Part shown: positions 1 through 64,000 of the stretch, piece by piece
Numbering within the stretch: the stretch's first letter is position 1
How the letters are laid out: every line of letters begins with the position of its first letter
Assembly: GCA_036574205.1 (NCBI GenBank)
Contig: JAINCQ010000014.1
Location: 1,634-65,633, forward strand
DNA: 64,000 bases
Source of the DNA: Elusimicrobiota bacterium
GTDB lineage: Bacteria; Elusimicrobiota; Elusimicrobia; Elusimicrobiales; UBA9959
Reading direction: 5' to 3'
Notes under the pieces: model-generated
The model's database searches: none
What the model was told of the DNA's origin: nothing
The model's input: only the letters and a program-made list of their open reading frames with translations
Made by a program: the position numbers and the translations under genes

Positions 1-281
1 AAAAACTCAACTGAATAATCTATGTTCTTGATTTTTTCTTTAAATAAGGTTGCCATACAGCCAGTTACAATTATTCTTGAATCTGGATTTTGTATCCTTG
101 CTTTTTTTATAAATTTTATTAAATCTTTTTCAGCTTTTTCGGTAACGCAGCAGGAGTTTATTATCAATATATCATAATTTTTCTCATCATATAAAAGACC
201 GCTTTCTAAAAGATCATTATATATACTTTGAATTTCTATTTGATTTACTTTACAACCAAAGCTTTTAACAGAAAATCTCAT
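1..281 (-). CDS. MiaB/MtaB-family tRNA methylthiotransferase, N-terminal fragment (gene runs off the window start)
   Basis: Minus-strand translation from ATG 281-279 reads MRFSVKSFGCKVNQIEIQ...IINSCCVTEKAE...IIVTGCMA. This is the three-Cys N-terminal domain pattern of methylthiotransferases. The ATG overlaps the rsmE stop (ATGA at 278-281). It is absent from the ORF track because the window edge truncates it. Confidence 0.7.
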   Translation of the reverse strand, partial: MRFSVKSFGCKVNQIEIQSIYNDLLESGLLYDEKNYDILIINSCCVTEKAEKDLIKFIKKARIQNPDSRIIVTGCMATLFKEKIKNIDYSVEF

Positions 282-994
282 CTCTCAGCCATCCAGGCGC
301 TGAAAGCGCAAACCGCGGATATAGCCGCCGTTTCAACTCTTAATACATTGTCAGATAATTTTACGGGATATATATTTTCAGATAATGCATTAGAAAAATC
401 AATATCTGAAAAACCGCCTTCAGGTCCTACAATTATATTAATCTCATCTTCAATGAAATTTAAAATCTCCTTAAAGGAAAAAAGCCTGTTCATAATTTTA
501 TCTTTTGACATAACAAAAAATTTATTTTTAGTTTTAAAAATATCGTCTATCTTTTGAGGTTTATTTAAAATTGGGAAAAAAGAGCTTTCGCTTTGTTTTA
601 CTGCTGATTTGATAATTTCTAAAAGTCTCTCTCTTTTTTTTTCAATATCAAAGATAAAATGATTTTGAGTATAATAGGTTATTATAGGATTAAAAGAAAA
701 AATCCCGGCCTCAACTGAATTTTTTAAAACACTTTCAAATAACTTTCTCTCTATAAAAGGGATATAGAGATTAATTTTTGTTTTCAAAGTTTTTTTATCA
801 AATACTTTAACCGTTTTTATTAAAGCTTTATTTTCAATAAAATCAATAACCTTACAGATTCCCTGTCTTTCTCCGTCAAAAACCTTTATCTCATCACCCT
901 TTTTAACTCTTAAAACTTTTTTTAAATGAAAAGACTCTTCTTCATCAAGAAAAAATTCATTATCAATTATAGGATTTGATGATATAAATTGCAT
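278..994 (-). CDS. rsmE: 16S rRNA (uracil1498-N3)-methyltransferase RsmE
   Basis: 238-aa ORF with an N-terminal PUA-like segment (HLKKVLRVKKGDEIKVFDG) and a C-terminal IIVGPEGGFS...LSDNVLRVETAAI SPOUT motif typical of RsmE. It sits downstream of dnaJ, as in the B. subtilis dnaK operon. Confidence 0.85.
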   Translation of the reverse strand: MQFISSNPIIDNEFFLDEEESFHLKKVLRVKKGDEIKVFDGERQGICKVIDFIENKALIKTVKVFDKKTLKTKINLYIPFIERKLFESVLKNSVEAGIFSFNPIITYYTQNHFIFDIEKKRERLLEIIKSAVKQSESSFFPILNKPQKIDDIFKTKNKFFVMSKDKIMNRLFSFKEILNFIEDEINIIVGPEGGFSDIDFSNALSENIYPVKLSDNVLRVETAAISAVCAFSAWMAER

Positions 995-1060
995 CTTTAA
1001 ATGGGGCTTGCTAAAAATTTAATAATAAATTGAGTAATAACCATATAATCCAAACAACTA

Positions 1061-2179
1061 TTAACTAAATATTTTTTTAAAAAAACCGCCTTCCCCTTCA
1101 TTTTTATTCTGATTTTCTTTTTCATTTCTAAAACTTTCCCTTAATTTTTTTAAAAGATCTTCTTGTTCAGCGCTTATATGAGCAGGAATTCGTATCCTGA
1201 TATTTACAAGCATATCACCTCTTTTCTTTGAATTAGGGATTGGCATCCCTTTTCCAGCAACCCTGAAATTTTTCCCATGTTGAGTGCCAGCAGGCACTTT
1301 TATCCTAGTGCTACCCCCCTCTATCAATGGCACATCAATCTCACATCCTAATATTGCATCAAAAAAATCAACATTAGCAGCATATATTAAATCATGTCTA
1401 TCCCTTTCAAAATGATGATGATGTTTTATCTTAACTTCAAGATATAAATCCCCTGCTTCACCATATTTATTTATATCCCCACCTTCTCTCACTCTCAAAA
1501 TACTACCATTATCAACTCCGGGTGGAATTTTAACTGAAATCTTGTTTTTTGAATTAACAACTCCATTGCCATGACATTGAGGACAAGGATCTGTTATGAT
1601 TTTTCCCTCTCCATGACATTTAGGACATGTTTGAGTAAACGCAAAAAAACCTTGAGAATACTGAACCCTTCCTCTTCCGTTGCAGGTAGGACATCTTTTA
1701 ACAGAAGAATAATCTTTTGCCCCGCTACCATTACATTTTGAGCATTTATCTATTCTTTCATATTCAAAATCAACCTTAGATCCCTTAAAAGCCTCTTCAA
1801 GAGATATTTCAATATCAAATTTTAAATCCTCGCCTCGTCTGGCTCTTGAACGAGATTTTGAAGATACATCGCCAAAAAAACTTTCAAATACATCTCCAAA
1901 TATATCGTTAAAACTTTCAAACCCTTCGCTAAAACCACCTGATCCAAAACCTCCCTTAAGCCCCTCCTCTCCATATTCGTCATAGATCTTTCTTTTTTCA
2001 GGATTTGAAAGAACATCATAAGCCTCATTTATTTCTTTAAATTTAGCCTCTGCTTCTTTATTGTCCGGATTTCTATCTGGATGATACTTTAACGCTAACT
2101 TTCTAAAAGCTGACTTTATCTCATCCGCACTTGCATTTCTTGAAACACCCAGAATTCTATAATAATCTTTATCAGACAT
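1061..2179 (-). CDS. dnaJ: Chaperone DnaJ
   Basis: J-domain (DYYRILGV...KYHPDRN), a G/F-rich linker and four CxxCxGxG zinc-finger repeats ([32 protein letters not shown]). Confidence 0.97.
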
Positions 2180-2198
2180 AATTTATCCTTTTAAATAG

Positions 2199-2224
2199 CC
2201 GGGGCGGAATAAAAACTCCGCCCC
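2199..2224 (-). terminator. GC-rich stem-loop between dnaK and dnaJ (possible intra-operon attenuator)
   Basis: cGGGGCGGA-ataaaaac-TCCGCCCCg forms a perfect 9-bp GC-rich stem in an otherwise AT-rich spacer. There is no strong U-tract, so it may attenuate or stabilise the transcript rather than terminate it fully. Confidence 0.4.
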
Positions 2225-2243
2225 GATTAAATCGCACAAAGAT

Positions 2244-4103
2244 TTATTTCTTTCCGTCATCAACTACTTCAGCGTCAACAACATCCTCTTTTTTAGCATC
2301 AGATTGCTTCTTTTGTGAAGATTCTGTTTGAGCGGATGAAGACGAAGCCTGTTGCTGTGCCTTATAAACCGCTTCACCCAATTTTTGTGAAAGTCTTATA
2401 AGATCATCTTTAAGTTTTTTTATCCTTTCAAGATCCTCGCCTTTTACAGCCTCTTTTAGATCAGATATTGCCCTTTCAATATTGAGCCTTTCATCATTTG
2501 AAATCTTATCCCCATAATCTTTAAGATCTTTTTCAGTGGAATATATAAGAGCATCCGCCTCATTTTTAGCCTCAACAAGTTCCTTTATCTTTTTATCCTG
2601 TTCGGCAAATTTTTCAGCCTCTTTCACATATTTTTCTATCTCCTCTTTATTCAGTTTATTAGGAGCGGATATGGTTATATGCTGACTTTTTCCAGTACCA
2701 AGATCTTTTGCGGAAACTTTAAGTATTCCATTTGCATCTATATCAAAAGTAACCTCTATCTGAGGAACTCCTCGTGGCGCCGGTGGAATTCCATCAAGAT
2801 CGAATTTTCCAAGAGGAACATTGTCTTTTGCCATTGGTCTTTCACCCTGCAAAACATTAACAGTAACTGCTGGTTGATTATCTGTGGCTGTGGAAAATAT
2901 CTGAGTTTTTTTCACCGGTATTGTTGTATTTCTTTCTATGAGTTTGGTCATAACCCCACCAAGGGTTTCAATACCAAGAGAAAGCGGAGTAACATCAAGT
3001 AAAAGTATATCCTTAACATCTCCAGTAAGGATTGCTCCTTGAATAGCCGCGCCATGAGCAACGCACTCCATAGGATCTATTCCCCTTTCAATTTTTTTGC
3101 CTATATAATCTTCAACAAACTTCTGGACTATAGGCATTCTGGTCGGTCCGCCAACAAGTATAATTTTATCAATATCGCTTGACTTAAGTTTAGCGTCAGA
3201 AAGCGCGGTATCCATAGATGTTCTACATCTATTAACTATTGAACTTACAAGAGACTCAAGTTTGGCTCTGGATATTTTCATTGAAAGATGTTTTGGCCCT
3301 GATGAATCAGCAGTTATAAAAGGAAGATTTATATCTGTTTCAAGAACTGTTGAAAGCTCTATTTTTGCTTTTTCAGCAGCTTCTTTTATTCTTTGCATCG
3401 CGGTAGAATCATTTCTTAAATCTATACCATGCTGTTTTTTAAACTCCTCAAGTATCCAGTCTATCACAGCGTTATCCATGTCAGTACCGCCAAGCTGAGT
3501 ATCACCGCTTGTTGAAAGAACCTCAAATGTTCCTTCTTTTCCTATCTCCATTATTGTAACGTCAAGCGTTCCACCACCCAAGTCAAAAACCATAACCTTC
3601 TGGTCTTTTCCAAGTTTGTCAAGCCCATATGCCAGAGCTGCAGCAGTTGGCTCATTTACAAGCCTTATAACCTCAAGCCCCGCTATTGTTCCGGCATCTT
3701 TTGTCGCCTGTCTCTGGTTATCATTAAAATATGCAGGCACGGTTATAACAGCCTTCTCAACCTTATCTCCTAAAAAAGCTTCTGCATCTCTTTTTATTTT
3801 TTGAAGTATAAAAGCTGAAAGTTGTTGTGGGGTAAATTCTTTATCAAATATTTTATACTTATGTGTGGTTCCCATTTTCCTTTTAAAAGCTGTAACTGTT
3901 CCTTGAGGATTTGAAACTGCCTGCCTTCTTGCAGGTTCACCGACAAGAAGCTGTCCGTCCTTGGTAAAAGCCACATAAGATGGAAAAGCCTTTCCTCCTA
4001 TCGATGTTCCCTCCGCTGCTGGTATAAGTGTAACTTTTCCACCCTCCATAACTGCGGCGGCTGAATTTGAAGTTCCAAGGTCTATTCCTATTATTTTTGC
4101 CAT
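2244..4103 (-). CDS. dnaK: Chaperone DnaK (Hsp70)
   Basis: 619-aa ORF carrying the Hsp70 signatures [21 protein letters not shown] and [16 protein letters not shown] lies upstream of the ATG. Confidence 0.98.
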
Positions 4104-4115
4104 AATTCCTCCTTT

Positions 4116-4754
4116 TTATTTAGATTTATTTTCTTCCTGAGTTTTCTCTTCAGGTTTTTCTACATTTTCCTTACTTTCTTTTATTTCTTTTTTCTTTGCA
4201 ACTTTAACTTTTGCAGGTTTAAGAAGCCTGCCATTTACCATATATCCAGGCTGAACTACCTCAACAACTATATCATCATTACTCCCATCTCCATCAACGG
4301 TAGCAATGGTTTCGCAAAGCATAGGATCGCATTTTTTGTTCAATATATCTATCTCAGAAACCCCCTCAGCCTTAAAAAGTTTTTCAAATTCCAAGAAAAT
4401 CATTTCAAGCCCTTTTTTAATATCATCAAGGGAACTTGAGTTTGAAATATGAGCACTCGCCATTTTCATCATCTCATATAATGGAATAATATGTTGTATA
4501 AAATCATATCTTGCCCAATTTGCAATTTCATGCTTCTCTTTTTCTATCCTTTTTCTATAATTTTCAAACTCAGCTTTTAATCTTAAAAGCTGGTCATAAT
4601 ATTCCTGTTCTTTTTTCTTAGACTCTTGAAGTTCTTTCTCAATTGAGCTTTTTTCTTTCTCACAACTGACTATTTCTTCATTAGCCTCATTAATTTTCTC
4701 TTTAGCTTCTTTTAAATCCTTTTTACAATTATTATTTTCCTTCATATTTATCAA
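4116..4754 (-). CDS. grpE: Nucleotide exchange factor GrpE
   Basis: Coiled-coil N-terminus followed by LRLKAEFENYRKR and a C-terminal beta domain (VVQPGYMVNGRLLKPAKV). The TTG start at 4754 has AAGGAG 8 nt upstream and overlaps the hrcA stop. An ATG at 4745 is an alternative start. Confidence 0.92.
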   Translation of the reverse strand: MINMKENNNCKKDLKEAKEKINEANEEIVSCEKEKSSIEKELQESKKKEQEYYDQLLRLKAEFENYRKRIEKEKHEIANWARYDFIQHIIPLYEMMKMASAHISNSSSLDDIKKGLEMIFLEFEKLFKAEGVSEIDILNKKCDPMLCETIATVDGDGSNDDIVVEVVQPGYMVNGRLLKPAKVKVAKKKEIKESKENVEKPEEKTQEENKSK

Positions 4755-5851
4755 AAATCACACTCCTTGTCCCATTCTTTTAAGACATCTTCTATCATAG
4801 AACCAATTGCATCAACGATGGATATAATTTTAGGATATTCCATCCTTCTATGACCTATTATTCCTATCAACCCATAGCTTTTATCCTTCAAGCAATAGGA
4901 AGAAGTAACCATACTAAAATTATCCAGCTCTTTTATCTTGTTTTCAGAACCAATCCTTACATCTATCACACGTCTATTTTCTGAACTACCGCTGGAAATT
5001 TCCTTACGACTGCTCATTGCCTCCATAAATCTTTCTTTCAATATTTTTGTAAATCTTTCTTTTTCTTCAAGAAGCTTTGATATCATTCGTATATCTTCTA
5101 AAGAAAACTCATCAGTTTCTTCATACATTCTTGTAATTCCGTCAATAAAAAGTTCATCCTCTTCCTTGAGGATAGCCAAAAAAATATCATAAACAGCATG
5201 GAAAATTCCACCCTCATCCTTTGGAAGAAAGTCTTTCAATAAACGATCTTTCGCCTCGCGTATGCTTAAATCTTTCATGCTTTTATTCAGCTTTGAAATA
5301 GCAGTTTTAACTGAAATTTTTTCTGAGGATTTAGAAACAACAAATGGATAATGTTTTATAATTCCCGTAACAGTTACTATTATAAGTATATATCCTCTAT
5401 CAGAAACCTGAACAATATCTATTCTTTTTATATGCTCATTGCTTATATCAGAAACTATTGAAAACCCGACTTTTCTGGTAAGGTCCGATAATATCTTTGT
5501 AGTATGTTTCAAAAAATAATCAAGTTCGGCTATCCTTCTATCATATTCAATTTCTATCTTCTCTTTTTCCGCCTCAGCAATGTTTTGAGCCTTGAGTATA
5601 TTATCAATGTATAATCTGTAAGCTTTATCTGTAGGTATCCTTCCTCCAGAGGTATGAACCTGTTCAAGAAACCCTTCATCATCAAGTTCTTTTAATATAT
5701 TTCTAATACTCGCAGGTGAAATGGAAAAATTTCCATTCTCAAATATCTCGCCAGAACTGACTGGATTGCCAGTGGTAATATAACGGTAAATAAGCCAGTT
5801 AAGTATCTTTTCCTTTCTTTCTTTTGCAACTTCCGGTTTTAATATCCTCAT
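4751..5851 (-). CDS. hrcA: Heat-inducible transcriptional repressor HrcA
   Basis: 366-aa ORF with a winged-helix N-terminus (PVSSGEI...ISPASIRNILKELDDEGFLEQVHTSGGRIPT). It is the first gene of the hrcA-grpE-dnaK-dnaJ string, and a CIRCE operator lies just upstream. Confidence 0.92.
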   Translation of the reverse strand: MRILKPEVAKERKEKILNWLIYRYITTGNPVSSGEIFENGNFSISPASIRNILKELDDEGFLEQVHTSGGRIPTDKAYRLYIDNILKAQNIAEAEKEKIEIEYDRRIAELDYFLKHTTKILSDLTRKVGFSIVSDISNEHIKRIDIVQVSDRGYILIIVTVTGIIKHYPFVVSKSSEKISVKTAISKLNKSMKDLSIREAKDRLLKDFLPKDEGGIFHAVYDIFLAILKEEDELFIDGITRMYEETDEFSLEDIRMISKLLEEKERFTKILKERFMEAMSSRKEISSGSSENRRVIDVRIGSENKIKELDNFSMVTSSYCLKDKSYGLIGIIGHRRMEYPKIISIVDAIGSMIEDVLKEWDKECDF

Positions 5852-5863
5852 AACTCACTTTTA

Positions 5864-5890
5864 TTAGCAATTAAATCAAAAGACTGCTAA
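5864..5890 (-). promoter_or_regulatory. CIRCE operator (HrcA binding site)
   Basis: TTAGCAATT-N9-GACTGCTAA compared with the consensus TTAGCACTC-N9-GAGTGCTAA. It sits immediately downstream of the -10 box of the hrcA promoter. Confidence 0.85.
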
Positions 5891-5894
5891 TAAT

Positions 5895-5923
5895 ATTATA
5901 CAACAATTATTCAAAATTGTCAA
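5895..5923 (-). promoter_or_regulatory. Sigma-70 promoter of the hrcA-dnaK operon
   Basis: The minus strand reads TTGACA (5923-5918), a 17-nt spacer, then TATAAT (5900-5895). Both hexamers match the consensus exactly. Confidence 0.8.
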
Positions 5924-5952
5924 TAGCTATATTTGATTGCTAATTATAAGGT

Positions 5953-8802
5953 TTATTTTATAAGCCAGTATGACCCGTTTTGCGTTTTAAAGATTTTAGG
6001 TTTATTGTTTTTAAAAATTATAATCTCGGAAACAGAAGATTTCTCTACCCTTTTAATATTTTTAGAATATATCTTTGAGGTAATATCAATAAGATAATTA
6101 ACAGTATATGTATTGTCATTATTTTTTATTATATGGAAATCGCTTATATTAAGTTTTATTTCATTAAAAAGGGAAAATATTCTTGAAAAATGATCTCTTA
6201 AATCTGATACGTTTTCTCCTTCAGGAGAAACCCAATCCTCATCCACAAGATTTATTAATTTAGAAACACTTTTTGATTGATATGCGTCTTTAAACTCCTC
6301 ATAAAGCCTTTTTATAAGTTCCTCCTGATCATCTGTTTTATAATTAGCGTTTGAGGTAATATTATTTCGCCTAATATTTGGATCAATACAGTATTTTTCA
6401 AGCTCCTGAGAAACCACCCACGGCAAAGATGATATAAATTTTTTATTTTCATCAATGGAGGAAGACTGGCAGATAAAATTTTTCATATTCCCTTCTATCT
6501 CCACTATTCTATCTATAGCTTTTTTATAAGATTCTAAAATTACAGATAAGTTTTCTTTTGAAATTGTGGTAAAATAAGCAATATCATCATAAATTTTAGA
6601 TGCTTCATTTATTATTTTAAGGGCTTCATCACATGGGATATTTAAAGGAAATGATTTGACTGCTTTATCAATTTCAGAAACTTTAGCATAAGCATAATCT
6701 CTTTTCTCATAAACTTCTGCAATACTATAATCATCAATAAGCTTTTGAAAATCCAGAAGATATTTCTTATGCTCATCAATAGAAAAATAGCATTTTTCAT
6801 TTAAAGCAATATCTTTATAAACAAATCCCTCTCTTTTCTCCTCCAAAGCATGCAATGAGCAGTTTATTCTTTCAAGTATCTTTTTAAAATTTGAGTTATA
6901 AATTTTGGCATAATTTTCTTTTGTCATATCAAGACTTCCGCTTTTTAATTCAGCTTTAGCCTTTCTCTTAATCTCATCAACAACAGGCATAAATTCATTT
7001 ACAAATCTTAAATTAAGAGAGATTTCATTATTCCATTTTTCTTGAATCTTTCTCGCTATTTTAGATCGCATCTTCATTTTTTCTATATAATTGTTATTTA
7101 TAAACTCCATTGGATCCGAAATCTTTTTATTCATAAATAAAAGCAAATCAGCTGTTTTTTTAAAATCATACCTTGGTATTGAAAAATACTCAGCCATAGA
7201 AGCGTTTTTAGAGTATATCTCATCATATTTTGTTAAATTGTCGTTATATTTCTTTTCTATTTCTTCAAATCTGCTTTTATAAATTTTAGATTTTTCCTCA
7301 GCTATATTGGCAAGAGTCTCATAGGCGCCAGCAATGGAAGCAATAGAATCCCTTATTTTTTTCATCTTTTCTATTGTTGGATTTTTTTTCCCCTCCCAGC
7401 TATACTGAACCCAGTGGTCATAATCCTCTTCTACCCCCAAAGTATTCTCAATCCCATCCATAATACCGTTATAATAGTCTAACTTCTTTGCCTGAGAAAT
7501 AGAAAAAAAATCCTGTTTTAAATTATTGTAATAAGAATCCTCAAAATTATTACCCAACAAATAATCTCTTAATTCAAGTGATATCAAATCCTCTTTAAGT
7601 TTTTTGCCATATCCATTTAATTTCTGTTCTATTTCATCTATAGCCTTATAAAAATTTTCGTAAGATTTTGAACAAAGATTTATTTTTTCTTTAGCACTTA
7701 AAGCTATATCTGATGAAGAATATGTTATTTTATTCATTAACGGAGTTTTACAGGAAAAGTCAAGGATATTTGCAGATTGGAGTATAAAATTTTTAACACT
7801 TACATATTCACCAGCGCTGATATTATTTGTAAGGAGTCTGTCCGAATTAAGTCCATATTCCCTAATAAGCCCTGAGTAATCAGGAACTGAAAATGAAGAC
7901 AGGTCATTTTTCTCAAGAGATGTTTTTTGATTTGCCACAACTAAAATTAAATTATCTATCTTTTCATCTCCCGTTGAAACTTTTTCACCTGCTTTAATTT
8001 TTTTACCTACATCTTCCTGATATAAACCTTTAAGTTTAATATATTCATCCTTGTTTTTTAAATACTTTGTAAAATTTTCCTTTGTAATCGGGATCTTTGC
8101 CACCTTCATCATATTTATTATCTCAGATGTTTTCCTTTCAGCTTCTTTTCTTACAATCTCAATTTCTTCCTCAGCTCTTATCTTAGCCCATATTTGATTT
8201 CTTATAAGTTTTTGTTTTCTTTCTTTTATTTCAAGTTCCTTTCTTCTTAACTCATAGCCTTCTTTCATTTTAGCTAAAACCTCAGGTCTTTTATGATAAA
8301 GTATCCCTCCCATTCTATTTTCAACACCTATCGAATCTCCGGTTCCATAAATATAATTTGTATATGCCTCATCAAGCTCTTTAACAGTGGTTTTAGAAAG
8401 CACATCCTCTTTAAATTCTGTCAATCTATTTTGAACTGCCCAATCCTGCCAGTCATTTACATAGGTCTCAACCATAGAATAAACACTCATGGCAGTTTCA
8501 GCATAAACCCCAACGACAGGAGCTAATCTTTTCAAAACAAAGAACTGAGCTGATTGAATCATATCATTTTTTATATTCTCAGGTTTCAAACCCTCAAAAA
8601 CCTGCTCCACTATTCTCCCGCCCTTACCCATAGAAATTTCATAAGCTATCTGCCCATAAACCTTTGGATCAGCAACCCCGGGAACTCTATTAGTTAAATT
8701 TTCAAGTATTACTTCTTTAACAAACTCAGCAGTAACATTTTCGGATTTAAGATTCAAATTAAAAGACAGAAACATAAAAATTGACAAAGAAATAACCTTC
8801 AT
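5953..8802 (-). CDS. Secreted protein of unknown function, 949 aa, largely helical/coiled-coil with a C-terminal NTF2-like module
   Basis: Long uninterrupted ORF with a signal peptide (MKVISLSIFMFLSFNLNL). I recognise no catalytic motif. The C-terminal ~110 aa are paralogous to a segment of the neighbouring 415-aa protein. Confidence 0.7.
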   Translation of the reverse strand: MKVISLSIFMFLSFNLNLKSENVTAEFVKEVILENLTNRVPGVADPKVYGQIAYEISMGKGGRIVEQVFEGLKPENIKNDMIQSAQFFVLKRLAPVVGVYAETAMSVYSMVETYVNDWQDWAVQNRLTEFKEDVLSKTTVKELDEAYTNYIYGTGDSIGVENRMGGILYHKRPEVLAKMKEGYELRRKELEIKERKQKLIRNQIWAKIRAEEEIEIVRKEAERKTSEIINMMKVAKIPITKENFTKYLKNKDEYIKLKGLYQEDVGKKIKAGEKVSTGDEKIDNLILVVANQKTSLEKNDLSSFSVPDYSGLIREYGLNSDRLLTNNISAGEYVSVKNFILQSANILDFSCKTPLMNKITYSSSDIALSAKEKINLCSKSYENFYKAIDEIEQKLNGYGKKLKEDLISLELRDYLLGNNFEDSYYNNLKQDFFSISQAKKLDYYNGIMDGIENTLGVEEDYDHWVQYSWEGKKNPTIEKMKKIRDSIASIAGAYETLANIAEEKSKIYKSRFEEIEKKYNDNLTKYDEIYSKNASMAEYFSIPRYDFKKTADLLLFMNKKISDPMEFINNNYIEKMKMRSKIARKIQEKWNNEISLNLRFVNEFMPVVDEIKRKAKAELKSGSLDMTKENYAKIYNSNFKKILERINCSLHALEEKREGFVYKDIALNEKCYFSIDEHKKYLLDFQKLIDDYSIAEVYEKRDYAYAKVSEIDKAVKSFPLNIPCDEALKIINEASKIYDDIAYFTTISKENLSVILESYKKAIDRIVEIEGNMKNFICQSSSIDENKKFISSLPWVVSQELEKYCIDPNIRRNNITSNANYKTDDQEELIKRLYEEFKDAYQSKSVSKLINLVDEDWVSPEGENVSDLRDHFSRIFSLFNEIKLNISDFHIIKNNDNTYTVNYLIDITSKIYSKNIKRVEKSSVSEIIIFKNNKPKIFKTQNGSYWLIK

Positions 8803-8853
8803 AAAACTCCTCCCGGAATTATAAGACTAAAAATATTATAATGAATAATTTAA

Positions 8854-10101
8854 TCAAAATTTTCTAACCTTAAAACTGGTATTCTGAACACCGCTTGAGG
8901 CAGGCATTGTAATCATCTGAAATGCGAAAAACTCCCCTGTCTCAGGCATATAGATACCATAAGATTTAGAAAGAGCTGGAGTAAAAAACACAGGCTGGGT
9001 ATAACCTGTTAAATTAGACACCTCAGCCTGAGTCAGGCTTTCTATATTTTTATTAAACTCTTTCATCTTGCCGTTATGTTGAAGTTCGACCTGATCGTGA
9101 TAAACTATAAATTCTCCAATTTCTCCATTTATAGTCATATCATCATAATAATGACATCCTTTTTCTCCGGTTGTAAAGTAATATAAAGGATGTAGATATG
9201 GATCAACCCCTGAACAACTTATATTTACTATGCCAACACTTCCGCCAATATCGTCATCTATTATTACCATACCCTCGCCTTCACCGGGGGTCTGACCTGT
9301 TGCCACATTGTCGGCATCTGAAAGCCCAAATAAGAGAGGTTTTTTCATACTATAGAGTTTTAATTTATCCTCATCATATTTAAAAACCATCTCAGTCATT
9401 CTTTTATCTACTATGATCTGACCTGATTTTGAGCTTACAACACTCCTATTATAAGTAATTGAAACGCCAATCCCTTTCAAACCAGAAGTGATATTATTTA
9501 TTGAGTAGTTAATCTTTATATTATTTAAAGCAGTGAAGTCTCTTTTAACAGCAAGCTCTAAAAAGTCCTTGTCTCCCGCAAAATCATCTGAGACATAAGA
9601 CATAAATTTAGATAGACTTTTATTTGAATATGCCTCAAATATTTGATCTAAAATTTCCTTGACTTTAAGATTAATATTTTCCGCTGTAACCTCTATCTCT
9701 CTATAAGTCTCTTCAATATTATTCGTCTTACCAGCTGTATTTGTTATTTCAATATAAAACTTGTAACTCTTGTTTAACTCGGGGGTAAAAGAAAATTCAA
9801 AATCCCCGTTTTCAGAAAATTTTGCATCCTGCCAGCTATTTTTTGAATCCACACTTACCCTAACGCTTCCCACAACAGCCCCTTTGCCAGCTGAAGCTTT
9901 TCCCCTTATAATTACCTTCCCATCTTTTAAACTTTCTTTAAAAAATTTTATCTTTCTGGTAGTTTCATCAAAAGATATAGAATTTATAGTCATATACTTT
10001 ATTGAAACCTCATCCTTTGATTTGCCAAATATCCACCACTTTGCGCTTACAAAACCAGAAGTTATAAAAAATATAGCAAGTAATAATGTTATTTTTTTCA
10101 T
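8854..10101 (-). CDS. Secreted protein of unknown function, 415 aa (Ig-like N-terminal segment plus NTF2-like module)
   Basis: Signal peptide MKKITLLLAIFFITSGFVSA. A GGAGGAG Shine-Dalgarno site straddles the stop of the upstream barrel gene. The segment AYSNKSLSKFMSYVSDDF matches AYQSKSVSKLINLVDEDW in the 949-aa protein. Confidence 0.7.
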   Translation of the reverse strand: MKKITLLLAIFFITSGFVSAKWWIFGKSKDEVSIKYMTINSISFDETTRKIKFFKESLKDGKVIIRGKASAGKGAVVGSVRVSVDSKNSWQDAKFSENGDFEFSFTPELNKSYKFYIEITNTAGKTNNIEETYREIEVTAENINLKVKEILDQIFEAYSNKSLSKFMSYVSDDFAGDKDFLELAVKRDFTALNNIKINYSINNITSGLKGIGVSITYNRSVVSSKSGQIIVDKRMTEMVFKYDEDKLKLYSMKKPLLFGLSDADNVATGQTPGEGEGMVIIDDDIGGSVGIVNISCSGVDPYLHPLYYFTTGEKGCHYYDDMTINGEIGEFIVYHDQVELQHNGKMKEFNKNIESLTQAEVSNLTGYTQPVFFTPALSKSYGIYMPETGEFFAFQMITMPASSGVQNTSFKVRKF

Positions 10102-10109
10102 ATCTCCTC

Positions 10110-11653
10110 CTAAAACGAACTTGATATCTGAAAACTAACACTTTTCTCTCTAAAATCGTTTGTATCTGTTGAAAAATTATATTTATTATAAACTCCTCTT
10201 AAAGAAAAGGTTATATCTTTTTTCATTAAGATAGTTTTGTAATACAAATTAAAAGAGGCAAAAAGCTTATCTGAATCATCACCAATTTCTTTTCTCAAAA
10301 AATTCTGTCCTAATCTTATATCTCCGCTTATCTTCTTTTTAGGTTTCTCAAAGCCAAAAGCAAAAGAATATTCATATATTTTATCTGTCTCATTTGAAAG
10401 ATCATCATTTAAATACCAGCTTCCAACTGTAAACTGCGGCTTTATAATGGTATTTTCACTTTCTATATATTTATTAAAAGAGGTATTAAAGTTTATTTCG
10501 CTTGAATTTCTTATATCTGTATCTGTTTTGTAAATTGTATAGCCTAAGTTTGTATCATTCTCAATTCCACCATATTTGTCTTTATAGTTTAAGTTAAAGA
10601 AATGATCTTTTTGAGAATTGGCCCATATTTTCTATCAAATTTATAAGAAAAATTTACATATGAATATTGCCTTCTGGCAAATATCTTTTTAATACCTATA
10701 GAAATATCCGGTCTTATAGTGTATGTTGTGTCTGTTTTCTGGTTTTCTAAATTATCTCTATACCACAGAACTCCAGCATTTATGGTGGTCATCTTTGAAT
10801 ACTTATATCTCCACCTGGCTTTAACTTTCCTCCTATCGCTAACTGCTGAACCTAAAAGTGATAGGTAATCAGGCTCAACATTTTCATACTCTATAGTAAT
10901 CCTTGAAGGATCAGCATCTCCAACAAACTCAAACCTGTAGGCATCTCCCTTAAATGATTTATTTGAAATCTTTTCATCTGTATCTGATCTGGCATATTCT
11001 CCAGTTAACTCAAGTCCGGCAAATGGATTATATTTTAAATCAAGAGAATAATTTGATGAATCATACTTCTCGCTTTCACTCATAAGCTCTATATCTTTTG
11101 TATTTAAATAGTTAACCCCAAGATTAAAATCTCCTAAATTTTCTTTTAACTTTAAACCATACGCCTGTCTTTTTAAAACTCTTGTATCGGGATCTTTGAA
11201 ATAAGAATCCCATCTCGGATAGGTATGTCCAAAAATCGCTGTTATTTCAGGAAGTTTTGATTCTTCCTTTAAAAACTTATAACTTGCTCCTTTAAGCGAT
11301 GAAGCCAGGCTGTACTGTGAAAAGCTTTCAAATATATCACCGGCTGTTATCAAGTTATAACCTTTTTTAAAAGATCCAGTTATATTCATAAGAGATATAT
11401 TCTTAACATCGTTTCTTTTATCATCTGTAAATTTAACTCCAAGGTTATAGTTATAAGAAATATTGTCTTTTCTACCAGAGCCATTTATATTTAAAACATC
11501 TATATAATTCCATCCCTCTGTTAAAGAAGATGACCCCTTCCCCTCACCAGTTATATCATTATAATAAATATTAAAATCATTACTCATATGAAACTCAGTT
11601 TCACAATATAAAAAGCCAGAAAAAGAAAACAATAATATACCAATGAATTTCAT
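10110..11653 (-). pseudogene. Outer-membrane beta-barrel protein, reading frame broken once near 10592-10631
   Basis: The 354-aa ORF (11653-10589) has a signal peptide and alternating beta-strand-like sequence. A second frame is open from 10631 to 10110 and continues the same character, ending in an OMP-type C-terminal signal (VSFQISSSF). Adding one nucleotide would join the two frames. Confidence 0.6.
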
Positions 11654-11684
11654 TTCGCCTCCTTATATATATTAGTAAAGTTAA

Positions 11685-12014
11685 TTAGGCTTTACTAAAA
11701 TCTCTTATACTTACAGTATAATATTTAGTCCCGCAAGGATATCCGGGGATGGGTCCACAGTTCTTTTTGCCAAATGTATCTTCATTATCTATTAATGGCT
11801 TTAACGAAGTTGTGGCTTTTTCTATTTTATAGGTAGATGTAGAAACATTAGCATCAAGGTTATTGCTTGACTCCTCTTGTTTAACCCCATTCTTATTGCA
11901 TGAGATTAAAAAAGAAAATATTATACTCAAAAACCCAAATAATCCTAACTTAAATAAATTTTGATTCTCATGATCTTTTATTCCGGTCTTTTTAAGAAGA
12001 TTTGATAAACTCAT
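11685..12014 (-). CDS. Small lipoprotein (109 aa) with a two-Cys C-terminal tail
   Basis: Hydrophobic segment ending in the lipobox FLISC, and a C-terminal KKNCGPIPGYPCGTKYY. Its ATG overlaps the methyltransferase stop (ATGA at 12011-12014). Confidence 0.55.
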   Translation of the reverse strand: MSLSNLLKKTGIKDHENQNLFKLGLFGFLSIIFSFLISCNKNGVKQEESSNNLDANVSTSTYKIEKATTSLKPLIDNEDTFGKKNCGPIPGYPCGTKYYTVSIRDFSKA

Positions 12015-12943
12015 ATAATTCTCCTTCTCTTAAACTCATAATAAGCAGATTCTTTATTAAAAAAGCAAACTTCAAATCTGGCTTTTTTCCTACTGTCTAT
12101 AAAATTATATATAAAATTCTTGGGGTTGTCAAAGAAATCTTTTTTTACCTTCTCATATGCTTTATCAAAATCCCTGTAAATTTCAAAATATTTAAGCACA
12201 AGTTCAAAAAGCCATCCAGAAAAATTATTTTCTTTTAGTTCATTTAAAACGCTTTTATCCATTTGCTTTTGTTTATCAATAAGATCATTAATAGCTATAG
12301 CAATTACCGGAGAAAGAAAACAAGCCTCAAACACGCTTTCTTTATTTATTTTTTCAAGCTCAACATCCTTTATAAACTTCTCTGTCTCGCTAAGCCACAA
12401 CTCCTCATTAAAATCCAGAACACCAGCTAAAGCAAGATTTTTTCTCAATTTGCTTTTTTCATAATCTTTTTTTTTAAAAGCCCTATACCTTATGCATGGT
12501 CTTAAATAATCATAATCAAAAAACTCTTTCTTATATATTTCAAAACCAAACTCACTTAAAAGATTTTCAAGTAGTTCATCAGGAAAGCAGTAAAGATGAT
12601 TCATTCCTTTTGTCTCACTTCCATAAATCCAGTTTAAAACCCTTTCTCTATCCTCAGGATTCTTTGCTTCTAAAAAATTTGAAAAACTTTTTTCTATATC
12701 TGGCGTTTCTATTATAATAAACTTTTCTTTTTTGAGCGTTCTATTAGCCTCAGATAAAAAATACTTCGTCCTGAAAAAACCTAAATGTTCTATAAGCTGT
12801 GATGCAAGAATTTCTATAAACTCTTCATCAGGAAAATCTAAATTCCATGCCGGCATAACAAAATCTGGTTTTACATGCAAGTTTATATCTATATTTATAT
12901 AACCGCTTAGCTTATTATATCCACATCCAATATTAAGCTTCAT
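12011..12943 (-). CDS. Class I SAM-dependent methyltransferase with a C-terminal extension
   Basis: The N-terminus MKLNIGCGYNKLSGYINID carries motif I, followed by ILASQLIEHL and FIIIETPD. Its ATG overlaps the radical SAM stop (ATGA at 12940-12943). Confidence 0.8.
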   Translation of the reverse strand: MKLNIGCGYNKLSGYINIDINLHVKPDFVMPAWNLDFPDEEFIEILASQLIEHLGFFRTKYFLSEANRTLKKEKFIIIETPDIEKSFSNFLEAKNPEDRERVLNWIYGSETKGMNHLYCFPDELLENLLSEFGFEIYKKEFFDYDYLRPCIRYRAFKKKDYEKSKLRKNLALAGVLDFNEELWLSETEKFIKDVELEKINKESVFEACFLSPVIAIAINDLIDKQKQMDKSVLNELKENNFSGWLFELVLKYFEIYRDFDKAYEKVKKDFFDNPKNFIYNFIDSRKKARFEVCFFNKESAYYEFKRRRII

Positions 12944-14067
12944 TTTCTTTTCCCCGAAAAAAATTTATTTAATCCTGCAAACTCATTCTTATTTGCCTTA
13001 GATGTCATACTATACCACAATCTTTTAAAATAATTAAAATTTTTCTTTTCAAACCTATAAAAACAATAAGGATCGTTATGAAGTTTTCCTGTTTTAGAAA
13101 GGCTTATTTCTGAACACCCTCCCTTACAGCTTTCAAGATATTTACAGCCTTTGCAATTTTCCCCCGCATCTTCTTTCCTAAATTTTCTTGTATATGAAAA
13201 AGAATCTTTGCTATTCCATATATCATAAAGTGATTTTTCCCTCACATTTCCCTCAATAAAACTATCATTATTTAATGATAAACATCCTAAAACATCACCA
13301 TTACTTCTAATCCCGATAACACTTATTCCAGCCTGACACCCCTCCCATTTATCATAAAGCCATATATTTTTAATCAAGCATGAATTATATCCCATATCAT
13401 GCGCGCCTATAACAGGTAATTCTTCTACAGAATATCTTCTTCTCATAGTCTCAATAAAAAGCCCAACCGAATAAAACTCATCCTCATTAAGGAGATAATC
13501 TTTGCTAAATCTTTCCCCTTCACTACCAGCCATTTGAATTTGCCAGGCTATATTTCTGCCTTTTATAATCTCCTTTAAATCATTTAACTCCAGAATATTT
13601 AGCTTTGAAACAGTTGTAATTACGCTTACAGGGATATCTCTTTCTAATGCCTTATCTATAAATCCAAGCGTTTTTTTAAAAGCTCCTTTAAAACCTCTTA
13701 TTTTATCATGAGTATCTGGATTTGCTCCATCAAGACTTGTTGCAAGAGCCTGGAGTTTAAGTTCTTTTAATTTATCCATCATCTCATCATTATAAATAGT
13801 TCCATTAGTAATAACGCACAAATCCATATCAAGTTCTTTTATTTTTTTAGCTACTTGCCAGAAGTTTTTAGACAAAAGAGGTTCTCCTCCCATTAATGCA
13901 ACTGACCTGCATCCAGTCTTTTTTAAATCATAACACAACCTTATAGACTCATCAATTATAAGTTCATTTTCCCTTTCTTTACCGGCAGTAGAACCACAAT
14001 GTATACAGTTTAAATTACATCTTAATGTTAACTCCCATACACATGATAAAAGATTATATTTATTCAT
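12940..14067 (-). CDS. Radical SAM enzyme with a SPASM-type C-terminal Cys-rich domain
   Basis: CNLNCIHC (CxxxCxxC) lies near the N-terminus, followed by GGEPLL. The C-terminal region has CQAG...GC and CKGCKYLESCKGGC...PYC, consistent with auxiliary Fe-S clusters. Confidence 0.85.
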   Translation of the reverse strand: MNKYNLLSCVWELTLRCNLNCIHCGSTAGKERENELIIDESIRLCYDLKKTGCRSVALMGGEPLLSKNFWQVAKKIKELDMDLCVITNGTIYNDEMMDKLKELKLQALATSLDGANPDTHDKIRGFKGAFKKTLGFIDKALERDIPVSVITTVSKLNILELNDLKEIIKGRNIAWQIQMAGSEGERFSKDYLLNEDEFYSVGLFIETMRRRYSVEELPVIGAHDMGYNSCLIKNIWLYDKWEGCQAGISVIGIRSNGDVLGCLSLNNDSFIEGNVREKSLYDIWNSKDSFSYTRKFRKEDAGENCKGCKYLESCKGGCSEISLSKTGKLHNDPYCFYRFEKKNFNYFKRLWYSMTSKANKNEFAGLNKFFSGKRK

Positions 14068-15896
14068 CTTTTCAAAAACCTTGTTAAATCCTTATTAAAA
14101 TTTACAATCAAAGGTGGTATTTCTTCTTTTTTAAACTCTACCTCCTGCCAATCTTCATTTCTAATTTTTTTAATTCTCCCGCCATAAGAGGTCAATGGCA
14201 AAACATAGCTATAATCATCAAAGATAATTGCACAATCATTCCAGCTAAAAACAGGGATATACTTCCATTTATTTTTTTCAAAAAGTCCAAAACCATGGGA
14301 ATAATCATACTTTGGATTTTCAGCGCCAATTATCTCCATAATTGTCGGGACAATATCAAAATGAGATGTTTTATGCTCTAAAGCTTGAGGTTTTAGATCA
14401 GGGTGATAAAACACAAAAGGAACGGATACCTCTTCCTTAGAATATGAATGATTATGCCCAAAATACCCTCTTTCTAAAAATGGTTCGCCGTGGTCTGCTG
14501 TTATAATTATGATAGTATCTTTTAAATATTTCTTTTCTTTAAGTAATTTTAATATTTTACCTATTAAAAAATCGTCAAAATGTATTGAGTTTTTGTACTT
14601 ATTAAAAAGCGGTTTAACATTTTCTTTATTTAGCCTTAATAGATTTACCCCATAAGAAGGCTTAAATTTTTCAAACTCAGGAAAATAATCATAGCTTCCA
14701 TGCGGAGCGTCAAAAAATATAAAACCAAAAAAAGGGTTGTTTTTTTCTCTTTTTTGAATATAATCAATAAACTTCTCTGTTACTTCAAAATCCCTCTGAG
14801 CGCCATTACCTTTTTTAGGCTCATCAAAAATATTTCCATCTGGAATATTCACAAAGCAGGTCTTATTAAACTCAGGGAATGTAACCTTTGAGCTTGCAAA
14901 GACCCTCATATCATACCCTTTCTTTCTAAGCGCTTCCATCATAACAGGCGCCCTTTTTTCACCTACCATATTAAACCAGTAGTTTCCATAAAGTCCATAA
15001 AAAATTGAAAATATACCAAAACGAGTTGCATTCCCACCGCTATAATGATTTTTAAAAACTATAGATTTTTTTGAAAGCTCAAATATATTGGGAACTACTT
15101 CTTCATCCAGCATATCATATCTCATTGAATCAGCCACAATTATCAGGAAATTATAATCTCTATCTGTTTTTTTTAGTCTAATCTCAGATTTTGGATAAAT
15201 CAGATTAGAATAACTGCTATCTATAAATTTTTCAACAGGCTTATTTAAATTAAACCCTAAATATTTGTTTGCAAAACTTCTTATAGTTAAAGGTTGATAT
15301 AAAGGAAATAAATCCCTGTTTTTAATAACAGGAGTATAATCATAGAGATTTGAAATAGCAAAAGAAAACTTATCTATAAAAACACAAAAAAATAAAAATA
15401 ATACTGCTCTTTTTAAAAATTTTAAAAAATTATTTTTCTGGCAAATCATAACTGAAAATCTAAATATAAAATACTCTGCTAAAATTAAACCAAGAAAAAT
15501 CATCCAGAAATACAATTTTACATTCCAGCTCTGATTTAGTGTATCTATCCCGCCGGGTGTTGTTAAAAGATTAATAACCATTGAGTTTATATGAAATCCC
15601 CAAAACCTATAAAGAATAATATCTATAACAAAAGCCATATGATAAATTGAAAATAAAGAAATTAAAAGATATTGAAAAAAAGGTAAAAAAAGAAATAAAG
15701 ATGAAATTAAAAATAATGCGAAATATATCATAAAGGTATTTGAAAAAAGCGCAAAAATCAAAAATAAAAACTCTATCAATGTTCTTTTTGATATAAAAAC
15801 ATATGAAAAACTTAAAGTTAGAGTTAAGATAAAATTGATTAAAAGGAATAGAATGAAAATATAAAATTTCTCTTTAAACCAAATTCTAAGTTTCAC
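14064..15896 (-). CDS. YejM/PbgA-like inner-membrane protein (multi-TM N-terminus plus sulfatase/alkaline-phosphatase-fold domain)
   Basis: About 5 N-terminal TM helices precede NFLIIVADSMRYD...HYSGGNATRFGIFSIFYGL...ITADHGE. There is no C/S-x-P-x-R formylglycine motif. The pattern resembles my recollection of E. coli YejM. Confidence 0.75.
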   Translation of the reverse strand: MKLRIWFKEKFYIFILFLLINFILTLTLSFSYVFISKRTLIEFLFLIFALFSNTFMIYFALFLISSLFLFLPFFQYLLISLFSIYHMAFVIDIILYRFWGFHINSMVINLLTTPGGIDTLNQSWNVKLYFWMIFLGLILAEYFIFRFSVMICQKNNFLKFLKRAVLFLFFCVFIDKFSFAISNLYDYTPVIKNRDLFPLYQPLTIRSFANKYLGFNLNKPVEKFIDSSYSNLIYPKSEIRLKKTDRDYNFLIIVADSMRYDMLDEEVVPNIFELSKKSIVFKNHYSGGNATRFGIFSIFYGLYGNYWFNMVGEKRAPVMMEALRKKGYDMRVFASSKVTFPEFNKTCFVNIPDGNIFDEPKKGNGAQRDFEVTEKFIDYIQKREKNNPFFGFIFFDAPHGSYDYFPEFEKFKPSYGVNLLRLNKENVKPLFNKYKNSIHFDDFLIGKILKLLKEKKYLKDTIIIITADHGEPFLERGYFGHNHSYSKEEVSVPFVFYHPDLKPQALEHKTSHFDIVPTIMEIIGAENPKYDYSHGFGLFEKNKWKYIPVFSWNDCAIIFDDYSYVLPLTSYGGRIKKIRNEDWQEVEFKKEEIPPLIVNFNKDLTRFLKR

Positions 15897-15949
15897 TATT
15901 AAATTTTACAAAAATAAGAATTAATTATATAATAACAATTGGAGGAGAT

Positions 15950-16735
15950 ATGCATAACGTTCATATTGACCACACAAAATCCATAATAAAGGAAAGAATG
16001 TCAAAGATAAAAAACAAAATAATTATAATGAGCAATAAAGGCGGGGTAGGAAAAAGCACGATTTCAACGCTTATTGCAACCGCGCTTGTTAAAAAAGGAT
16101 TTAAAACAGGAATTCTTGATGCAGATATTCACGGACCATCTATTGCTAAAATGACAGGGATTGAAAATTTAGAACATGAGGTTGACGAAAAAGGAATAGC
16201 CAGACCAATAGTTAAAGAAAATCTTAAAATTGTTTCTATGGGAAGCATAATAAAAGAAACCAATAAGGCTCTTATATGGAGAGGTCCTATTAAGATAAGC
16301 GTTATAAGACAATTTTTATCTGATTTTGATTGGGGAGAACTTGATTATTTAATAATAGATCTGCCACCGGGCACGGGTGATGAGCCACTTTCTATATGTC
16401 AGGAAATTGATGATATAAAAGGCGCTGTTATAGTAACAACAGGCCAGAAGATTTCAATGCTTGATGCGCAAAAAGCAATTGATTTTTTAAATAAAATAAA
16501 TATAAAAATAATTTCAATCGTTGAGAATATGAGTGAGGTTATATGTCCTCATTGCAATAAGTCTTTCAAATTATTTCATTCAAAAGAAGATATTTATGAA
16601 AAATTAAAGGACTTAAAAATTATAAAAATTCCATATTATACTTCCGTTATGGAAAAACTTGATAATGGCCGTTGTTTTGAAGTTTTTGAAAACAACAATG
16701 AACTTCTTGAAAAAATAGAGTCAATTATTAAATAA
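15950..16735 (+). CDS. apbC: Mrp/ApbC-family Fe-S cluster carrier ATPase
   Basis: Deviant Walker A (SNKGGVGKST), DLPPGTGDE, and a CPHC motif in ENMSEVICPHCNK. Confidence 0.9.
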   Translation: MHNVHIDHTKSIIKERMSKIKNKIIIMSNKGGVGKSTISTLIATALVKKGFKTGILDADIHGPSIAKMTGIENLEHEVDEKGIARPIVKENLKIVSMGSIIKETNKALIWRGPIKISVIRQFLSDFDWGELDYLIIDLPPGTGDEPLSICQEIDDIKGAVIVTTGQKISMLDAQKAIDFLNKINIKIISIVENMSEVICPHCNKSFKLFHSKEDIYEKLKDLKIIKIPYYTSVMEKLDNGRCFEVFENNNELLEKIESIIK

Positions 16736-16750
16736 AAACTCAAATAGGTA

Positions 16751-17479
16751 TCAATTTTCAACCTTCATCAAAAACTCTTTATTCCCTTTGGCGCCTTTAA
16801 CAGGGCAATCTATTACACCGATTATTTTCAAACCAAGCCCAATAACAAAATTTTCTATATCCTTTAAAGCCTTTAATCTTAACTCCTCAGTTTTAACTAT
16901 CCCTTTTCTCAAATCTTTTGGAGATAATTCAAACTGCGGCTTTATGAGCAAAACCCATTCAAATTTTTTTTCCATACAATTTTTAAGTGGAGGTAAAATA
17001 AGTTTTAATGATATAAAACTAACATCCACAGCTGCAAATTCTGGTTTTGGATTAAACATATCAGGCTTTAAATACCTTGCATTTGTATCCGGCATAAAAA
17101 CAAATAAAGGATCTTTTAATATTCTTTCATGAACCTGCCCCTTCCCCACATCTACGCCATAGACTAACTTAGCGCCCTCCTTAATCATACAATCTGAAAA
17201 CCCGCCTGTTGCCACCCCAACATCAAGGCATATTTTACCTTTCAAATCTATCTTAAAGAAATCAATTGCTGCTTTAAGCTTTAACCCACCTCGTGAAACA
17301 TATGGACATAAGTTTTGATATATTTCAATCTTATCAGTTTCTTTAACACTATAACTTGCATCATATACTCTAACCCCATTTACCATCACATCGCCAGCCA
17401 TAATCGCTGCTTTAGCTTTTTGGCGGCTATCAAAAAGCCCAATTTCAACACATCTAACATCAAGCCTTTTTTTTATCAT
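16751..17479 (-). CDS. tlyA: TlyA-family rRNA 2'-O-methyltransferase
   Basis: S4-like N-terminus (RLDVRCVEIGLFDSRQKAKAAIMAGDVMVNG), followed by YVSRGGLKL and the DVGVATGGFSD SAM motif. Confidence 0.88.
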   Translation of the reverse strand: MIKKRLDVRCVEIGLFDSRQKAKAAIMAGDVMVNGVRVYDASYSVKETDKIEIYQNLCPYVSRGGLKLKAAIDFFKIDLKGKICLDVGVATGGFSDCMIKEGAKLVYGVDVGKGQVHERILKDPLFVFMPDTNARYLKPDMFNPKPEFAAVDVSFISLKLILPPLKNCMEKKFEWVLLIKPQFELSPKDLRKGIVKTEELRLKALKDIENFVIGLGLKIIGVIDCPVKGAKGNKEFLMKVEN

Positions 17480-17490
17480 ATAATAATTTA

Positions 17491-18726
17491 TTATTTTTTT
17501 CCCCAGAGTCTTTCAATCCTGTTTTTTATTTCTTTTTCATATCCCTGATCAGTTGGATTATAAAATTTCTTATGGTCTGGCATATATTCCTGTTTTACAA
17601 AATGCTGGGGATAATCATGAGGATACTTATATCCTTTACCATCACCAAAGACATCTCCATCAAGGTGAGCATCCCTTAAATGAATAGGAACTTCTCTTGC
17701 TTTCCCATTTTTAACCTCATCAAGAGCTGAATCTATTGCAATATATGCAGAATTAGATTTTGGAGACAGGGCTACATATAAAGCTGCTTCAGAAAGTATT
17801 ATCCTTGCCTCCGGCATCCCTATATTTTTTACAGCCTCAAAAGCTGATTGAGCAACAAGTAAAGCCGATGGATTAGCAAGCCCAACATCCTCAGATGCAG
17901 CTATTACTATCCTTCTTGCTATAAAAAGTGGATCTTCGCCACTATATATCATCTTTGCAAGCCAGTAAATAGTTGCATCAGGGTCAGATCCTCTCATGGA
18001 TTTTATAAAAGCTGAGATAGTATCGTAATGCTTATCATCTTTTTTATCATACTCTGAATACCTATTTGAAAGAAGATCTTTAATGCAATCTTCATCTATC
18101 ACTCCATTTTTTGAAATTACCTCAAGTGCTTCAATAAAATTTAATAACTTTCTGGCATCTCCATCAGCAAAATTTACCAAGACTTCCTTAGCTCTTTCTG
18201 TTATGCTAAGTTTTCCTTCATAACCCTTTTGAATCGCTATTTTTATAATATTCAATAAATCTTCCCTGCTATGTTTTTTAAACTCAAATATTAGAAATCT
18301 TGAAAGAAGTGCTTTGTTTATATAAAAAAATGGATTTTCAGTTGTTATCCCTATCAGTATTATCTCCTCTTTCTCAATAGAAGGCAAAAGAACATCCTGC
18401 TGGGTTTTATTAAAGTGATGTATCTCATCCAGTATAACAAGAACAGGTTGTTTTTCAAACATAGATCTTGAATAATCAACAATCTTTTTAAAATCTGAAA
18501 CACTGGAAGTAGTAGCATTAAGCATAAAAACCTTTGCATTTAGTGTTTTTGCTATGATATTAGCAAGAACTGTTTTCCCTGAACCACTTGGTCCATAAAA
18601 AAGACAGGACTTTATAATTCCCTTTTCTAAGGCTTTCCTCAAAAATTTACCCTTACCGACAAGATGCTTTTGCCCGACAAATTCTTCAATATTTTTTGGT
18701 ATTAATTTTATTGTAAGTCCACTCAT
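17491..18726 (-). CDS. rarA: Replication-associated recombination protein A (RarA/MgsA)
   Basis: AAA+ Walker A (GPSGSGKT), Walker B (VLVILDEIHHFNK), and the MgsA C-terminal domain (DATIYWLAKMIYSGEDPLFIARR...HLRD). Confidence 0.92.
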   Translation of the reverse strand: MSGLTIKLIPKNIEEFVGQKHLVGKGKFLRKALEKGIIKSCLFYGPSGSGKTVLANIIAKTLNAKVFMLNATTSSVSDFKKIVDYSRSMFEKQPVLVILDEIHHFNKTQQDVLLPSIEKEEIILIGITTENPFFYINKALLSRFLIFEFKKHSREDLLNIIKIAIQKGYEGKLSITERAKEVLVNFADGDARKLLNFIEALEVISKNGVIDEDCIKDLLSNRYSEYDKKDDKHYDTISAFIKSMRGSDPDATIYWLAKMIYSGEDPLFIARRIVIAASEDVGLANPSALLVAQSAFEAVKNIGMPEARIILSEAALYVALSPKSNSAYIAIDSALDEVKNGKAREVPIHLRDAHLDGDVFGDGKGYKYPHDYPQHFVKQEYMPDHKKFYNPTDQGYEKEIKNRIERLWGKK

Positions 18727-19016
18727 TAAAATAAAGTCTCTTTTTGAATCGTTTCCTTCAGATATTTTGTTAAACTATCAATTTTTAAACTTATATGTTC
18801 ATTTTTTATCTTGTTCTCTTTCTCTCTTATATAATTTTCAACTGCATATTTGGCTATAATAGTGGTAAACTGTGTTATAGTATCTATTATCTTCTGCTCT
18901 TCAAGTTTCTCAAATTCATTTGCTATTTTTGATTCTATCTCACTTATTTCAATAGGCGTAAGATCTTTAACATCTAAGACTATTTCTCTATTTTTTATTT
19001 TTAAGACATGTTTCAT
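18726..19016 (-). CDS. ZapA-like cell-division protein
   Basis: The 96-aa size and layout resemble ZapA: an N-terminal beta segment (LKIKNREIVLDV) followed by a long helix. The identification is weak and rests on pattern only. Confidence 0.45.
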   Translation of the reverse strand: MKHVLKIKNREIVLDVKDLTPIEISEIESKIANEFEKLEEQKIIDTITQFTTIIAKYAVENYIREKENKIKNEHISLKIDSLTKYLKETIQKETLF

Positions 19017-19255
19017 TATCTCTCTATTTCCTTTTCTATCATTTTTGATATTTTCAAAAGCCTTTTTGAAACTATTTGTTTAATATTATTATTATCTCTT
19101 GTTTTTGAAAGTTCAGCTGTAAGAAATTTTTCTCTTTCTTCAATAACCCTTAATCTATTTTTTAATTTAAGATTCTCACTCATAAGTTCTTCTATTTTTG
19201 AACCCATTTTATATATATATTTTTCAAGCTCATCTATTTTTTTATCGATATTCAT
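19016..19255 (-). CDS. Small coiled-coil protein (ZapB-like?)
   Basis: 79 aa of heptad-like K/E/L-rich sequence. It is translationally coupled to alaS upstream (4-nt overlap) and to the zapA-like gene downstream (1-nt overlap). Confidence 0.4.
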   Translation of the reverse strand: MNIDKKIDELEKYIYKMGSKIEELMSENLKLKNRLRVIEEREKFLTAELSKTRDNNNIKQIVSKRLLKISKMIEKEIER

Positions 19256-21954
19256 TTTATTAATTTTACCATTTTTTTCTTAAACTCATCTTCACTTTCA
19301 AGATTCCCCCCACCCTGCATAAAATCATCCCTTCCACCCGCTTTAAGCCCAAGTTCATCTTTTATTTTTTCATAAATTATTTTTACCGGAGTTTTATTTT
19401 CTAAACCCTGAGTTAAAACAAAGCTCATTTTTTTCTTTTCACTGTCAACGGAATATATGAACAAAAATGATTTTTTATGCTCCACTTTTTTCCTATCAGC
19501 TATATTCCTTATTATTTTCAAATCTCCAAGGTTAATCTTCACAAAAACAAGGCTTAGCCCATTATCCAAATCTACAACCTCATCATAGCCACTAACATTT
19601 ACAATATTTGAAATTTTAGTTTTCATATCCTTAATATCTTCTTTAAGTTTCACTATTTTTTCTACTATCTCTTGCCTGTTTGAACCTAACTCATAAGAGA
19701 TTTTCTCAAGAATTTTCTGGCCTTCTTCAAAATAACTAATAAGGGCATAACCGCTTGTCCCTTCAATTCTTCTTATTCCTCTTGATAGTGAATATTCTCT
19801 GAGAATTTTAATCTTAAAAACCTCTTTTAAATCATCCACATGCGTTCCACCACATAATTCAAGGCTATATCGGTTATTTACCTGAGCAAAACCATCTTTA
19901 TTTATTAAAACAAATCTTGCTGGATCACTATATTTTTCCCCGGGCAACATAACAGCGCCTAATTTCTTTGCATCTTGAAGCGCTCTTTCCTCCTTATAAA
20001 CCTTATATCCCTCCATAATAGCGTCATTAGCTATCTCCTCTACAAGTTTAATTTCAGATTCAGATGGTGATTTTGATATAGTATAATCAAACCTGAACTT
20101 TTCATCATCCACCATAGATCCTGCCTGAGATGTTGTCATTCCAAAAACTTTCTTTAAAGCAGCGTTTATAAGATGAGTAGCTGTATGATTTGCCGCAATC
20201 TTTTTTCTTCTTAAGATATCTATTTTAAGTCTATAAACAATGCCTTTTTTTATAAGCGATTTTATCTCAGCTTTATGAAAGAAGATATTTTTAAAATTTT
20301 TCTGAACATCCGAAATTTCCGCAATAATTTTATCTTTATTGTCAAAAATAGCCCCATAATCCGGCATCTGACCACCAGCTTCAGCATAAAAAGGTGTTTT
20401 ATCAAAAACAAGCCAGCAAGATCCATTTTCTATTTCATTTATATCCTTACCGTTTTCATCAATTATTGCAAGCAATTTAGAATCCTCAATATAATTTTCA
20501 TACCCGCTAAAAATAGTTGGCTTAATCAGCCCTTCAACCTTACTGAAGATAGAACTGTCTTTTTCTAAACCTTTCCACTTTCTTGATATATTTTGCGCAG
20601 CCTCTTTTGCTCTTTTAAATTCATCATCGTTAACTGAAATTCCATTTCTAAAGGCTATCTCCTTAATTAGTTCGTAAGGGAATCCATAAGTCTCATAAAC
20701 CTTAAAGGCTTCTTCTCCACTTATTTTTTTAGTTTCCTTATTTTTATTTACTAACTCGTTTATATATTTCTCGCCATTTTCAAGTGTGGACAAAAATCCA
20801 TTTTCCTCAGAGATTATTATTGATTTTATATGTTCTTTATTATCAGATATTTGCGGATACACGCCGGAAAAAATATTTTCCACAGAATCAACAAGTTTAT
20901 AAAGTGACGGCTGATTAATCCCCATAAGCATAGCATATCTCATTGCTCTTCTTATAAGTCTTCTCAAAACATATCCCCTACCTTCATTAGATGGGATAAC
21001 CCCCTCAGATATTAAAAATGAAGCTCCTCGGATATGATCTGATATTATTCTCAAGTTTGGAATAATAGAAAAAACCTCAGCTTTTATAACATTTTCATTA
21101 TAAGCAACTGGATCGGAATAATTTTTAGAAATAATATCAAAATACTTTTTTATTTCAGCATCAACAAACTTATAGTTATTATGTATAAAACTTTCTATTA
21201 CCGGATAAAATAGAGTTGTTTCAAATGGTGAATATTTATTTTCAATTATAAAGCTTAATCTTTCAAGCCCCATTCCAGTATCTATGTTCTTTTTAGGAAG
21301 CGGTTTAAAAGAGCCATCTAATTGTCTGTCAAATTGAGTAAAAACATGATTCCATATCTCTATGTATCTATCGCAACCACACCAGGGTCCAACACAACCA
21401 TTATGAGAGAACTCCTCTCCTCTATCAAAATATATTTCAGAGCATGGTCCACTTGGGCCGGTATCACCCATAGACCAAAAATTTTCTTCCCCCATTTCAA
21501 ATATATGTGAATGTAAATTGGAAGGTAAAATTTTTTCCCATATTCGAGCTGCTTCTTCATCCTTAGGAGCATTTCCACCTTTATAATACGAAAAATACAA
21601 TCTTTCAGGAGAAATCCCCATTTCCTTAGTCAAAAAATCATAACCCCATTTTAAAGACTCTTCCTTAAAGTAATCTCCAAAAGAAAAATTTCCAAGCATC
21701 TCAAAAAAAGTGAGATGTCTTATGGTTCTGCCAACATTATCTATATCAGTTGTTCTAAAACACTTCTGACAACTTGTAGCCCGTTTTATATCATCTTTAA
21801 TCCCAAGATAATAAGGCTTAAACTGGACCATCCCGGCGCTTGTAAAAAGGAGTGTAGTATCTCCTTCTGGGATAAGCGGACTTGAAGGAAAATAAAGATG
21901 CCCTTTTGATTTAAAATAATCTATAAATCTGCTTCTAATCTGCCTTGATTCCAT
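19252..21954 (-). CDS. alaS: Alanine--tRNA ligase
   Basis: 900-aa ORF with class II motifs (FTSAGMVQFKP, RHLTFFEMLGNFSFGDYFK), the editing-domain HTATHL...CGGTH motif, and a C-terminal DHHA1-like GGG. Confidence 0.97.
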   Translation of the reverse strand: MESRQIRSRFIDYFKSKGHLYFPSSPLIPEGDTTLLFTSAGMVQFKPYYLGIKDDIKRATSCQKCFRTTDIDNVGRTIRHLTFFEMLGNFSFGDYFKEESLKWGYDFLTKEMGISPERLYFSYYKGGNAPKDEEAARIWEKILPSNLHSHIFEMGEENFWSMGDTGPSGPCSEIYFDRGEEFSHNGCVGPWCGCDRYIEIWNHVFTQFDRQLDGSFKPLPKKNIDTGMGLERLSFIIENKYSPFETTLFYPVIESFIHNNYKFVDAEIKKYFDIISKNYSDPVAYNENVIKAEVFSIIPNLRIISDHIRGASFLISEGVIPSNEGRGYVLRRLIRRAMRYAMLMGINQPSLYKLVDSVENIFSGVYPQISDNKEHIKSIIISEENGFLSTLENGEKYINELVNKNKETKKISGEEAFKVYETYGFPYELIKEIAFRNGISVNDDEFKRAKEAAQNISRKWKGLEKDSSIFSKVEGLIKPTIFSGYENYIEDSKLLAIIDENGKDINEIENGSCWLVFDKTPFYAEAGGQMPDYGAIFDNKDKIIAEISDVQKNFKNIFFHKAEIKSLIKKGIVYRLKIDILRRKKIAANHTATHLINAALKKVFGMTTSQAGSMVDDEKFRFDYTISKSPSESEIKLVEEIANDAIMEGYKVYKEERALQDAKKLGAVMLPGEKYSDPARFVLINKDGFAQVNNRYSLELCGGTHVDDLKEVFKIKILREYSLSRGIRRIEGTSGYALISYFEEGQKILEKISYELGSNRQEIVEKIVKLKEDIKDMKTKISNIVNVSGYDEVVDLDNGLSLVFVKINLGDLKIIRNIADRKKVEHKKSFLFIYSVDSEKKKMSFVLTQGLENKTPVKIIYEKIKDELGLKAGGRDDFMQGGGNLESEDEFKKKMVKLIK

Positions 21955-22130
21955 AAATTACTCCTTAATTACTTTATAAACTAAGCGATAAAAAACATAA
22001 TTTAAAAAAACTCACATACTAAACTATTTTATTAAATTAACTCCAAAAGGACAAACTGATGTATGATTTACACATATTTTAGGAATTTTATTTTCCAGAA
22101 TTAAATAATATTTTTGTCATTTGAAAGTTT

Positions 22131-22850
22131 TCAGTGTTTTTTTGTTTTTATAATTTGCTGTATTTGTTTTGTTATCTCTATTATATGTTCTCTAAAGTTT
22201 GGTTGTTTTTTTTCTAAGAGGGGAAGGAGTTTGTGTCTTATCCAGTTTCGTGTGTAGTTTGTGTTAAAATTGGTTTTATCTATGGCATATTTTATATGAT
22301 TTGCTTTAAGATATGAAATAATCTTGCTCTTTTTAACACATAAAAATGGCCTTATAACATACACCTTTTTAGATAGTTTGCGTTTTACAGGAATTCCAGT
22401 TAAAGCTGATAGTTTGTTACTTCTTAAAAGGTTTAAAATAAAAGTTTCTATATTCTCATCTCCATTATGAGCTGTCACTACAACATTTGCTCTACATTTT
22501 AAAGCGTATTTTAGAAAAAGCTCATACCTTTTTTTTCTTGCTATATGTTCAAGATTTTGCTTTCCGGCAAGTTTTGGGATATTAAGTTGCTCTTTAAAAA
22601 AAGGTATGTTATTCTCTTTACAATAATCTTCAACTATCTTTTCATCTTTTATTGCATCTTTTCTTATCCCATGATTTAGATGAAATACAAATATCTCATT
22701 CTTAACCGCCTTATGAAAAAAATGAAGCAAAGCCATTGAATCAGGACCACCTGAAACTGCAATAAGAATCTTATCATCTTTTTTAAACAGGGAGTTATCT
22801 TTTATAAATTTTTTTACCCTATTCCATAGTTTAAGTGTTATATTTTCCAT
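22131..22850 (-). CDS. tilS: tRNA(Ile)-lysidine synthetase TilS (short form)
   Basis: PP-loop SGGPDS in ILIAVSGGPDSMALL. At 239 aa it lacks the long C-terminal domain. Confidence 0.82.
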   Translation of the reverse strand: MENITLKLWNRVKKFIKDNSLFKKDDKILIAVSGGPDSMALLHFFHKAVKNEIFVFHLNHGIRKDAIKDEKIVEDYCKENNIPFFKEQLNIPKLAGKQNLEHIARKKRYELFLKYALKCRANVVVTAHNGDENIETFILNLLRSNKLSALTGIPVKRKLSKKVYVIRPFLCVKKSKIISYLKANHIKYAIDKTNFNTNYTRNWIRHKLLPLLEKKQPNFREHIIEITKQIQQIIKTKKH

Positions 22851-22853
22851 AAA

Positions 22854-24929
22854 TCAGTTTAAATCAATTATATTCCATTTCTTACCATAAATCTCGTTAA
22901 GCTCTTTTCTTAATGCAAGATGCTCTTTTTTAGTCAGATATGGATCTTCTTTAAGAATTTTATTCACATCCTCAATCACCATTTCAAATATCTCTCTGTC
23001 CCTTGAAAGAGATGCAATCTTAAACTCCATATCACCATGCTGCATTGTTCCCATAATCTCACCTATACCCCTTAAATAAGCATCTTTTTCTGAAAGTTCA
23101 AAACCATTGGTGCTCTGACATATTGCATTTATCCTTTCCATTGCCTGGTGATCCTTTGATTCGCTAACCAGAAAACAATAAGCTTCATCTTTTCCCCTTC
23201 CTATTCTGCCTCTTAATTGATGAAGACTGGCAAGACCAAATCTTTCGGCATTTTCTATTACCATAACATTGGCGTTTGGAACATCTATCCCAACCTCTAT
23301 TACACTTGTTGCACAAAGAACATGAATTTTGCCTTCAGCAAACTCAGACATTATTTTTTGTTTCTCTGATCCTTTCATTCTACCATATATCATTTGAGTA
23401 TTATATCCCTTAAAAAATTCTTTTAACCTTCCATATTCGCTTAATAAAGATTTAATTTCAAGTTTATCTGATTCGTCTATTATCGGAAAAACAATATATG
23501 CCTGAACCCCTTTTTTTAGAAATTCTAAAGTCTTATCAAGTGCTTGTTGACGGCTAAGATGAAAAGTTTTTACAGGCATTCTTCCTTTTGGCATATCTTT
23601 AAGAAATGATACATCCAGATCTCCATATAAAGCAAGAAAAAGGGTTCTTGGAATTGGGGTTGCAGTCATTATTAGCATATCTATATTTTCGCCCTTTTGT
23701 CTTAAAGTGGCACGCTGTCTTACTCCAAATTTATGCTGTTCATCTATTACTGCAAGAACAAGATTTTTAAACCTTACCTCTTTTTCTATAAGAGCATGTG
23801 TTCCTATAATTATATCTATATCCCCAGAAGCAAGTTTTGATATTATCTCATGTTTCTTTTTTTTAGGGGTTGAAGAAGTTAAAATTTCAAACCTTACTGG
23901 AAGTCCATCTAAAAATTTTTTAAAAGTCATATAATGTTGTTCAGCTAAAATTTCAGTAGGCGCTAAGAAGCAGCATTGTCCTGAATTTTCCACAGCTAAA
24001 AGGCATGCACTTATTGCAACAACGGTTTTACCGCTTCCAACATCCCCCTGTAAAAGCCTTGTCATAGGATAAGGGTTTCGCATATCAGAAAAAATATCAT
24101 TTATGGCTTTTTTTTGAGAATCAGTAAACTCAAATCCTAAATTATTTTTAAATGGGGTAAGCAGCTTTTTTTTAATCTCATATCTTCTCTGTTTATTTAT
24201 GTTTTTCGTCTGACTTTTTTTTAAATTCCATGCCATTGACATTAGAAAAAGTTCTTCATATATAAGTCTTTTCATTGCATTTTTAAGAGAAAAAACATTT
24301 TGCGGAAAATGAATGTTCTTTATAGCGCTTGATCTTGAAATAAGACCTCTTGAAACAAGTATATCAGAATCTATTATTTCATTAACATATTCGCTCTGTG
24401 AACAGGCATTAAAAACTAATTTTCTAAAAACCTTTGGGTTAATACCAGATGTAAGAGAATAAACCGGCACTATCCTATCTGCATGAATATTAAAATCCGG
24501 ATCATCTGGAAAATATATTTCTTCAACAGAAATTTTTCTTTTAAAAAATTCGTCCTCAGCCTTTCCTACAACAAATATCTTAGTTCCTTTAATAAGGTTT
24601 TTTTTGATATTTAAAAAAACATCATAATTCCTATTGGCTTTTTTAAAAACATTACATTCAACCTGAGAATTTAAAGTTTTCAGTATTATTTTAAAAATTC
24701 TCAAAGAAGTGGAGGTATAAACCTCAAAAAAATCAACAACCTCACCATAAACGATATCTACATCTATAAATTCAAAATCAGATTCTTTCTTAAATATTCT
24801 TCTGTCTTCATATCCGCGTGGAAAATAAAATAAAATATCTTTAAGTGTAAATATCTCAAGTTTACTAAGTATATCCGCTCTTTTTGGTCCAACACCTTTA
24901 AGATATTTTATGTTGAACTGACTTATCAT
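22854..24929 (-). CDS. recG: ATP-dependent DNA helicase RecG
   Basis: Wedge/OB N-terminus, then helicase motifs (GDVGSGKT, DEQHKFG, TATPIPRT) and QLRGRIGRG. Confidence 0.95.
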   Translation of the reverse strand: MISQFNIKYLKGVGPKRADILSKLEIFTLKDILFYFPRGYEDRRIFKKESDFEFIDVDIVYGEVVDFFEVYTSTSLRIFKIILKTLNSQVECNVFKKANRNYDVFLNIKKNLIKGTKIFVVGKAEDEFFKRKISVEEIYFPDDPDFNIHADRIVPVYSLTSGINPKVFRKLVFNACSQSEYVNEIIDSDILVSRGLISRSSAIKNIHFPQNVFSLKNAMKRLIYEELFLMSMAWNLKKSQTKNINKQRRYEIKKKLLTPFKNNLGFEFTDSQKKAINDIFSDMRNPYPMTRLLQGDVGSGKTVVAISACLLAVENSGQCCFLAPTEILAEQHYMTFKKFLDGLPVRFEILTSSTPKKKKHEIISKLASGDIDIIIGTHALIEKEVRFKNLVLAVIDEQHKFGVRQRATLRQKGENIDMLIMTATPIPRTLFLALYGDLDVSFLKDMPKGRMPVKTFHLSRQQALDKTLEFLKKGVQAYIVFPIIDESDKLEIKSLLSEYGRLKEFFKGYNTQMIYGRMKGSEKQKIMSEFAEGKIHVLCATSVIEVGIDVPNANVMVIENAERFGLASLHQLRGRIGRGKDEAYCFLVSESKDHQAMERINAICQSTNGFELSEKDAYLRGIGEIMGTMQHGDMEFKIASLSRDREIFEMVIEDVNKILKEDPYLTKKEHLALRKELNEIYGKKWNIIDLN

Positions 24930-25030
24930 ATTATTTAATCATTTTGAAAAAGCCTTCAGATTTAAAAGATATTAAAAAAATCAATTTTTCACACAAAAAC
25001 TGTGCCCTGGTTAGAATAAATGTTCCATTA

Positions 25031-26284
25031 TTAAAAATCCATGGAGTTGATTATTTTTCTAACCTCATTAATATCCGGATCTATTTTTTTATATGCTTTT
25101 TTGGATACTGATTCCTGGGCTGTTTTTATATCTTTTAAGCCACTCCCCGTAATTAAAAGCAAAACACTATCATTTTTTTCTATTTTCTTTTCAATAATCG
25201 CTTTTTTTAGCGCCGCATATGTTGCAGCAGCAGATGGCTCTGCAAAAACTCCGGTTTTTGAGGCAAACTCACTCATTGAGACAAGAATTTCTTTATCACT
25301 CACATTTATTGAAAAACCTCCTGATTCTCTTAAAGCTATCAAAGCAGCCATCCCATCCCTCGGCATCTTAACGGAAATACTATCACATATCGTGTTCCCA
25401 TTTGAAATTTCAGGAACCTTAAGATTTTTAACAAAAGCGTTATGTATAGAGTTAGAACCGCCTGCTTGAACTGCAACAAGTTTAGGTAGTTTATCAATAA
25501 ACCCTATTTTTTTAAATTCAAGAAAACCTTTCCAAACCCCGCTTATTATATTACCATCTCCAACAGGAACAAAAACTTTATCTGGCACTTCCCATTCAAG
25601 TTGTTCGCATATTTCAAAAGAAACAGTTTTCTTTCCCTCACGGGTAAAGGGGTTATACCCTGTATTTCTATTATACCATCCAAATTCCAGACATGCTTTA
25701 ACGCATAAATCAAATGCGTCATCATAAGTTCCTTTTATCATTATAACATTTGAACCAAATACAAGAAGTTGAGCAATCTTTGGAGCAGGAGCATTTTCAG
25801 GAACGAAGATAAAATTTTTAATTCCATAAGAAGCGCAGATACAGGAAAGTGAGGAGGCAGCATTTCCGGTAGAGGCGGTAGCTATTATTCTTTTGTCCGG
25901 GTCATATGTATCAATAAGCCTTTTAAGAACAACAGCAGTTGCTCTATCTTTAAATGACGCGCTTGGATTTCTTGTATCATCTTTTATATACAGCGATTGC
26001 AAACCAAGTTCATCGGCAAGTTTTTCCATCTTATAAAGTGGAGTATATCCAACTTTAATGTATGATATTTCTTTTAAATCTTCAATAGGAAGTAAATCTA
26101 CATACCTCCATATATCATAAAATCTATTTTCTAATAGTTCCTCAGGTTTCAACCTTTTCTTTATAAGATTATAATCATAAATAACCTCTAAATTGCCAGA
26201 GCAGGAATCGCAGACATATTTTGCTTCGGCAAGGGTATGTTCCTTGCCACAGGATATACATCTAAGAGTTTTTATTTTTTTCAT
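25031..26284 (-). CDS. Threonine-synthase-like PLP enzyme with an N-terminal zinc ribbon
   Basis: CISCGK...CDSCSG zinc ribbon, the PLP lysine motif NPSASFKDR, and a fold-type II glycine loop (VPVGDGNIISG). It lies 6 nt downstream of the carbamate kinase gene. Confidence 0.75.
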   Translation of the reverse strand: MKKIKTLRCISCGKEHTLAEAKYVCDSCSGNLEVIYDYNLIKKRLKPEELLENRFYDIWRYVDLLPIEDLKEISYIKVGYTPLYKMEKLADELGLQSLYIKDDTRNPSASFKDRATAVVLKRLIDTYDPDKRIIATASTGNAASSLSCICASYGIKNFIFVPENAPAPKIAQLLVFGSNVIMIKGTYDDAFDLCVKACLEFGWYNRNTGYNPFTREGKKTVSFEICEQLEWEVPDKVFVPVGDGNIISGVWKGFLEFKKIGFIDKLPKLVAVQAGGSNSIHNAFVKNLKVPEISNGNTICDSISVKMPRDGMAALIALRESGGFSINVSDKEILVSMSEFASKTGVFAEPSAAATYAALKKAIIEKKIEKNDSVLLLITGSGLKDIKTAQESVSKKAYKKIDPDINEVRKIINSMDF

Positions 26285-26290
26285 AAATTT

Positions 26291-27400
26291 CTATCCTTGT
26301 ATTATAGTTGTACCAGCATTACCTTTTAATGTCTCTTCAAAAAGTTCAGTTCTGGTTATATAAGCTCGAGTCCCACCATTTTTCATAAATTCAATACATG
26401 CTTTAACCTTGGGTCCCATGCTTCCAGCTGGAAATTGCTCAGGCATAGTTTCATACATTTTTTCAAGATCGCTTAATTTTATATTTCTTATGTCTTTTTG
26501 ATCTGGTTTTTGATAATTGATTTTTATACCATCTTCTCCAGTAAATATGGTCAGTGTAACATCTATATCCTCGCCACGCGCTTTTGCTCTTTTATAAAGC
26601 ATGGTTCCAAGAAGAGCGCTTGCAAGATCTTTGTCTACAACTGCCTCAACTCCGCTATACATTTTTAGCGGTTTTTCACCTTTTTTATAAGGCCGTTTAT
26701 ATTCCACTCCGTAGTTGCATAAATAAACCTCAAAACCATCTTTAATCTCTGGTTTAACTTCTCTCACTGGGATTCCTCCACCGCCAACAGTTATAGGAAT
26801 TATTCTTTTTTCTATCATTGCCTCTATTGCATCTATCTCAACTATATCCTGTGGTTTTGGAGATGGGACTACCCTTCTCCATATCTCATTTCCATTTTCA
26901 TCTTTTTTGTAAAGTTTCATTATCCAGCCTTCTTTTATCATTCTTTCCTCAGCTTCTTCTCTGGAATAGGAAGGTCCAATATACTTTGAAGGATTTTTAA
27001 AATCCGGATCATCCGCTGAAACCACAATCTGCGTTACAATACCACTGACAATATTGTCTATACCCCTTATATTCAACTCATTATTTAGCTGTGCTATCAT
27101 GTATGCCATTGCACCCTGAGTATCAGCGACACAGACATCAAGCGGGAGAGGAAATAAAAAATTTCTTGCATATTCAGAACGCAAAAGGACGTTACCAACC
27201 TGAGGACCATTCCCATGGGTTAAAACATAATAATCCTCAGGATGCTTTTCAAATATATCAGCTACATTTTTAACAGTCTGGGCGGTTCTTCGCCATTGCA
27301 TTGGTATATCCGGATTTACAGTTTTACCAGTTGAATCCTTAAGCCCAACTGGAGAAACTTCATTTCCTCCAAAAGCAAATATTCTTATCGTCTTTTTCAT
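26291..27400 (-). CDS. Carbamate kinase-like protein (long form, 369 aa)
   Basis: FAFGGNE, THGNGPQVG and VGGGGIPV carbamate kinase signatures. It is about 55 aa longer than classical ArcC because of internal insertions. Confidence 0.8.
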   Translation of the reverse strand: MKKTIRIFAFGGNEVSPVGLKDSTGKTVNPDIPMQWRRTAQTVKNVADIFEKHPEDYYVLTHGNGPQVGNVLLRSEYARNFLFPLPLDVCVADTQGAMAYMIAQLNNELNIRGIDNIVSGIVTQIVVSADDPDFKNPSKYIGPSYSREEAEERMIKEGWIMKLYKKDENGNEIWRRVVPSPKPQDIVEIDAIEAMIEKRIIPITVGGGGIPVREVKPEIKDGFEVYLCNYGVEYKRPYKKGEKPLKMYSGVEAVVDKDLASALLGTMLYKRAKARGEDIDVTLTIFTGEDGIKINYQKPDQKDIRNIKLSDLEKMYETMPEQFPAGSMGPKVKACIEFMKNGGTRAYITRTELFEETLKGNAGTTIIQG

Positions 27401-27474
27401 AAATACTCCTTAACTTGTTAATAGGAATAAAACATCCAAAAAATCATATTTATTTATAGAATCTAATATCAGTG

Positions 27475-28491
27475 TTATGGTCTTCCTCCCATAACAAGCG
27501 AAAGTATAGCTTTTACAGTATGGAGCCTGTTTTCAGCCTGATCAAATACCACACTTTGTGGACCATCTATCACAGCATCTTCAACCTCAGCTCCTCTATC
27601 AGCTGGAAGAGGATGCATATAAATAGCTTCTTTTCTGGCAAGCTTCATTCTTTTTTCGGTGCAAACCCAATTTTTATATTTGTTCAAATACTCCATCCCA
27701 ACTTTCTTTTTTTCCTCTTCTGGAATATTCTGCTCCGCTAAAAACTGATGACAACCCCATGACTTGGGATAAACAACATGGGCTCCCTTAAATGCCTCAT
27801 CCATATTGTGGACTATTTCAAATTTAGCGCCGCTTTCCTTTGCAAATCTCTTAGCATCTTCAACTGTTCTTGGAATAAGTTTAAATTCTTTTGGATATGC
27901 AAGTGTAACATCTGCGCCAAATCTTGGTAGCAAGGTAATTAATCCCTGAGGAACTGATAAAGGTCTTGCATAAGCGGGCGCGTAAGTCCATGCCACTGTA
28001 ACCTTAAGACCTTTTAAACTATTTGTTGAATATTTCTCTTGAATTGTCATTAAATCAGCTATTGATTGGCAGGGATGGTCAACATCGCATTGAAGATTTA
28101 TAACAGGGATATCAGCTTCTTTTGCAACTTCTCTTATATACTTATTACCAATTCCATAAAAGCAGTTTCTTATGGCTATTCCATGACCATATCTTGTTAA
28201 AACCTTCCCGGTATCTTTTGGTGTTTCACCGTGAGATATCTGCATTTTATCCGGTGTAAGATCATGAGCATGTCCGCCAAGCTGAGTCATTGCTGCTTCA
28301 GTAGAATTTCTTGTCCTTGTAGACTGCTCAAAAAACATCATAAACAAAGTTTTATCCTGTAATAACCTATGTTCCTCTCCTAAAGCAAATTTAAGTTTCA
28401 AATATTTAGAAACTTCAAGAACTGTCTCTAATTCCTCTTTACTCCAATCTACCGTCTCTATCCAGTCTTTTCCTCTTAAAAGAGTTTTCAT
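27475..28491 (-). CDS. YgeW-like carbamoyltransferase (not a canonical ornithine carbamoyltransferase)
   Basis: STRTR, HPCQ and HPLP carbamoyl-phosphate and fold motifs are present. The ornithine-binding DxxxSMG loop is replaced by VYPKSWG. NLQCDVDHPCQS and WTYAPAYARPLSVPQG resemble YgeW as I recall it. I place the start at ATG 28491, behind GGAGGAAG, rather than at ORF-track position 28548. Confidence 0.8.
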   Translation of the reverse strand: MKTLLRGKDWIETVDWSKEELETVLEVSKYLKLKFALGEEHRLLQDKTLFMMFFEQSTRTRNSTEAAMTQLGGHAHDLTPDKMQISHGETPKDTGKVLTRYGHGIAIRNCFYGIGNKYIREVAKEADIPVINLQCDVDHPCQSIADLMTIQEKYSTNSLKGLKVTVAWTYAPAYARPLSVPQGLITLLPRFGADVTLAYPKEFKLIPRTVEDAKRFAKESGAKFEIVHNMDEAFKGAHVVYPKSWGCHQFLAEQNIPEEEKKKVGMEYLNKYKNWVCTEKRMKLARKEAIYMHPLPADRGAEVEDAVIDGPQSVVFDQAENRLHTVKAILSLVMGGRP

Positions 28492-28551
28492 TCTTCCTCC
28501 TTTAAAACAAGTTTTAAATTTATTATACAAAAGATAAAAACAAAACAAAAA

Positions 28552-29313
28552 TTAGCTTAAATTCAAAAAGAAACTATTCTCATCCTCCAATACTTTTGAG
28601 TTTTTCAGACAAATATCCTTTTCAAACAAAGGGCTTGAAAAGACTATAGAATGTAAATCGGCTATTGGAAACACACTGCCAATTTCAGATATTTTATTTT
28701 TTAAATATAAGAGCTCTCTATAAAAATTCAAATCTATTTCTCTACCAACCATTTTTTTTATATATTCTTCAATACCTTTTCCTTTCTTTAAATGGGGTTT
28801 TGGAAGAGAATAACAAACGCTTTTTATTCCATTTTCTATAGATTTTTTTATTATAGAAAAAGAAGTTTCTTTTATTATTGAAAACTCAAAGGATATATTT
28901 TTTTTAATTAAAATATCCTTAATAATGTTATATCTTTTGAAAGCTTTTTGACTATCTATAAGATCGTTTAAAATCCAGGGCACAAAAAGTTTAATATTAG
29001 ATTTTAATTCAAGTTTATCCTTTTTTTGAGAAAGGAACTGTAAAATGTTTTCTATAAATACTCCTCTATCATCTTTAAATATTTTTCCATTTTTTCCGCC
29101 AAATTTATAATAAAAAACAGGTATTTTCATTAACAAAGAATGTTTTTCTATTATTTTCTTGTTATAAACCACATTAAAATATTTAAAGCCATCTGAATGT
29201 GGCACTGGCTCAAAATTGATAAGAAAAGGAACTTTATAACCTTTTTTTAAAATATCAAAGAGAAGATAATGACTATCTTTTCCCCCACTATAAAAAAGCG
29301 TTGCATATTTCAT
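28552..29313 (-). CDS. PP-loop ATP pyrophosphatase of the Dph6/MJ0570-like (DUF71) type
   Basis: N-terminal LFYSGGKDS PP-loop in a 253-aa protein. First gene of the co-directional string 29313->25031. Confidence 0.55.
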   Translation of the reverse strand: MKYATLFYSGGKDSHYLLFDILKKGYKVPFLINFEPVPHSDGFKYFNVVYNKKIIEKHSLLMKIPVFYYKFGGKNGKIFKDDRGVFIENILQFLSQKKDKLELKSNIKLFVPWILNDLIDSQKAFKRYNIIKDILIKKNISFEFSIIKETSFSIIKKSIENGIKSVCYSLPKPHLKKGKGIEEYIKKMVGREIDLNFYRELLYLKNKISEIGSVFPIADLHSIVFSSPLFEKDICLKNSKVLEDENSFFLNLS

Positions 29314-29374
29314 ATAACCAATTTTATAAAATTTGGTATAATATTTTATATATATTTTTCATGGAGGTTTTAAA

Positions 29375-29908
29375 ATGAATGCTACATTAAAGAAGATTTT
29401 TTTTATGTTTATATTCGCCTCAATGATCCCATTTAGCTCTTGCGTCAAAAAACAAATAAAAAAAGAGCAAAGCGAAGAGTCCACAATCCCCACAATAAAG
29501 GTTGAAACAACAACCGTAAAAACACCTGAAGTTTTTGAAGATGAAACGACTGAAGGTAATATCAGAAAACAAACAGATATTTCTCTTCAAACTATAAATT
29601 TTGATTTTGACAAATATGAACTTACCACAGAAGCAAAAAAAATACTTTCAGACAACGCAAAAACAATAATAGAAAATTCATATACAGTTACTGTGGAAGG
29701 ACATTGCGATGAAAGAGGAACAAACCAGTATAATCTTTCTTTGGGACAAAAGAGAGCGAATGTAGTGAAGGAATATTATATAATGCTCGGTGTGCCGGAA
29801 AGAAATATAGCTACAATCTCCTATGGTGAAGAAAATCCAGTATGTTTTGAATCAACAGAGGAATGCTGGGCAAAAAACAGAAGAGCTGAAACAAAAACAA
29901 CAAAATAA
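29375..29908 (+). CDS. pal: Peptidoglycan-associated lipoprotein Pal (OmpA-like domain)
   Basis: Lipobox PFSSC, then the OmpA-C motifs INFDFDKYELT...VEGHCDERGTNQYNLSLGQKRA...NRRAE. Confidence 0.88.
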   Translation: MNATLKKIFFMFIFASMIPFSSCVKKQIKKEQSEESTIPTIKVETTTVKTPEVFEDETTEGNIRKQTDISLQTINFDFDKYELTTEAKKILSDNAKTIIENSYTVTVEGHCDERGTNQYNLSLGQKRANVVKEYYIMLGVPERNIATISYGEENPVCFESTEECWAKNRRAETKTTK

Positions 29909-29909
29909 A

Positions 29910-30656
29910 ATGAATAAAAAACTTATTATACCACTGTTTTTTTCCCTATCATCCTGCATGGCTACGCAAAAGGATATGTTAATATTGCAAAGCCAGATAG
30001 ATGATCTCAATGCAAACATATATACTTTAAAGAAAAATCAGGCGGACTTATCACTCAAAATAGATGAACTAAATAGAACTTTAACGGCTTTTTCTGAAAA
30101 TACAAAAGATCTATCATCTGAGATGTCAGCGCTATCAAAAAAAATAGATGAATATGGTAATCTAACGGATAAAAAAATAAATCAGATAGGAAAGGCAGTC
30201 TCTGAGAAAAATGAAAGAGACGAACAATATACTAAGGAGACAACTCTTTTTTATAAGTCTCTTTCGCTTTACTCATCCAAAAAATTGGATCAGGCTATTG
30301 AATCTTTTAAGGAGTACATACTCAGATATCCAAAAGGCGAAAATCTGGATTCAGCATATTTTTATAGCGGTGAAGCACTATTTGAGATTAAAAATTACAA
30401 AGAAGCATCTATATTTTATGCAAGGATTATAGCAAGTTTCCCGTCTTTTAATAAAATGGCTTATGTAAGGTTAAAATACGCTATGTCTTTGATAGAGCTA
30501 AAAGACAAAGCCAAGATAGATGAGGCTATTGTTTACCTAAAGTCTATAGAATCTGACTTTCCAAAATCACCTGAAGCAGAAATGGCGAAAAAACTGATTG
30601 CAGATATATATCCTAAAAAAAATCTGCCTAAGTTAAAATCTTCTGAAAAAAAATAG
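29910..30656 (+). CDS. cpoB: Tol-Pal system protein CpoB/YbgF (coiled coil plus TPR)
   Basis: I place the start at ATG 29910, two nt after the pal stop (MNKKLIIPLFFSLSSC). A coiled-coil segment is followed by TPR-like repeats (AYFYSGEALFEIKNYKEA). Confidence 0.75.
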   Translation: MNKKLIIPLFFSLSSCMATQKDMLILQSQIDDLNANIYTLKKNQADLSLKIDELNRTLTAFSENTKDLSSEMSALSKKIDEYGNLTDKKINQIGKAVSEKNERDEQYTKETTLFYKSLSLYSSKKLDQAIESFKEYILRYPKGENLDSAYFYSGEALFEIKNYKEASIFYARIIASFPSFNKMAYVRLKYAMSLIELKDKAKIDEAIVYLKSIESDFPKSPEAEMAKKLIADIYPKKNLPKLKSSEKK

Positions 30657-30661
30657 ATTAA

Positions 30662-31930
30662 ATGCTTAATATTTTTCTATTGACATTTTTTCTTGCAAAT
30701 AACTCTTTCTCACAGAACACAGAGGTTTATATAGGCATAGAAAAAAACATTGAAGAAGAAAAGATAATTCTTTATAATTTTAAATCTCAAACCACTGCTC
30801 AGATAAACATTAATGCTACCAGTGATATAAAGGAAATAGTAAGAACAGACTTAATGCTTTCAAGATATTTCAAGGTGATAGAGATAGAAGATGACAAAGA
30901 AATAAGTAACGAACTCCCTGATTTTTTTTCTACCTTATCTAAATTCGTAGTAACAGCTAATATAAATATATCTGAAAATAATTTACAACTTAACGGCATA
31001 CTTTATGAAACTAAATCCAGAAACAAAATATTTGAAAAAATATACTCTTCAGAATTAGAGGGGCTAAGGAAAATTGCCCATATGTTTAGTGATGATATAG
31101 TTGAAAAAACGATAAAAAGGAAAGGGATAGCAACAAGCAGATTGGTTTTCTCAAACGATTCTACAGGGTATAAAGAAATATATATGATTGATTATGATGG
31201 AGAAAATCTATTTCAGCTGACAAATCATAGAAGTATATCCATAGTACCAAAGTGGAGTAATGATTCAAACAGAATATACTATACCTCATATCGATATGGC
31301 AATCCAGATTTATTTATTATAGACTTAATTGAAGGCAAGATAAGAGCATTTTCAAAATATCAGGGATTAAACATAGCCGGGGGATTTTCACCAGACGGAA
31401 GCCAAATGGTTTTAACACTTTCAAGAGGAAAAGACCCATCTATATATATTGCCAATCTTGTTTCAAAAGATATAAAAAAACTTCTTGATAATTTCGGGGT
31501 GTGCTCATCTCCAACATTTTCTCCAGACGGAAAAGAAATAGCTTTTATAAGCGACAGGGCTGGAAATCCACAATTATACATTTATAATCTTGAAACGAAA
31601 AAATATAGAAAGCTTACAAACTTCAACTGGGTAGACTCTCCTAACTGGTCTGTTGATGGAATGTGGATAGTCTTTTCAGGTAGAAGTACGTCAAAAGAAA
31701 ATCTAAATATATTTATAATGGACCCGACGACAAGCGTTATAAAAAGGCTGACAAGAAACGAGGGAAATAATGAAGACCCTTCTTTCTCTCCTGATTCAAG
31801 ATTTATTGCTTTTACATCAACAAGGAATAAGAAACGACAGATTTTCATAATGGATAGAGATGGCTCATCCCCAAGATTATTATCAGAAAAAATCAAAGGC
31901 AACTCATACACTCCAATATGGAGTAGATAA
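30662..31930 (+). CDS. tolB: Tol-Pal system beta-propeller protein TolB
   Basis: Signal peptide, TolB N-domain, then repeated propeller blades (PKWSNDSNRIYYTS, GGFSPDGSQMV, PTFSPDGKEIAFISDR, PNWSVDGMWIVF, PSFSPDSRFIAFTS). Confidence 0.9.
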   Translation: MLNIFLLTFFLANNSFSQNTEVYIGIEKNIEEEKIILYNFKSQTTAQININATSDIKEIVRTDLMLSRYFKVIEIEDDKEISNELPDFFSTLSKFVVTANINISENNLQLNGILYETKSRNKIFEKIYSSELEGLRKIAHMFSDDIVEKTIKRKGIATSRLVFSNDSTGYKEIYMIDYDGENLFQLTNHRSISIVPKWSNDSNRIYYTSYRYGNPDLFIIDLIEGKIRAFSKYQGLNIAGGFSPDGSQMVLTLSRGKDPSIYIANLVSKDIKKLLDNFGVCSSPTFSPDGKEIAFISDRAGNPQLYIYNLETKKYRKLTNFNWVDSPNWSVDGMWIVFSGRSTSKENLNIFIMDPTTSVIKRLTRNEGNNEDPSFSPDSRFIAFTSTRNKKRQIFIMDRDGSSPRLLSEKIKGNSYTPIWSR

Positions 31931-32019
31931 ATAATCACAAATTATTGATTTTAGATTGCAAAATCAGATAATTATGTAATTATTATGGATCCTAATAGAT
32001 AAGGGAAGTATAAAAAAAT

Positions 32020-32604
32020 TTATTTTTTATTTGAAATAGCAAGTTCAGGATTAAAGCATTTTCTACACCTTGCCTCATATTTATCACTTGCCCCAACTTC
32101 TATTCTTGAATTGCTTTCTACAAGTTTTTGTGAATAATGAGCAGGATTACCACAAACCATGCATATAGCCAGATTTTTAGTAACATATTCTGCTATTGCC
32201 ATAAGTTTAGCCATATTCATAAAAGGCTTGCCTCTCCAATCCATATCAAGACCGGCAATTATCACTCTTTTGCCATCATTGGCAAGTTTATTTGCCACAT
32301 CCACTATAGTGTCATCAAAAAAATGAGCCTCATCTATTCCTACAACCATGGTATCAGATTTAACCTTTCTTAATATTTCTTTAGCATTTTTTATGGGAAC
32401 AGCTTTTAACATATTTTTATCATGAGAAACTATATGCTCCTTTGCATACCTTGTATCAAGATATGAATTAAAAACCTGAACCTTCTGTTTTGCTATTATA
32501 GCAAGCTTAAGTCTTCTAATTAACTCCTGAGTCTTACCAGAAAACATACTTCCGCATATAACTTCTATTGAACCCTTATTATTTATGTTTGTTATATGAA
32601 TCAT
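32020..32604 (-). CDS. tdk: Thymidine kinase
   Basis: P-loop GSMFSGKT, VGIDEAHFF, and the C-terminal zinc motifs CMVCG...CRKC. I prefer ATG 32604; the ORF track extends to a TTG at 32637 that overlaps the upstream gene. Confidence 0.92.
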   Translation of the reverse strand: MIHITNINNKGSIEVICGSMFSGKTQELIRRLKLAIIAKQKVQVFNSYLDTRYAKEHIVSHDKNMLKAVPIKNAKEILRKVKSDTMVVGIDEAHFFDDTIVDVANKLANDGKRVIIAGLDMDWRGKPFMNMAKLMAIAEYVTKNLAICMVCGNPAHYSQKLVESNSRIEVGASDKYEARCRKCFNPELAISNKK

Positions 32605-32614
32605 AAAAACTTCA

Positions 32615-33550
32615 TTATTTATTTCTAAACCACTCAAGCGTTTTTAAAAGCCCCGTTTCAAAATTAACAGACGGCTTATAATTTAAATCTTTCTTTATTA
32701 AAGATATATCAGCCCAGGTTTTTCTAACATCACCCGCTCTTTTTGGCAAAAATTTTTTTTCAAGTTTATATCCCAGAAACTTTTCTAAAAGCGTAACTAT
32801 TTCCAGAAGTGATGTTGTAGTGCCACAAGCCACGTTATAAAATTTCCCATCAGAAACTTTTGACAAAGCCGCTTTTATATTAGCTTCCACAACATTATAT
32901 ACATATGTGAAATCTCTTGATTGTTTCCCATCCCAGTGTATCTCTATAGGTTTTTTATTTAAAGCAAGCTCTATGAATTTTGGAATTACTGCCGAATATA
33001 TAGACTCAGGAGATTGCCTTGGACCAAAAACATTAAAATATCTTAAAGATGTAGTTCTCAAACCAAAAGTCTTATAATACATAACACAATAATGCTCAGC
33101 TGCAAGTTTTGAAACCGCATATGGAGATATAGGGGATGGGCAGAAACTCTCTTTCTGAGGAAAAACTTTTGAATCTCCATAAACTGAGCTTGATGAAGCA
33201 TATACCACCTTCTCAACTTTGCTCTCTTTTGCAGCCATAAGAACATTTAAAGTTCCAGTTATATTATTGTCATTAGCTCCACGAGGATCATCAACAGATT
33301 TTGGAACAGATCTCATAGCCGCCTGATGTAAAACATAAGTAACGCCTTTAAAAGCTCTTTTAAGGGAAGCAAAGTCTCTAATATCACCCTTTATCAGTTT
33401 AATCTTATCAATAAAACCTTTTATATTTGAGTATTTCCCGGTAGAGAAATTATCAAAAATAATGACCTTCTCCCCACTTTTTATTAGCTCTTCTGCTATA
33501 TTAGATCCTATAAAACCCGCGCCACCTGTTATAAGCCAAGTTCTTTTCAT
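32615..33550 (-). CDS. NAD-dependent nucleotide-sugar epimerase/dehydratase (extended SDR)
   Basis: Rossmann motif ITGGAGFIGSN, plus the catalytic SSSSVYG and YAVSKLAAE (YxxxK). ATG 33550 (MKRTWLITGG) is likely the start; the ORF track begins at GTG 33562. Confidence 0.88.
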   Translation of the reverse strand: MKRTWLITGGAGFIGSNIAEELIKSGEKVIIFDNFSTGKYSNIKGFIDKIKLIKGDIRDFASLKRAFKGVTYVLHQAAMRSVPKSVDDPRGANDNNITGTLNVLMAAKESKVEKVVYASSSSVYGDSKVFPQKESFCPSPISPYAVSKLAAEHYCVMYYKTFGLRTTSLRYFNVFGPRQSPESIYSAVIPKFIELALNKKPIEIHWDGKQSRDFTYVYNVVEANIKAALSKVSDGKFYNVACGTTTSLLEIVTLLEKFLGYKLEKKFLPKRAGDVRKTWADISLIKKDLNYKPSVNFETGLLKTLEWFRNK

Positions 33551-33558
33551 ATAAATAT

Positions 33559-33930
33559 TCACTCTATTTTTTTCTCAAGCGCGCTTTTTACTGCCTCAAG
33601 CAAGTCGTCAGTGTTAAAAGGCTTGGTTAAAAAAGCAACGACCTGACTGAATTTCAAAAAAAGGCTTCTTGACGGCTCTAACGCAGAAAGCACTATCACC
33701 GGCAGTTTGGAAAGCTCATTATCTGCGCTTATTGTGTTGGCTATTGAATAGCCATCTATTCCGGGCAACATTACATCAAGAATCATGAGTTCAGGTTTAA
33801 ATTCTTTTAATGAATCTATAACATCACGACCATTATCGCATACTTTAATAATATGCCCCATACTTTCAAGGGTATATTGAAGCAAGTTTAAAATTTCAGG
33901 ATCATCATCCACTACTAATATCTTGGCCAT
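33559..33930 (-). CDS. Stand-alone response-regulator receiver domain (CheY-like)
   Basis: ILVVDDD...LDVMLPGIDG...KPF receiver signature. At 123 aa it has no output domain. Confidence 0.88.
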   Translation of the reverse strand: MAKILVVDDDPEILNLLQYTLESMGHIIKVCDNGRDVIDSLKEFKPELMILDVMLPGIDGYSIANTISADNELSKLPVIVLSALEPSRSLFLKFSQVVAFLTKPFNTDDLLEAVKSALEKKIE

Positions 33931-34892
33931 ATATGCTCCCTTACTCTTATTTTATAATTTTTTAATGAAAAAAAACAATGTTAAAATATATTGTATGAAA
34001 AATGAAAAATACACTCCTGTAATACTTGCTACGCTAAAATGCAATAGAAAATGTATATTTTGTCTCAGATCGGATGATTCAGATCCTCCTCACAGTATTA
34101 CTGATATAAAGAACATATTAAATAGATACAAAGACACCATAACGATAGAAGGAGGAGAGCCAACTCTTTCAAAAAGACTGGAATATATAATAAAACTTGC
34201 AAAAAGTTCTGGAGCAAGAGAAGTTATTTTGATGACAAATGCTTATCTTTTAGATAACTATCTGAAAATAAAAAGGATAATCAACAACGGAGTAGACATT
34301 TTTAGCATAAATTTCCCATCTCATATTGAAAAATTGTTTAACATACTCACTCAAACAAAAGGTCAGTATAAAAAAAACAGTTTCAGCTATAAAAAAAATA
34401 TCAAAGATATCACCAGAAAAGTTAAGAATAACATGTGTAATAAACTCAATTAATTATAAATACCTCCCCGGGTATATCCAATTTTTATCAGATAATCTTA
34501 AAGGATTATTTTATATTGAGATGAACCTTGTAAGGCTAAAAGGCGCAGCAAAAAAAAGGCCATGGCTACTTCCACCTTTTTCAAATATGAAAGAATACCT
34601 TCAATCTGCTTTTACAATAGCAAAAAAAGCTAATTTTAATATTATAACAGAAGGATTTCCATTATGTTTTTTAAACGGATTTAAAGTACATTCAATAGAA
34701 GCTTATAGGATAGCCAAAAACTTTGCAAACTGGAACAAAGGCTATATTAAAGCAAAAATATGCAAAAAATGTTCTCTCAAAAAACTATGCCCGGGAATAA
34801 GAATAGATTATTTTTCTATACATAAAACTGATGGAATAAAGCCTTCAAGAAAAAGGATAAGCAATATAATTAAAAAACTTCCTCTTCATTGA
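33923..34892 (+). pseudogene. Radical SAM protein split by a +1 frame change in an A8 run
   Basis: CNRKCIFC (CxxxCxxC) and GGEPTL occur in ORF 33923-34453. The sequence continues in ORF 34326-34892, which is in the +1 frame and ends with CKKCSLKKLCPG. Removing one A from A8 (34370-34377) gives the continuous reading ...GQYKKTVSAIKKISK... Confidence 0.65.
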
Positions 34893-35335
34893 AAATATAT
34901 ATTAAATGGAGACTGAGTTTCTATATATTTGTCTTTCTGAGTTTCTGTTTTCTGTTTAACATCTTCACCTTTTGTTTCTGACTTATTTTTTTCTTTTTGT
35001 TTTTTTATTATCTCTTCAAATTTTTTTAGTTGCTCTGAGTTAATATAACTCTTTATTATATTTGTAACATTTTTATTGAATTCAATAAGTTCTTCTTTTA
35101 TTCTTTTTATCTCTTGTTCTATTTCTTTTTTTTCTTGCTCTTTTTTATCATATTCTTCTTTCTTTAAATCAAATTTCTTAAGATTTTTCTTTAATTCTTT
35201 TTCTATCTTTTTTTGCTGTTCATCGCTTAAGTTTAACGTCTCTATAACTTTCAAAACCTTCTGCGGCTCAGGTCTTTGAACAGGCATATTCTGGCAATAT
35301 AACAAACCTGAAACTAAAATTAATATAATATTCAT
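34886..35335 (-). CDS. Secreted K/E-rich coiled-coil protein (Spy/CpxP-like?)
   Basis: N-terminal signal-like segment MNIILILVSGLLYC, then a highly charged helical sequence (LSDEQQKKIEKELKK...). Its start overlaps the stop of the glycosyltransferase gene by 4 nt. Confidence 0.5.
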   Translation of the reverse strand: MNIILILVSGLLYCQNMPVQRPEPQKVLKVIETLNLSDEQQKKIEKELKKNLKKFDLKKEEYDKKEQEKKEIEQEIKRIKEELIEFNKNVTNIIKSYINSEQLKKFEEIIKKQKEKNKSETKGEDVKQKTETQKDKYIETQSPFNIYFQ

Positions 35336-36606
35336 AACAACCTCCGATTATTGCCAAGTATATCATTTATTTTTACACTACTTGTATGTTCAGTCCTATC
35401 CCATTCCTCTTTATTTTTGACAACTCCAAGCAGAAAAATAGGTATTCTAAAAAAACCAAGCGCTGGTTGAAGAAAGTATCCAAAAAACATATCTACACCA
35501 ATCTTTTTGTCAAAAAGTATTAGAAAGGGAAATATAATGAAAGGGCCCAATATAAAAATAAGTTTAGCGATAAAACTGTCATAGGGAATAAGATGAAAAA
35601 GATAAACAAGAAGATTAAACCTGTCTCTCGTTACATACATAGCCAATCCCCCAAAGGATAGAAGCAATACTCTGTAGACTCCAAAACAATAAATAAAAGC
35701 TTCAAGAACCCTGAAATCAAATGTTTTCAAAAAAATAAAAAATAGATTTTTTGCATGTTTTTTAGCAGTATCTAAAGAACCTCTTGTCCATCTTATGGAC
35801 CTTACAAAATACTGTCGCATTAGAACAGGCTCCTCATCATATACTATGGCATGTTCACCCCACAATATCCTCACTCCGCCTGCTACCAACCTCATCTGCA
35901 TCTCAAGGTCCTCAGTAAGGCAGTTTTCATCCCACTTAAATTTTCTTACCAACTCAATATCAAAACACATCCCTTTACCATGCAATGTAGCAGAAAAACC
36001 TAAAAGGTTTTTGGGTTTTTGAAAAAAATTATTAGTTATAAACTGTCCACTTGATATTATAATAGAGATCAATGATTCTCTCGGATTTTTAGGTAACTGT
36101 TGTCCTTGAATTGCCAGAAATCCGTTTGAAAGATAAAAAGACATAGCTTTTAAAAAGTCAGGATGAATGAGGGAATCCGCATCAAAATAACAGAAAGCAT
36201 CATATTTAACCTCTCCATCAAGGATCTCCTGCGTGGCTTTATTTAAAGCTTTTGCCTTGCTGGAAGGGAAAGAATCATTGTATTCTATTATCTTTGGAGA
36301 ATATTTTTCTGCAATCTCCTTTGTTTTATCCTGGCAGTGATCACATATAACATAAACATCATAAAGAGATTTTGGATAATCCAGTAAATTTATGCTTTCA
36401 AGAAGATTTGCTATAACATTTTCCTCATTATGAGCCGGGATTAAAATAGCAAATTTTTTGTTTGTTTCGGGCAAAAAGACACTGTTTTTTTTATAAAAAA
36501 CTATTCCAGTAAAAGAAATAAAAAGATAAAGAAACATTGTTACAAAAAAATAAATTTGTATAATGTTCCCACTAATAACAAAAAACAGTGTTAACACTAT
36601 ATCCAT
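35332..36606 (-). CDS. Membrane-embedded family-2 glycosyltransferase (processive synthase type)
   Basis: ILIPAHNEE, FDADS, TEDLEM and SIRWTRG (a QxxRW-like motif), flanked by N- and C-terminal TM helices as in PgaC- or cellulose-synthase-like enzymes. Confidence 0.85.
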   Translation of the reverse strand: MDIVLTLFFVISGNIIQIYFFVTMFLYLFISFTGIVFYKKNSVFLPETNKKFAILIPAHNEENVIANLLESINLLDYPKSLYDVYVICDHCQDKTKEIAEKYSPKIIEYNDSFPSSKAKALNKATQEILDGEVKYDAFCYFDADSLIHPDFLKAMSFYLSNGFLAIQGQQLPKNPRESLISIIISSGQFITNNFFQKPKNLLGFSATLHGKGMCFDIELVRKFKWDENCLTEDLEMQMRLVAGGVRILWGEHAIVYDEEPVLMRQYFVRSIRWTRGSLDTAKKHAKNLFFIFLKTFDFRVLEAFIYCFGVYRVLLLSFGGLAMYVTRDRFNLLVYLFHLIPYDSFIAKLIFILGPFIIFPFLILFDKKIGVDMFFGYFLQPALGFFRIPIFLLGVVKNKEEWDRTEHTSSVKINDILGNNRRLL

Positions 36607-36657
36607 ATCCTTGATTTCAGGCTAACTTAATTAATATAATTATTTTATCAAATAATT

Positions 36658-37479
36658 ATGGAAACTGAGAAAAAAAAATCTAAGTTTTGGATCTATCTTA
36701 TCCCGATTTACATAATAATAGCCATACCATTAATAAAGTGGACGCTAAAAATATCTTCATCAGACATTAATCTTTCTGAAGAAGATATGAAAGCTTTTAG
36801 CGGAAAATCTGACATAAAAAAAGATGAAGACTATAAATTCTATGAGCCAAATCTTGAAGATCTTTCATACACAATAACATACCGAAATACAAGCGACTTG
36901 AAAGAAATAGAAGAAAAAAAACAAAGCCAAATTGAGGAAAAAAAGGACAAAAAAAAGAAGGAAGAGATAAGACCAGCTGAAGAACAAACTGAAATACCTT
37001 CTGTAAATGAGATAAAACAGAAAGAGATGAGTTCAGTGGGATACAAGAAAGGGTTTTTGACTCAGGCAGTGGGAAAGTTGCTAAACAATCCAAAAGCTGT
37101 ACAGGCTTTATTCAATAATGATTTTGTGGTTAAGGGTTTTCTTTCAAGGGATGTAGTGAAAAGAAACTTATCTGATCCAAAAGCCCTTGAATCATATCTT
37201 TCAAATCAATCCATTGTGTCCAATTTTTTAAATAATGATGTGGTTAAACAAGCTCTAAATAATCCACAGATAATAAACGTTATAGCGCAAAGCAAAATGA
37301 TGAACGAAATAATGAATTCAAACGCCGTAACAACCCTTCTTAACGATCAAAATAAGGTCAATAATCTTTTGACTCAAAATCCACAAATCTCACAACTCCT
37401 TGCAAATCCAAATGTCATATCAGCCCTTGCTACAAATCCTCAGGGTTCAAAAATCCTTTCGGGCGTGGGTAACAAATAA
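36658..37479 (+). CDS. Membrane-anchored protein with a charged linker and C-terminal NP-repeat (STI1-like) region
   Basis: A single TM helix (FWIYLIPIYIIIAIPLI), a K/E-rich linker, then about 130 aa of degenerate repeats (LLNNPKAVQALFNN, FLNNDVVKQALNNPQIINVI, LLTQNPQISQLLANPNVISALATNPQG). Confidence 0.6.
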   Translation: METEKKKSKFWIYLIPIYIIIAIPLIKWTLKISSSDINLSEEDMKAFSGKSDIKKDEDYKFYEPNLEDLSYTITYRNTSDLKEIEEKKQSQIEEKKDKKKKEEIRPAEEQTEIPSVNEIKQKEMSSVGYKKGFLTQAVGKLLNNPKAVQALFNNDFVVKGFLSRDVVKRNLSDPKALESYLSNQSIVSNFLNNDVVKQALNNPQIINVIAQSKMMNEIMNSNAVTTLLNDQNKVNNLLTQNPQISQLLANPNVISALATNPQGSKILSGVGNK

Positions 37480-37520
37480 ACTCAAATAACAGATAAAAGG
37501 AATTAAATAAAGTTTAAATT

Positions 37521-39575
37521 TTACATTTTTTTTACATATTTTAACTTTTTTATTTTAGTACCAGGAAAATAGAACTCAAGTATTTCCCTGTAATTTTTAT
37601 TTTCTTTTCCAGCCATTCCAGCCGCCCCACCCTGGCACATTCCTATTGAATGCCCCCATCCACCACCATAAAACCATATATTTCTTATCTTTCCATCGGC
37701 AAATCTATTTATCTCAAGAGTGAACAAAGTGGATTTTAAAGAATTCAAACCAAAGCTGTTTCTTATAATATGCTCCTTTTCAATAAGAACAGTTCTTTTA
37801 GAACCAACTATTTTAATGGAATTTACATTTCCGCTTTTGCTTCTTTTTAAAACCATTATGCTTTTTAACTCGCCTATACCATATTTTTTATCAAGTTTGA
37901 AATTTATATCAGATTTTTTTATTATTCTAAGCCATCTAAACTCTGTATCTTTAACAACACCTGGATAGTTACAATAAGATTGTGGTGTGCTTTTTATCCA
38001 TATATTAAAATCCCATGGTCTTAAACCATTTTCATCTTTTAAGTTGCTGTCAGGATGAGAAACAAGATATTTTACATTTCCCCATCCTTTCACCTCTGAA
38101 GAAGATTGTATATACCCACCACAGTTTGAGTGATAAAAAGCATACGCTAACTTCCCTCCATATGTAAGGACTTCCCCTTCTGTGTCAAAAACAGCCTTAG
38201 TTGTTGAATTACTTTCATAAGAAACGCCACGATATACCTGACAATGTTCAGTGTCGCATAGATGATAACCCTCATTTCTATGAGGACTTTCTTTTATTCT
38301 TCTAACAGCCTCGGTTCTTGCCACTACAGCTTGAGCCTTAAGAGCTTCTATAGGCCATTTTGGCTCCATTTCTGCACCAACTACTCCAAGAAGATATACC
38401 TCAAGTTCTACAATATTCACAATCCCAAAGCCATTATTTAAAGGAACTATCTCTATCTCACCTCTATATTCTCTGTCAGAATATCTAAAATAAGGATTTG
38501 AGTTTCTCAAATCAGATTCTATAATAATTGTCCCATTCCTGATATCAGTTGGACGAAGGATAAAAGGCTTTGCGAACTTATTTATTAAAACTCCATTCTG
38601 GGAATAAATTAAAACTGTGCCATTTTCATATCTTATCTTCCATTTTTCTCCGGATTTAATAGTCAAATAATGCTTCCCACTTTCCTTCCCATAAACCTTT
38701 AAGTTATCAAAGCTTCTAAAAACTAGCTCCTTGTTTTTTCTATGTTTTCCCTCAGAGTTTGTCCCTATACCTATTCTTATCTTTATACTTCTCTTTAGAG
38801 TATTTATATCATATTTTCCGGTTATAATGGTCGGGTTTTTTATTTTAAACGGCGGCCTTATCTCCTCCGGCTGCTTTGTAAGTTTTCCTTCTATTATCTT
38901 TGTCATTTTTAAAGCAAGTGGATGGTCAGGGACGTAGTCAAGTACCCTGTAATACTGATTCCAGGCCTGATTATAATCCCCCTCTTTCAAATATAACTGA
39001 GCAAGAGGAAGCCTTGCTTCCACAAAGGATGGATCTTTTCTTAAAGTATTTATGAGATACTCCTTTGCATTTTCATACATCTTAAAATTAACATAATTCC
39101 AGGCAAATATATAATCCACTCCAGCGTAATCCCCCCTCAGGCTTTTGTATATATTTAAATAATCCATTGTTTTTATTATATCGTTTAAATGTGAATAGAC
39201 CGTTGCTATACCCAAAACAGCATTATAGTTCTGGTTATTTATTTTAAAAGCTCTTTCAAAATATATCCTGGCTCTTTCAAGATCACTCATATGAAAATAA
39301 AGCCAGCCGATTTCAGTTAAAACATCGTCGTTTTCATTTAATTGTATATATTTTTCAAGATACTCAATGGCTTTTTTATAATTATCCATATTCTTATAAA
39401 TCATTGCAAGATCCAATAGCGCGCTATAATCTTTTGTTGTTTCATAAAAAGCGAGATAATATTCAGCGGACTTATTAAGATCTCCATTAAGATAACTTTT
39501 ATATGCAAACTCCTTCAAATCGTATTTTTGAGAATTTAGAAAAAAAGAAAAAAAGAAAATTAGTTTTAAAATCAT
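37521..39575 (-). CDS. TPR-repeat protein fused to a SpoIID/LytB-type domain
   Basis: The N-terminal ~230 aa are TPR-like. The C-terminal part matches SpoIID-family patterns (YLLGVVGAEM...EALKAQAVVARTEA, HLCDTEHCQVYRG, AFYHSNCGG, GHSIGMCQGGA). Confidence 0.85.
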   Translation of the reverse strand: MILKLIFFFSFFLNSQKYDLKEFAYKSYLNGDLNKSAEYYLAFYETTKDYSALLDLAMIYKNMDNYKKAIEYLEKYIQLNENDDVLTEIGWLYFHMSDLERARIYFERAFKINNQNYNAVLGIATVYSHLNDIIKTMDYLNIYKSLRGDYAGVDYIFAWNYVNFKMYENAKEYLINTLRKDPSFVEARLPLAQLYLKEGDYNQAWNQYYRVLDYVPDHPLALKMTKIIEGKLTKQPEEIRPPFKIKNPTIITGKYDINTLKRSIKIRIGIGTNSEGKHRKNKELVFRSFDNLKVYGKESGKHYLTIKSGEKWKIRYENGTVLIYSQNGVLINKFAKPFILRPTDIRNGTIIIESDLRNSNPYFRYSDREYRGEIEIVPLNNGFGIVNIVELEVYLLGVVGAEMEPKWPIEALKAQAVVARTEAVRRIKESPHRNEGYHLCDTEHCQVYRGVSYESNSTTKAVFDTEGEVLTYGGKLAYAFYHSNCGGYIQSSSEVKGWGNVKYLVSHPDSNLKDENGLRPWDFNIWIKSTPQSYCNYPGVVKDTEFRWLRIIKKSDINFKLDKKYGIGELKSIMVLKRSKSGNVNSIKIVGSKRTVLIEKEHIIRNSFGLNSLKSTLFTLEINRFADGKIRNIWFYGGGWGHSIGMCQGGAAGMAGKENKNYREILEFYFPGTKIKKLKYVKKM

Positions 39576-39675
39576 AAGATTATTTTATTAAATTTATAAA
39601 AATATTTATTTAAAATCCTGTTTTAATCTTAAATCTTAAAAAAATAGTCTTATATTAACTTTGTAACATATAATT

Positions 39676-40236
39676 ATGGAGGATAATGAGCTAATAGAAG
39701 AATACTTAAACGGAGATGAAAAATCTTTTGAAAAACTCTACGAAAAATATAAAATCGCCCTGTTTAATTTTATATTTTACATGGTTAGAGATAAAGAATT
39801 GGCGAATGACCTGCTTCAGGAAGTTTTTATAAAGGTTATAGATAATATCTCAGAGTACCGTAACGAAAATTTTAAAGCCTGGATTTTTCTCATAGCAAGG
39901 AATAAAATTTATGATTATTTTAAAAGCAATAAAACAAAATTTGAACAGTCAAATATTTCCATTGATGAAGAGGTTAACGGAGTAAGTTATAAAGACATAT
40001 TGGAATCAGAAGATACCCCCCAAAAAATACTTTTAGAAAAAATTGAAAACGAAGTCCTCTACAAAGCTATTGACACACTAAAAGAAGAATACAGAGAAAT
40101 AATATATCTAAAACATTTTTCTCAACTTAGCTTTCAGGAAATATCAAAAATGCTTAACATTCCCATTGGGACGCTTCTTTCAAGATTTAAAAGAGCCATT
40201 GATAAGTTATCCGAAATTCTTTTAAAGATGCAATAA
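39676..40236 (+). CDS. ECF-type RNA polymerase sigma factor
   Basis: Region 2 (LLQEVFIKV...FKAWIFLIARNKIYDYF) and region 4 (REIIYLKHFSQLSFQEISKMLNIPIGTLLSRFKRA). Confidence 0.9.
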   Translation: MEDNELIEEYLNGDEKSFEKLYEKYKIALFNFIFYMVRDKELANDLLQEVFIKVIDNISEYRNENFKAWIFLIARNKIYDYFKSNKTKFEQSNISIDEEVNGVSYKDILESEDTPQKILLEKIENEVLYKAIDTLKEEYREIIYLKHFSQLSFQEISKMLNIPIGTLLSRFKRAIDKLSEILLKMQ

Positions 40237-40275
40237 TTTTTCTAAAAAATCGTTATTTATATTTGAGGAGAAGAA

Positions 40276-40680
40276 ATGTGTGATAAAGAAAAAATTATTC
40301 TGGCCTTCTATAACGAACTTAAAGAAGAAGAGAAAGAAAAAGTTTTATCTCATATAAAAGACTGCGCTGAATGTTTAAATTTTTACTCCTCACTAAATTA
40401 TTTAAACAAAATAAGAACTATTGAGGAAGTGGATCCAAATTCAAAAAAAGCTATTATAAACTACTTAAAAGAAAAGAACTTAAGATTAAACTCATATTTT
40501 AGAAAGTTAACATATTCTTTTGCTCTCTCATTTGCTGTCTTAATTATATTTATACTACCACAGAAACATACTTTTTTTGAGGATGAAAAGAATTTCAACT
40601 CAAAAATTTCAAACATAGAAAAAACTATTGAGTCATTAAATTATGATATTAAGTTTTCAGACCAAGATTTAGATTTTTAA
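40276..40680 (+). CDS. Anti-sigma factor (zf-HC2-like, single TM)
   Basis: HIKDCAEC (H-x3-C-x2-C) near the N-terminus and one TM helix (YSFALSFAVLIIFIL). It lies immediately downstream of the ECF sigma gene. Confidence 0.7.
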   Translation: MCDKEKIILAFYNELKEEEKEKVLSHIKDCAECLNFYSSLNYLNKIRTIEEVDPNSKKAIINYLKEKNLRLNSYFRKLTYSFALSFAVLIIFILPQKHTFFEDEKNFNSKISNIEKTIESLNYDIKFSDQDLDF

Positions 40681-40692
40681 AAAGGAGGAGTT

Positions 40693-41394
40693 ATGAAAAA
40701 AATAATTGTTACGCTCATTGCTGTAAGCATAATGGCGCCAGCGTTTGTAAACACGCTTGCCGCTCAAATAGATGAAGAGCCTGGGGAAGAAGATGTTCGT
40801 CCCGAAAACCCTGGTTTTGGCCCTCAAGCCCAGATGGGTTTTCAACCTGGAGAAAGAGGAATGATGGGCGGGTTGGGTGAAAGGAAAATGATGAAAAAGC
40901 CCGGAGTTGGTCCAAAAATGAACATAGGAAGAGCAGATCTTCAGGAAATTGAAGGGAAAGTAATTGAAATTATAAAGAAAAATGATCCTGAGTTTGCCAA
41001 AAAACTTGAGCAACTAAAAAAAGACGATCCATTTAAATACAGACAGGTTATAAAAATATCCTTCAATCTTATAAATTTTGAAAGAAATGCGGAAGATAAA
41101 ACAATAGAGAAGGATATTGTCAGGGGAATCTCTCTTGAATATGACGTAAGAGAACTTGCACTAAAATATGAAAAGGCATCTGTTTCAGACAAAGACAGGA
41201 TAAAAACCGAGATAAAATCCAAACTTAATGAGCTTTTTGATATAAGGACAAAAGCGCATGAGCTAAAAATTAAAAGACTTGAAGCTGAAGTAAGCGAACT
41301 AAAATCCACAATAACAAAGAGAAAAGCCAATAAAGATAAGATAGTTGAACAAAGATTAAATCAGATAATTGGCGGAAAAGAGCTTAACTGGTAG
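40693..41394 (+). CDS. Periplasmic protein with a Met/Gly/Pro-rich segment and a coiled-coil C-terminus
   Basis: Signal peptide MKKIIVTLIAVSIMAPAFV, then PGFGPQAQMGFQPGERGMMGGLGERKMMKKPGVGPKMN, then a helical K/E-rich region. AGGAGG lies upstream. Third gene of the ECF module. Confidence 0.6.
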   Translation: MKKIIVTLIAVSIMAPAFVNTLAAQIDEEPGEEDVRPENPGFGPQAQMGFQPGERGMMGGLGERKMMKKPGVGPKMNIGRADLQEIEGKVIEIIKKNDPEFAKKLEQLKKDDPFKYRQVIKISFNLINFERNAEDKTIEKDIVRGISLEYDVRELALKYEKASVSDKDRIKTEIKSKLNELFDIRTKAHELKIKRLEAEVSELKSTITKRKANKDKIVEQRLNQIIGGKELNW

Positions 41395-41402
41395 TAAATA
41401 GA

Positions 41403-41438
41403 AAATGGGCAGGCTACTTAAATAAAGCCTGCCCATTT
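41403..41438. terminator. Bidirectional stem-loop terminator between convergent genes
   Basis: AAATGGGCAGGC (41403-41414) pairs perfectly with GCCTGCCCATTT (41427-41438) around a 12-nt loop. A/T runs flank the stem on both sides. Confidence 0.7.
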
Positions 41439-41447
41439 AACACATTT

Positions 41448-42656
41448 TTATCTTATGTTATCTAAAAACTTAGAAGCGTCAATAAGCCCGTTGCCCTGCT
41501 CTGTATCTTTAAGATTGGGAAGTTTTATAGCCGCTTTAATCATAGCTGCCCTTACATCATCTGGATTTGTGACCCCAAGCCCAACAACTAAAGCAGCAAG
41601 ACCAGCAACATGCGGGCTTGCCATAGAGGTTCCGCTTAAAGTTTTATATGTATTTCCTTTATAGGTAGAATATATACTTACCCCTGGAGCAATAAAAGCA
41701 ATCTCTGGACCCCTTGATGAAAATGAAGCTATTTTATCTGATGAGTCAAGCGCTGAAACCGCAATTGCGCCGGGATATTTTGCAGGATAATTAACCGCTC
41801 CTCCATCATTACCTGCGGCACATACTACTACAACCCCGGCTTTATATGCTGCTTCAACTGCAGATTTTAAGGCTTCGCTTCCAGATGGTCCCCCAAGGCT
41901 CATATTAATAACATTCATTTTGTTTTTCACAGCCCACTGAATACCATCTATTATCCATGAATACTGTCCTGAACCATACTTATCAAGAACCTTTACAGCA
42001 TATAAACTAACATAGGGAGCCAGACCAACAACTCCTTTTAAATCCTTGATTGCTCCAATTGTCCCGGCAACATGCGTACCGTGGCCATGATCATCAAGAG
42101 GTGGTTTTGAAGTATCAACTGCGTTATACCCCCCAACATAATTTTTAGATAAATCCAGATGATTATAATCTATCCCGGTGTCTATTACAGCAACCTTAAC
42201 ATTTCTGCCGCTAGTATAATCCTACACTTTATAAGCATTTACTCTCTTAACCCCCCACGGAATTTCTTTTAATTCTTCATCGGTCAATTTTCCAGCAGTA
42301 AAAGTAACATCTTTTAAAAAATAATCATAATTATTTTCTTTTATATCTGCTTTTACGCTCTCAACTGATGGTAAATCTGGCAAAGTTATTTCTTCTATCC
42401 ATTTAATATATTTATCATCTTCAACGCTTTTTACCGCTTCTATAGAATAAATCTCAGAGTCTTTAATATAATCTGGAAATTGAGCTACCACGGCATTTAT
42501 AAACTCAAATTCTTTAATTACTTTTCCACCAAGTTTCTCAATATCTAATTTTGACATTGAAAGAGCTTTTGAATCATTGAGCATTATAATCTTCTGAGAT
42601 GAGTAAACACTTATTGAAATAAACAACATCGTTATAATAAATATAATCTTTCTCAT
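41448..42656 (-). pseudogene. Subtilisin-family serine protease (signal peptide, I9-like propeptide, S8 domain) with one in-frame TAG
   Basis: A single frame runs from ATG 42656 (behind AAAGGAGGA) to 41448. It contains [18 protein letters not shown] and [11 protein letters not shown], so the Asp/His/Ser triad is intact. The TAG at 42224-42222 falls in [21 protein letters not shown]. Confidence 0.8.
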
Positions 42657-42693
42657 TTTATCCTCCTTTATATTGATACACATCAATAAAATT

Positions 42694-42722
42694 ATTATAA
42701 GAAGAAATGCCTATTTATTCAA
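42694..42722 (-). promoter_or_regulatory. Candidate sigma-70 promoter for the subtilisin gene
   Basis: The minus strand reads TTGAAT (42722-42717), a 17-nt spacer, then TATAAT (42699-42694), about 38 nt upstream of the ATG. Confidence 0.5.
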
Positions 42723-42807
42723 GATTTTTAGCCCTATTGACAATAAGGAATAAAGACACTTGCCAGGTCAATAGCTGATAATTAATTTTAAAAATATTAT
42801 ATCTAAG

Positions 42808-44256
42808 TTACCACGCTAACTTTGATGGTGTTATTTCTTCCCAGGATTTTTTTATAAGAACCACATTTAAAGTAGGAAGGTCAAGGTTTTCATCAAAAAA
42901 TATTGACGCATTATTTCCTGATCCTGTATTAATATCGCCAACAACCCATATCGCCCCATATATATCAAAAGCACCATATATCTCAAGCCTCCCCCCAACA
43001 TAAAGGAACCCATAAAGTCCTATATCATCGCCGGTAGCGCCTCTTTCACACCCCTGCTCACAGCTTCCATCATTACATTGATAATAATAAGCCTTATTAC
43101 AGGCTCCTATTTGATATACTATAGAAGATGAACTTAAACCAAGGTCACCCGGATACTGGTTTGTGGCTGAAGTATCAATTTTAGCATACTCTCTCCAGGC
43201 GTTTGGTGGAACTGAAACATTTAATGCTCCAGGACCATCTTCTGATGCAGGACCTTTACCACAAAGATGATATCCACCGTAAGGATCATAACCATAAGTT
43301 TTATACCAGGGCCCATAGCAATCATCACCATCTATTCTTAAATTACCTCTTACAAAAAAAGAACCTTTAACCCCGGTATGTTTTAAGTAAACAGTTTTTC
43401 CTTCATCCCAGTACCACAAAAGACCCTGATTATATCTTCTGTCAGCATATATGTGTCTAACATAACATTTATTCTGGTCTGCACAGCATTTATTAGTATT
43501 GCCACTGCAGTTACAAACCATTAAATAATTATTGGAAGAGGATGGGGTTAGTGGTTTTAAGTTTTTTGCGCTTCCACAATTTAAAGTTCCATTTGCAGCC
43601 GCAGATGCCCTTATCGTTGCAAAATCAAACATCGGAAGTTCGGGGACATCATAAGCTGACCACCACTCTAAATTATCGGTATTTGGTGGGTTTAAGCTAT
43701 GATCTCTTGGTTTAACAAGCTGCTTTGAAAATTTTCTCGGGAAATAAACATTAGCTGCTCCAGCAGAAAGATTTATCTCCCCCCAACTCATTATAGAACC
43801 CCAATGAATAGTAGTTTTTCCACTTGGGTTTATTTTTGAACCGCTCAGCATAGCTCCTGATATACTCTGGTTTTGATAAACCGCTTTTATTGCTCTTATC
43901 TCCTGAGTTGAGTCATCTCTTCCCTCTCCTATTATAATAACCTCTCTGGCAACACTTCCACTGGCAACCAGAACTCTGTAACTTCCCCCAGAAATATCTG
44001 TATAAACTGTATCAAAAACATAACCACTTATATTGTTTCCCATCATAATACTTTCAAATGTTTTAGTTGAGCTTTTAATCTTCCAGTAACCCCTTTCAAC
44101 TGCAGCCTCCGCCAGATTAAGCGCTATAGATTTTTTCTGCTCTCTTATGGTTGACTTTGTATCTGTTGTAACCCAATTAAGGATTACAGGGACAATTATA
44201 AAAAAAATAACTATTGCCGTAACAAGCATTGGAAGAATGAAAGCTTTTCTTTTCAT
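42808..44256 (-). CDS. PilX/GspK-like minor pilin-type protein, Cys-rich (482 aa)
   Basis: The N-terminus MKRKAFILPMLVTAIVIFFII is pilin-like but has no Glu at +5, as in PilX/GspK. It is followed by AEAAVERGYWKI, about 14 Cys, and a C-terminal YGAFDIYGAIWVVGDI motif. Confidence 0.6.
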   Translation of the reverse strand: MKRKAFILPMLVTAIVIFFIIVPVILNWVTTDTKSTIREQKKSIALNLAEAAVERGYWKIKSSTKTFESIMMGNNISGYVFDTVYTDISGGSYRVLVASGSVAREVIIIGEGRDDSTQEIRAIKAVYQNQSISGAMLSGSKINPSGKTTIHWGSIMSWGEINLSAGAANVYFPRKFSKQLVKPRDHSLNPPNTDNLEWWSAYDVPELPMFDFATIRASAAANGTLNCGSAKNLKPLTPSSSNNYLMVCNCSGNTNKCCADQNKCYVRHIYADRRYNQGLLWYWDEGKTVYLKHTGVKGSFFVRGNLRIDGDDCYGPWYKTYGYDPYGGYHLCGKGPASEDGPGALNVSVPPNAWREYAKIDTSATNQYPGDLGLSSSSIVYQIGACNKAYYYQCNDGSCEQGCERGATGDDIGLYGFLYVGGRLEIYGAFDIYGAIWVVGDINTGSGNNASIFFDENLDLPTLNVVLIKKSWEEITPSKLAW

Positions 44257-44263
44257 AAAACCT

Positions 44264-44758
44264 CTAATCGTTCATAATTCTTACTTTCTCAGACGCCATA
44301 TGCAATGCCTTTTTCTTTGCGCTAAACAAATCCTTTTCAAGTGTAATTGAAACAGATAAAATTTCCATATTGCTTGACTCTGGAAAAACAAAAGCAAGAT
44401 ATCTTAAATCTGATGTTAACCTCATGGTCTTTGTTCCCTCAATCATCATAAGATCTCTTCCACTTTGATAAAACTGATAGTTTCTTCCGTCAATTGTTGA
44501 AAAAGTTATCTTTGAATAAAATGGTTCATTAGAACTCTGTCTTGATATTGAAATAGAACTTGCTTGTGCCTCTCTTAAAACTCTGGTTATCAAAAACATT
44601 ATATTCCTTGCATCCTGTTGAAGAGATAATCTTGTTTTAGACATCATTATATTTTGATTGATTGTATTTAAAACTGGAACACCTGTGGCTATTAATATTC
44701 CTATTATTGCAACTACCCCCATTAATTCTGTCAATGTAAAAGCCTTTCTTTTCACCAT
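44264..44758 (-). CDS. Prepilin-type N-terminal cleavage/methylation domain protein (164 aa pseudopilin)
   Basis: MVKRKAFTLTELMGVVAIIGILIA has the class III signal (A|FTLTE, Glu at +5) followed by a hydrophobic helix. Its start overlaps the upstream gene by 7 nt. Confidence 0.8.
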   Translation of the reverse strand: MVKRKAFTLTELMGVVAIIGILIATGVPVLNTINQNIMMSKTRLSLQQDARNIMFLITRVLREAQASSISISRQSSNEPFYSKITFSTIDGRNYQFYQSGRDLMMIEGTKTMRLTSDLRYLAFVFPESSNMEILSVSITLEKDLFSAKKKALHMASEKVRIMND

Positions 44759-47274
44759 AAGAAATCTATTCCTCCTGTGGTTTGCCCTGCCAGTACGCTA
44801 ATATTGGTTCTTGAACTCCAGTATATGGTAAATGATGAAACATTAAGATATGGATAATATGAATAAACATTATAAGTCGGATTTGTAGATTGCCTTACCT
44901 CAATCAAATAATTTCCTTCCTCATCTGAAGAAGCCATATAATAAGGCGCGCCAGTTATGCTTTGCGAGCTTAAAGTTGGAAGTGAGGGAGGAGAGCCAGT
45001 AAGGCTTACTGTTGTTACCACAATCAAAGCTCCGCTTCTAATAGGAGAACCCCCATATTTAACACTCCCCCTTACATAGCCAAGAGCATTTGATATGGTA
45101 AAAGTTGTTGAAAAAATGGTACTTCCGGCTGTAGTTATACTGACGGCTTTTGTAGATGGCGAGACTGTTTCTTTCGAATCCACTATAGGCGAAACCACAT
45201 AATTTCCTGTGCTTAAAACATTTGTTATAAACCTTCCATTGTTTGATGTTATCTGCTGATCTCTTGGAACATCATACGCGTCATATACAACAACTGAAAT
45301 CCCGCCAATTGGAATCGTACTCCCGGCAATTGTAACATATCCACTTATCCTTCCACCCTGATATAGGACGAAATCAACGCTTGATTTAATCTCTCCGGCT
45401 GACACATATATTCCAGCAGAGGATATTGAAACATATCTATTGTCAAGATTGTTTGGATTGGCTGTAACCTCAACAAAACCGGTTGAAACCGCAAGTAAAT
45501 ACCTTTTATTTGATTGTACATATGTGTATCCCCCGTCATTTGACACAACCTTAATCGCCGGGCTTATGGGATTACCGAAAACATCAGTTACCATACCGCT
45601 TATATATCCCCATGTTATCATAGAAGAAAGAAAAATTGAGTTTAATGTTGAAGTAGATCCATTTGTTACAGTAAGCGAGTCTATTATAACAGCGTAATTT
45701 GCGCTTGAAATAGAACAGCTCCAGGTACCAGTAGCTATTTCATTTAGCTCAAAATAAGGATATGGAGGTAAGCCTCTTACATATGCTATTGTTGAAATGG
45801 AAAGACCATCTGAACATCCAACAAATGCTCCATTTGCAGGGGTTCCAGATATAACTGGTAAAACTGTCACTGAATTTTTTGGCGAGATTGATATTCCTGA
45901 TGAGTAATCATGAAAATCAAGACTATTATTATTTGAATCATAAGCCGGACCGTAAGATGAATTTACTCCAGCTGTTGATGAATATCTGACATACTGCTCA
46001 CCCTGCTGGAGCCCAATATTTTGCGGTATAGCAGATGTCTCATAAAAAGGTGCAGTCTTTTTCCCACTTGCACCATTATTTCTGTTCCATCCTACCTTAT
46101 CCAGGATAGTATTATCAGAAATTTTATATAACTCAATTGCTCCCCCCCCTTCATCAGGACCATCTACAGAAACAGGTATTATGTTATATTGAGAAAGCGA
46201 AGGATTAAAATATGGAAAATCCAATGATGAATTTGAGTTAGACCAGACAGCATCTGCTTCTATAGATTCCCCGTTTATCGTAATAGGCGTTGTATTAGCA
46301 AATAAATAAAAACCACCACCAGGGATATAATCAGTAATATAATTTATTTGAATATTTTTCTTATTCTCGTCATAAATTCTTTGAAATTTTAACCCAATAT
46401 CTCCATTGACAAGCCAGGAATATGTTGTTGGATTGTATATCTCAATATACTCCTGATCAAAACCTTCGGGGTTTATGGTAGAGCCAACTATCTGAGATAT
46501 TACAAGATGGTCTTTTAACCACGGATAGCCAGTCATTTTACCATATCCCATCCTTGTAAGTAAAACATCTTTAGAAAGAGTCTGGTTTGGAGCTATTGTA
46601 AAAAAACCAAGATATGGGAAATATCCTCTTGCTTCAACATAAAGAGTATAATTCCCCGGTGTAAGATTAACTGTATAATCTCCATTAATATCGCTCACAT
46701 CCTGCATCCCCATATATTCTGCTATATTGATAAAAGCTCCCTGGATAGGAGCCAATGTGGATGAATCTTTAATCCGTCCGGTAATGGCAGCATTTGACAT
46801 AACTGTTTCTTTGTTTGTGTATATACTTGAAATCTGAACTTTTTTCTTTTCTCCATGGTATGTCCACACAACTGTAACTGTTATTTTTTTCATCCCTGTA
46901 TCCGGGGATTCTGGCGGCAGTTCCTGAATAATTCCAGCAGTTTCCAACACGGGAACTATATATGTGTATCTTGTATAATAAACCCCCGCTTCAAGTATAG
47001 TCTCAGGCGGAAAAAAATATGTATCATAAGCAATTGCGGGAGAAAAATCACTTATATAAGCTATCTGTGTTGATGGAACAACCCTATAATAAAGTTTTTG
47101 TTTTAAAATTTGCATTTTTTCCTGAGCAAGATTTACAGCTATTGTTCTATCCTTTGAAAACTGAATGGCTTTTTGAATCCCTTTAAAAGACTCAACTATA
47201 ACCACAATAACAACCGAAAGAATTACCACGCTTATCATCAATTCTGTTATTGTAAATCCTTTCTTAATCTTCAT
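44752..47274 (-). CDS. Giant pilin-like protein: prepilin N-terminus, pseudopilin core, lamin-tail-like domain and about 4 carboxypeptidase-regulatory-like domains
   Basis: The N-terminus MKIKKGFTITELMISVVILSVV contains G|FTITE. There is an LTD-like EYIEIYNPTT...AIELYKISDNTILDKVGW segment. Repeated modules of the form G(R/Y)(I/V)xGxV...GxYxxxVxxGxY occur (ITGRIKD...NGDYTVNLTPGNYTLYV, ISGMVTD, ISGYVTI...NGRFITNVLSTGNYVV, VRGSVKY...EGNYLIEV). Confidence 0.8.
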   Translation of the reverse strand: MKIKKGFTITELMISVVILSVVIVVIVESFKGIQKAIQFSKDRTIAVNLAQEKMQILKQKLYYRVVPSTQIAYISDFSPAIAYDTYFFPPETILEAGVYYTRYTYIVPVLETAGIIQELPPESPDTGMKKITVTVVWTYHGEKKKVQISSIYTNKETVMSNAAITGRIKDSSTLAPIQGAFINIAEYMGMQDVSDINGDYTVNLTPGNYTLYVEARGYFPYLGFFTIAPNQTLSKDVLLTRMGYGKMTGYPWLKDHLVISQIVGSTINPEGFDQEYIEIYNPTTYSWLVNGDIGLKFQRIYDENKKNIQINYITDYIPGGGFYLFANTTPITINGESIEADAVWSNSNSSLDFPYFNPSLSQYNIIPVSVDGPDEGGGAIELYKISDNTILDKVGWNRNNGASGKKTAPFYETSAIPQNIGLQQGEQYVRYSSTAGVNSSYGPAYDSNNNSLDFHDYSSGISISPKNSVTVLPVISGTPANGAFVGCSDGLSISTIAYVRGLPPYPYFELNEIATGTWSCSISSANYAVIIDSLTVTNGSTSTLNSIFLSSMITWGYISGMVTDVFGNPISPAIKVVSNDGGYTYVQSNKRYLLAVSTGFVEVTANPNNLDNRYVSISSAGIYVSAGEIKSSVDFVLYQGGRISGYVTIAGSTIPIGGISVVVYDAYDVPRDQQITSNNGRFITNVLSTGNYVVSPIVDSKETVSPSTKAVSITTAGSTIFSTTFTISNALGYVRGSVKYGGSPIRSGALIVVTTVSLTGSPPSLPTLSSQSITGAPYYMASSDEEGNYLIEVRQSTNPTYNVYSYYPYLNVSSFTIYWSSRTNISVLAGQTTGGIDFLW

Positions 47275-47296
47275 AATTTTTTTTATATATATTTAT

Positions 47297-47325
47297 AGTT
47301 TATACTTAACTGCTAAATATGTCAA
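47297..47325 (-). promoter_or_regulatory. Candidate promoter of the pilin-like operon
   Basis: The minus strand reads TTGACA (47325-47320), a 17-nt spacer, then TAAACT (47302-47297). It lies only about 23 nt from the ATG, and no clear SD follows. AT-rich DNA yields many chance matches of this kind. Confidence 0.35.
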
Positions 47326-47495
47326 TAGTTTTGTTTTATAATAAACATCTCTATTGTTAGTTTTTTCTAAAATCCAAAACTTTAATCTGTAATTATACAC
47401 AATATAGGTCCAATTTACTATTAATTATTGCCTTTTTTTCACTTATAAAATGATATAATTTCTTTTAAAATATATAAGGACTTTAAGGGGGGATT

Positions 47496-47648
47496 ATGAT
47501 GCTATATAAAGAATTAATAAAAAAAAGAGCAAACGAAAGAAAATCTCAAAACTCTTATAATTCAAGGCTCAATAACTGGCAAAAGATAATGGATTCAACC
47601 AACAAGCTTCTTAATTATTATTTAATATCAACATCAAAACAAAATTAG
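47496..47648 (+). CDS. Possible small basic protein (50 aa), below the ORF-track size cutoff
   Basis: AAGGGGGGA lies 5-6 nt upstream of ATGATG. The ORF reads MMLYKELIKKRANERKSQNSYNSRLNNWQKIMDSTNKLLNYYLISTSKQN*. Nothing else is annotated in the 370-nt gap. Confidence 0.3.
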   Translation: MMLYKELIKKRANERKSQNSYNSRLNNWQKIMDSTNKLLNYYLISTSKQN

Positions 47649-48370
47649 TTTTTTTTGATTCTTTCTATAAGAGCTTGTGGATATCCAATATCAATAACTT
47701 TAAGAATGCCTATGTTTTTCTGTGCACAAGCAGCCATAAGCCCGGATTTTGGGAGTCCCATTGTAAGAGTTAAAACCGCTTTTATAAAAACTCCGGTATG
47801 ATGACCTGTATCTGGATTTAATCCAGATGGTATATCTATTGCAATTATGTCTTTTTTAGTCCTATTTGCAATTTGAATCATTTTTTTTACTACTGCCACT
47901 GGCTTTCCAACAGCACTTATCCCCAGCAAAGCGTCAATTATTATATCAGCTTCATTTAACTTGCTTTCAATCTCAGTTATATTTCTAAGAGTGCATAAAT
48001 TTATATCAATTGACTTTTCTTTTGCTTTATTAAGATTCTTTACCACAAGTTCTGGATACCCTCTATCAGAAGGGTTTATTATGAAAATTTTCACATTATT
48101 AAAACCTAAATCCTTTAAATATCTTGCGCATACAAGACCATCCCCCCCATTATGCCCCCTTCCGCATAATACAGATATATTTATCTCAAAATTATTAAAT
48201 TTTTCTTTTACATAATTTGCGACCTCATTTGCGCAAGCTTTACCAGCATTTTCCATCAGGGTCTGTGACGATATTGAATAATCAAGTGTTGCAAGTCTGT
48301 CTATGTATTTCATTTTTTCGGAAGTGACAACAGGCAAGCCATTATATTCTTTTATATTTGGAATTTTCAT
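47645..48370 (-). CDS. nnrE: NAD(P)H-hydrate epimerase (YjeF N-terminal domain)
   Basis: VLCGRGHNGGDGLVCARYL and DALLGIS...IAIDIPSGL, the YjeF_N signature. Confidence 0.8.
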   Translation of the reverse strand: MKIPNIKEYNGLPVVTSEKMKYIDRLATLDYSISSQTLMENAGKACANEVANYVKEKFNNFEINISVLCGRGHNGGDGLVCARYLKDLGFNNVKIFIINPSDRGYPELVVKNLNKAKEKSIDINLCTLRNITEIESKLNEADIIIDALLGISAVGKPVAVVKKMIQIANRTKKDIIAIDIPSGLNPDTGHHTGVFIKAVLTLTMGLPKSGLMAACAQKNIGILKVIDIGYPQALIERIKKN

Positions 48371-50106
48371 TTTCCGCCTCTCATTATTCTATTGTTTTTT
48401 ATAAATTCTTTAAAATCCTTAAAATCCAAACAATTTAAAATATCATTTTTTTCAAGTCCTGCCCTTCTTGCATTATTTACAGCATATTCCATATAATCAA
48501 ACTGGTCTATGGAATGAGCGTCTGAAGAAAGCACAACTTTTAAACCCAACGATTTAACTCTCTTTGCATTAATATCGCTTAAATCAAGTCTCTGAGGCTG
48601 ACCATTAATTTCAAAAACTGTGTTATTTTTGACTGCAATATCAAATATTCTATCATAATCAACATTAATCTCGTCTCTTTCAAGCAATAGTCTTTGTGAA
48701 AGATGAGCTACAACATCACAATAAGGATTTTTAATAGCCTTTATTATTCTTTCTGTTAGCTGTTGTCTATCCATTTTTATCGAGGTATGAACCGCACCAA
48801 TAACAAGATCTACTTTTCTAAGTTCTTCCTCAGTATAAGCAAGTTCTCCGTTTTTTAAAATTTCAAGTTCTATTGACCTCTCAAAAGATACATTTTTGTA
48901 TTTTTTAGAAAGATTTAGTAACTCTTTTTTAGTTTTTTCATATTCATTAAAATCAAGACCATGAACAAAATTTAAAGGAGAAGAATGATCAGAAACAAAA
49001 AACCAGCTATATTTTTTTGAAAGGAAATTCACTATCTCCTCGATTGTGTTTGTACCATCGGTATATGATGTATGACAGTGTATCTCCCCTTTTATATCCT
49101 TTAATTCAACAAGAACTGGCAATCTCCCTTCCAATGCAAGTTCTATTTCTCCATTATCTTCTCTTAACTCAGGTGGCACATAAAAAAGTCCAAGCTTCTT
49201 ATATATCTCCTGTTCATCTTTGCCGGCAATTTTTTCCTTAGATCCATAGTTTTTGAAAAGTCCGTACTCATTTAAAGTATATCCAAGTTTATTGGCAATC
49301 TCCCTTAATCTTATATTATGTTGCTTTGAACCTGTAAAATAGCAAAGCGCAGCGCCATAAGAATCTTCATCAACGATCCTTAAATCACACTGCATATTAT
49401 TTTTAAGCATAACAGAAGCCTTGCGATCGCCTTTTGAAAGAACTTTTTCAACAAGAGGGTAATTAATAAATTTTTCCGCTATATCAGATTTACCAACTGC
49501 AATTATGTCTATATCTCCAATAGTTTCTTTTTTCCTTCTAAGGCTTCCAGCATATTCAATTTTTTTATATCCAAATCCTTTTAGATATTTTATAATACCA
49601 ATAGCAACTCCCTCTGCATAATTATACAAAAATCTTTTATTTGTATTTGCTCCTTTTTCAAACCATTCAATTATACTTTTTTCTATTTTTTCTCCAAATC
49701 CATCAAGCTGACGTATCTTCCCAAGTTTAGCAAATTCAAAAAGCTTATTCTTTGAGTCTATATTAAGTTTCTCATAAAGTATTTTAACACGTTTTGCGCC
49801 AAGACCCGGAACCCCTACTAATTCAAGCAAACCGGCGGGATATTTTGACAGTAACATGTCAAATTCCGAAAAACTCCCCCTTTCAGAAATTTCTTTTATA
49901 TGGCTTGCTATATTTTTCCCTATCCCTTTTATAGAAATAAGTTCTTTTTCATCTATCTCACTTATAGGACGTGGAAATGAAGAGACAACAACAGCCGCCT
50001 TTTCATAGGCTCTGACTTTAAATATATTTTCGCCGTTTAACTCGCACAAAACGGCCATTTTTTCAAGGATAGAAGCTATCTCGCCGTTAGACCTGCCCAT
50101 AACCAT
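48367..50106 (-). CDS. polX: Family X DNA polymerase with a C-terminal PHP domain (PolX)
   Basis: HhH motifs (IKGIGKNIA, VPGLGAKRV), the pol-beta nucleotidyltransferase motif GSLRRKKETIGDIDII, and the PHP motifs HCHTSYTDG and SSDAHS. Confidence 0.9.
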   Translation of the reverse strand: MVMGRSNGEIASILEKMAVLCELNGENIFKVRAYEKAAVVVSSFPRPISEIDEKELISIKGIGKNIASHIKEISERGSFSEFDMLLSKYPAGLLELVGVPGLGAKRVKILYEKLNIDSKNKLFEFAKLGKIRQLDGFGEKIEKSIIEWFEKGANTNKRFLYNYAEGVAIGIIKYLKGFGYKKIEYAGSLRRKKETIGDIDIIAVGKSDIAEKFINYPLVEKVLSKGDRKASVMLKNNMQCDLRIVDEDSYGAALCYFTGSKQHNIRLREIANKLGYTLNEYGLFKNYGSKEKIAGKDEQEIYKKLGLFYVPPELREDNGEIELALEGRLPVLVELKDIKGEIHCHTSYTDGTNTIEEIVNFLSKKYSWFFVSDHSSPLNFVHGLDFNEYEKTKKELLNLSKKYKNVSFERSIELEILKNGELAYTEEELRKVDLVIGAVHTSIKMDRQQLTERIIKAIKNPYCDVVAHLSQRLLLERDEINVDYDRIFDIAVKNNTVFEINGQPQRLDLSDINAKRVKSLGLKVVLSSDAHSIDQFDYMEYAVNNARRAGLEKNDILNCLDFKDFKEFIKNNRIMRGGK

Positions 50107-50617
50107 AAAAAAGTGAAAGGAAAAATCCTGAAACAGCTATCACAAATATAAGAAGAAATATTAATATATGAGGGAAGAAAACCGATGCGATGGCATTAAT
50201 CATTCCAAATCCGCTGCGTCTTTTTATAACCCATATTCTTAAAATCCAGATAAGAGAAAAAATAATAAAAACCAAAGGAATAAAGCTTTTTTTATTGAAA
50301 GCGATACTAAGATAAGCAAGAGGGATAAATAAAAGAGTTAAATATTCAGTTATTCCATATAAAAAAAACAATTCTTTTGCCCTTATATGCTTATCAGTTT
50401 GCATATCAATATAAAGCGATGTTATCCCGCAAAAAACGAAATTAAATACAAAGAAAAAACTAAAAAGCGCTATAAAAACCACGACACTAAATCCTGTATG
50501 AGCCACAATGGCGAAACAAATATATGAGTTTAAAGCCGCAATGAAATATCCCATTGTAGATATAAAAGAATATTTTTTACCATAAAACCTTTCAATTTCA
50601 GAAAGAAAAGATTCCAT
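50087..50617 (-). CDS. Integral membrane protein of unknown function (about 5 TM)
   Basis: Hydrophobic 176-aa ORF sitting between sppA and polX on the same strand. Confidence 0.5.
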   Translation of the reverse strand: MESFLSEIERFYGKKYSFISTMGYFIAALNSYICFAIVAHTGFSVVVFIALFSFFFVFNFVFCGITSLYIDMQTDKHIRAKELFFLYGITEYLTLLFIPLAYLSIAFNKKSFIPLVFIIFSLIWILRIWVIKRRSGFGMINAIASVFFPHILIFLLIFVIAVSGFFLSLFYGYGQV

Positions 50618-50624
50618 TTAACCT

Positions 50625-51620
50625 CTAAAAAACCATTTTATATTCAAGCAAAGGGGTTTCAACTTTATTTATAAAAGAAATTTTTGAATCAATCATATCA
50701 AAAATACTGCTAAAAAAACCAGCTTTAGCTCTAACCACAGCAGGATTTTTTCCTATGCCAGCCATAATACCAGCCTCATCTATTGCGTCATAAAGATCTC
50801 CCAATTTGTCTACAAGTCCATTTTGAACCGCTTGATTACCGGTAAAAACCCTTCCATCAGCTATCTCTTTAACTTTTTCTTTAGGTATTTTCCTGCCTGA
50901 AGAAACAACCTCAACAAAAGTATTATATGTATCATCTATCATTTCCTGTAATAGTGCTTTTTCTTCTTTTGTCATCTCCCTTGAAAACGATCCTATATCC
51001 TTAAATTTTCCTGATTTAATAATATTAGATTTTACACCTATTTTCTTGAAAAGCTCCTCTCCCTGCATTGTTGAAAAAATCACGCCTATTGAGCCAGTTA
51101 TTGTCCCTGGATTTGAAATTATTTTATCACAGGCAACAGATATATAATAAGCGCCGCTTGCCGCCACATCTCCAAAATGAGCAATAATAGGTTTTCTTGT
51201 CTGCTCCTTTATTTTTTTTATAGCTGAATAAATCTCCTGAACCGCTCCAACGCTTCCACCGCCAGAATTGATATCAAGAACTATTGCTTTTATATTCCTG
51301 TCTTCTCCATATCTTTTTATCATACTAACTATAAAATCGCTTCCTTTCTCGTTTATAGAAGAATCCTTTTTATATATAGCGCCATAAATGGGTATAATAG
51401 CAACCTTATTTTTTAAATTTTTCTTTTCTACGGTTGAAATAACATCATTATCAAGCCTTATTTTTCTGTTTTTTGAGATAAACTTTAAGGAAATAAAAAT
51501 AGAAATTAAATAAAGCATTGAAAATAGAATAAAAAAAACTGTAAGCGGAGTCCATTTTGACGGCGATTTCTGAATATTAATAGATCCATCACTTTTTATG
51601 TTATTATTTTCATCCATCAA
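50625..51620 (-). CDS. sppA: Signal peptide peptidase SppA (36K type)
   Basis: An N-terminal TM helix, then ClpP/crotonase-fold S49 motifs (VLDINSGGGSV, GDVAASGAYYIS, GSIGV). Confidence 0.88.
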   Translation of the reverse strand: MMDENNNIKSDGSINIQKSPSKWTPLTVFFILFSMLYLISIFISLKFISKNRKIRLDNDVISTVEKKNLKNKVAIIPIYGAIYKKDSSINEKGSDFIVSMIKRYGEDRNIKAIVLDINSGGGSVGAVQEIYSAIKKIKEQTRKPIIAHFGDVAASGAYYISVACDKIISNPGTITGSIGVIFSTMQGEELFKKIGVKSNIIKSGKFKDIGSFSREMTKEEKALLQEMIDDTYNTFVEVVSSGRKIPKEKVKEIADGRVFTGNQAVQNGLVDKLGDLYDAIDEAGIMAGIGKNPAVVRAKAGFFSSIFDMIDSKISFINKVETPLLEYKMVF

Positions 51621-51731
51621 TCCTCCTTTTTAAATATTATATCATTTATTAAATCTTACTTATAAACCTCTTTTTTTTAGACTTTTTATGCTTTTACAAT
51701 ACATTCGTTTTATTTATAAAATATACTTATT

Positions 51732-52793
51732 ATGGCAAAGGTTATAGTTGCTATGAGTGGCGGGATAGATTCAAGCGTAACCGCATTTCTGCTCAAAAAA
51801 GCTGGATTTGAGGTAATCGGGATAACATTAAGACTTTTCAAAAAAAACTCTAAATGCTGCGGTGGAGATGAATCCATAGAGAAATTTAAGAAAATATGCC
51901 ATAAAATAGGTATAAAATATTATATAAAAAATGCTATAAACATTTTTGAAAAAGAAGTGGTTGAAGAATTTGTTAAAGATTATATCTCAGGAAAAACTCC
52001 AAATCCATGTGTTGAATGTAATAGAAAATTGAAATTTGAGTATCTTTTTAATATAGCTAAATCACTGGGCGCTGATTTTTTTGCAACCGGACATTATGCA
52101 ATAGTAGAAAAATCAACAAATGGGGAATACTTTCTAAAAAGAGGAATAGATAAAGAAAAAGATCAGAGCTATTTTCTCTATCCAATAAAAAAGGAAATTC
52201 TTCCATATATAATTTTTCCACTAGGAAATCTTTTGAAAGAAAATGTTAAAAAAATAGCTCAGGAAAATAATATCCCTGTTAATATTAATATAGAAAGTAA
52301 AGATATATGTTTTATAGAAGGTGGTAATTACTCTCTATGGCTTAAAAAAAATGGTTATGCTAATTCATCTGATGGATATATTAAAGATACGGGCGGGAAA
52401 ATATTAAAAAAACATAATGGTTTATATAACTTTACAATAGGACAAAGAAAAAAAATTGGAGTCAGTTCTACGGAAAGACTTTATGTAATAGACACAATTC
52501 CAGGTGAAAATACAGTGATTGTTGGAAAACACTCAGAGGCATTTTCAAAAGGAATGATTATAAAAAATCTTAACTGGTTTGTAGACCCCATAGATTTACA
52601 AAACAAGAAAATATATGCACAAATAAGATACAGGCATATCCCAAAACCCGGAAAACTAATTAAAAAGGGCGAAAATAATATAGAATTTATGTTTAATGAA
52701 AGGGAATTTGCTGTTACTAAAGGACAATCCTGCGTTTTTTATGAAAATGATCGTGTTATTGGCGGCGGGATTATAGAAGAAGTAATACGATAA
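51732..52793 (+). CDS. mnmA: tRNA-specific 2-thiouridylase MnmA
   Basis: PP-loop VAMSGGIDSSV, TPNPCVECNR, ATGHYA and KDQSYFL. Confidence 0.93.
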   Translation: MAKVIVAMSGGIDSSVTAFLLKKAGFEVIGITLRLFKKNSKCCGGDESIEKFKKICHKIGIKYYIKNAINIFEKEVVEEFVKDYISGKTPNPCVECNRKLKFEYLFNIAKSLGADFFATGHYAIVEKSTNGEYFLKRGIDKEKDQSYFLYPIKKEILPYIIFPLGNLLKENVKKIAQENNIPVNINIESKDICFIEGGNYSLWLKKNGYANSSDGYIKDTGGKILKKHNGLYNFTIGQRKKIGVSSTERLYVIDTIPGENTVIVGKHSEAFSKGMIIKNLNWFVDPIDLQNKKIYAQIRYRHIPKPGKLIKKGENNIEFMFNEREFAVTKGQSCVFYENDRVIGGGIIEEVIR

Positions 52794-52807
52794 TCAATGG
52801 AGGAAGA

Positions 52808-53896
52808 ATGGAAGAAATAATAAAAAGGAAAAAAATAAATGTTGCTGTGTTTTTTGGCGGAGAGTCGGTTGAACATGAGGTTTCAATACAATCCGCAAAA
52901 AATATAATAAATGAGTTGAAAAATAAAAATGAAATAAATCTTATACCTATTTTTGTTGATAAGGAAGGAAAATGGCATAATGTTGAATCTGATATTGAAA
53001 ATATAAAAAAAATTGGAGAGGTATCATACAACTTTTCTAAAAAAGAACTTCAATTAAACGGCAAAAAAGCTGAAATTGATATCGCTTTTTCACTTATTCA
53101 CGGAAACATTGGAGAAGATGGCAAAATTCAGGGGCTTTTTGAAATTATGAATGTAGCTTATACCGGATCAGATCTTACTTCTTCAGCTATAGCAATGAAT
53201 AAAAAATTATCCAAGATACTGGCAGCTCGTGAAGGTGTTCCAGTCCTTGATGATATGATTGTAACAAAAAATAATTTTCTTAAAAACAAACAAGAAATTC
53301 TTAAAAAAATAAAAAAAATAAAATTACCTATTTTTGTTAAACCAGTTTCTTTAGGTTCATCCGTGGGAGTGTCAAAAGTCAGTAAACAAGGCGAAATGGA
53401 AAAAGCTATTTTAAATGCTTTTAAATATGAAGATACTATTATGGTTGAAAAAGGGATAGAAAGAGCAAGAGAAATTGTCTGCGGGATACTGGGATCTCAA
53501 GATGATATGAAAACATCACCATGTGGAGAGATCAGAATTAAGGGAAAGCATGAATTTTACGATTATTCTGCAAAATATATAGACAATAATGCAATGGAGC
53601 TTGATATCCCCGCAAATATTGACATCAAGACCCATGAAAAAATTCAGGAATATTCCAAAAAAGTGTTTAAATCTATTGGATGTTATGGTTTTGCAAGAGT
53701 AGATTTCCTTATGGACCTAAAGAACGGCAAAATATATTTTTGTGAGATAAATACTATACCTGGATTTACTTCTCATAGCCTTTTTCCAAAATTATGGCAA
53801 AAAGCTGGAGTTAATTTAAAAGAACAATTAAAACAGATATCTTTACTTGCGATTGAAAGACAAAAAATAAAATCAAAATTCAAAAAAACTATATGA
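52808..53896 (+). CDS. ddl: D-alanine--D-alanine ligase
   Basis: VAVFFGGESVEHEVS, HGNIGEDGKIQG, an ATP-grasp region (FVKPVSLGSSVGV), and a C-terminal EINTIPGFT. Confidence 0.93.
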   Translation: MEEIIKRKKINVAVFFGGESVEHEVSIQSAKNIINELKNKNEINLIPIFVDKEGKWHNVESDIENIKKIGEVSYNFSKKELQLNGKKAEIDIAFSLIHGNIGEDGKIQGLFEIMNVAYTGSDLTSSAIAMNKKLSKILAAREGVPVLDDMIVTKNNFLKNKQEILKKIKKIKLPIFVKPVSLGSSVGVSKVSKQGEMEKAILNAFKYEDTIMVEKGIERAREIVCGILGSQDDMKTSPCGEIRIKGKHEFYDYSAKYIDNNAMELDIPANIDIKTHEKIQEYSKKVFKSIGCYGFARVDFLMDLKNGKIYFCEINTIPGFTSHSLFPKLWQKAGVNLKEQLKQISLLAIERQKIKSKFKKTI

Positions 53897-55044
53897 AAGA
53901 AGTTATTCTAAAACATCCTCCAAAAGGGCCTTTGATATTTAAAAGGATGATAAAAAATATCCCACCTCAAATAATGAAAGGTGAAATAGTCAGAATATTG
54001 AATAAAAATGGAGAGTTTTTTGGATATGCATTTTATAATCCAAAAAGTGCAATAGTGTTTAGAACGATAACAAGAGAATATATTGATAATTTTGATATAA
54101 AAGCTTATATAAAAGAAAAAATTTTAAGCGCCGCAGAGTTTAGAAAAAAATTTAATCTTCCAAATAATGAAACTAATGCATACCGTCTTATCCACGATTG
54201 GGGAGATGGACTTTGTGGACTTACGATAGATATGTTTTCTAACTGCGCTGTGGTAGAAATATATTCATATGGATATTATCTTTTAAGAGAAGAGATAGAG
54301 AGAATTTTAAAAGAAATATATAACGATATATATGTATATTTTAAGGCTACATCATATACTCAAACAATGGAAGGGTTTAAAATGAATTTTGAAAGCCAAA
54401 GTAAAACTGTGAGGATAAAAGAAAACGGAATAATATTTGAAATAAGGTTAGGAGAAGGGTATAAGAGTGGTTTTTTTCTGGACCAGCGAGAAAACAGAAA
54501 ATATTTATCTAATTTTGCTGAAGGTAAGACCATGCTTGATCTTTTTTCATATACAGGAGGCTTTGGCCTTTATTCCAAAAAAAATGGAGCAAAAGAGGTT
54601 ACCTCTGTTGATTTAGACGAATATGCTATAGAGCAACTTAAAAGAAATGCAAATCTAAATAAATTAAAGATTAATGTTGTAAGGTCAGATGTATTTACAT
54701 ATATGCGTCAGATGATTGAAAATAAAAACGAATATGATATAGTAGTTTTAGATCCAAATAAGATTATAACTTCAAGAGAAAATAAGGAAGAAGGAATAAT
54801 AGAATACATAGATTTAAATAAACTTGCCTTAAAGCTTGTTAAAAAAAATGGGATTTTTTTAACCTGCTCATGTAGTGGAATGCTCTATATAGATGAATTT
54901 ATTGAAATAATAAAAAAATCAGCTTCTATAGCAAAAAGAACTGTAAAAGTCTTTAAAAAATCAGGGGCAGGTCCTGATCACCCTTTTACCATAAACTATC
55001 CAGAAGGTGAGTATCTTAAAGCGATATGGTGTTTTGTAGAATAA
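53893..55044 (+). CDS. rlmI: RlmI-like 23S rRNA m5C methyltransferase (PUA plus class I MTase)
   Basis: A PUA-like N-terminus, then GFFLDQRENR, LDLFSYTGGFG, VVLDPNK and CSCSG. Confidence 0.78.
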   Translation: MKEVILKHPPKGPLIFKRMIKNIPPQIMKGEIVRILNKNGEFFGYAFYNPKSAIVFRTITREYIDNFDIKAYIKEKILSAAEFRKKFNLPNNETNAYRLIHDWGDGLCGLTIDMFSNCAVVEIYSYGYYLLREEIERILKEIYNDIYVYFKATSYTQTMEGFKMNFESQSKTVRIKENGIIFEIRLGEGYKSGFFLDQRENRKYLSNFAEGKTMLDLFSYTGGFGLYSKKNGAKEVTSVDLDEYAIEQLKRNANLNKLKINVVRSDVFTYMRQMIENKNEYDIVVLDPNKIITSRENKEEGIIEYIDLNKLALKLVKKNGIFLTCSCSGMLYIDEFIEIIKKSASIAKRTVKVFKKSGAGPDHPFTINYPEGEYLKAIWCFVE

Positions 55045-55045
55045 C

Positions 55046-56716
55046 TCAAGGATTTTTGCTGCTTACTTCCCCTGTTTTTTTAAAACCCCTTCCTATATAA
55101 TAGAGAACATCTCTGACTATTTTTTGAGATGAAAGTTTTGAAATATTTATAACTTTTGCTCCTAAATTGGATAGTTTCTGATTCTCCTCTTCGGTTTCAG
55201 CTATAAAAATAACTTTTGATTTTGGAAATATTGAACGAATATTCATAAGAAGCTGGTAGGTATCTGTCCCTTTAAGTATAAGATTTGACATTGGAGATAT
55301 TATTATCTTGGGATTAAGTTTTTCCAATCGTTTTATAGATTCATAATTTGAAAGGTCAACATATGTCCACTTTGCATCAAGTTGTGTAAGTATCTTTGAG
55401 TTTGCCGCATTAAAATCAGCCACTTCTATGGAAAGAGAAGGATTTTTCTCTTTTATCATTCTCACCAATTCATAGGTTATTCTATTATATCCAAGAATAA
55501 GTATATCATTTATATCATTGTAAGAAGAGAGGGATTCATCAAAATTCTGAAGATTAAACTTTTTAGCAAAGAATGAGTATATCTCATGATTATAGTTTAT
55601 TATATAGGTTGCTGCCACTGATGATAATATCATCGTTATCAATATAATAACTGAAACGTCATTTGAAATATGTTTATACCCCACTCCAAGAGCTGATATA
55701 ACAAGAGCGAACTCGCTTACAGGAAAAAGATTTAAGGCTGTTACAAAAAGCGGACGCATTCCTATTTTGAGTATTCTGTGGTAAAAAATTATTGATAAAA
55801 ATCTTGCCACCAATATAATAATCATAATTCCAAGCACTAAAAGAATATACCCACCCTTTATAGCCGGCATCTTTAATCCCAGAGACACAAAGAAAAGAGT
55901 GACAAAAAAATCCCTTACTGAAGAAATTCTTATGACTATCTCTTCGCTATAAGGAGAATTAGCAATTGACAGCCCTGCAATTAAAGCCCCCATTTCTTTT
56001 GAAAGCCCAAGGTAATTTGCTGCAACAGAGACAACAAAACAATATGCTATTGAGGTTATTATTACAAACTCCACATTTTTTGAGTTTGCATGAATAACTT
56101 TTGAAAGAAAATACCTTGAAAAATTAAAAGATAAAAAAAGCAATAATAAGGTATAAACAAAAGATTTAATAAATAAAGAATATTGTGGGCTTAAAAAATC
56201 CTTTTGAAAAGCCAGAAATATTATTGCAAAAAAATCCTGAAATATTGATATTCCTACAGTAAGTTTTGCAGCAATTGTTTGGGTCTCAAATTTATCATTG
56301 AGTATTTTTACAACTATCAATGTAGAGGTAAGATTAAAGCAAAAGCTTAGATATACCATTTCAAGGAAGGTAAAAGAATTCCCAACTAAAAAATTTAACA
56401 TTATATATGTTAAAATGCAACCAATCATAACCTGAGAAAGCGCAAGTATCAAAATATTTTTGCCGCTTGAAATCATCTCCTTGAGATTAATTTCAAGCCC
56501 GATTATAAAAAGCAAAAATATAAGCCCGATCTCAGATATAAGCTCAATACTTTCCATCTCTCCTATGACTGAAAAACCAATCCCCGGTCCAAGTATTATT
56601 CCAGCTATTATATAGCCTATCATAAGGGGTTGTTTTATAATTCTCATAAAAAAAGCCATAACTCCGCTTGCTATTATTGAAATCGCTATGGCTGTGAGAA
56701 AATTTTGTATGTGCAT
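55046..56716 (-). CDS. Cation:proton antiporter (CPA2/Kef-like) with a C-terminal TrkA-N-like domain
   Basis: About 12 TM helices (ISEIGLIFLLFIIGLE motif), followed by a soluble Rossmann-like ILILGYNRITYEL domain. Confidence 0.85.
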   Translation of the reverse strand: MHIQNFLTAIAISIIASGVMAFFMRIIKQPLMIGYIIAGIILGPGIGFSVIGEMESIELISEIGLIFLLFIIGLEINLKEMISSGKNILILALSQVMIGCILTYIMLNFLVGNSFTFLEMVYLSFCFNLTSTLIVVKILNDKFETQTIAAKLTVGISIFQDFFAIIFLAFQKDFLSPQYSLFIKSFVYTLLLLFLSFNFSRYFLSKVIHANSKNVEFVIITSIAYCFVVSVAANYLGLSKEMGALIAGLSIANSPYSEEIVIRISSVRDFFVTLFFVSLGLKMPAIKGGYILLVLGIMIIILVARFLSIIFYHRILKIGMRPLFVTALNLFPVSEFALVISALGVGYKHISNDVSVIILITMILSSVAATYIINYNHEIYSFFAKKFNLQNFDESLSSYNDINDILILGYNRITYELVRMIKEKNPSLSIEVADFNAANSKILTQLDAKWTYVDLSNYESIKRLEKLNPKIIISPMSNLILKGTDTYQLLMNIRSIFPKSKVIFIAETEEENQKLSNLGAKVINISKLSSQKIVRDVLYYIGRGFKKTGEVSSKNP

Positions 56717-56764
56717 AAGTAAATTATATCAAAATAAAAAAGTAACTAAATAACTAAAAGAAAC

Positions 56765-57394
56765 TTACCGGGATAAATTTTTTACAATATCAAGAAATCT
56801 TTTTTCATTTTTTATTTTGGAAAATACAGGATCTTTAAATGGATCAGGTAATTTTTCATTATTTATAAGTTTATCTCTGTTTTTAATAGCTAACTTAAGA
56901 TTTAAAATCGCTAATTCATAATTCCCCATTTTCGAATAGACGCGCGCTTTATTATAATAAAATGTCGGGTAATCCCTGAACTTTTCAAGCCCCATATCAA
57001 ATTTTAGAATAGCTGCTTTATAATCCCTCATTATAAAATAACTCATACCTAAATTATCTATGACAGAGATATGATGGTATCTGTCAAGCTTGTTTTCTTT
57101 TCTTTGCAACTCCAGAGTTTTTTCATAATAATTTATAGATTCTCTATAGTTTTTATTATAAAAAAAAGAATTTGCAAAGTTAAAATAGTCATATATAGTT
57201 AAATTATAAGGTGAAACTATCTTAATAGAATTTATTATTTTATTTAAAATCCAGCCGTCACCTTTTTTATAGAAAGTTTTAGAAATATGAACATCTATAC
57301 AATAATCATCAAAAAAAACATAAGCATTTGCCTGTTTGCTTATTTTTGACTTATCCTGTGGAGAAATCATCACATCACGCCAGACAACTTTCAT
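56765..57394 (-). CDS. TPR-repeat protein
   Basis: Repeats such as YRESINYYEKTLEL, YKAAILKFDMGLE and YYNKARVYSKMGNYELAILNLKLAI. Confidence 0.6.
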   Translation of the reverse strand: MKVVWRDVMISPQDKSKISKQANAYVFFDDYCIDVHISKTFYKKGDGWILNKIINSIKIVSPYNLTIYDYFNFANSFFYNKNYRESINYYEKTLELQRKENKLDRYHHISVIDNLGMSYFIMRDYKAAILKFDMGLEKFRDYPTFYYNKARVYSKMGNYELAILNLKLAIKNRDKLINNEKLPDPFKDPVFSKIKNEKRFLDIVKNLSR

Positions 57395-57403
57395 CGTTTT
57401 ATA

Positions 57404-57741
57404 TTAGCTTTCTAAAAGATTTAAATATTCTTCCGATTCTTTTATTTTTTGAAGATAATAATTATAGCAACCATTAGTATCCTTTATCATTTGAGATGGC
57501 TTTGGGGTTATAAAAACTCTCACATAAACAACATCTGATCCAATTTTTTTATATAACTCCATTATTCTTTTTTCTTTTTTTGGATCTATATAATCCTTTG
57601 TATATAAAAGATTATTTTCATACGCCCCTATATAAAAACTCCATCTTTTTTGAGGTAAAGGCGCATAATTTAAGAAAAGTTTCTCTGTTTCGTCTGATAA
57701 TGCGAGAGATTTAAAGATAAAAAAAAAAGGAAAAAAATCAT
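57404..57741 (-). pseudogene. Small secreted protein, frame broken in a T10 (plus-strand A10) run right after its start
   Basis: ATG 57741-57739 overlaps the purD stop (ATGA) and encodes MIFFLFF.. before a stop after 23 codons. An open frame with no start codon continues ...FIFKSLALSDETEKLFLNYAPLPQKRWSFYIG...EEYLNLLES* down to 57404. One extra T in the T10 run (57719-57728) would join the two. Confidence 0.4.
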
Positions 57742-58985
57742 ACTCCTATATCTTTTCTATAATGTATTCCTCTATAATTTATCTTGCTTATAGCTTTATA
57801 TGCCTTATCTCTGGCTTGGTTAATATCCTTTCCAAGAGCAACAATATTTAAAACCCTTCCCCCATTTGTAAAATACCTGTTTTCCTTTAACATAGTTCCA
57901 GCATGAAATACTATAACATCATTACATTCATCTAATCCACTTATTTCATCCCCTTTAACTGGATTTTGAGGATATCCCAAAGCACTAAGCACTACACAAA
58001 TTGATTTTCCTTTTTTTATTTTGAGCTTTTCTGTTTTAAGCTCTCCAACTGAAACCTGTTCAAAAATATCAAGTATATCATCTTCAATTAAAGGTAAAAT
58101 AGCCTGAGTTTCCGGGTCGCCAAATCTGACATTAAACTCAAGAACTTTTGGTCCAGAATTTGTAAGCATTAAACCAAAATAAATCACTCCACGATAATCT
58201 ATTTTTTCCTTCAGCTGAGCTTCCATAAACCGCCAGATAATTTCTTCTTCTATAGCGCAAATCTCATCTTTTGAAAGATCAATTGGTGCCACCGCCCCCA
58301 TTCCACCTGTATTTGGACCTTCGTTATTATCATTAAGCCTTTTATGATCACGCGAGATGGGAAGCATAAGATATCTCTTTCCATCTATAAAAGCAAGAAC
58401 AGAACATTCCCTTCCACTAAGATATTCTTCTATTATTATTTTCATCCCGGAACTACCGAAAATTCTTTTTTCCATAAAATCTTCTACTGCATTAACAGCC
58501 TCTTGAAGATTTGAACATATCCTCACTCCCTTTCCAGCACATAAACCATCAGCCTTTACAACAACTGGAAATCTGTCAATTTTATTCAAATACTCTTTAG
58601 CATAATTAGAATCATAAAAAATTTTAAAATCCGCAGTAGGTATATAATTTCTATACATAAACTCTTTTGCTACCTGCTTTGAAGACTCAAGCACAGCCCC
58701 TTTTAGTTTTGGACCAAAGACTTTGATATTTGCTGACAAAAGATAGTCAGCTATCCCCTTAGAAAGTGGATACTCAGGACCAACAACTACAAGATCTATT
58801 TTCTTATCCACACACAATTTCCTTATCCCATCAAAATCATCTATTTTTACATCAATATTTTCACTAAACGTTTTAAAAACTGAATTATCAGGCAGAGTAT
58901 ATAGCTTGTTTAACTTAGTGCTTTCTTTGATCTTCCAGCAAATAGCATGTTCTCTACCACCGCTGCCAATCACTAAAACATTCAT
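57738..58985 (-). CDS. purD: Phosphoribosylamine--glycine ligase
   Basis: MNVLVIGSGGREHA, an ATP-grasp core (VVVKADGLCAGKGV), and GPNTGGMGAV. Confidence 0.95.
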   Translation of the reverse strand: MNVLVIGSGGREHAICWKIKESTKLNKLYTLPDNSVFKTFSENIDVKIDDFDGIRKLCVDKKIDLVVVGPEYPLSKGIADYLLSANIKVFGPKLKGAVLESSKQVAKEFMYRNYIPTADFKIFYDSNYAKEYLNKIDRFPVVVKADGLCAGKGVRICSNLQEAVNAVEDFMEKRIFGSSGMKIIIEEYLSGRECSVLAFIDGKRYLMLPISRDHKRLNDNNEGPNTGGMGAVAPIDLSKDEICAIEEEIIWRFMEAQLKEKIDYRGVIYFGLMLTNSGPKVLEFNVRFGDPETQAILPLIEDDILDIFEQVSVGELKTEKLKIKKGKSICVVLSALGYPQNPVKGDEISGLDECNDVIVFHAGTMLKENRYFTNGGRVLNIVALGKDINQARDKAYKAISKINYRGIHYRKDIGV

Positions 58986-59000
58986 CCTGCCTCCTGAAAA

Positions 59001-60338
59001 TTATAGCACTGGATATTTCCTGTCAAAACAGGCTGTACAAAAATTTCTATCCCCTCTGCCACATGATTTTATTAAATTTTCAAGTTTGATATAATGAAGT
59101 TTATCAACCCCTATAAATTTTTCTATTTCATTTATTTCCATTCTGTTAGCTATAAGCTCCTGCTCAGTTGGAGTGTCTATTCCATAATAACAGGGACCTT
59201 TAATAGGTGGAGATGCAGAAAGAAAAATAACTTTTTTTGCTCCCGAATTTTTAAGTTTGGAAACTATCTTTTTTGAAGTAGTTCCACGAACAAGAGAATC
59301 GTCAATTAGAATTATCTTTTTGCCTTCTATATTATCTTTTATCGGAGCAAGTTTTAAGTCTGCAATAAACTCTCTTAAAGATTGCTGAGGAGCAAGAAAA
59401 GAGCGAGGGGCATAATGATTTTTCATAAAAACAGGGTAATATGGAATTTTTGATTCTTTTGAAAAACCAAGTGCATAGGCAGTTCCTGAATCTGGAACTC
59501 CGCTTACTATATCCGCATTAATCCCCTTTACTTCCCTTGCAAGATTTCTTCCAGTCTCATATCTTGCCATAAAAATACTCCTGCCAAGAACAAAAGAATC
59601 AGGACGAGCAAAATAAACCTGCTCAAATATACATCTGTAATATTTATTGATATGTTGAAAAACTATTTTATTAATTTCTGAATTTTTTGCTATAAAAATC
59701 TCACCTGGCATAACCTCGCAGTAGAAATCATACCCGGTAACATCAAAGGCACAGGTTTCTGAAGCAAAAGCAAAAGAATTACCCAATTTCCCTACAACAA
59801 GAGGCCTGAATCCCCATGGATCTCTTGCAGCTATTACCATATCCTTATAGAGAAAAACAAACGAATAAGCGCCTTTAAGCTCTTTAAGACTTTCAACAAG
59901 AGCATCTATAAAATTTGCGCGTTTAGATTTTGAAATAAGATGAGCTATTATCTCGCTATCCGTGGTTGTCTGAAATATAGCCCCTGATGATGAAAGCTTT
60001 GTTTTCAACTCTTTTGAATTAACTATATTACCATTATGGGCTACGGCAAATTCTCCAAACTTTGTATTAAAGAAAAGAGGTTGAGCATTTGTTATAGTTG
60101 AAGATCCTGTCGTTGAATATCTTACATGTCCTATAGCAGTAGTTCCAGATAATTCGTTTATAAGTTCCTTATCAAAAACTTCCTGAACAAGCCCCATCCC
60201 ATTATAATATTTATAACCATTTTTACCAAAACTTACTATACCGCAGGACTCCTGTCCTCTGTGTTGAAGTGAGTATAAAGCAACATAGGTAAGAAAAACT
60301 GAATTTTTATTGTTTGTTACTCCAAATATACCACACAT
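59001..60338 (-). CDS. purF: Amidophosphoribosyltransferase
   Basis: The N-terminal MCGIFG (Ntn Cys1), RGQES, the PRTase motif ILIDDSLVRGTT, and C-terminal Cys ligands (CTACFD). Confidence 0.95.
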   Translation of the reverse strand: MCGIFGVTNNKNSVFLTYVALYSLQHRGQESCGIVSFGKNGYKYYNGMGLVQEVFDKELINELSGTTAIGHVRYSTTGSSTITNAQPLFFNTKFGEFAVAHNGNIVNSKELKTKLSSSGAIFQTTTDSEIIAHLISKSKRANFIDALVESLKELKGAYSFVFLYKDMVIAARDPWGFRPLVVGKLGNSFAFASETCAFDVTGYDFYCEVMPGEIFIAKNSEINKIVFQHINKYYRCIFEQVYFARPDSFVLGRSIFMARYETGRNLAREVKGINADIVSGVPDSGTAYALGFSKESKIPYYPVFMKNHYAPRSFLAPQQSLREFIADLKLAPIKDNIEGKKIILIDDSLVRGTTSKKIVSKLKNSGAKKVIFLSASPPIKGPCYYGIDTPTEQELIANRMEINEIEKFIGVDKLHYIKLENLIKSCGRGDRNFCTACFDRKYPVL

Positions 60339-60341
60339 AAT

Positions 60342-61070
60342 CTATTTCACATATTCCACAGCATTTTTAAAAAACTCATATCCTATTGAAAACTGTCCAG
60401 TTTCTTTCCATGGCAGCTGAATTTTGAAGAAAGTTCTTTCCGGATGTGGCATAAGCCCAAAAAGATTTCCATTTTCATTAGTAAGACCAGCTATATCAGA
60501 AAAAGAACCATTAGGGTTATCAATATAAGATAAAGCGTTTAGGTTTTTAGACTTAATTTCCCGAATAGTTTTTTCATCAGCAATAAACTTTCCCTCCCCA
60601 TGGGCTACTGGAAGATAAAACTCACTTGATATCCCTTTAGTCCACAAACACGGGCTTTTGGGGTTTACCCTAACCCTGACCCATTTACAAACGAAATGCC
60701 CTACATCATTCAGATATAACGTGGCTGTTTGCTTTAAAGAAGAATGATAAGGCAGAAAACCAGTCTTAACAAGTACCTGAAACCCATTACATATACCAAT
60801 AACTGGTTTTTTTGATCTTATAAAATCATCAAAATCTTTTCTTAAACTTTTAATTCTAAGAGCAAATATTTTACCAGCTGATATATCATCCCCAAAAGAA
60901 AAACCCCCCGGCAAAGCCATAATATCATAGTCACAAAGTTTTTTCATACCAGTTATAAGTTCATTTATATGAACAAGCTCAGCATCTGCGCCTACCAGAT
61001 TAAAAGCATTTTTTGTTTCTATATCGCAGTTAGTTCCGCAAGCCCTTAAAATTATAACCTTAGGTTTCAT
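60342..61070 (-). CDS. purQ: Phosphoribosylformylglycinamidine synthase, glutaminase subunit PurQ
   Basis: The class I amidotransferase triad context (PGGFSFGDD, GICNGFQ, MPHPER). I prefer ATG 61070, which forms an ATGA overlap with the purL stop. Confidence 0.92.
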   Translation of the reverse strand: MKPKVIILRACGTNCDIETKNAFNLVGADAELVHINELITGMKKLCDYDIMALPGGFSFGDDISAGKIFALRIKSLRKDFDDFIRSKKPVIGICNGFQVLVKTGFLPYHSSLKQTATLYLNDVGHFVCKWVRVRVNPKSPCLWTKGISSEFYLPVAHGEGKFIADEKTIREIKSKNLNALSYIDNPNGSFSDIAGLTNENGNLFGLMPHPERTFFKIQLPWKETGQFSIGYEFFKNAVEYVK

Positions 61071-63478
61071 AATATATTTCGTTCCCACAATTTTTTAAAT
61101 TTATATATATCTTCGCTAAAAACTATATTTCCATTATTCCTTACAATAAAAGAAGGATTTTTAAGAGTATATCCAAGCTTTACATAACTTAAGTTTCCCA
61201 TAAGCTTTACAAATTCTTTCTCTTTATTTTTATCTACCTCCACAACTATCTTAGAGCCACATTCCCCAAAAAAAGTTTCCACATCTGAAATTTTAAATTT
61301 CTCTAAAATCTTATATATATTTACTTCAACTCCAATACCACCAAGACACATCTCAAAAACACAGGAAATAAATCCGCCGTCTGATACATCATGAGCGCTA
61401 TGAATAAGCCCTTTTTGCATAGCTGAAATTAGTCTTAAATATATCTTTTTGTTTTCTTTAAGATTTATTGGAGATATATAGTTATTTTCAGGTTCAAAAA
61501 GACGTTGATATACAGAACCACCAAGTCCTGGCAAGAATTTACCAATAACATATACGGGATTATCTGCCTTTTTAAAATCCTGAGTTACTATCTTTCTTAC
61601 ATCCTTAACAGGCGCTACTGCTGAGATTAAAAGTGTCACAGGGATCTTATAGTTTTTATTACCTATAACAGTCTGATTATAAAAACTATCTTTTCCAGAA
61701 ATGAAAGGGAGTTCCATTAAAATAGCAGCTTCTTTTGCTCCAATAGCCGACGCTGTAAAATCTCCCATCACTTCTTCTATATTAGGATTTGCCGAACAAA
61801 AATTATCAAGTATTGCACCATGCGTTATATCAGCTCCAACACAAACAAGGTTTCTTACAGCTTCATCAACCGCATAAAAGGACATATCATAAGGCGATAT
61901 TTTAGAAAAAGATGGCGCTATCCCGCAGGAAACAGCAAAACCCCTATAAGAATTAAAATCATTTATTACATTAGCAGGCCATATAACAGTAGCGTCTGAT
62001 GGTACAGACTGCGTCAAAGAACAAAAAGATTTTAAAACAGTTTGTCCCATAACTTCATGATCATATTGTTCTACCACCCATTTCCTTGAACAAACATTTA
62101 AATCAGAAATAACCTTTTTAAATCTATATGAAAAATCTGAATATTCAATCCTTCTAAAGTTATTTACCATTTTTCTTTCTTTGTAAACGGCCCTTTTTGG
62201 GATTTTAGGAAGGCCAGCATGTAAAAAATCCATATCCAATTCAGCAATACTCTGGTTTTTATAGTAAACCTTGAGTTTTTTATCATTTGTAAATCTTCCT
62301 ATTATATAATATTGGCATTCTTCAATTTTACAAATTTCAATAAGCGTCTCTACCTTTTCCTCTGGTACCGCAAGTACCATTCTTTCCTGAGATTCACTTA
62401 GCCATATCTCCCATGGCTGAATGTTTTTATCTTTAAGTATAACATTCTCAAGCCTTACTTCAGCTCCGCAATTTGAAGCAAGTTCTCCAACAGCTGAAGA
62501 AAATCCTCCTGCTCCACAATCAGTTACTGCATTATAAAGCCCTAAATCTCTTGCTTTTAGTAAGACATCAAGCAATTTTTTTTCATTTATAGCATGACCT
62601 ATTTGAACATGAGAAGAAGAAGTCTTTTCATCTATATCAGAAGATGAAAAGGTCGCTCCGCCTATTCCATCTCTTCCAGTAGCGCCACCTAAAACAAATA
62701 TGAGATTTCCTGGCAAAACTTTTTTATTTATCTTATCTTTAGGTATAATCCCCGTGCATCCCACATAAACCAATGGATTATAAAGATAATCATCATCAAA
62801 AAAAATGCTTCCAGATGCGGTAGGAATACCCATTTTATTACCATAATCCCTTACCCCTTTAACAACCCCGGAGATTATTTTATGTGGGGTAAGAAATCCT
62901 TTTGACAACCCATAGGTTTTATCAGGGAATGCGAAACAGAAAACATCTGTATTTAAAACTGGTTTAGCTCCAAGCCCAACTCCAAGTATATCCCTTATAA
63001 CCCCTCCAACCCCAGTTTCAGCCCCGCCATAAGGCTCAAGAGCGCACGGATGATTATGGGTTTCAACCTTAAAACAAATACCCCATTTAGATTTTTCATC
63101 AAGCTCTATTATTCCGGCATTATCCTTAAAAACACTAAGACAATATTTTTTATTAAGTTTTTTAGTAGCATAAACGATAGTTTGCTTAAAAAGATTTTCT
63201 ATCTTTTCCTTCTTCTTGATTTTCCCATTACAATCCTTCCATAAAAACTCAACCGGACCTGAAAAGGTTTTATGCTTACAATGCTCTGACCAGGTTTGCG
63301 CGATAGTCTCTATTTCACATCTGGTAGGATTTCTTTTCAATTTAGAAAAATATTCCTTAATCATTAAAAGCTCATTATTATTTAAAGACCAACCATAAAT
63401 TTGATTAAGTCTGGTTATTTCACTAATTCCAGTATTTATAAAATCAATTTCATCTTTAATTTTGCTATTTAATTCCAT
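61067..63478 (-). CDS. purL: Phosphoribosylformylglycinamidine synthase subunit PurL
   Basis: 803 aa with ETHNHPCALEPYGGAETGVGG, DCGAGG and a duplicated AIR-synthase-like fold (SESQERM). Confidence 0.95.
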   Translation of the reverse strand: MELNSKIKDEIDFINTGISEITRLNQIYGWSLNNNELLMIKEYFSKLKRNPTRCEIETIAQTWSEHCKHKTFSGPVEFLWKDCNGKIKKKEKIENLFKQTIVYATKKLNKKYCLSVFKDNAGIIELDEKSKWGICFKVETHNHPCALEPYGGAETGVGGVIRDILGVGLGAKPVLNTDVFCFAFPDKTYGLSKGFLTPHKIISGVVKGVRDYGNKMGIPTASGSIFFDDDYLYNPLVYVGCTGIIPKDKINKKVLPGNLIFVLGGATGRDGIGGATFSSSDIDEKTSSSHVQIGHAINEKKLLDVLLKARDLGLYNAVTDCGAGGFSSAVGELASNCGAEVRLENVILKDKNIQPWEIWLSESQERMVLAVPEEKVETLIEICKIEECQYYIIGRFTNDKKLKVYYKNQSIAELDMDFLHAGLPKIPKRAVYKERKMVNNFRRIEYSDFSYRFKKVISDLNVCSRKWVVEQYDHEVMGQTVLKSFCSLTQSVPSDATVIWPANVINDFNSYRGFAVSCGIAPSFSKISPYDMSFYAVDEAVRNLVCVGADITHGAILDNFCSANPNIEEVMGDFTASAIGAKEAAILMELPFISGKDSFYNQTVIGNKNYKIPVTLLISAVAPVKDVRKIVTQDFKKADNPVYVIGKFLPGLGGSVYQRLFEPENNYISPINLKENKKIYLRLISAMQKGLIHSAHDVSDGGFISCVFEMCLGGIGVEVNIYKILEKFKISDVETFFGECGSKIVVEVDKNKEKEFVKLMGNLSYVKLGYTLKNPSFIVRNNGNIVFSEDIYKFKKLWERNIL

Positions 63479-63513
63479 AAAAATATTTTACTTTTTTAAA
63501 AGCAAGTTATATT

Positions 63514-63972
63514 TTAATCCTTCTTCAATCTTAGTCTTATATCATTAATCAATTCATTTGCAAAGTTTTCATATATAAATTCTTTTAAAATGTTTTTATC
63601 TGCTTTTAAGGAAAAATAGTAACATCTAGCGCTTTGAGCATCATCAGGCATTCTCATTCCATAAACACCTATTATATTTTTCACACTTTCTCCAACAACA
63701 TCTGTAACTCCTTTTTTAAACCATACTTCAATAGAAACATTGAAATTAAAAGGTCTTGGAGTTTTTTCTCCAAGGATATAATACTCAACTACAGGATCAA
63801 CAAGAATATCCTCTGCTATCTTTTTAAAATACTCTTCTTTTTCCTCTGCTTTTATATCATATATCTTTGAAAATTTAATATTTCCCTTTATCTGAGAAAA
63901 AGAAAAAAATGATTCAGAAATATTCTTACTTTCCCTATCGAACTCATCTTTCGTAAATACTTCTATCCTCAT
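63514..63972 (-). CDS. PurS-like protein, about twice the usual PurS length
   Basis: It lies directly upstream of purL. Two segments contain PurS-like elements (ILVDPVVEYYIL and FANELINDIRL). The 152-aa length suggests a tandem or extended PurS fold. Confidence 0.5.
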   Translation of the reverse strand: MRIEVFTKDEFDRESKNISESFFSFSQIKGNIKFSKIYDIKAEEKEEYFKKIAEDILVDPVVEYYILGEKTPRPFNFNVSIEVWFKKGVTDVVGESVKNIIGVYGMRMPDDAQSARCYYFSLKADKNILKEFIYENFANELINDIRLRLKKD

Positions 63973-64000
63973 ATCCTCTCCACCTCGGACTGACCGGGGC

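Follow-up and report, generated by a model that had tools for sequence, protein, structure and literature searches.

A conserved radical SAM/SPASM, methyltransferase, and tyrosine-core lipoprotein module, apparently for peptide modification, in bacteria and archaea

Gene organization and conservation of the module

The locus raises the question of what a radical SAM (rSAM)/SPASM enzyme modifies when its gene is chained to those for a YejM-like membrane protein, a methyltransferase, and a 109-aa lipoprotein. From the open reading frames (ORFs) and a direct reading of the sequence, the four minus-strand genes and their three ATGA overlaps (14064-14067, 12940-12943, and 12011-12014) lie where a preliminary description had placed them in the window, the whole 64-kb stretch of DNA analyzed here, and Pfam, homologs, and AlphaFold models bear out the domain identities that it gave the four proteins. 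Overlaps of four bases are found at 8 of 43 same-strand junctions, which makes them common in this genome, so three in a row are ordinary operon evidence and not a statistical oddity. The features of the locus are as follows.

14064..15896, minus strand: YejM-like membrane protein with a sulfatase fold (610 aa, GTG start), coupled translationally to the module
12940..14067, minus strand: radical SAM/SPASM maturase (375 aa; Pfam Radical_SAM and SPASM)
12011..12943, minus strand: class I SAM-dependent methyltransferase (310 aa; AF2 fold, Foldseek, Pfam matches of homologs)
11685..12014, minus strand: precursor lipoprotein, the proposed substrate (109 aa)
11949..12014, minus strand: leader, residues 1-22 (MSLSNLLKKTGIKDHENQNLFK), an extended n-region bearing the conserved leader motif h..hGk.GL...E
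11898..11948, minus strand: hydrophobic segment and lipobox L-I-S-C (Cys39), from hydropathy and lipobox
11697..11762, minus strand: core, residues 85-106 (NCGPIPGYPCGTKYYTVSIRDF), from alignment and position frequencies
12104..12132, minus strand: perfect sigma-70 consensus promoter, TTGACA-N17-TATAAT (putative function)

The promoter falls within the 3'-terminal part of the methyltransferase gene, and the start codon of the precursor follows about 90 nt downstream. Only two perfect matches to this consensus occur in the 64 kb, where chance would give 0.04. In the closest relative (L001), TTGAAA...TGATATAAT stands ahead of the precursor gene. We infer that the perfect promoter serves expression of the precursor.

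Orthologs of the rSAM protein were found at 33 nonredundant loci, with 43 to 81% identity, after which identity drops sharply to about 30%. Their hosts are bacteria (Elusimicrobiota, Geobacteraceae, Syntrophales, and Nitrospiraceae) and archaea (Thermoplasmatales and, among the Asgard archaea, Thor-, Hod-, Odin-, and Promethearchaeota). One to four precursor-like ORFs, on the same strand with one exception, are present in 28 of the 33 loci but in 0 of 50 loci in a control set of non-orthologous rSAM genes, and 24 of the 33 have a methyltransferase gene adjacent or close to the rSAM gene. The triad of small ORF, methyltransferase, and rSAM gene is therefore a conserved neighborhood. The leader and tyrosine core described below recur beside these two enzymes in five phyla of bacteria and archaea, and all-against-all clustering identified the methyltransferase and the precursors as the only rSAM neighbors that recur across lineages, with no protease, transporter, or further tailoring enzyme conserved with the module. 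These data show that the conserved module consists of the rSAM enzyme, the methyltransferase, and the lipoprotein, rather than the four-gene unit first described, since a YejM-like gene accompanies the rSAM gene only in L001. Of the five loci that lack a precursor, two are contig ends, and the three that could be evaluated (L002, L006, and L009) have the rSAM and methyltransferase genes without an adjacent precursor; one precursor, P0157 of locus L088, has no rSAM gene nearby.

For a RiPP maturase, the rSAM protein also shows unusually high conservation between domains, an observation that counts against reading the lipoprotein as its substrate.

The rSAM/SPASM enzyme and the methyltransferase

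The 375-aa protein matches both Pfam models suggested by the preliminary description, Radical_SAM (93.2 bits) and SPASM (43.2 bits). The cysteines of its CX3CX2C motif (C17, C21, and C24) and seven SPASM cysteines (C244, C262, C305, C308, C314, C318, and C335) are invariant in 42 homologs, and its C-terminal tail is conserved as well (F370, G372, and R374). The same description had pointed to RRE models, but no RRE (PqqD-like) domain was detected in the Pfam scan, at the N terminus or elsewhere in the protein. The AlphaFold (AF2) model (pLDDT 89.2) has SkfB, PqqE, SuiB, CteB, and anSME among its top Foldseek matches, and the first four, all of them peptide modifiers, are the nearest solved relatives by both sequence and fold.

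The protein reaches the cut-off of no NCBIfam equivalog, with TIGR03913 as the best match (197.6 versus 591.75 bits). The second-best match, TIGR04103, which we presume may be the splicease family, falls far short of its cut-off (178.7 versus 725), as do the WgkB and DynA models and the PqqE and MftC families (96.5 and 123.6 bits, respectively). AhbD, NirJ, and related families score 122 to 146 bits (AhbD, 145.6 versus a cut-off of 500) and are outscored by peptide-maturase families. By these scores, the enzyme does not fall cleanly into an NCBIfam family with a known non-peptide substrate, a placement that the preliminary description had named as contrary to its proposal.

The 310-aa protein has a sub-threshold Pfam match only (Methyltransf_23, 21.9 versus 27 bits), but its homologs pass the gathering score of Methyltransf_11, and the Foldseek matches of its AF2 model (pLDDT 95.3) are class I methyltransferases (3sm3, E = 1.5e-7), which cover only the N-terminal ~200 residues. 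The methyltransferase domain spans residues 1 to 160, with the motif I GCG at residues 6 to 8 and D19, and the residues beyond it (about 164 to 306) form an all-helical C-terminal domain; archaeal homologs have TPR repeats in the C-terminal part.

Precursor architecture and proposed maturation

The 109-aa protein belongs to no family in Pfam or NCBIfam. A profile search yielded 38 representative clusters at 50% identity, and the bacterial and archaeal precursor HMMs detect each other. These ORFs share a plan consisting of a leader (h..hGk.hGL...E/D), optionally a membrane anchor, a lipobox, or a Kunitz domain, and a 15-residue core with the consensus Y-P-x-G-T-[KR]-Y-x-[TS]-[VI]-S-x-x-D-F, which sometimes occurs in tandem repeats. 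Mean conservation is 0.45 in the leader, 0.49 in the hydrophobic segment, 0.27 in the linker, and 0.78 in the core; the linker is hypervariable or swapped for a Kunitz domain, while leader and core are conserved. The leader motif is conserved in bacterial precursors and is also found in archaeal precursors without a membrane segment, which makes it more than a part of signal peptides.

In the window precursor, which has a single hydropathy peak at residues 19 to 41, we recovered both the lipobox and the C-terminal tail of the preliminary description, as LISC (Cys39) and residues 85 to 106; a lipobox Cys lies at about residues 35 to 44 in 38 of 43 bacterial representatives. The core is the only one in the window. 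Its Y1, G4, Y7, T9, D14, and F15 correspond to Y92, G95, Y98, T100, D105, and F106, all invariant in alignment A1. In the family, the invariant residues are the tyrosines, the Gly, and the Asp-Phe. Position frequencies taken from 88 cores show Y7-x-[TS]9 in 83 of them, with Gly or Ala at position 9 in Kunitz-type cores; Gly follows the invariant Tyr in 29 of the 88 and in all three Kunitz-type cores. Archaeal loci contain up to four precursor paralogs, and single archaeal peptides carry 2 or 3 tandem 15-aa core repeats. Such multi-paralog loci and tandem cores are hallmarks of RiPPs and, together with a conserved leader and core around a variable linker, count for a substrate role.

The substrate had been suggested to be either the small exported protein or one of the secreted proteins encoded downstream. 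The latter lack the core motif and do not recur with the module, so that half of the suggestion is not sustained, while the distribution of precursors (28 of 33 versus 0 of 50 loci) supports the former, and the 109-aa lipoprotein is the best candidate substrate of the enzyme pair. We consider it probable that, in the ribosomally made precursor, the core (Y92 to F106) is modified in the cytoplasm by the rSAM/SPASM enzyme, with the class I methyltransferase most likely adding a methyl group, before Sec export. Residues 1 to 22 would serve as a recognition or activating leader. After export, the precursor would be lipidated at Cys39, and signal peptidase II would take off the leader along with the signal peptide. 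The product would be a lipoprotein anchored in the membrane, with its modified tail exposed to the periplasm or at the surface. The linkage of the genes, the division of the precursor into leader and core, the folds of the enzymes, and the pattern of conservation are observed here; that modification occurs, when it occurs relative to export, and how the leader is removed are parts of this scheme that we infer. Because of Sec export, a small local change centered on the invariant Tyr98 is favored. As a rough apportioning of the chemistry, a short tyrosine cross-link is our tentative suggestion, something else is possible though doubtful, tyramine excision of the spliceotide type is rather unlikely, and epimerization is unlikely.

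The preliminary description had not recognized this gene combination as a described system, and we likewise found it absent from Pfam, NCBIfam, and the searchable literature. The rSAM enzyme, methyltransferase, and tyrosine-core lipoprotein thus apparently form a peptide-modification system without a description in these sources. If this reading is true, an rSAM-dependent RiPP or protein maturation that is so far apparently undescribed extends across bacteria and archaea.

Alternative readings and likeness to known systems

The two cysteines of the tail had led to the expectation of thioethers, and a sactipeptide- or ranthipeptide-type enzyme linking Cys86 and/or Cys94 would fit both their place in a conserved tail and the thioether-forming SkfB and CteB among the closest structures. 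However, the pair is not a conserved feature. Among 43 bacterial representatives, both cysteines are present or both are missing, never one alone; about 11 lack them, with GPWxGYP[AT]GT replacing CGPxPGYPCGT, and neither archaeal nor Kunitz-type cores have a Cys there. In addition, the Cys-less precursor P0161 directly follows the rSAM-methyltransferase pair at L086. Given the paired loss, the cysteines look like a disulfide pair rather than a conserved target, probably forming a small loop after export, and we regard thioether formation as improbable. In Rheinheimera spliceotides, the modified site is reported to be flanked by a disulfide (PMC11626197).

The gene overlap also suggests an anSME-like maturase making formylglycine in the upstream, coupled YejM-like protein, and anSME is among the rSAM Foldseek matches, at rank 11 (E = 2e-11), behind SkfB, PqqE, SuiB, and CteB. 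The 610-aa protein matches Pfam Sulfatase (129.6 bits) and DUF3413 (55.9 bits) and aligns over its full length with PDB YejM 5i5h (E = 5e-37), while scoring 173.5 against a cut-off of 825 for NCBIfam LapC_YejM_PbgA. It lacks the formylglycine motif [CS]x[PA]xR and aligns instead with the Thr-type nucleophile region of YejM, EptA, and LtaS (GGNATR); in L001, moreover, a GT9-like fragment intervenes between the sulfatase-fold and rSAM genes. This candidate, whose probability we put close to nil, is largely refuted by the missing motif and by a sulfatase-fold neighbor confined to the closest relative. The YejM-like gene is a neighboring envelope gene specific to its lineage, neither an rSAM client nor a system component.

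Two further readings, both of which we judge to have little chance of being right, would make the lipoprotein a carrier or a partner. If the tyrosine core were cut to release a small diffusible product or a redox cofactor of peptide origin, as with PQQ or mycofactocin, the invariant Tyr, the tandem repeats and multiple copies in archaea, and the PqqE and MftC matches would be explained. So would the Thorarchaeota ORF families recurring with the cluster, which by eye resemble iron-type alcohol dehydrogenase and aldehyde oxidoreductase, but that synteny is limited to one lineage. The PqqE and MftC scores are far below cut-off, the module lacks a conserved protease or further tailoring enzyme, and in most lineages the lipobox or an N-in membrane anchor would place the core outside the membrane. 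Alternatively, the small protein may be a membrane-anchored partner or regulator of enzymes that act on a non-peptide such as a tetrapyrrole, like NirJ or AhbD. The scores for these families, the cross-domain conservation of the rSAM protein, and the loci without an adjacent precursor point this way, but peptide-maturase families score higher, no tetrapyrrole genes were found in the rSAM neighborhoods, and the leader-core design, tandem cores, and multiple paralogs would be hard to square with a regulator.

Modification of the lipoprotein core would resemble several known systems in part. In quinohemoprotein amine dehydrogenase maturation, the rSAM/SPASM enzyme QhpD modifies the small protein QhpC in the cytoplasm before periplasmic export, as proposed here. 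The QhpD products are Cys-to-Asp/Glu thioethers, however, and QhpC is an enzyme subunit exported via a dedicated protease and transporter, partners that are not conserved with this module. Bufferins are RiPP precursors, some protein-sized, with Sec or lipoprotein signal peptides and cytoplasmic modification before export; bufferins and oxazolins share such signal peptides with the precursors here (PMC12452194). They depend on an MNIO and a DUF2063 partner rather than rSAM/SPASM and methyltransferase enzymes, bufferins are Cys modified and copper binding, and the leader motif here is separately conserved ahead of the signal sequence.

Triceptides and other cyclophane or cross-link RiPPs (3-CyFE enzymes, SuiB/StrB, and DarE/DynA) likewise involve rSAM/SPASM enzymes acting on short aromatic-centered motifs. 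Motif repeats within one precursor are common to triceptides and this family, Y7-x-[TS]9 resembles the triceptide aromatic-X-X motif (PMC11002830), and SuiB is a top structural match. Unlike those systems, the module has no RRE, position 9 is Gly or Ala in Kunitz-type cores, the WgkB and DynA models score far below their cut-offs, and the precursors are anchored proteins rather than free peptides. Spliceotides, in which the rSAM spliceases PlpX and RhaX act on X-Y-G motifs, also use an rSAM/SPASM maturase, and their binary systems do without an RRE, as this module does, and depend on a leader helix (PMC11414181). The Tyr-Gly cores would echo X-Y-G, although the site in the window is K-Y-Y-T, and the disulfide-flanked cores and protease-inhibitor activity reported for spliceotides (PMC11626197) have a parallel in the Kunitz fusions of this family. 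As described, spliceotides have neither a conserved methyltransferase partner nor membrane-anchored or lipoprotein precursors, whereas this family has both.

The gene chain and its two enzymes

The ORF listing of the window places the four genes under study on one strand:

14064-15896 (-), 610-aa YejM-like membrane protein
12940-14067 (-), 375-aa radical SAM/SPASM enzyme (rSAM)
12011-12943 (-), 310-aa methyltransferase
11685-12014 (-), 109-aa precursor, the proposed rSAM substrate

We confirmed from the sequence the three ATGA overlaps reported in the preliminary description, with every start codon overlapping the preceding stop. Since 4-base overlaps occur at 8 of the 43 same-strand junctions in the window, this chain indicates an operon but is nothing exceptional. 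The genome, an Elusimicrobiota MAG, has a G+C content of ~31%. The domains that had been named from sequence were recovered in Pfam as Sulfatase plus DUF3413 for the 610-aa protein and Radical_SAM plus SPASM for the 375-aa protein, while the 310-aa protein gave a weak methyltransferase match, with a fold match from its AlphaFold model.

The rSAM is 100% identical to a database protein annotated "MAG: radical SAM protein." Radical SAM enzymes bind a [4Fe-4S] cluster through CX3CX2C in a partial TIM barrel. The window protein has CNLNCIHC, with C17, C21, and C24 invariant in 42 homologs, scores 93.2 versus 29.5 bits for PF04055, and matches radical SAM structures in Foldseek. The SPASM domain is a C-terminal 7-Cys motif, CX9-15GX4C ... 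CX2CX5CX3C ... C, that holds two auxiliary clusters. It is matched here at 43.2 versus 21.5 bits in Pfam, and C244, C262, C305, C308, C314, C318, and C335 are invariant in the same homologs. On whole-protein scores, the rSAM falls under the cut-off of every NCBIfam radical SAM equivalog.

NCBIfam radical SAM equivalogs: score of the window rSAM versus cut-off
TIGR03913, GDL-motif maturase: 197.6 versus 591.75
TIGR04103, nif11 maturase 3: 178.7 versus 725
AhbD: 145.6 versus 500
WgkB: 133.1 versus 650
NirJ: 126.8 versus 515
MftC: 123.6 versus 265
PqqE: 96.5 versus 381
DynA: 88.2 versus 450
SkfB: 86.6 versus 300

The solved sequences nearest the rSAM are SkfB, PqqE, and SuiB, and its AlphaFold model (pLDDT 89.2) is closest in Foldseek to SkfB, PqqE, SuiB, and CteB, followed by anSME, all of which modify peptides or proteins. 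Pfam gave no match to a PqqD-like RRE in any of the four proteins; the rSAM core begins at residue 10, leaving no N-terminal RRE, and the methyltransferase C-terminal domain is all-helical.

Class I SAM-dependent methyltransferases have a Rossmann-like fold, a Gly-rich motif I, and an acidic residue after strand 2. In the 310-aa protein and its homologs, G6, C7, G8, and D19 are invariant (40 homologs), and the AlphaFold model (pLDDT 95.3) matches class I enzymes over the N-terminal ~200 residues, with residues 164 to 306 modeled as a separate all-helical domain. Several homologs exceed the Methyltransf_11 gathering score, which the window protein itself does not reach, and archaeal homologs have TPR repeats where this protein has its helical domain.

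Conservation of the module and its precursor family

Contigs encoding rSAM homologs, together with a scan of one genome per GTDB species, yielded 33 non-redundant orthologous loci. Their rSAMs are 43 to 81% identical to that of the window, after which identity falls sharply to ~30%, the level of generic NirJ/AhbD-like enzymes. The hosts are Elusimicrobiota, Geobacteraceae, Smithellaceae, Syntrophus, Nitrospiraceae, Thermoplasmatales, and Thor-, Hod-, Odin-, and Promethearchaeota. By tblastn and clustering of neighbor ORFs, the only partners that recur across lineages are the methyltransferase (24/33 loci) and small precursor-like proteins. Thus, the neighborhood that had been put forward for checking is conserved as a set of rSAM, methyltransferase, and small ORF, but the YejM-like gene of the same chain is no part of it.

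Precursor HMMs matched ORFs in 28 of the 33 orthologous loci compared to 0 of 50 non-orthologous radical SAM loci, and two of the five loci lacking a precursor are contig ends. HMMs built separately from bacterial and archaeal precursors each found the precursors of the other domain, and a cruder regular expression gave a similar outcome, with four stray matches in the controls. As in RiPP systems, a leader-core precursor is encoded beside its putative maturase, with multiple paralogs and tandem cores.

These small proteins share an N-terminal leader, a variable middle, and a C-terminal core. The leader reads ..LKKTGL...E.. in Elusimicrobiota, KLGEKTxLTKED in the Syntrophus, Smithellaceae, and Nitrospiraceae loci, and IY.IGK.LGL.K.DI in archaea. 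The middle differs by lineage. Elusimicrobiota have a lipoprotein signal sequence there, with a lipobox Cys in 38 of 43 representatives; the Geobacteraceae, Syntrophus, Smithellaceae, and Nitrospiraceae loci combine a signal peptide with a Kunitz domain (Pfam Kunitz_BPTI, E = 3.7e-14); Asgard archaea have a membrane helix; and the 61- to 84-aa peptides of Thermoplasmatales have no such segment. Across 88 cores, the consensus is Y1-P-x-G4-T5-[RK]-Y7-x-[TS]9-[VI]10-S-x-x-D14-F15. Tyr7 is invariant, and position 8 is Gly in 29 of the 88 cores and in 3/3 short cores, and Tyr in the window and in 30 of the 88. Mean column conservation in bacterial precursors is 0.78 for the core, compared to 0.45 for the leader, 0.49 for the hydrophobic segment, and 0.27 for the linker. 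Among 1.84 billion representative proteins, a profile search recovered 38 clusters of bacterial-type precursors. No Pfam or NCBIfam family covers them, and ten diverse precursors scanned at E <= 1 gave only noise apart from the Kunitz domain.

A lipobox, [LVI][ASTVI][GAS]C, closes the signal peptide of bacterial lipoproteins. The window precursor has L-I-S-C ending at Cys39, following hydrophobic residues 19 to 41, and is a predicted bacterial lipoprotein. Two perfect sigma-70 sites (TTGACA-N17-TATAAT) occur in the 64 kb, against 0.04 expected by chance:

12104-12132 (-), inside the methyltransferase gene, ~90 nt upstream of the precursor
5895-5923 (-), intergenic, ahead of a 366-aa gene at 4751-5851

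The site just ahead of the precursor suggests that this gene may additionally be transcribed by itself. The region upstream of the precursor is too diverged for alignment between the window and L001, the closest related locus, which by eye has a promoter-like site of its own.

In Thermoplasmatales (L017, 6553-10460; L018, 7010-11689), two or three tandem rSAM/SPASM paralogs accompany about four precursor genes, and single peptides contain two or three tandem 15-residue cores, YKAGTxYGTVSxKD. Just upstream of the L018 cluster is a 461-aa protein that by eye resembles adenylate-forming enzymes. In Thorarchaeota (L021 to L029), synteny of the rSAM-precursor-methyltransferase cluster extends to several flanking ORF families, by eye PHP-domain, SCP2-like, nitronate-monooxygenase-like, iron-type alcohol dehydrogenase, and aldehyde oxidoreductase proteins; this may be just lineage-specific gene order. 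A second, unrelated radical SAM gene, of 453 to 455 aa, adjoins the cluster in Smithellaceae (L010, 5977-7529) and Nitrospiraceae (L015, 10895-12262), in L010 next to a small Cys-rich peptide (…NADCCGPHPMTGCPDMVPITK), and possibly belongs to another RiPP system. P0157, a Cys-less precursor homolog in L088 (4255-4581), sits apart from any rSAM or methyltransferase gene, beside CsgG-like and peptidase M29 genes, which argues that some precursors are unlinked from their enzymes.

Candidate modification and relation to known systems

The preliminary description suggested looking for thioether formation in the small two-Cys protein. Among 43 bacterial representatives, cores are of the types CGPxPGYPCGT[KR]Y (~31) and GPWxGYP[AT]GT[KR]Y (~11), with both cysteines or neither but never one alone. 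These positions are free of Cys in archaeal and Kunitz-type ("YPVSKYGGVSIRDF") cores, whose loci remain linked to the rSAM, and in L086 a Cys-less precursor (P0161) directly follows an rSAM ortholog (52% identity) and a methyltransferase (40% identity). The family thus lacks the conserved donor Cys of sactipeptide and ranthipeptide cores: ~11 of the 43 bacterial cores and every archaeal or Kunitz-type core are without the pair, and a thioether reading was not supported. As the chemistry of the family, thioether formation by the rSAM at this pair is therefore unlikely. Judging from the alignments, the pair is not the conserved target, and its paired loss with Trp substituting would point to a structural disulfide.

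The methyltransferase is missing only where the core has Gly or Ala for Thr9, in the three Kunitz-type loci L005, L010, and L015 (four if a duplicate Syntrophus contig is counted). The cores of these three loci, YPVSKYG[GA]V[SG].RDF, have no Thr or Ser at position 9. In this small sample of related lineages, the co-occurrence hints that position 9 may be the methylation site or that methylation may depend on the residue there.

Radical SAM chemistry and SAM-dependent methylation are both cytoplasmic, so the core would be modified ahead of export. Because the leader is kept where a membrane segment is absent, it would serve as a recognition or activating element and not as a targeting signal. 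In the window precursor, the leader runs directly into the lipoprotein signal peptide, and a signal peptidase II cut at Cys39 would remove it without a dedicated protease; clustering of neighbor ORFs in the 33 loci found no protease conserved with the module. Since the protein must pass Sec, the modification would be compact, with a short Tyr cross-link, tyramine excision, or epimerization as candidates. Tentatively, and with somewhat less than even confidence, we propose an undescribed family in Bacteria and Archaea, including Asgard archaea, in which an rSAM/SPASM enzyme would place a new Tyr-centered modification, together with methylation, on a 15-residue tag, which a lipid anchor, a membrane helix, or a Kunitz domain would then present at the cell exterior; bacterial members would have the leader merged with a lipoprotein signal peptide and lose it through signal peptidase II cleavage.

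Two other functions, production of a peptide-derived cofactor and action of the rSAM and methyltransferase on a non-peptide substrate, fit poorly with cores that are outward-facing and anchored, with the absence of processing enzymes, and with the sub-threshold family scores. The downstream secreted proteins, which the preliminary description offered as alternative substrates, lack the core motif, and L001 is the only other locus that conserves them; we rejected them as candidates. An analogy to spliceotides is attractive because of the leader helix without an RRE, the disulfide-flanked cores, and the protease-inhibiting products. Binary spliceases use a leader helix and have no RRE (PMC11414181), and spliceotide cores can have a flanking disulfide and give products that inhibit proteases (PMC11626197), echoing the Kunitz fusions among the precursors found here. 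Against the analogy, the spliceotide motif is X-Y-G, whereas the window precursor reads K-Y-Y-T.

We found no description of the precursor family in the literature on radical SAM/RiPP systems, in line with the earlier remark that the gene combination was not recognized as a described system. RiPP precursors bearing signal peptides are so far regarded as highly unusual, with MNIO-modified bufferins (PMC12452194) the only case demonstrated by experiment. The enzyme class and the general logic of rSAM/SPASM-dependent RiPP or protein maturation are already known; the novelty appears to lie in the precursor family, its association with a methyltransferase, the fused leader and lipoprotein signal peptide, and the occurrence in both domains. 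If our proposal is correct, rSAM/SPASM enzymes would gain a new precursor family along with what is probably a new reaction or else a new class of substrate. The spread over Elusimicrobiota, Desulfobacterota-type lineages, Nitrospiraceae, Thermoplasmatales, and Asgard archaea is unusual, and the system would provide a radical SAM example of a RiPP-like precursor whose leader belongs to a lipoprotein signal peptide. The core is short, occurs in tandem, and is also found fused to a Kunitz domain, which suggests that it could be moved between proteins as a modification tag and might serve protein engineering as splice tags have.

The YejM-like gene and other neighbors

By tblastn and all-against-all ORF clustering of the 33 loci, a YejM-like gene lies near the rSAM only in the window and L001, so we consider it a lineage-specific envelope-gene neighbor. 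In other Elusimicrobiota, a tlyA-like gene immediately precedes the rSAM. In L001, a 140-aa ORF (5540-5962) separates the two genes and by eye resembles an N-terminal GT9 (heptosyltransferase-like) fragment, which would point to LPS-gene surroundings for the YejM-like gene.

The YejM-like protein has five N-terminal membrane helices and a periplasmic sulfatase-like domain. It matches YejM in the PDB over its full length (E = 5e-37) and scores 173.5 against a cut-off of 825 for the NCBIfam YejM/PbgA/LapC model. Where E. coli YejM reads ITAGRGIP, it has ITADHGEP, keeping the DHG that is absent from the E. coli protein, and its nucleophile region reads GGNATR, features suggesting that, unlike YejM, it may be a catalytically active transferase or hydrolase. 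We also considered its maturation by the rSAM acting as an anSME and rejected this on the absence of a C/S-x-P/A-x-R motif, the Thr-type nucleophile region, and the restricted adjacency.

On the other side of the chain, a porin-like 354-aa ORF at 10589-11653 (-) is truncated: in L001 (8442-9983) the protein is intact at 513 aa, of which the window ORF encodes just the N-terminal ~344. A frameshift places the remaining ~170 residues in another frame at ~10113-10622, for a whole span of 10113-11653 (-), and the gene is either a pseudogene or affected by an assembly error.

What the first reader, a model, noticed from the sequence alone, without database searches (positions are those of the whole stretch)
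44752..47274. 840-aa protein with a canonical prepilin N-terminus fused to a lamin-tail-like domain and four carboxypeptidase-regulatory-like domains
Seen in the sequence:
- KKG|FTITELMISVVILSVV, a class III signal with Glu at +5.
- A ~130-aa pseudopilin-like core ending ITVTVVWTYHGEKKKVQISSIY.
- A segment at about aa 255-397 (about nt 46515-46080) with EYIEIYNPT...AIELYKISDNTILDKVGW, the hallmark of lamin-tail domains.
- Four beta-sandwich modules with GxIxGxV...GxYxxxxxxGxYxV signatures.

Ordinary type IV pilins and T2SS pseudopilins are about 120-200 aa. A pilin anchor carrying roughly 700 aa of extracellular modules suggests a pilus-tip or pilus-displayed adhesin or binding protein. LTDs have been linked to DNA or surface binding. 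The gene heads a three-gene pilin-like operon.
Basis: partly seen in the sequence, partly recalled or inferred. Interest (0 to 1): 0.7.

Follow-up and report, generated by a model that had tools for sequence, protein, structure and literature searches.

The report
Giant modular minor pilin, tip cassette
This is a real, phylum-wide conserved gene for an oversized pilus subunit in Elusimicrobiota: a GspI/PilV-type minor pilin carrying a roughly 680-residue stalk of beta-sandwich modules, encoded with two partner pilins that most likely form the tip of a type IV filament; it is a new member of the already described class of "modular pilins".

Summary
ORF 44752-47274(-) encodes an 840-aa protein (NCBI MEF3279831.1, Elusimicrobiota MAG). 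It has a prepilin signal that passes curated cut-offs (MKIKKG|FTITE, Glu+5), a pilin fold, four mutually homologous CarboxypepD_reg-like modules, and a lamin-tail-like module.

The LTD is below Pfam's cut-off in this copy, but 19 of 21 family members tested hit it. Only module 1 passes the CarboxypepD_reg cut-off by sequence; hhalign links the other three.

New findings:
- The pilin module is I-class (ComGE, GspI and PilV models hit 16, 14 and 11 of 16 members).
- The third gene product (482 aa, no Glu5) has one significant fold match, Thermus ComZ, a beta-solenoid K-class tip pilin.
- The three-gene cassette is conserved in about 35 Elusimicrobiota loci at 29-73% identity, in unrelated flanks and never beside assembly machinery.

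Best explanation: an I-(J/H)-K core minor-pilin complex primes and caps a type IV filament and displays the stalk at its tip. The ligand is unknown. The stalk, especially the LTD, is acidic, which disfavours DNA binding.

Modular pilins, including N_methyl-PF13620 and N_methyl-LTD fusions, were catalogued in 2021. Verdict: new member of a known kind, moderate interest.

The parts
47297..47325 (-). Promoter-like site TTGACA-17-TAAACT, ending about 22 nt upstream of the ATG of the 840-aa gene
   Evidence: Consensus scan, 10 of 12 matches; sequence read. This is a consensus match only, and the region has no more such sites than shuffled sequence.
44752..47274 (-). Gene for the 840-aa modular I-class minor pilin (NCBI MEF3279831.1)
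46795..47274 (-). Pilin module, aa 1-160: leader MKIKKG, cleavage before F7, Glu+5 (E11), alpha-1 helix 9-59, beta-sheet 71-153. I-class (GspI/PilV/ComGE-like).
   Evidence: N_methyl and TIGR02532 pass their cut-offs. In NCBIfam, ComGE hits 16/16 members, GspI 14/16, PilV 11/16 and XpsI 8/16, all below equivalog cut-offs and covering alpha-1 only. Secondary structure from the AF2 model.
46546..46794 (-). CarboxypepD_reg module 1 (aa 161-243)
   Evidence: PF13620 43.7 bits against a cut-off of 32.3. Foldseek against carboxypeptidase D domain II (1qmu): rmsd 1.1 over 78 columns.
46075..46545 (-). Lamin-tail-like domain (aa 244-400) with an insertion at about aa 345-377; strongly acidic
   Evidence: PF00932 22.8 bits, below the cut-off of 34.3, in this copy. 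19 of 21 family members hit it, best E 6e-9. Conserved EYxExxNPT...VGW motif. Net charge -10.
45829..46074 (-). Conserved extension after the LTD (aa 401-482), few regular strands, no family assignment
45619..45828 (-). Unassigned beta-sandwich module X (aa 483-552) with two Cys
   Evidence: Strands in the model. hhalign gives only 30-35% probability to CR1 and CR3. No Pfam hit.
45361..45618 (-). CarboxypepD_reg-like module 2 (aa 553-638)
   Evidence: hhalign to CR1 96.4% (E 1.3e-9) and to CR4 96.2%. No Pfam hit on its own.
45088..45360 (-). CarboxypepD_reg-like module 3 (aa 639-729)
   Evidence: PF13620 22.3 bits, E 1.7e-4, below the cut-off. hhalign to CR2 93.2%.
44755..45087 (-). CarboxypepD_reg-like module 4 (aa 730-840)
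   Evidence: hhalign to CR2 96.2%, E 2e-9.
44264..44758 (-). Gene for the 164-aa prepilin (KRKA|FTLTE, Glu+5); minor-pilin class unresolved (J or H). Its start overlaps the end of the large gene by 7 nt.
   Evidence: N_methyl 23.7 bits, passes. In NCBIfam, prepilin domain 32/34 members, GspJ 17/34, GspH 20/34, GspG 27/34. Conserved in 34 loci.
42808..44256 (-). Gene for the 482-aa K-class (PilX/GspK/ComZ-like) minor pilin: hydrophobic alpha-1, no Glu5, Cys-rich, large beta-rich insertion
   Evidence: AF2 pLDDT 87.6, pTM 0.82. The only significant Foldseek PDB hits are ComZ 6qvi, E 6e-8 to 1e-6, probability 1.0. PilX_N in 4 of 30 members. No Glu5 in the alignment. 12 Cys.

Best explanation
The three co-oriented genes, which overlap or are 7 nt apart (840 aa, 164 aa, 482 aa), encode a core minor-pilin set of a type IV filament (type IVa, Com-like or T2SS-like) in an Elusimicrobiota bacterium.

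Proposed mechanism, by analogy with the GspI-J-K / PilV-W-X / PilA2-ComZ complexes:
1. A prepilin peptidase encoded elsewhere cleaves the subunits after Gly6 of the large protein, and after Ala at -1 of its partners.
2. The subunits assemble in the inner membrane through their alpha-1 helices.
3. The Glu5-less, ComZ-like 482-aa subunit sits on top as the cap.
4. The I-class 840-aa subunit and the 164-aa pilin lie beneath it and prime polymerisation of a major pilin. The complex therefore ends up at the filament tip.

The special feature is that the I-class subunit carries about 680 residues C-terminal to its pilin module: CarboxypepD_reg, LTD, an unassigned beta module, then three more CarboxypepD_reg-like modules. 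My rough estimate, about 3-4 nm per module and not measured on the model, is a stalk of about 20 nm. It would be displayed at or beside the tip as the effector, most likely a binding or adhesion appendage for a non-DNA ligand such as a glycan, a surface polymer or another cell.

Shown: the sequence features, the folds, module homology, I-class and K-class affinities, conservation of the cassette, and separation from the machinery. Inferred: processing, complex formation, tip location, ligand.
For: - Prepilin motif passes curated cut-offs; Glu+5 is conserved.
- Pilin fold in a confident model.
- I-class model hits in 16/16 (ComGE), 14/16 (GspI) and 11/16 (PilV) members.
- The partner lacks Glu5 and its only significant fold match is ComZ. 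PilX_N hits 4 of 30 members.
- In the partner's model, three strands follow alpha-1, then a long insert, then a final strand at 467-475. This fits ComZ's insertion between the penultimate and last strand (PMC6561018).
- Gene order I-x-K, with genes overlapping or 7 nt apart.
- The cassette is conserved at 29-73% identity in about 35 Elusimicrobiota loci with unrelated flanks.
- Literature framework: the HIJK complex is tip-located, K lacks Glu5 and I nucleates (PMC9934059). ComZ binds its I-class neighbour PilA2. Beta-solenoid PilX subunits occur in cyanobacterial core priming complexes (bioRxiv 10.64898/2026.02.12.705559). Modular pilins are proposed to be tip-exposed (PMC8179133).
- The stalk is net acidic, the LTD at -8.5 on average, and all modules are about equally conserved.
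Against: - No assembly ATPase, platform, secretin or prepilin peptidase lies in the 64-kb window or within +-10 kb of about 40 related loci. The partner machinery is unidentified.
- I-class hits are all below equivalog cut-offs and cover only alpha-1.
- PDB sequence profiles could not discriminate pilin classes.
- The class of the 164-aa pilin is ambiguous, and no H-class gene is in the cassette.
- The ComZ match has low TM (about 0.25) and high rmsd despite probability 1.0.
- A bulky appendage on the I subunit has to pass an outer-membrane secretin; this was not examined.
- No heteromer was modelled.
Confidence: 0.65

Rival explanations
1. Competence (DNA-uptake) pilus tip. The cassette is the Elusimicrobiota counterpart of Thermus PilA2-PilA3-ComZ, and its role is to capture extracellular DNA. 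The LTD-bearing stalk would contribute to DNA binding or nuclease-like DNA handling.
For: - The K-class partner's only fold match is ComZ, a DNA-binding competence pilin (PMC6561018).
- The best I-class model is ComGE, the competence minor pilin, in 16/16 members.
- Bacterial LTDs are often fused to secreted nucleases such as ExeM and DNase I-family enzymes (PMC6085458, PMC4486849).
- Endomicrobium (Elusimicrobiota) genomes are enriched in comEC/comF/dprA-type genes, and their route for DNA across the outer membrane is unexplained (PMC8809381).
Against: - The LTD module is strongly acidic (mean -8.5, sd 2.8) and every stalk module is neutral to negative.
- Removing the LTD from ExeM did not abolish DNA degradation, and the function of bacterial LTDs is unresolved.
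- Beta-solenoid PilX subunits also occur in non-competence (motility/EPS) pili of cyanobacteria, so a ComZ-like fold does not imply DNA binding.
- The DNA-contacting lysines of ComZ were not mapped here.
Confidence: 0.15
2. T2SS pseudopilus tip. The three proteins are GspI/J/K equivalents of a type II secretion system. The stalk acts in the periplasm or secretin vestibule, for example as a substrate adaptor or plug, and is not displayed on a surface pilus.
For: - GspI and XpsI models hit 14/16 and 8/16 members.
- The ComZ pilin domain is closest to GspK.
- A three-gene I-J-K set without H mirrors the crystallised GspK-I-J core (cited).
- T2SS have been reassigned to many non-proteobacterial phyla (PMC6668835).
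Against: - T2SS genes, minor pseudopilins included, are typically clustered with gspD/E/F (my background knowledge, not checked here). None lies within +-10 kb in about 40 loci, whereas the motif scan did find ATPases next to ordinary I-class pilins in L045 and L046.
- A six-module stalk, which I estimate at about 20 nm, would span or exceed the periplasm.
- The T4F survey's text mentions only Tad systems as newly detected for Elusimicrobia.
Confidence: 0.1
3. Not a filament subunit. The prepilin-type N-terminus serves only as an inner-membrane anchor or export signal for a periplasmic or cell-surface beta-sandwich protein, for example an envelope-spanning scaffold linked to the neighbouring SpoIID / ECF-sigma / S8 protease envelope genes.
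For: - The cassette is never next to assembly machinery.
- It lies within about 4 kb of a SpoIID / ECF sigma / p233 / S8 block in at least 11 loci.
- NCBI annotates the protein only as 'carboxypeptidase-like regulatory domain-containing protein'.
Against: - Gly-1, Glu+5 and the alpha-1C motif (A-x-NLAQEK) are conserved phylum-wide.
- The gene is strictly coupled to a second prepilin and a Glu5-less K-class pilin.
- All of this is hard to explain without filament-type assembly.
Confidence: 0.08

Closest known systems
Modular type IV pilins (S. sanguinis PilB and PilC; catalogue of Raynaud et al. 2021, PMC8179133)
   Same: An N-terminal IPR012902/N_methyl pilin module is fused to non-pilus domains, and these pilins are proposed to be tip-exposed effectors. 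The catalogue already lists N_methyl-PF13620 (66 proteins, third commonest architecture) and N_methyl-LTD (6 proteins).
   Different: The combined N_methyl-PF13620-LTD architecture with further modules is not in that list. Here the carrier is the I-class subunit, whereas in S. sanguinis the I-like subunit (PilA) is plain and the modules sit on PilB and PilC. There are six or seven modules rather than one or two. The lineage is diderm Elusimicrobiota.
Thermus thermophilus PilA2 / PilA3 / ComZ competence pilins (PMC6561018)
   Same: An I-class pilin sits next to a large K-class pilin with a beta-solenoid inserted into the pilin fold. ComZ is the only significant fold match of the 482-aa partner. 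ComZ binds the I-class PilA2 and is argued to cap the tip.
   Different: PilA2 has only a small subdomain, not a 680-aa stalk. The Thermus locus has four minor pilins next to the major pilin gene. DNA binding is shown for ComZ but not tested here. Sequence identity is about 10%.
GspK-GspI-GspJ and the HIJK core minor-pilin tip complex (T2SS, T4aP); cyanobacterial FimT-PilW-PilV-PilX sets
   Same: An I-class nucleator and a Glu5-less bulky K cap in the same gene order. Beta-solenoid PilX subunits are proposed as the tip plug where PilY1 is absent.
   Different: No H-class gene is in the cassette. The middle gene's class is unresolved. The cassette is unlinked from the machinery. The effector is fused to I rather than delivered by PilY1 or carried on K.
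CofB / TcpB (type IVb initiator minor pilins)
   Same: A large minor pilin with C-terminal beta-repeat and beta-sandwich domains behind a flexible linker, tip-located and needed to start assembly (as described in PMC8179133 and PMC6561018).
   Different: These belong to type IVb systems, act as homotrimers, have different domains, and have no I/K partners. No sequence or fold match was seen here.
Verru_Chthon cassette proteins (TIGR02596, TIGR02599)
   Same: Stand-alone multi-gene cassettes of prepilin-like proteins. The cassette organisation is recalled from memory of the TIGRFAMs description and was not checked here. Protein C's model hits all 34 of the 164-aa partners and 4 of 16 I-modules.
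   Different: Scores are far below the cut-off (about 22 bits against 256.5) and cover only the N-terminus, so these are not members.

Membership tests
Type IV pilin / pseudopilin (class III signal peptide) | Short basic leader ending in Gly(-1), hydrophobic +1 residue, Glu at +5; N_methyl motif above the curated cut-off | tested here: met
   MKIKKG|FTITE. PF07963 23.2 bits against 21.2; TIGR02532 21.1 against 16.3. E11 is at least 90% conserved in 76 sequences.
Type IV pilin / pseudopilin (class III signal peptide) | Extended N-terminal alpha-1 helix packed on an antiparallel beta-sheet | tested here: met
   AF2 model pLDDT 87: helix 9-59, strands 71-153. Read from the secondary-structure string only; coordinates were not inspected.
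Type IV pilin / pseudopilin (class III signal peptide) | Cleavage and N-methylation by a prepilin peptidase, and incorporation into a filament built by a PilB/GspE-type machine | not testable with these tools
   No such genes are in the window or within +-10 kb of about 40 loci. pilD is reported in published Endomicrobium genomes.
I-class minor pilin (GspI / PilV / ComGE) | Match to the equivalog models at or above their cut-offs | tested here: not met
   ComGE 35-37 bits against 49; GspI 18-22 bits against 44.35. Hits cover alpha-1 only. The family-wide preference is nevertheless consistent: 16/16, 14/16 and 11/16 members.
I-class minor pilin (GspI / PilV / ComGE) | Encoded with, and binding, J- and K-class partners; K lacks Glu5 | tested here: inconclusive
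   The gene context fits: a Glu5-less ComZ-like protein is two genes downstream. The middle pilin's class is ambiguous. Binding was not tested.
Modular pilin (sensu Raynaud et al. 2021) | [quoted passage not shown] | tested here: met
   N_methyl plus PF13620 both pass their cut-offs in the same chain. Definition from PMC8179133.
Lamin tail domain (PF00932) | Score at or above the Pfam gathering threshold (34.3 bits) | tested here: not met
   22.3-22.8 bits, E 1.2-1.8e-4, in the window copy.
Lamin tail domain (PF00932) | Family-level homology: near full-length profile coverage, conserved hallmark motif, all-beta fold | tested here: met
   Profile positions 7-108 of 109 are covered. 19 of 21 members hit it, best E 6e-9, with no rival family. 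E275, E278, N281, P282, T284, G395 and W396 are conserved. About 10 strands in the model. No PDB sequence match to lamin tails, and the fold was not compared domain-wise.
CarboxypepD_reg (PF13620), four copies | Each module matches the family | tested here: inconclusive
   Module 1 passes (43.7 against 32.3). Module 3 is sub-threshold (22.3 bits). Modules 2 and 4 get no Pfam hit. hhalign links all four at 93-96% probability. 1qmu superposes at rmsd 1.1 on module 1.
ComZ / beta-solenoid PilX (K-class) - for the 482-aa partner | Pilin fold with a large beta-solenoid inserted before the last strand; no Glu5 | tested here: met
   Foldseek against 6qvi: E 6e-8, probability 1.0, and the next hits are ice-binding solenoids at E > 0.04. 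Strand order in the model fits. No Glu5. Caveat: TM about 0.25.
ComZ / beta-solenoid PilX (K-class) - for the 482-aa partner | Binds DNA and the I-class neighbour | not testable with these tools
   These are biochemical properties of ComZ; no multimer prediction was available.
Type II secretion system (gsp operon) | Pseudopilin genes clustered with gspD/E/F | tested here: not met
   No T2SSE ATPase or secretin motif in the window or in L001-L042. The positive controls L045 and L046 were detected. Pfam scan of window ORFs of at least 120 aa.

The most novel reading that the evidence does not exclude
Elusimicrobiota use a machinery-unlinked, three-gene 'tip module' in which the normally small nucleator subunit (I-class) has itself become the effector. 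It would project a multi-module, acidic, LTD-containing stalk (my rough estimate is about 20 nm) from the filament tip. This would give the first defined extracellular role for a bacterial lamin-tail domain, for example cation-bridged capture of a polymer or attachment to another cell. It might be co-regulated or processed by the recurrently adjacent ECF-sigma / S8 protease block.
Probability: 0.12. Interest if true: 0.6.

Novelty: new member of a known kind. Interest (0 to 1): 0.36.

Why it matters
Minor pilins decide what a type IV filament does, and Elusimicrobiota are a barely cultivated phylum whose pilin-like genes are unexplained (PMC8809381 calls their retention 'puzzling'). This cassette is a concrete, conserved and confidently modelled candidate tip complex.

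- It shows that the I-class nucleator subunit can also be the carrier of effector modules.
- It extends ComZ-like beta-solenoid caps to another phylum.
- It offers a tractable context for asking what bacterial lamin-tail domains bind.

It does not change the current picture of how type IV filaments work.

Tried and rejected
1. Whole-chain Foldseek of the 840-aa model against the PDB returned only generic tandem beta-sandwich stalks (TIE, SdrD, PitA, RrgB, FimD and others). It gave nothing specific for the pilin or LTD modules. Domain-wise fold searches were not possible because the model could not be cut.
2. PDB sequence-profile searches matched only pilin alpha-1N helices and carboxypeptidase/NOMO transthyretin-like domains. 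This was true for the whole family, the LTD region and the pilin module. There were no lamin tails and no GspI/PilV. The LTD profile's only hit was a spurious Kelch repeat matching 'vEvyNPtt'.
3. The PDB sequence profile of the 482-aa partner found nothing; only the fold search worked.
4. Exact-product look-ups of the source contig failed. The protein's NCBI identity came from the cluster look-up. It was masked in the homology search because a 43-aa fragment represents its cluster.
5. The hunt for assembly machinery found none. It covered Pfam on 51 of the 58 listed window ORFs of at least 120 aa, plus motif scans of 54 loci. Literature searches gave only pilD, Tad loci and assorted pilins for the phylum. 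The E. minutum genome paper (PMC2681670) is not held.
6. I considered that the inverted segment upstream of the operon might be a fimS-like phase switch. The flanking inverted repeats are short and AT-rich, and the comparison is between species, so this is not supported.
7. I considered the LTD as a DNA binder and down-weighted it because of its charge.
8. NCBIfam could not assign the 164-aa pilin to the J or H class.

Full report
**1. Observation**

The ORF at 44752..47274 on the minus strand is 840 aa and begins MKIKKGFTITELMISVVILSVV.

- Prepilin motif. PF07963 (N_methyl) scores 23.2 bits against a curated cut-off of 21.2. NCBIfam TIGR02532 scores 21.1 against 16.3.
- Conservation. In an alignment of 76 homologues, Glu at +5 (E11) is at least 90% conserved. 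The alpha-1C motif around N48-L49-A50-Q51-E52 is invariant or nearly so.
- Fold. An AlphaFold2 model built on that alignment is confident (mean pLDDT 87, pTM 0.60). It shows a helix at residues 9-59 followed by a beta-sheet at 71-153, the pilin fold. After that comes a chain of beta-rich modules at about 162-239, 244-400 (with an extension to 482), 484-549, 555-624, 641-728 and 731-827.

Its scale, conservation and domain content are far beyond chance. There are 257 homologues, and the top 120 listed are nearly all full-length at 780-902 aa.

**2. Domain claims**

CarboxypepD_reg. PF13620 is clearly present once: aa 164-239 scores 43.7 bits alone against a cut-off of 32.3. It is marginal at aa 643-716 (22.3 bits, E 1.7e-4). 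The segments 550-640 and 726-840 get no Pfam hit on their own.

I sliced the family alignment into modules and ran hhalign between them. CR1-CR2 gave 96.4% probability (E 1.3e-9), CR2-CR4 gave 96.2% (E 2e-9) and CR2-CR3 gave 93.2% (E 3e-7). So 'four carboxypeptidase-regulatory-like modules' is right, but only at profile level. A further module (aa 483-552) stays unassigned.

LTD. PF00932 covers profile positions 7-108 of 109 but scores only 22.8 bits against a cut-off of 34.3, so this copy fails Pfam's own threshold. At family level the call is sound:
- 19 of 21 homologous middle segments hit PF00932 at E <= 0.01, best 6e-9, and no other family competes.
- The EYxExxNPT...VGW residues are invariant or nearly so.
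- No lamin tail was reached by PDB sequence profiles.

**3. What the pilin module is**

I scanned the first 160 residues of 16 diverse members against NCBIfam. ComGE hit 16 of 16, GspI 14 of 16, PilV 11 of 16 (best E 1.3e-9) and XpsI 8 of 16. These four models describe the same subunit class, 'I' in the HIJK nomenclature, in Com pili, T2SS and T4aP.

All scores are below the equivalog cut-offs and the matches cover alpha-1 only. I therefore treat this as a class affinity and not as membership.

Ordinary 134-151-aa pilins with the same 'SIA(S/V)NLAQEKME' motif sit next to T2SSE-type ATPases in an actinobacterial MAG and in Propionispora (L045, L046). This shows what the unextended relatives look like.

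**4. The operon and its partners**

The 164-aa gene overlaps the end of the large gene by 7 nt, and the 482-aa gene follows after a 7-nt gap. A TTGACA-17-TAAACT promoter-like site ends about 22 nt upstream of the first ATG.

The 164-aa product is a canonical prepilin (KRKA|FTLTE; N_methyl 23.7 bits). Its class is unresolved: GspJ hit 17 of 34 members, GspH 20 of 34 and GspG 27 of 34. It also has a full-length profile match to Thermus PilA5 at E 2e-4.

The 482-aa product has the hydrophobic alpha-1 helix but no Glu5.
- 4 of 30 members hit PilX_N.
- JGI names some homologues 'Tfp pilus assembly protein PilX'.
- Its AF2 model is confident (pLDDT 87.6, pTM 0.82).
- Against the PDB it has exactly one significant relative, ComZ of Thermus thermophilus (6qvi; E 6e-8 to 1e-6, probability 1.0). 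Ice-binding beta-solenoids follow at E > 0.04.

ComZ is a K-class pilin with a beta-solenoid inserted between the penultimate and last strands. It binds its I-class neighbour PilA2 and is argued to cap the competence pilus (PMC6561018). The strand order in my model fits that topology: three strands after alpha-1, a long insert, then a last strand at 467-475. The TM-score is low (about 0.25), so the relative domain geometry differs or is uncertain.

**5. Conservation and context**

The same three-gene cassette occurs in about 35 loci, almost all labelled Elusimicrobia, Elusimicrobiota or Elusimicrobiales; a few titles are generic ('bacterium') or name another phylum (L008). It comprises a large pilin of about 820-940 aa, a pilin of about 165 aa with an overlapping start, and a Glu5-less protein of 420-590 aa. 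Identity to the window protein runs from 29 to 73%, and the flanking genes are otherwise unrelated.

Nothing in the 64-kb window is pilus machinery. A motif scan for T2SSE ATPases and secretins was negative in all of those loci and positive in the two control loci. The cassette is therefore a self-contained module that must work with machinery encoded elsewhere, as is common for T4aP and Com systems (PMC6668835).

The source is an NCBI Elusimicrobiota MAG. The three proteins are MEF3279831.1 ('carboxypeptidase-like regulatory domain-containing protein'), MEF3279830.1 ('prepilin-type...') and MEF3279829.1 ('hypothetical protein K6357_02530').

**6. Mechanism**

The best-supported reading is an I-(J/H)-K core minor-pilin complex. 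It assembles in the inner membrane, is capped by the Glu5-less ComZ-like subunit, primes polymerisation of a major pilin, and so ends up at the filament tip (framework: PMC9934059; the cyanobacterial preprint).

What is distinctive is that the I subunit carries the effector: about 680 residues in six or seven beta modules. My rough size estimate of about 20 nm assumes 3-4 nm per module and was not measured on the model.

Ligand. The stalk is acidic. Mean net charge is -8.5 for the LTD, -2.9 for its extension, -3.2 for module X, and between -0.1 and -1.7 for the CR modules. All modules are about equally conserved. This argues against electrostatic DNA binding and against rapid diversifying selection. 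PF13620 has been described as having a carbohydrate-binding-like fold. I therefore favour a non-DNA ligand such as a glycan, polymer or cell surface, but this is inference.

The rivals are scored in the report sections: a competence-pilus tip (0.15), a T2SS pseudopilus tip (0.10) and a non-filament anchor (0.08).

**7. Comparison and novelty**

Modular pilins are an established class. Raynaud et al. (2021) counted 1,219 such proteins in 264 architectures. These include N_methyl-PF13620 (66 proteins, third most frequent) and N_methyl-LTD (6 proteins). The combined PF13620 + LTD architecture is not in that list.

In the one worked-out tip complex with modular pilins, that of S. sanguinis, the I-like subunit is the plain one. 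My literature searches found no description of this Elusimicrobiota family.

I file it as a new member of a known kind, with a noteworthy twist: the effector sits on the I subunit, it is paired with a ComZ-like cap, and it is conserved across the phylum. Interest is moderate.

**8. Limits**

- Processing, complex formation, tip location and ligand are all inferred.
- No multimer prediction, domain-wise fold comparison or whole-genome machinery scan could be run.
- I-class and LTD assignments for this particular copy are below the curated thresholds.

Noticed in passing
window 41448-42686 (-), stop codon at 42219-42221: The subtilase (Peptidase_S8) gene directly downstream of the cassette is split by a single in-frame TAG (K-V-*-D-Y, probably TGG to TAG). 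One reading frame aligns over 404 aa at 74% identity to the intact 411-aa orthologue in L003. It could be a pseudogene, a sequencing error or read-through.
   Followed up: partly
window about 47443-47654 (small ORF 47496-47648, +) versus L003 3360-3564: A conserved 50-aa ORF with a strong AAGGGGGG Shine-Dalgarno lies in the 370-nt gap upstream of the pilin operon. The roughly 210-bp segment that carries it is inverted in L003 relative to the window, while L004 and L013 share the window's orientation. The flanking inverted repeats are only short and AT-rich, so a phase-variation switch is not supported.
   Followed up: partly
window 37521-42686; L003, L005-L007, L011, L021, L026, L031, L036, L040: A block of SpoIID-TPR protein, ECF sigma factor, anti-sigma-like protein, a 233-aa secreted coiled-coil protein and the S8 protease lies within about 4 kb of the pilin cassette in at least 11 loci. 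Some of these are distant (31-49% identity), and the block can be upstream or downstream of the cassette. The sigma sub-block is inverted in L003. A regulatory or processing link to the cassette is possible but untested.
   Followed up: partly
window 5953-8802 (-) and 8854-10101 (-): Two large ORFs (949 aa and 415 aa) with Sec-type signal peptides and no Pfam match at E <= 1e-5, near a porin-like 354-aa gene (10589-11653).
   Followed up: no
window 44264-44758 and 42808-44256; L004, L005, L013: In the window's clade, the residue at -1 of the predicted prepilin cleavage site in the 164-aa and 482-aa proteins is Ala or Ser rather than the Gly seen in most other loci. The 840-aa protein keeps Gly in the window but has Ala in L004 and L005.
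   Followed up: no
L023 9965-11782 and L038 9785-11875 (MAG JBGAON, which also holds the full cassette in L002): The same genome has extra partial paralogues that start at the LTD and lack the pilin module (605 aa in L023, 696 aa in L038). In L023 the paralogue is still followed by a small prepilin gene. These may be decayed or repurposed copies.
   Followed up: no
(protein collection): The window's 840-aa protein was invisible in the homologue search because its 90% cluster is represented by a 43-aa fragment, so an identical deposited sequence (MEF3279831.1) did not appear as a hit.
   Followed up: yes
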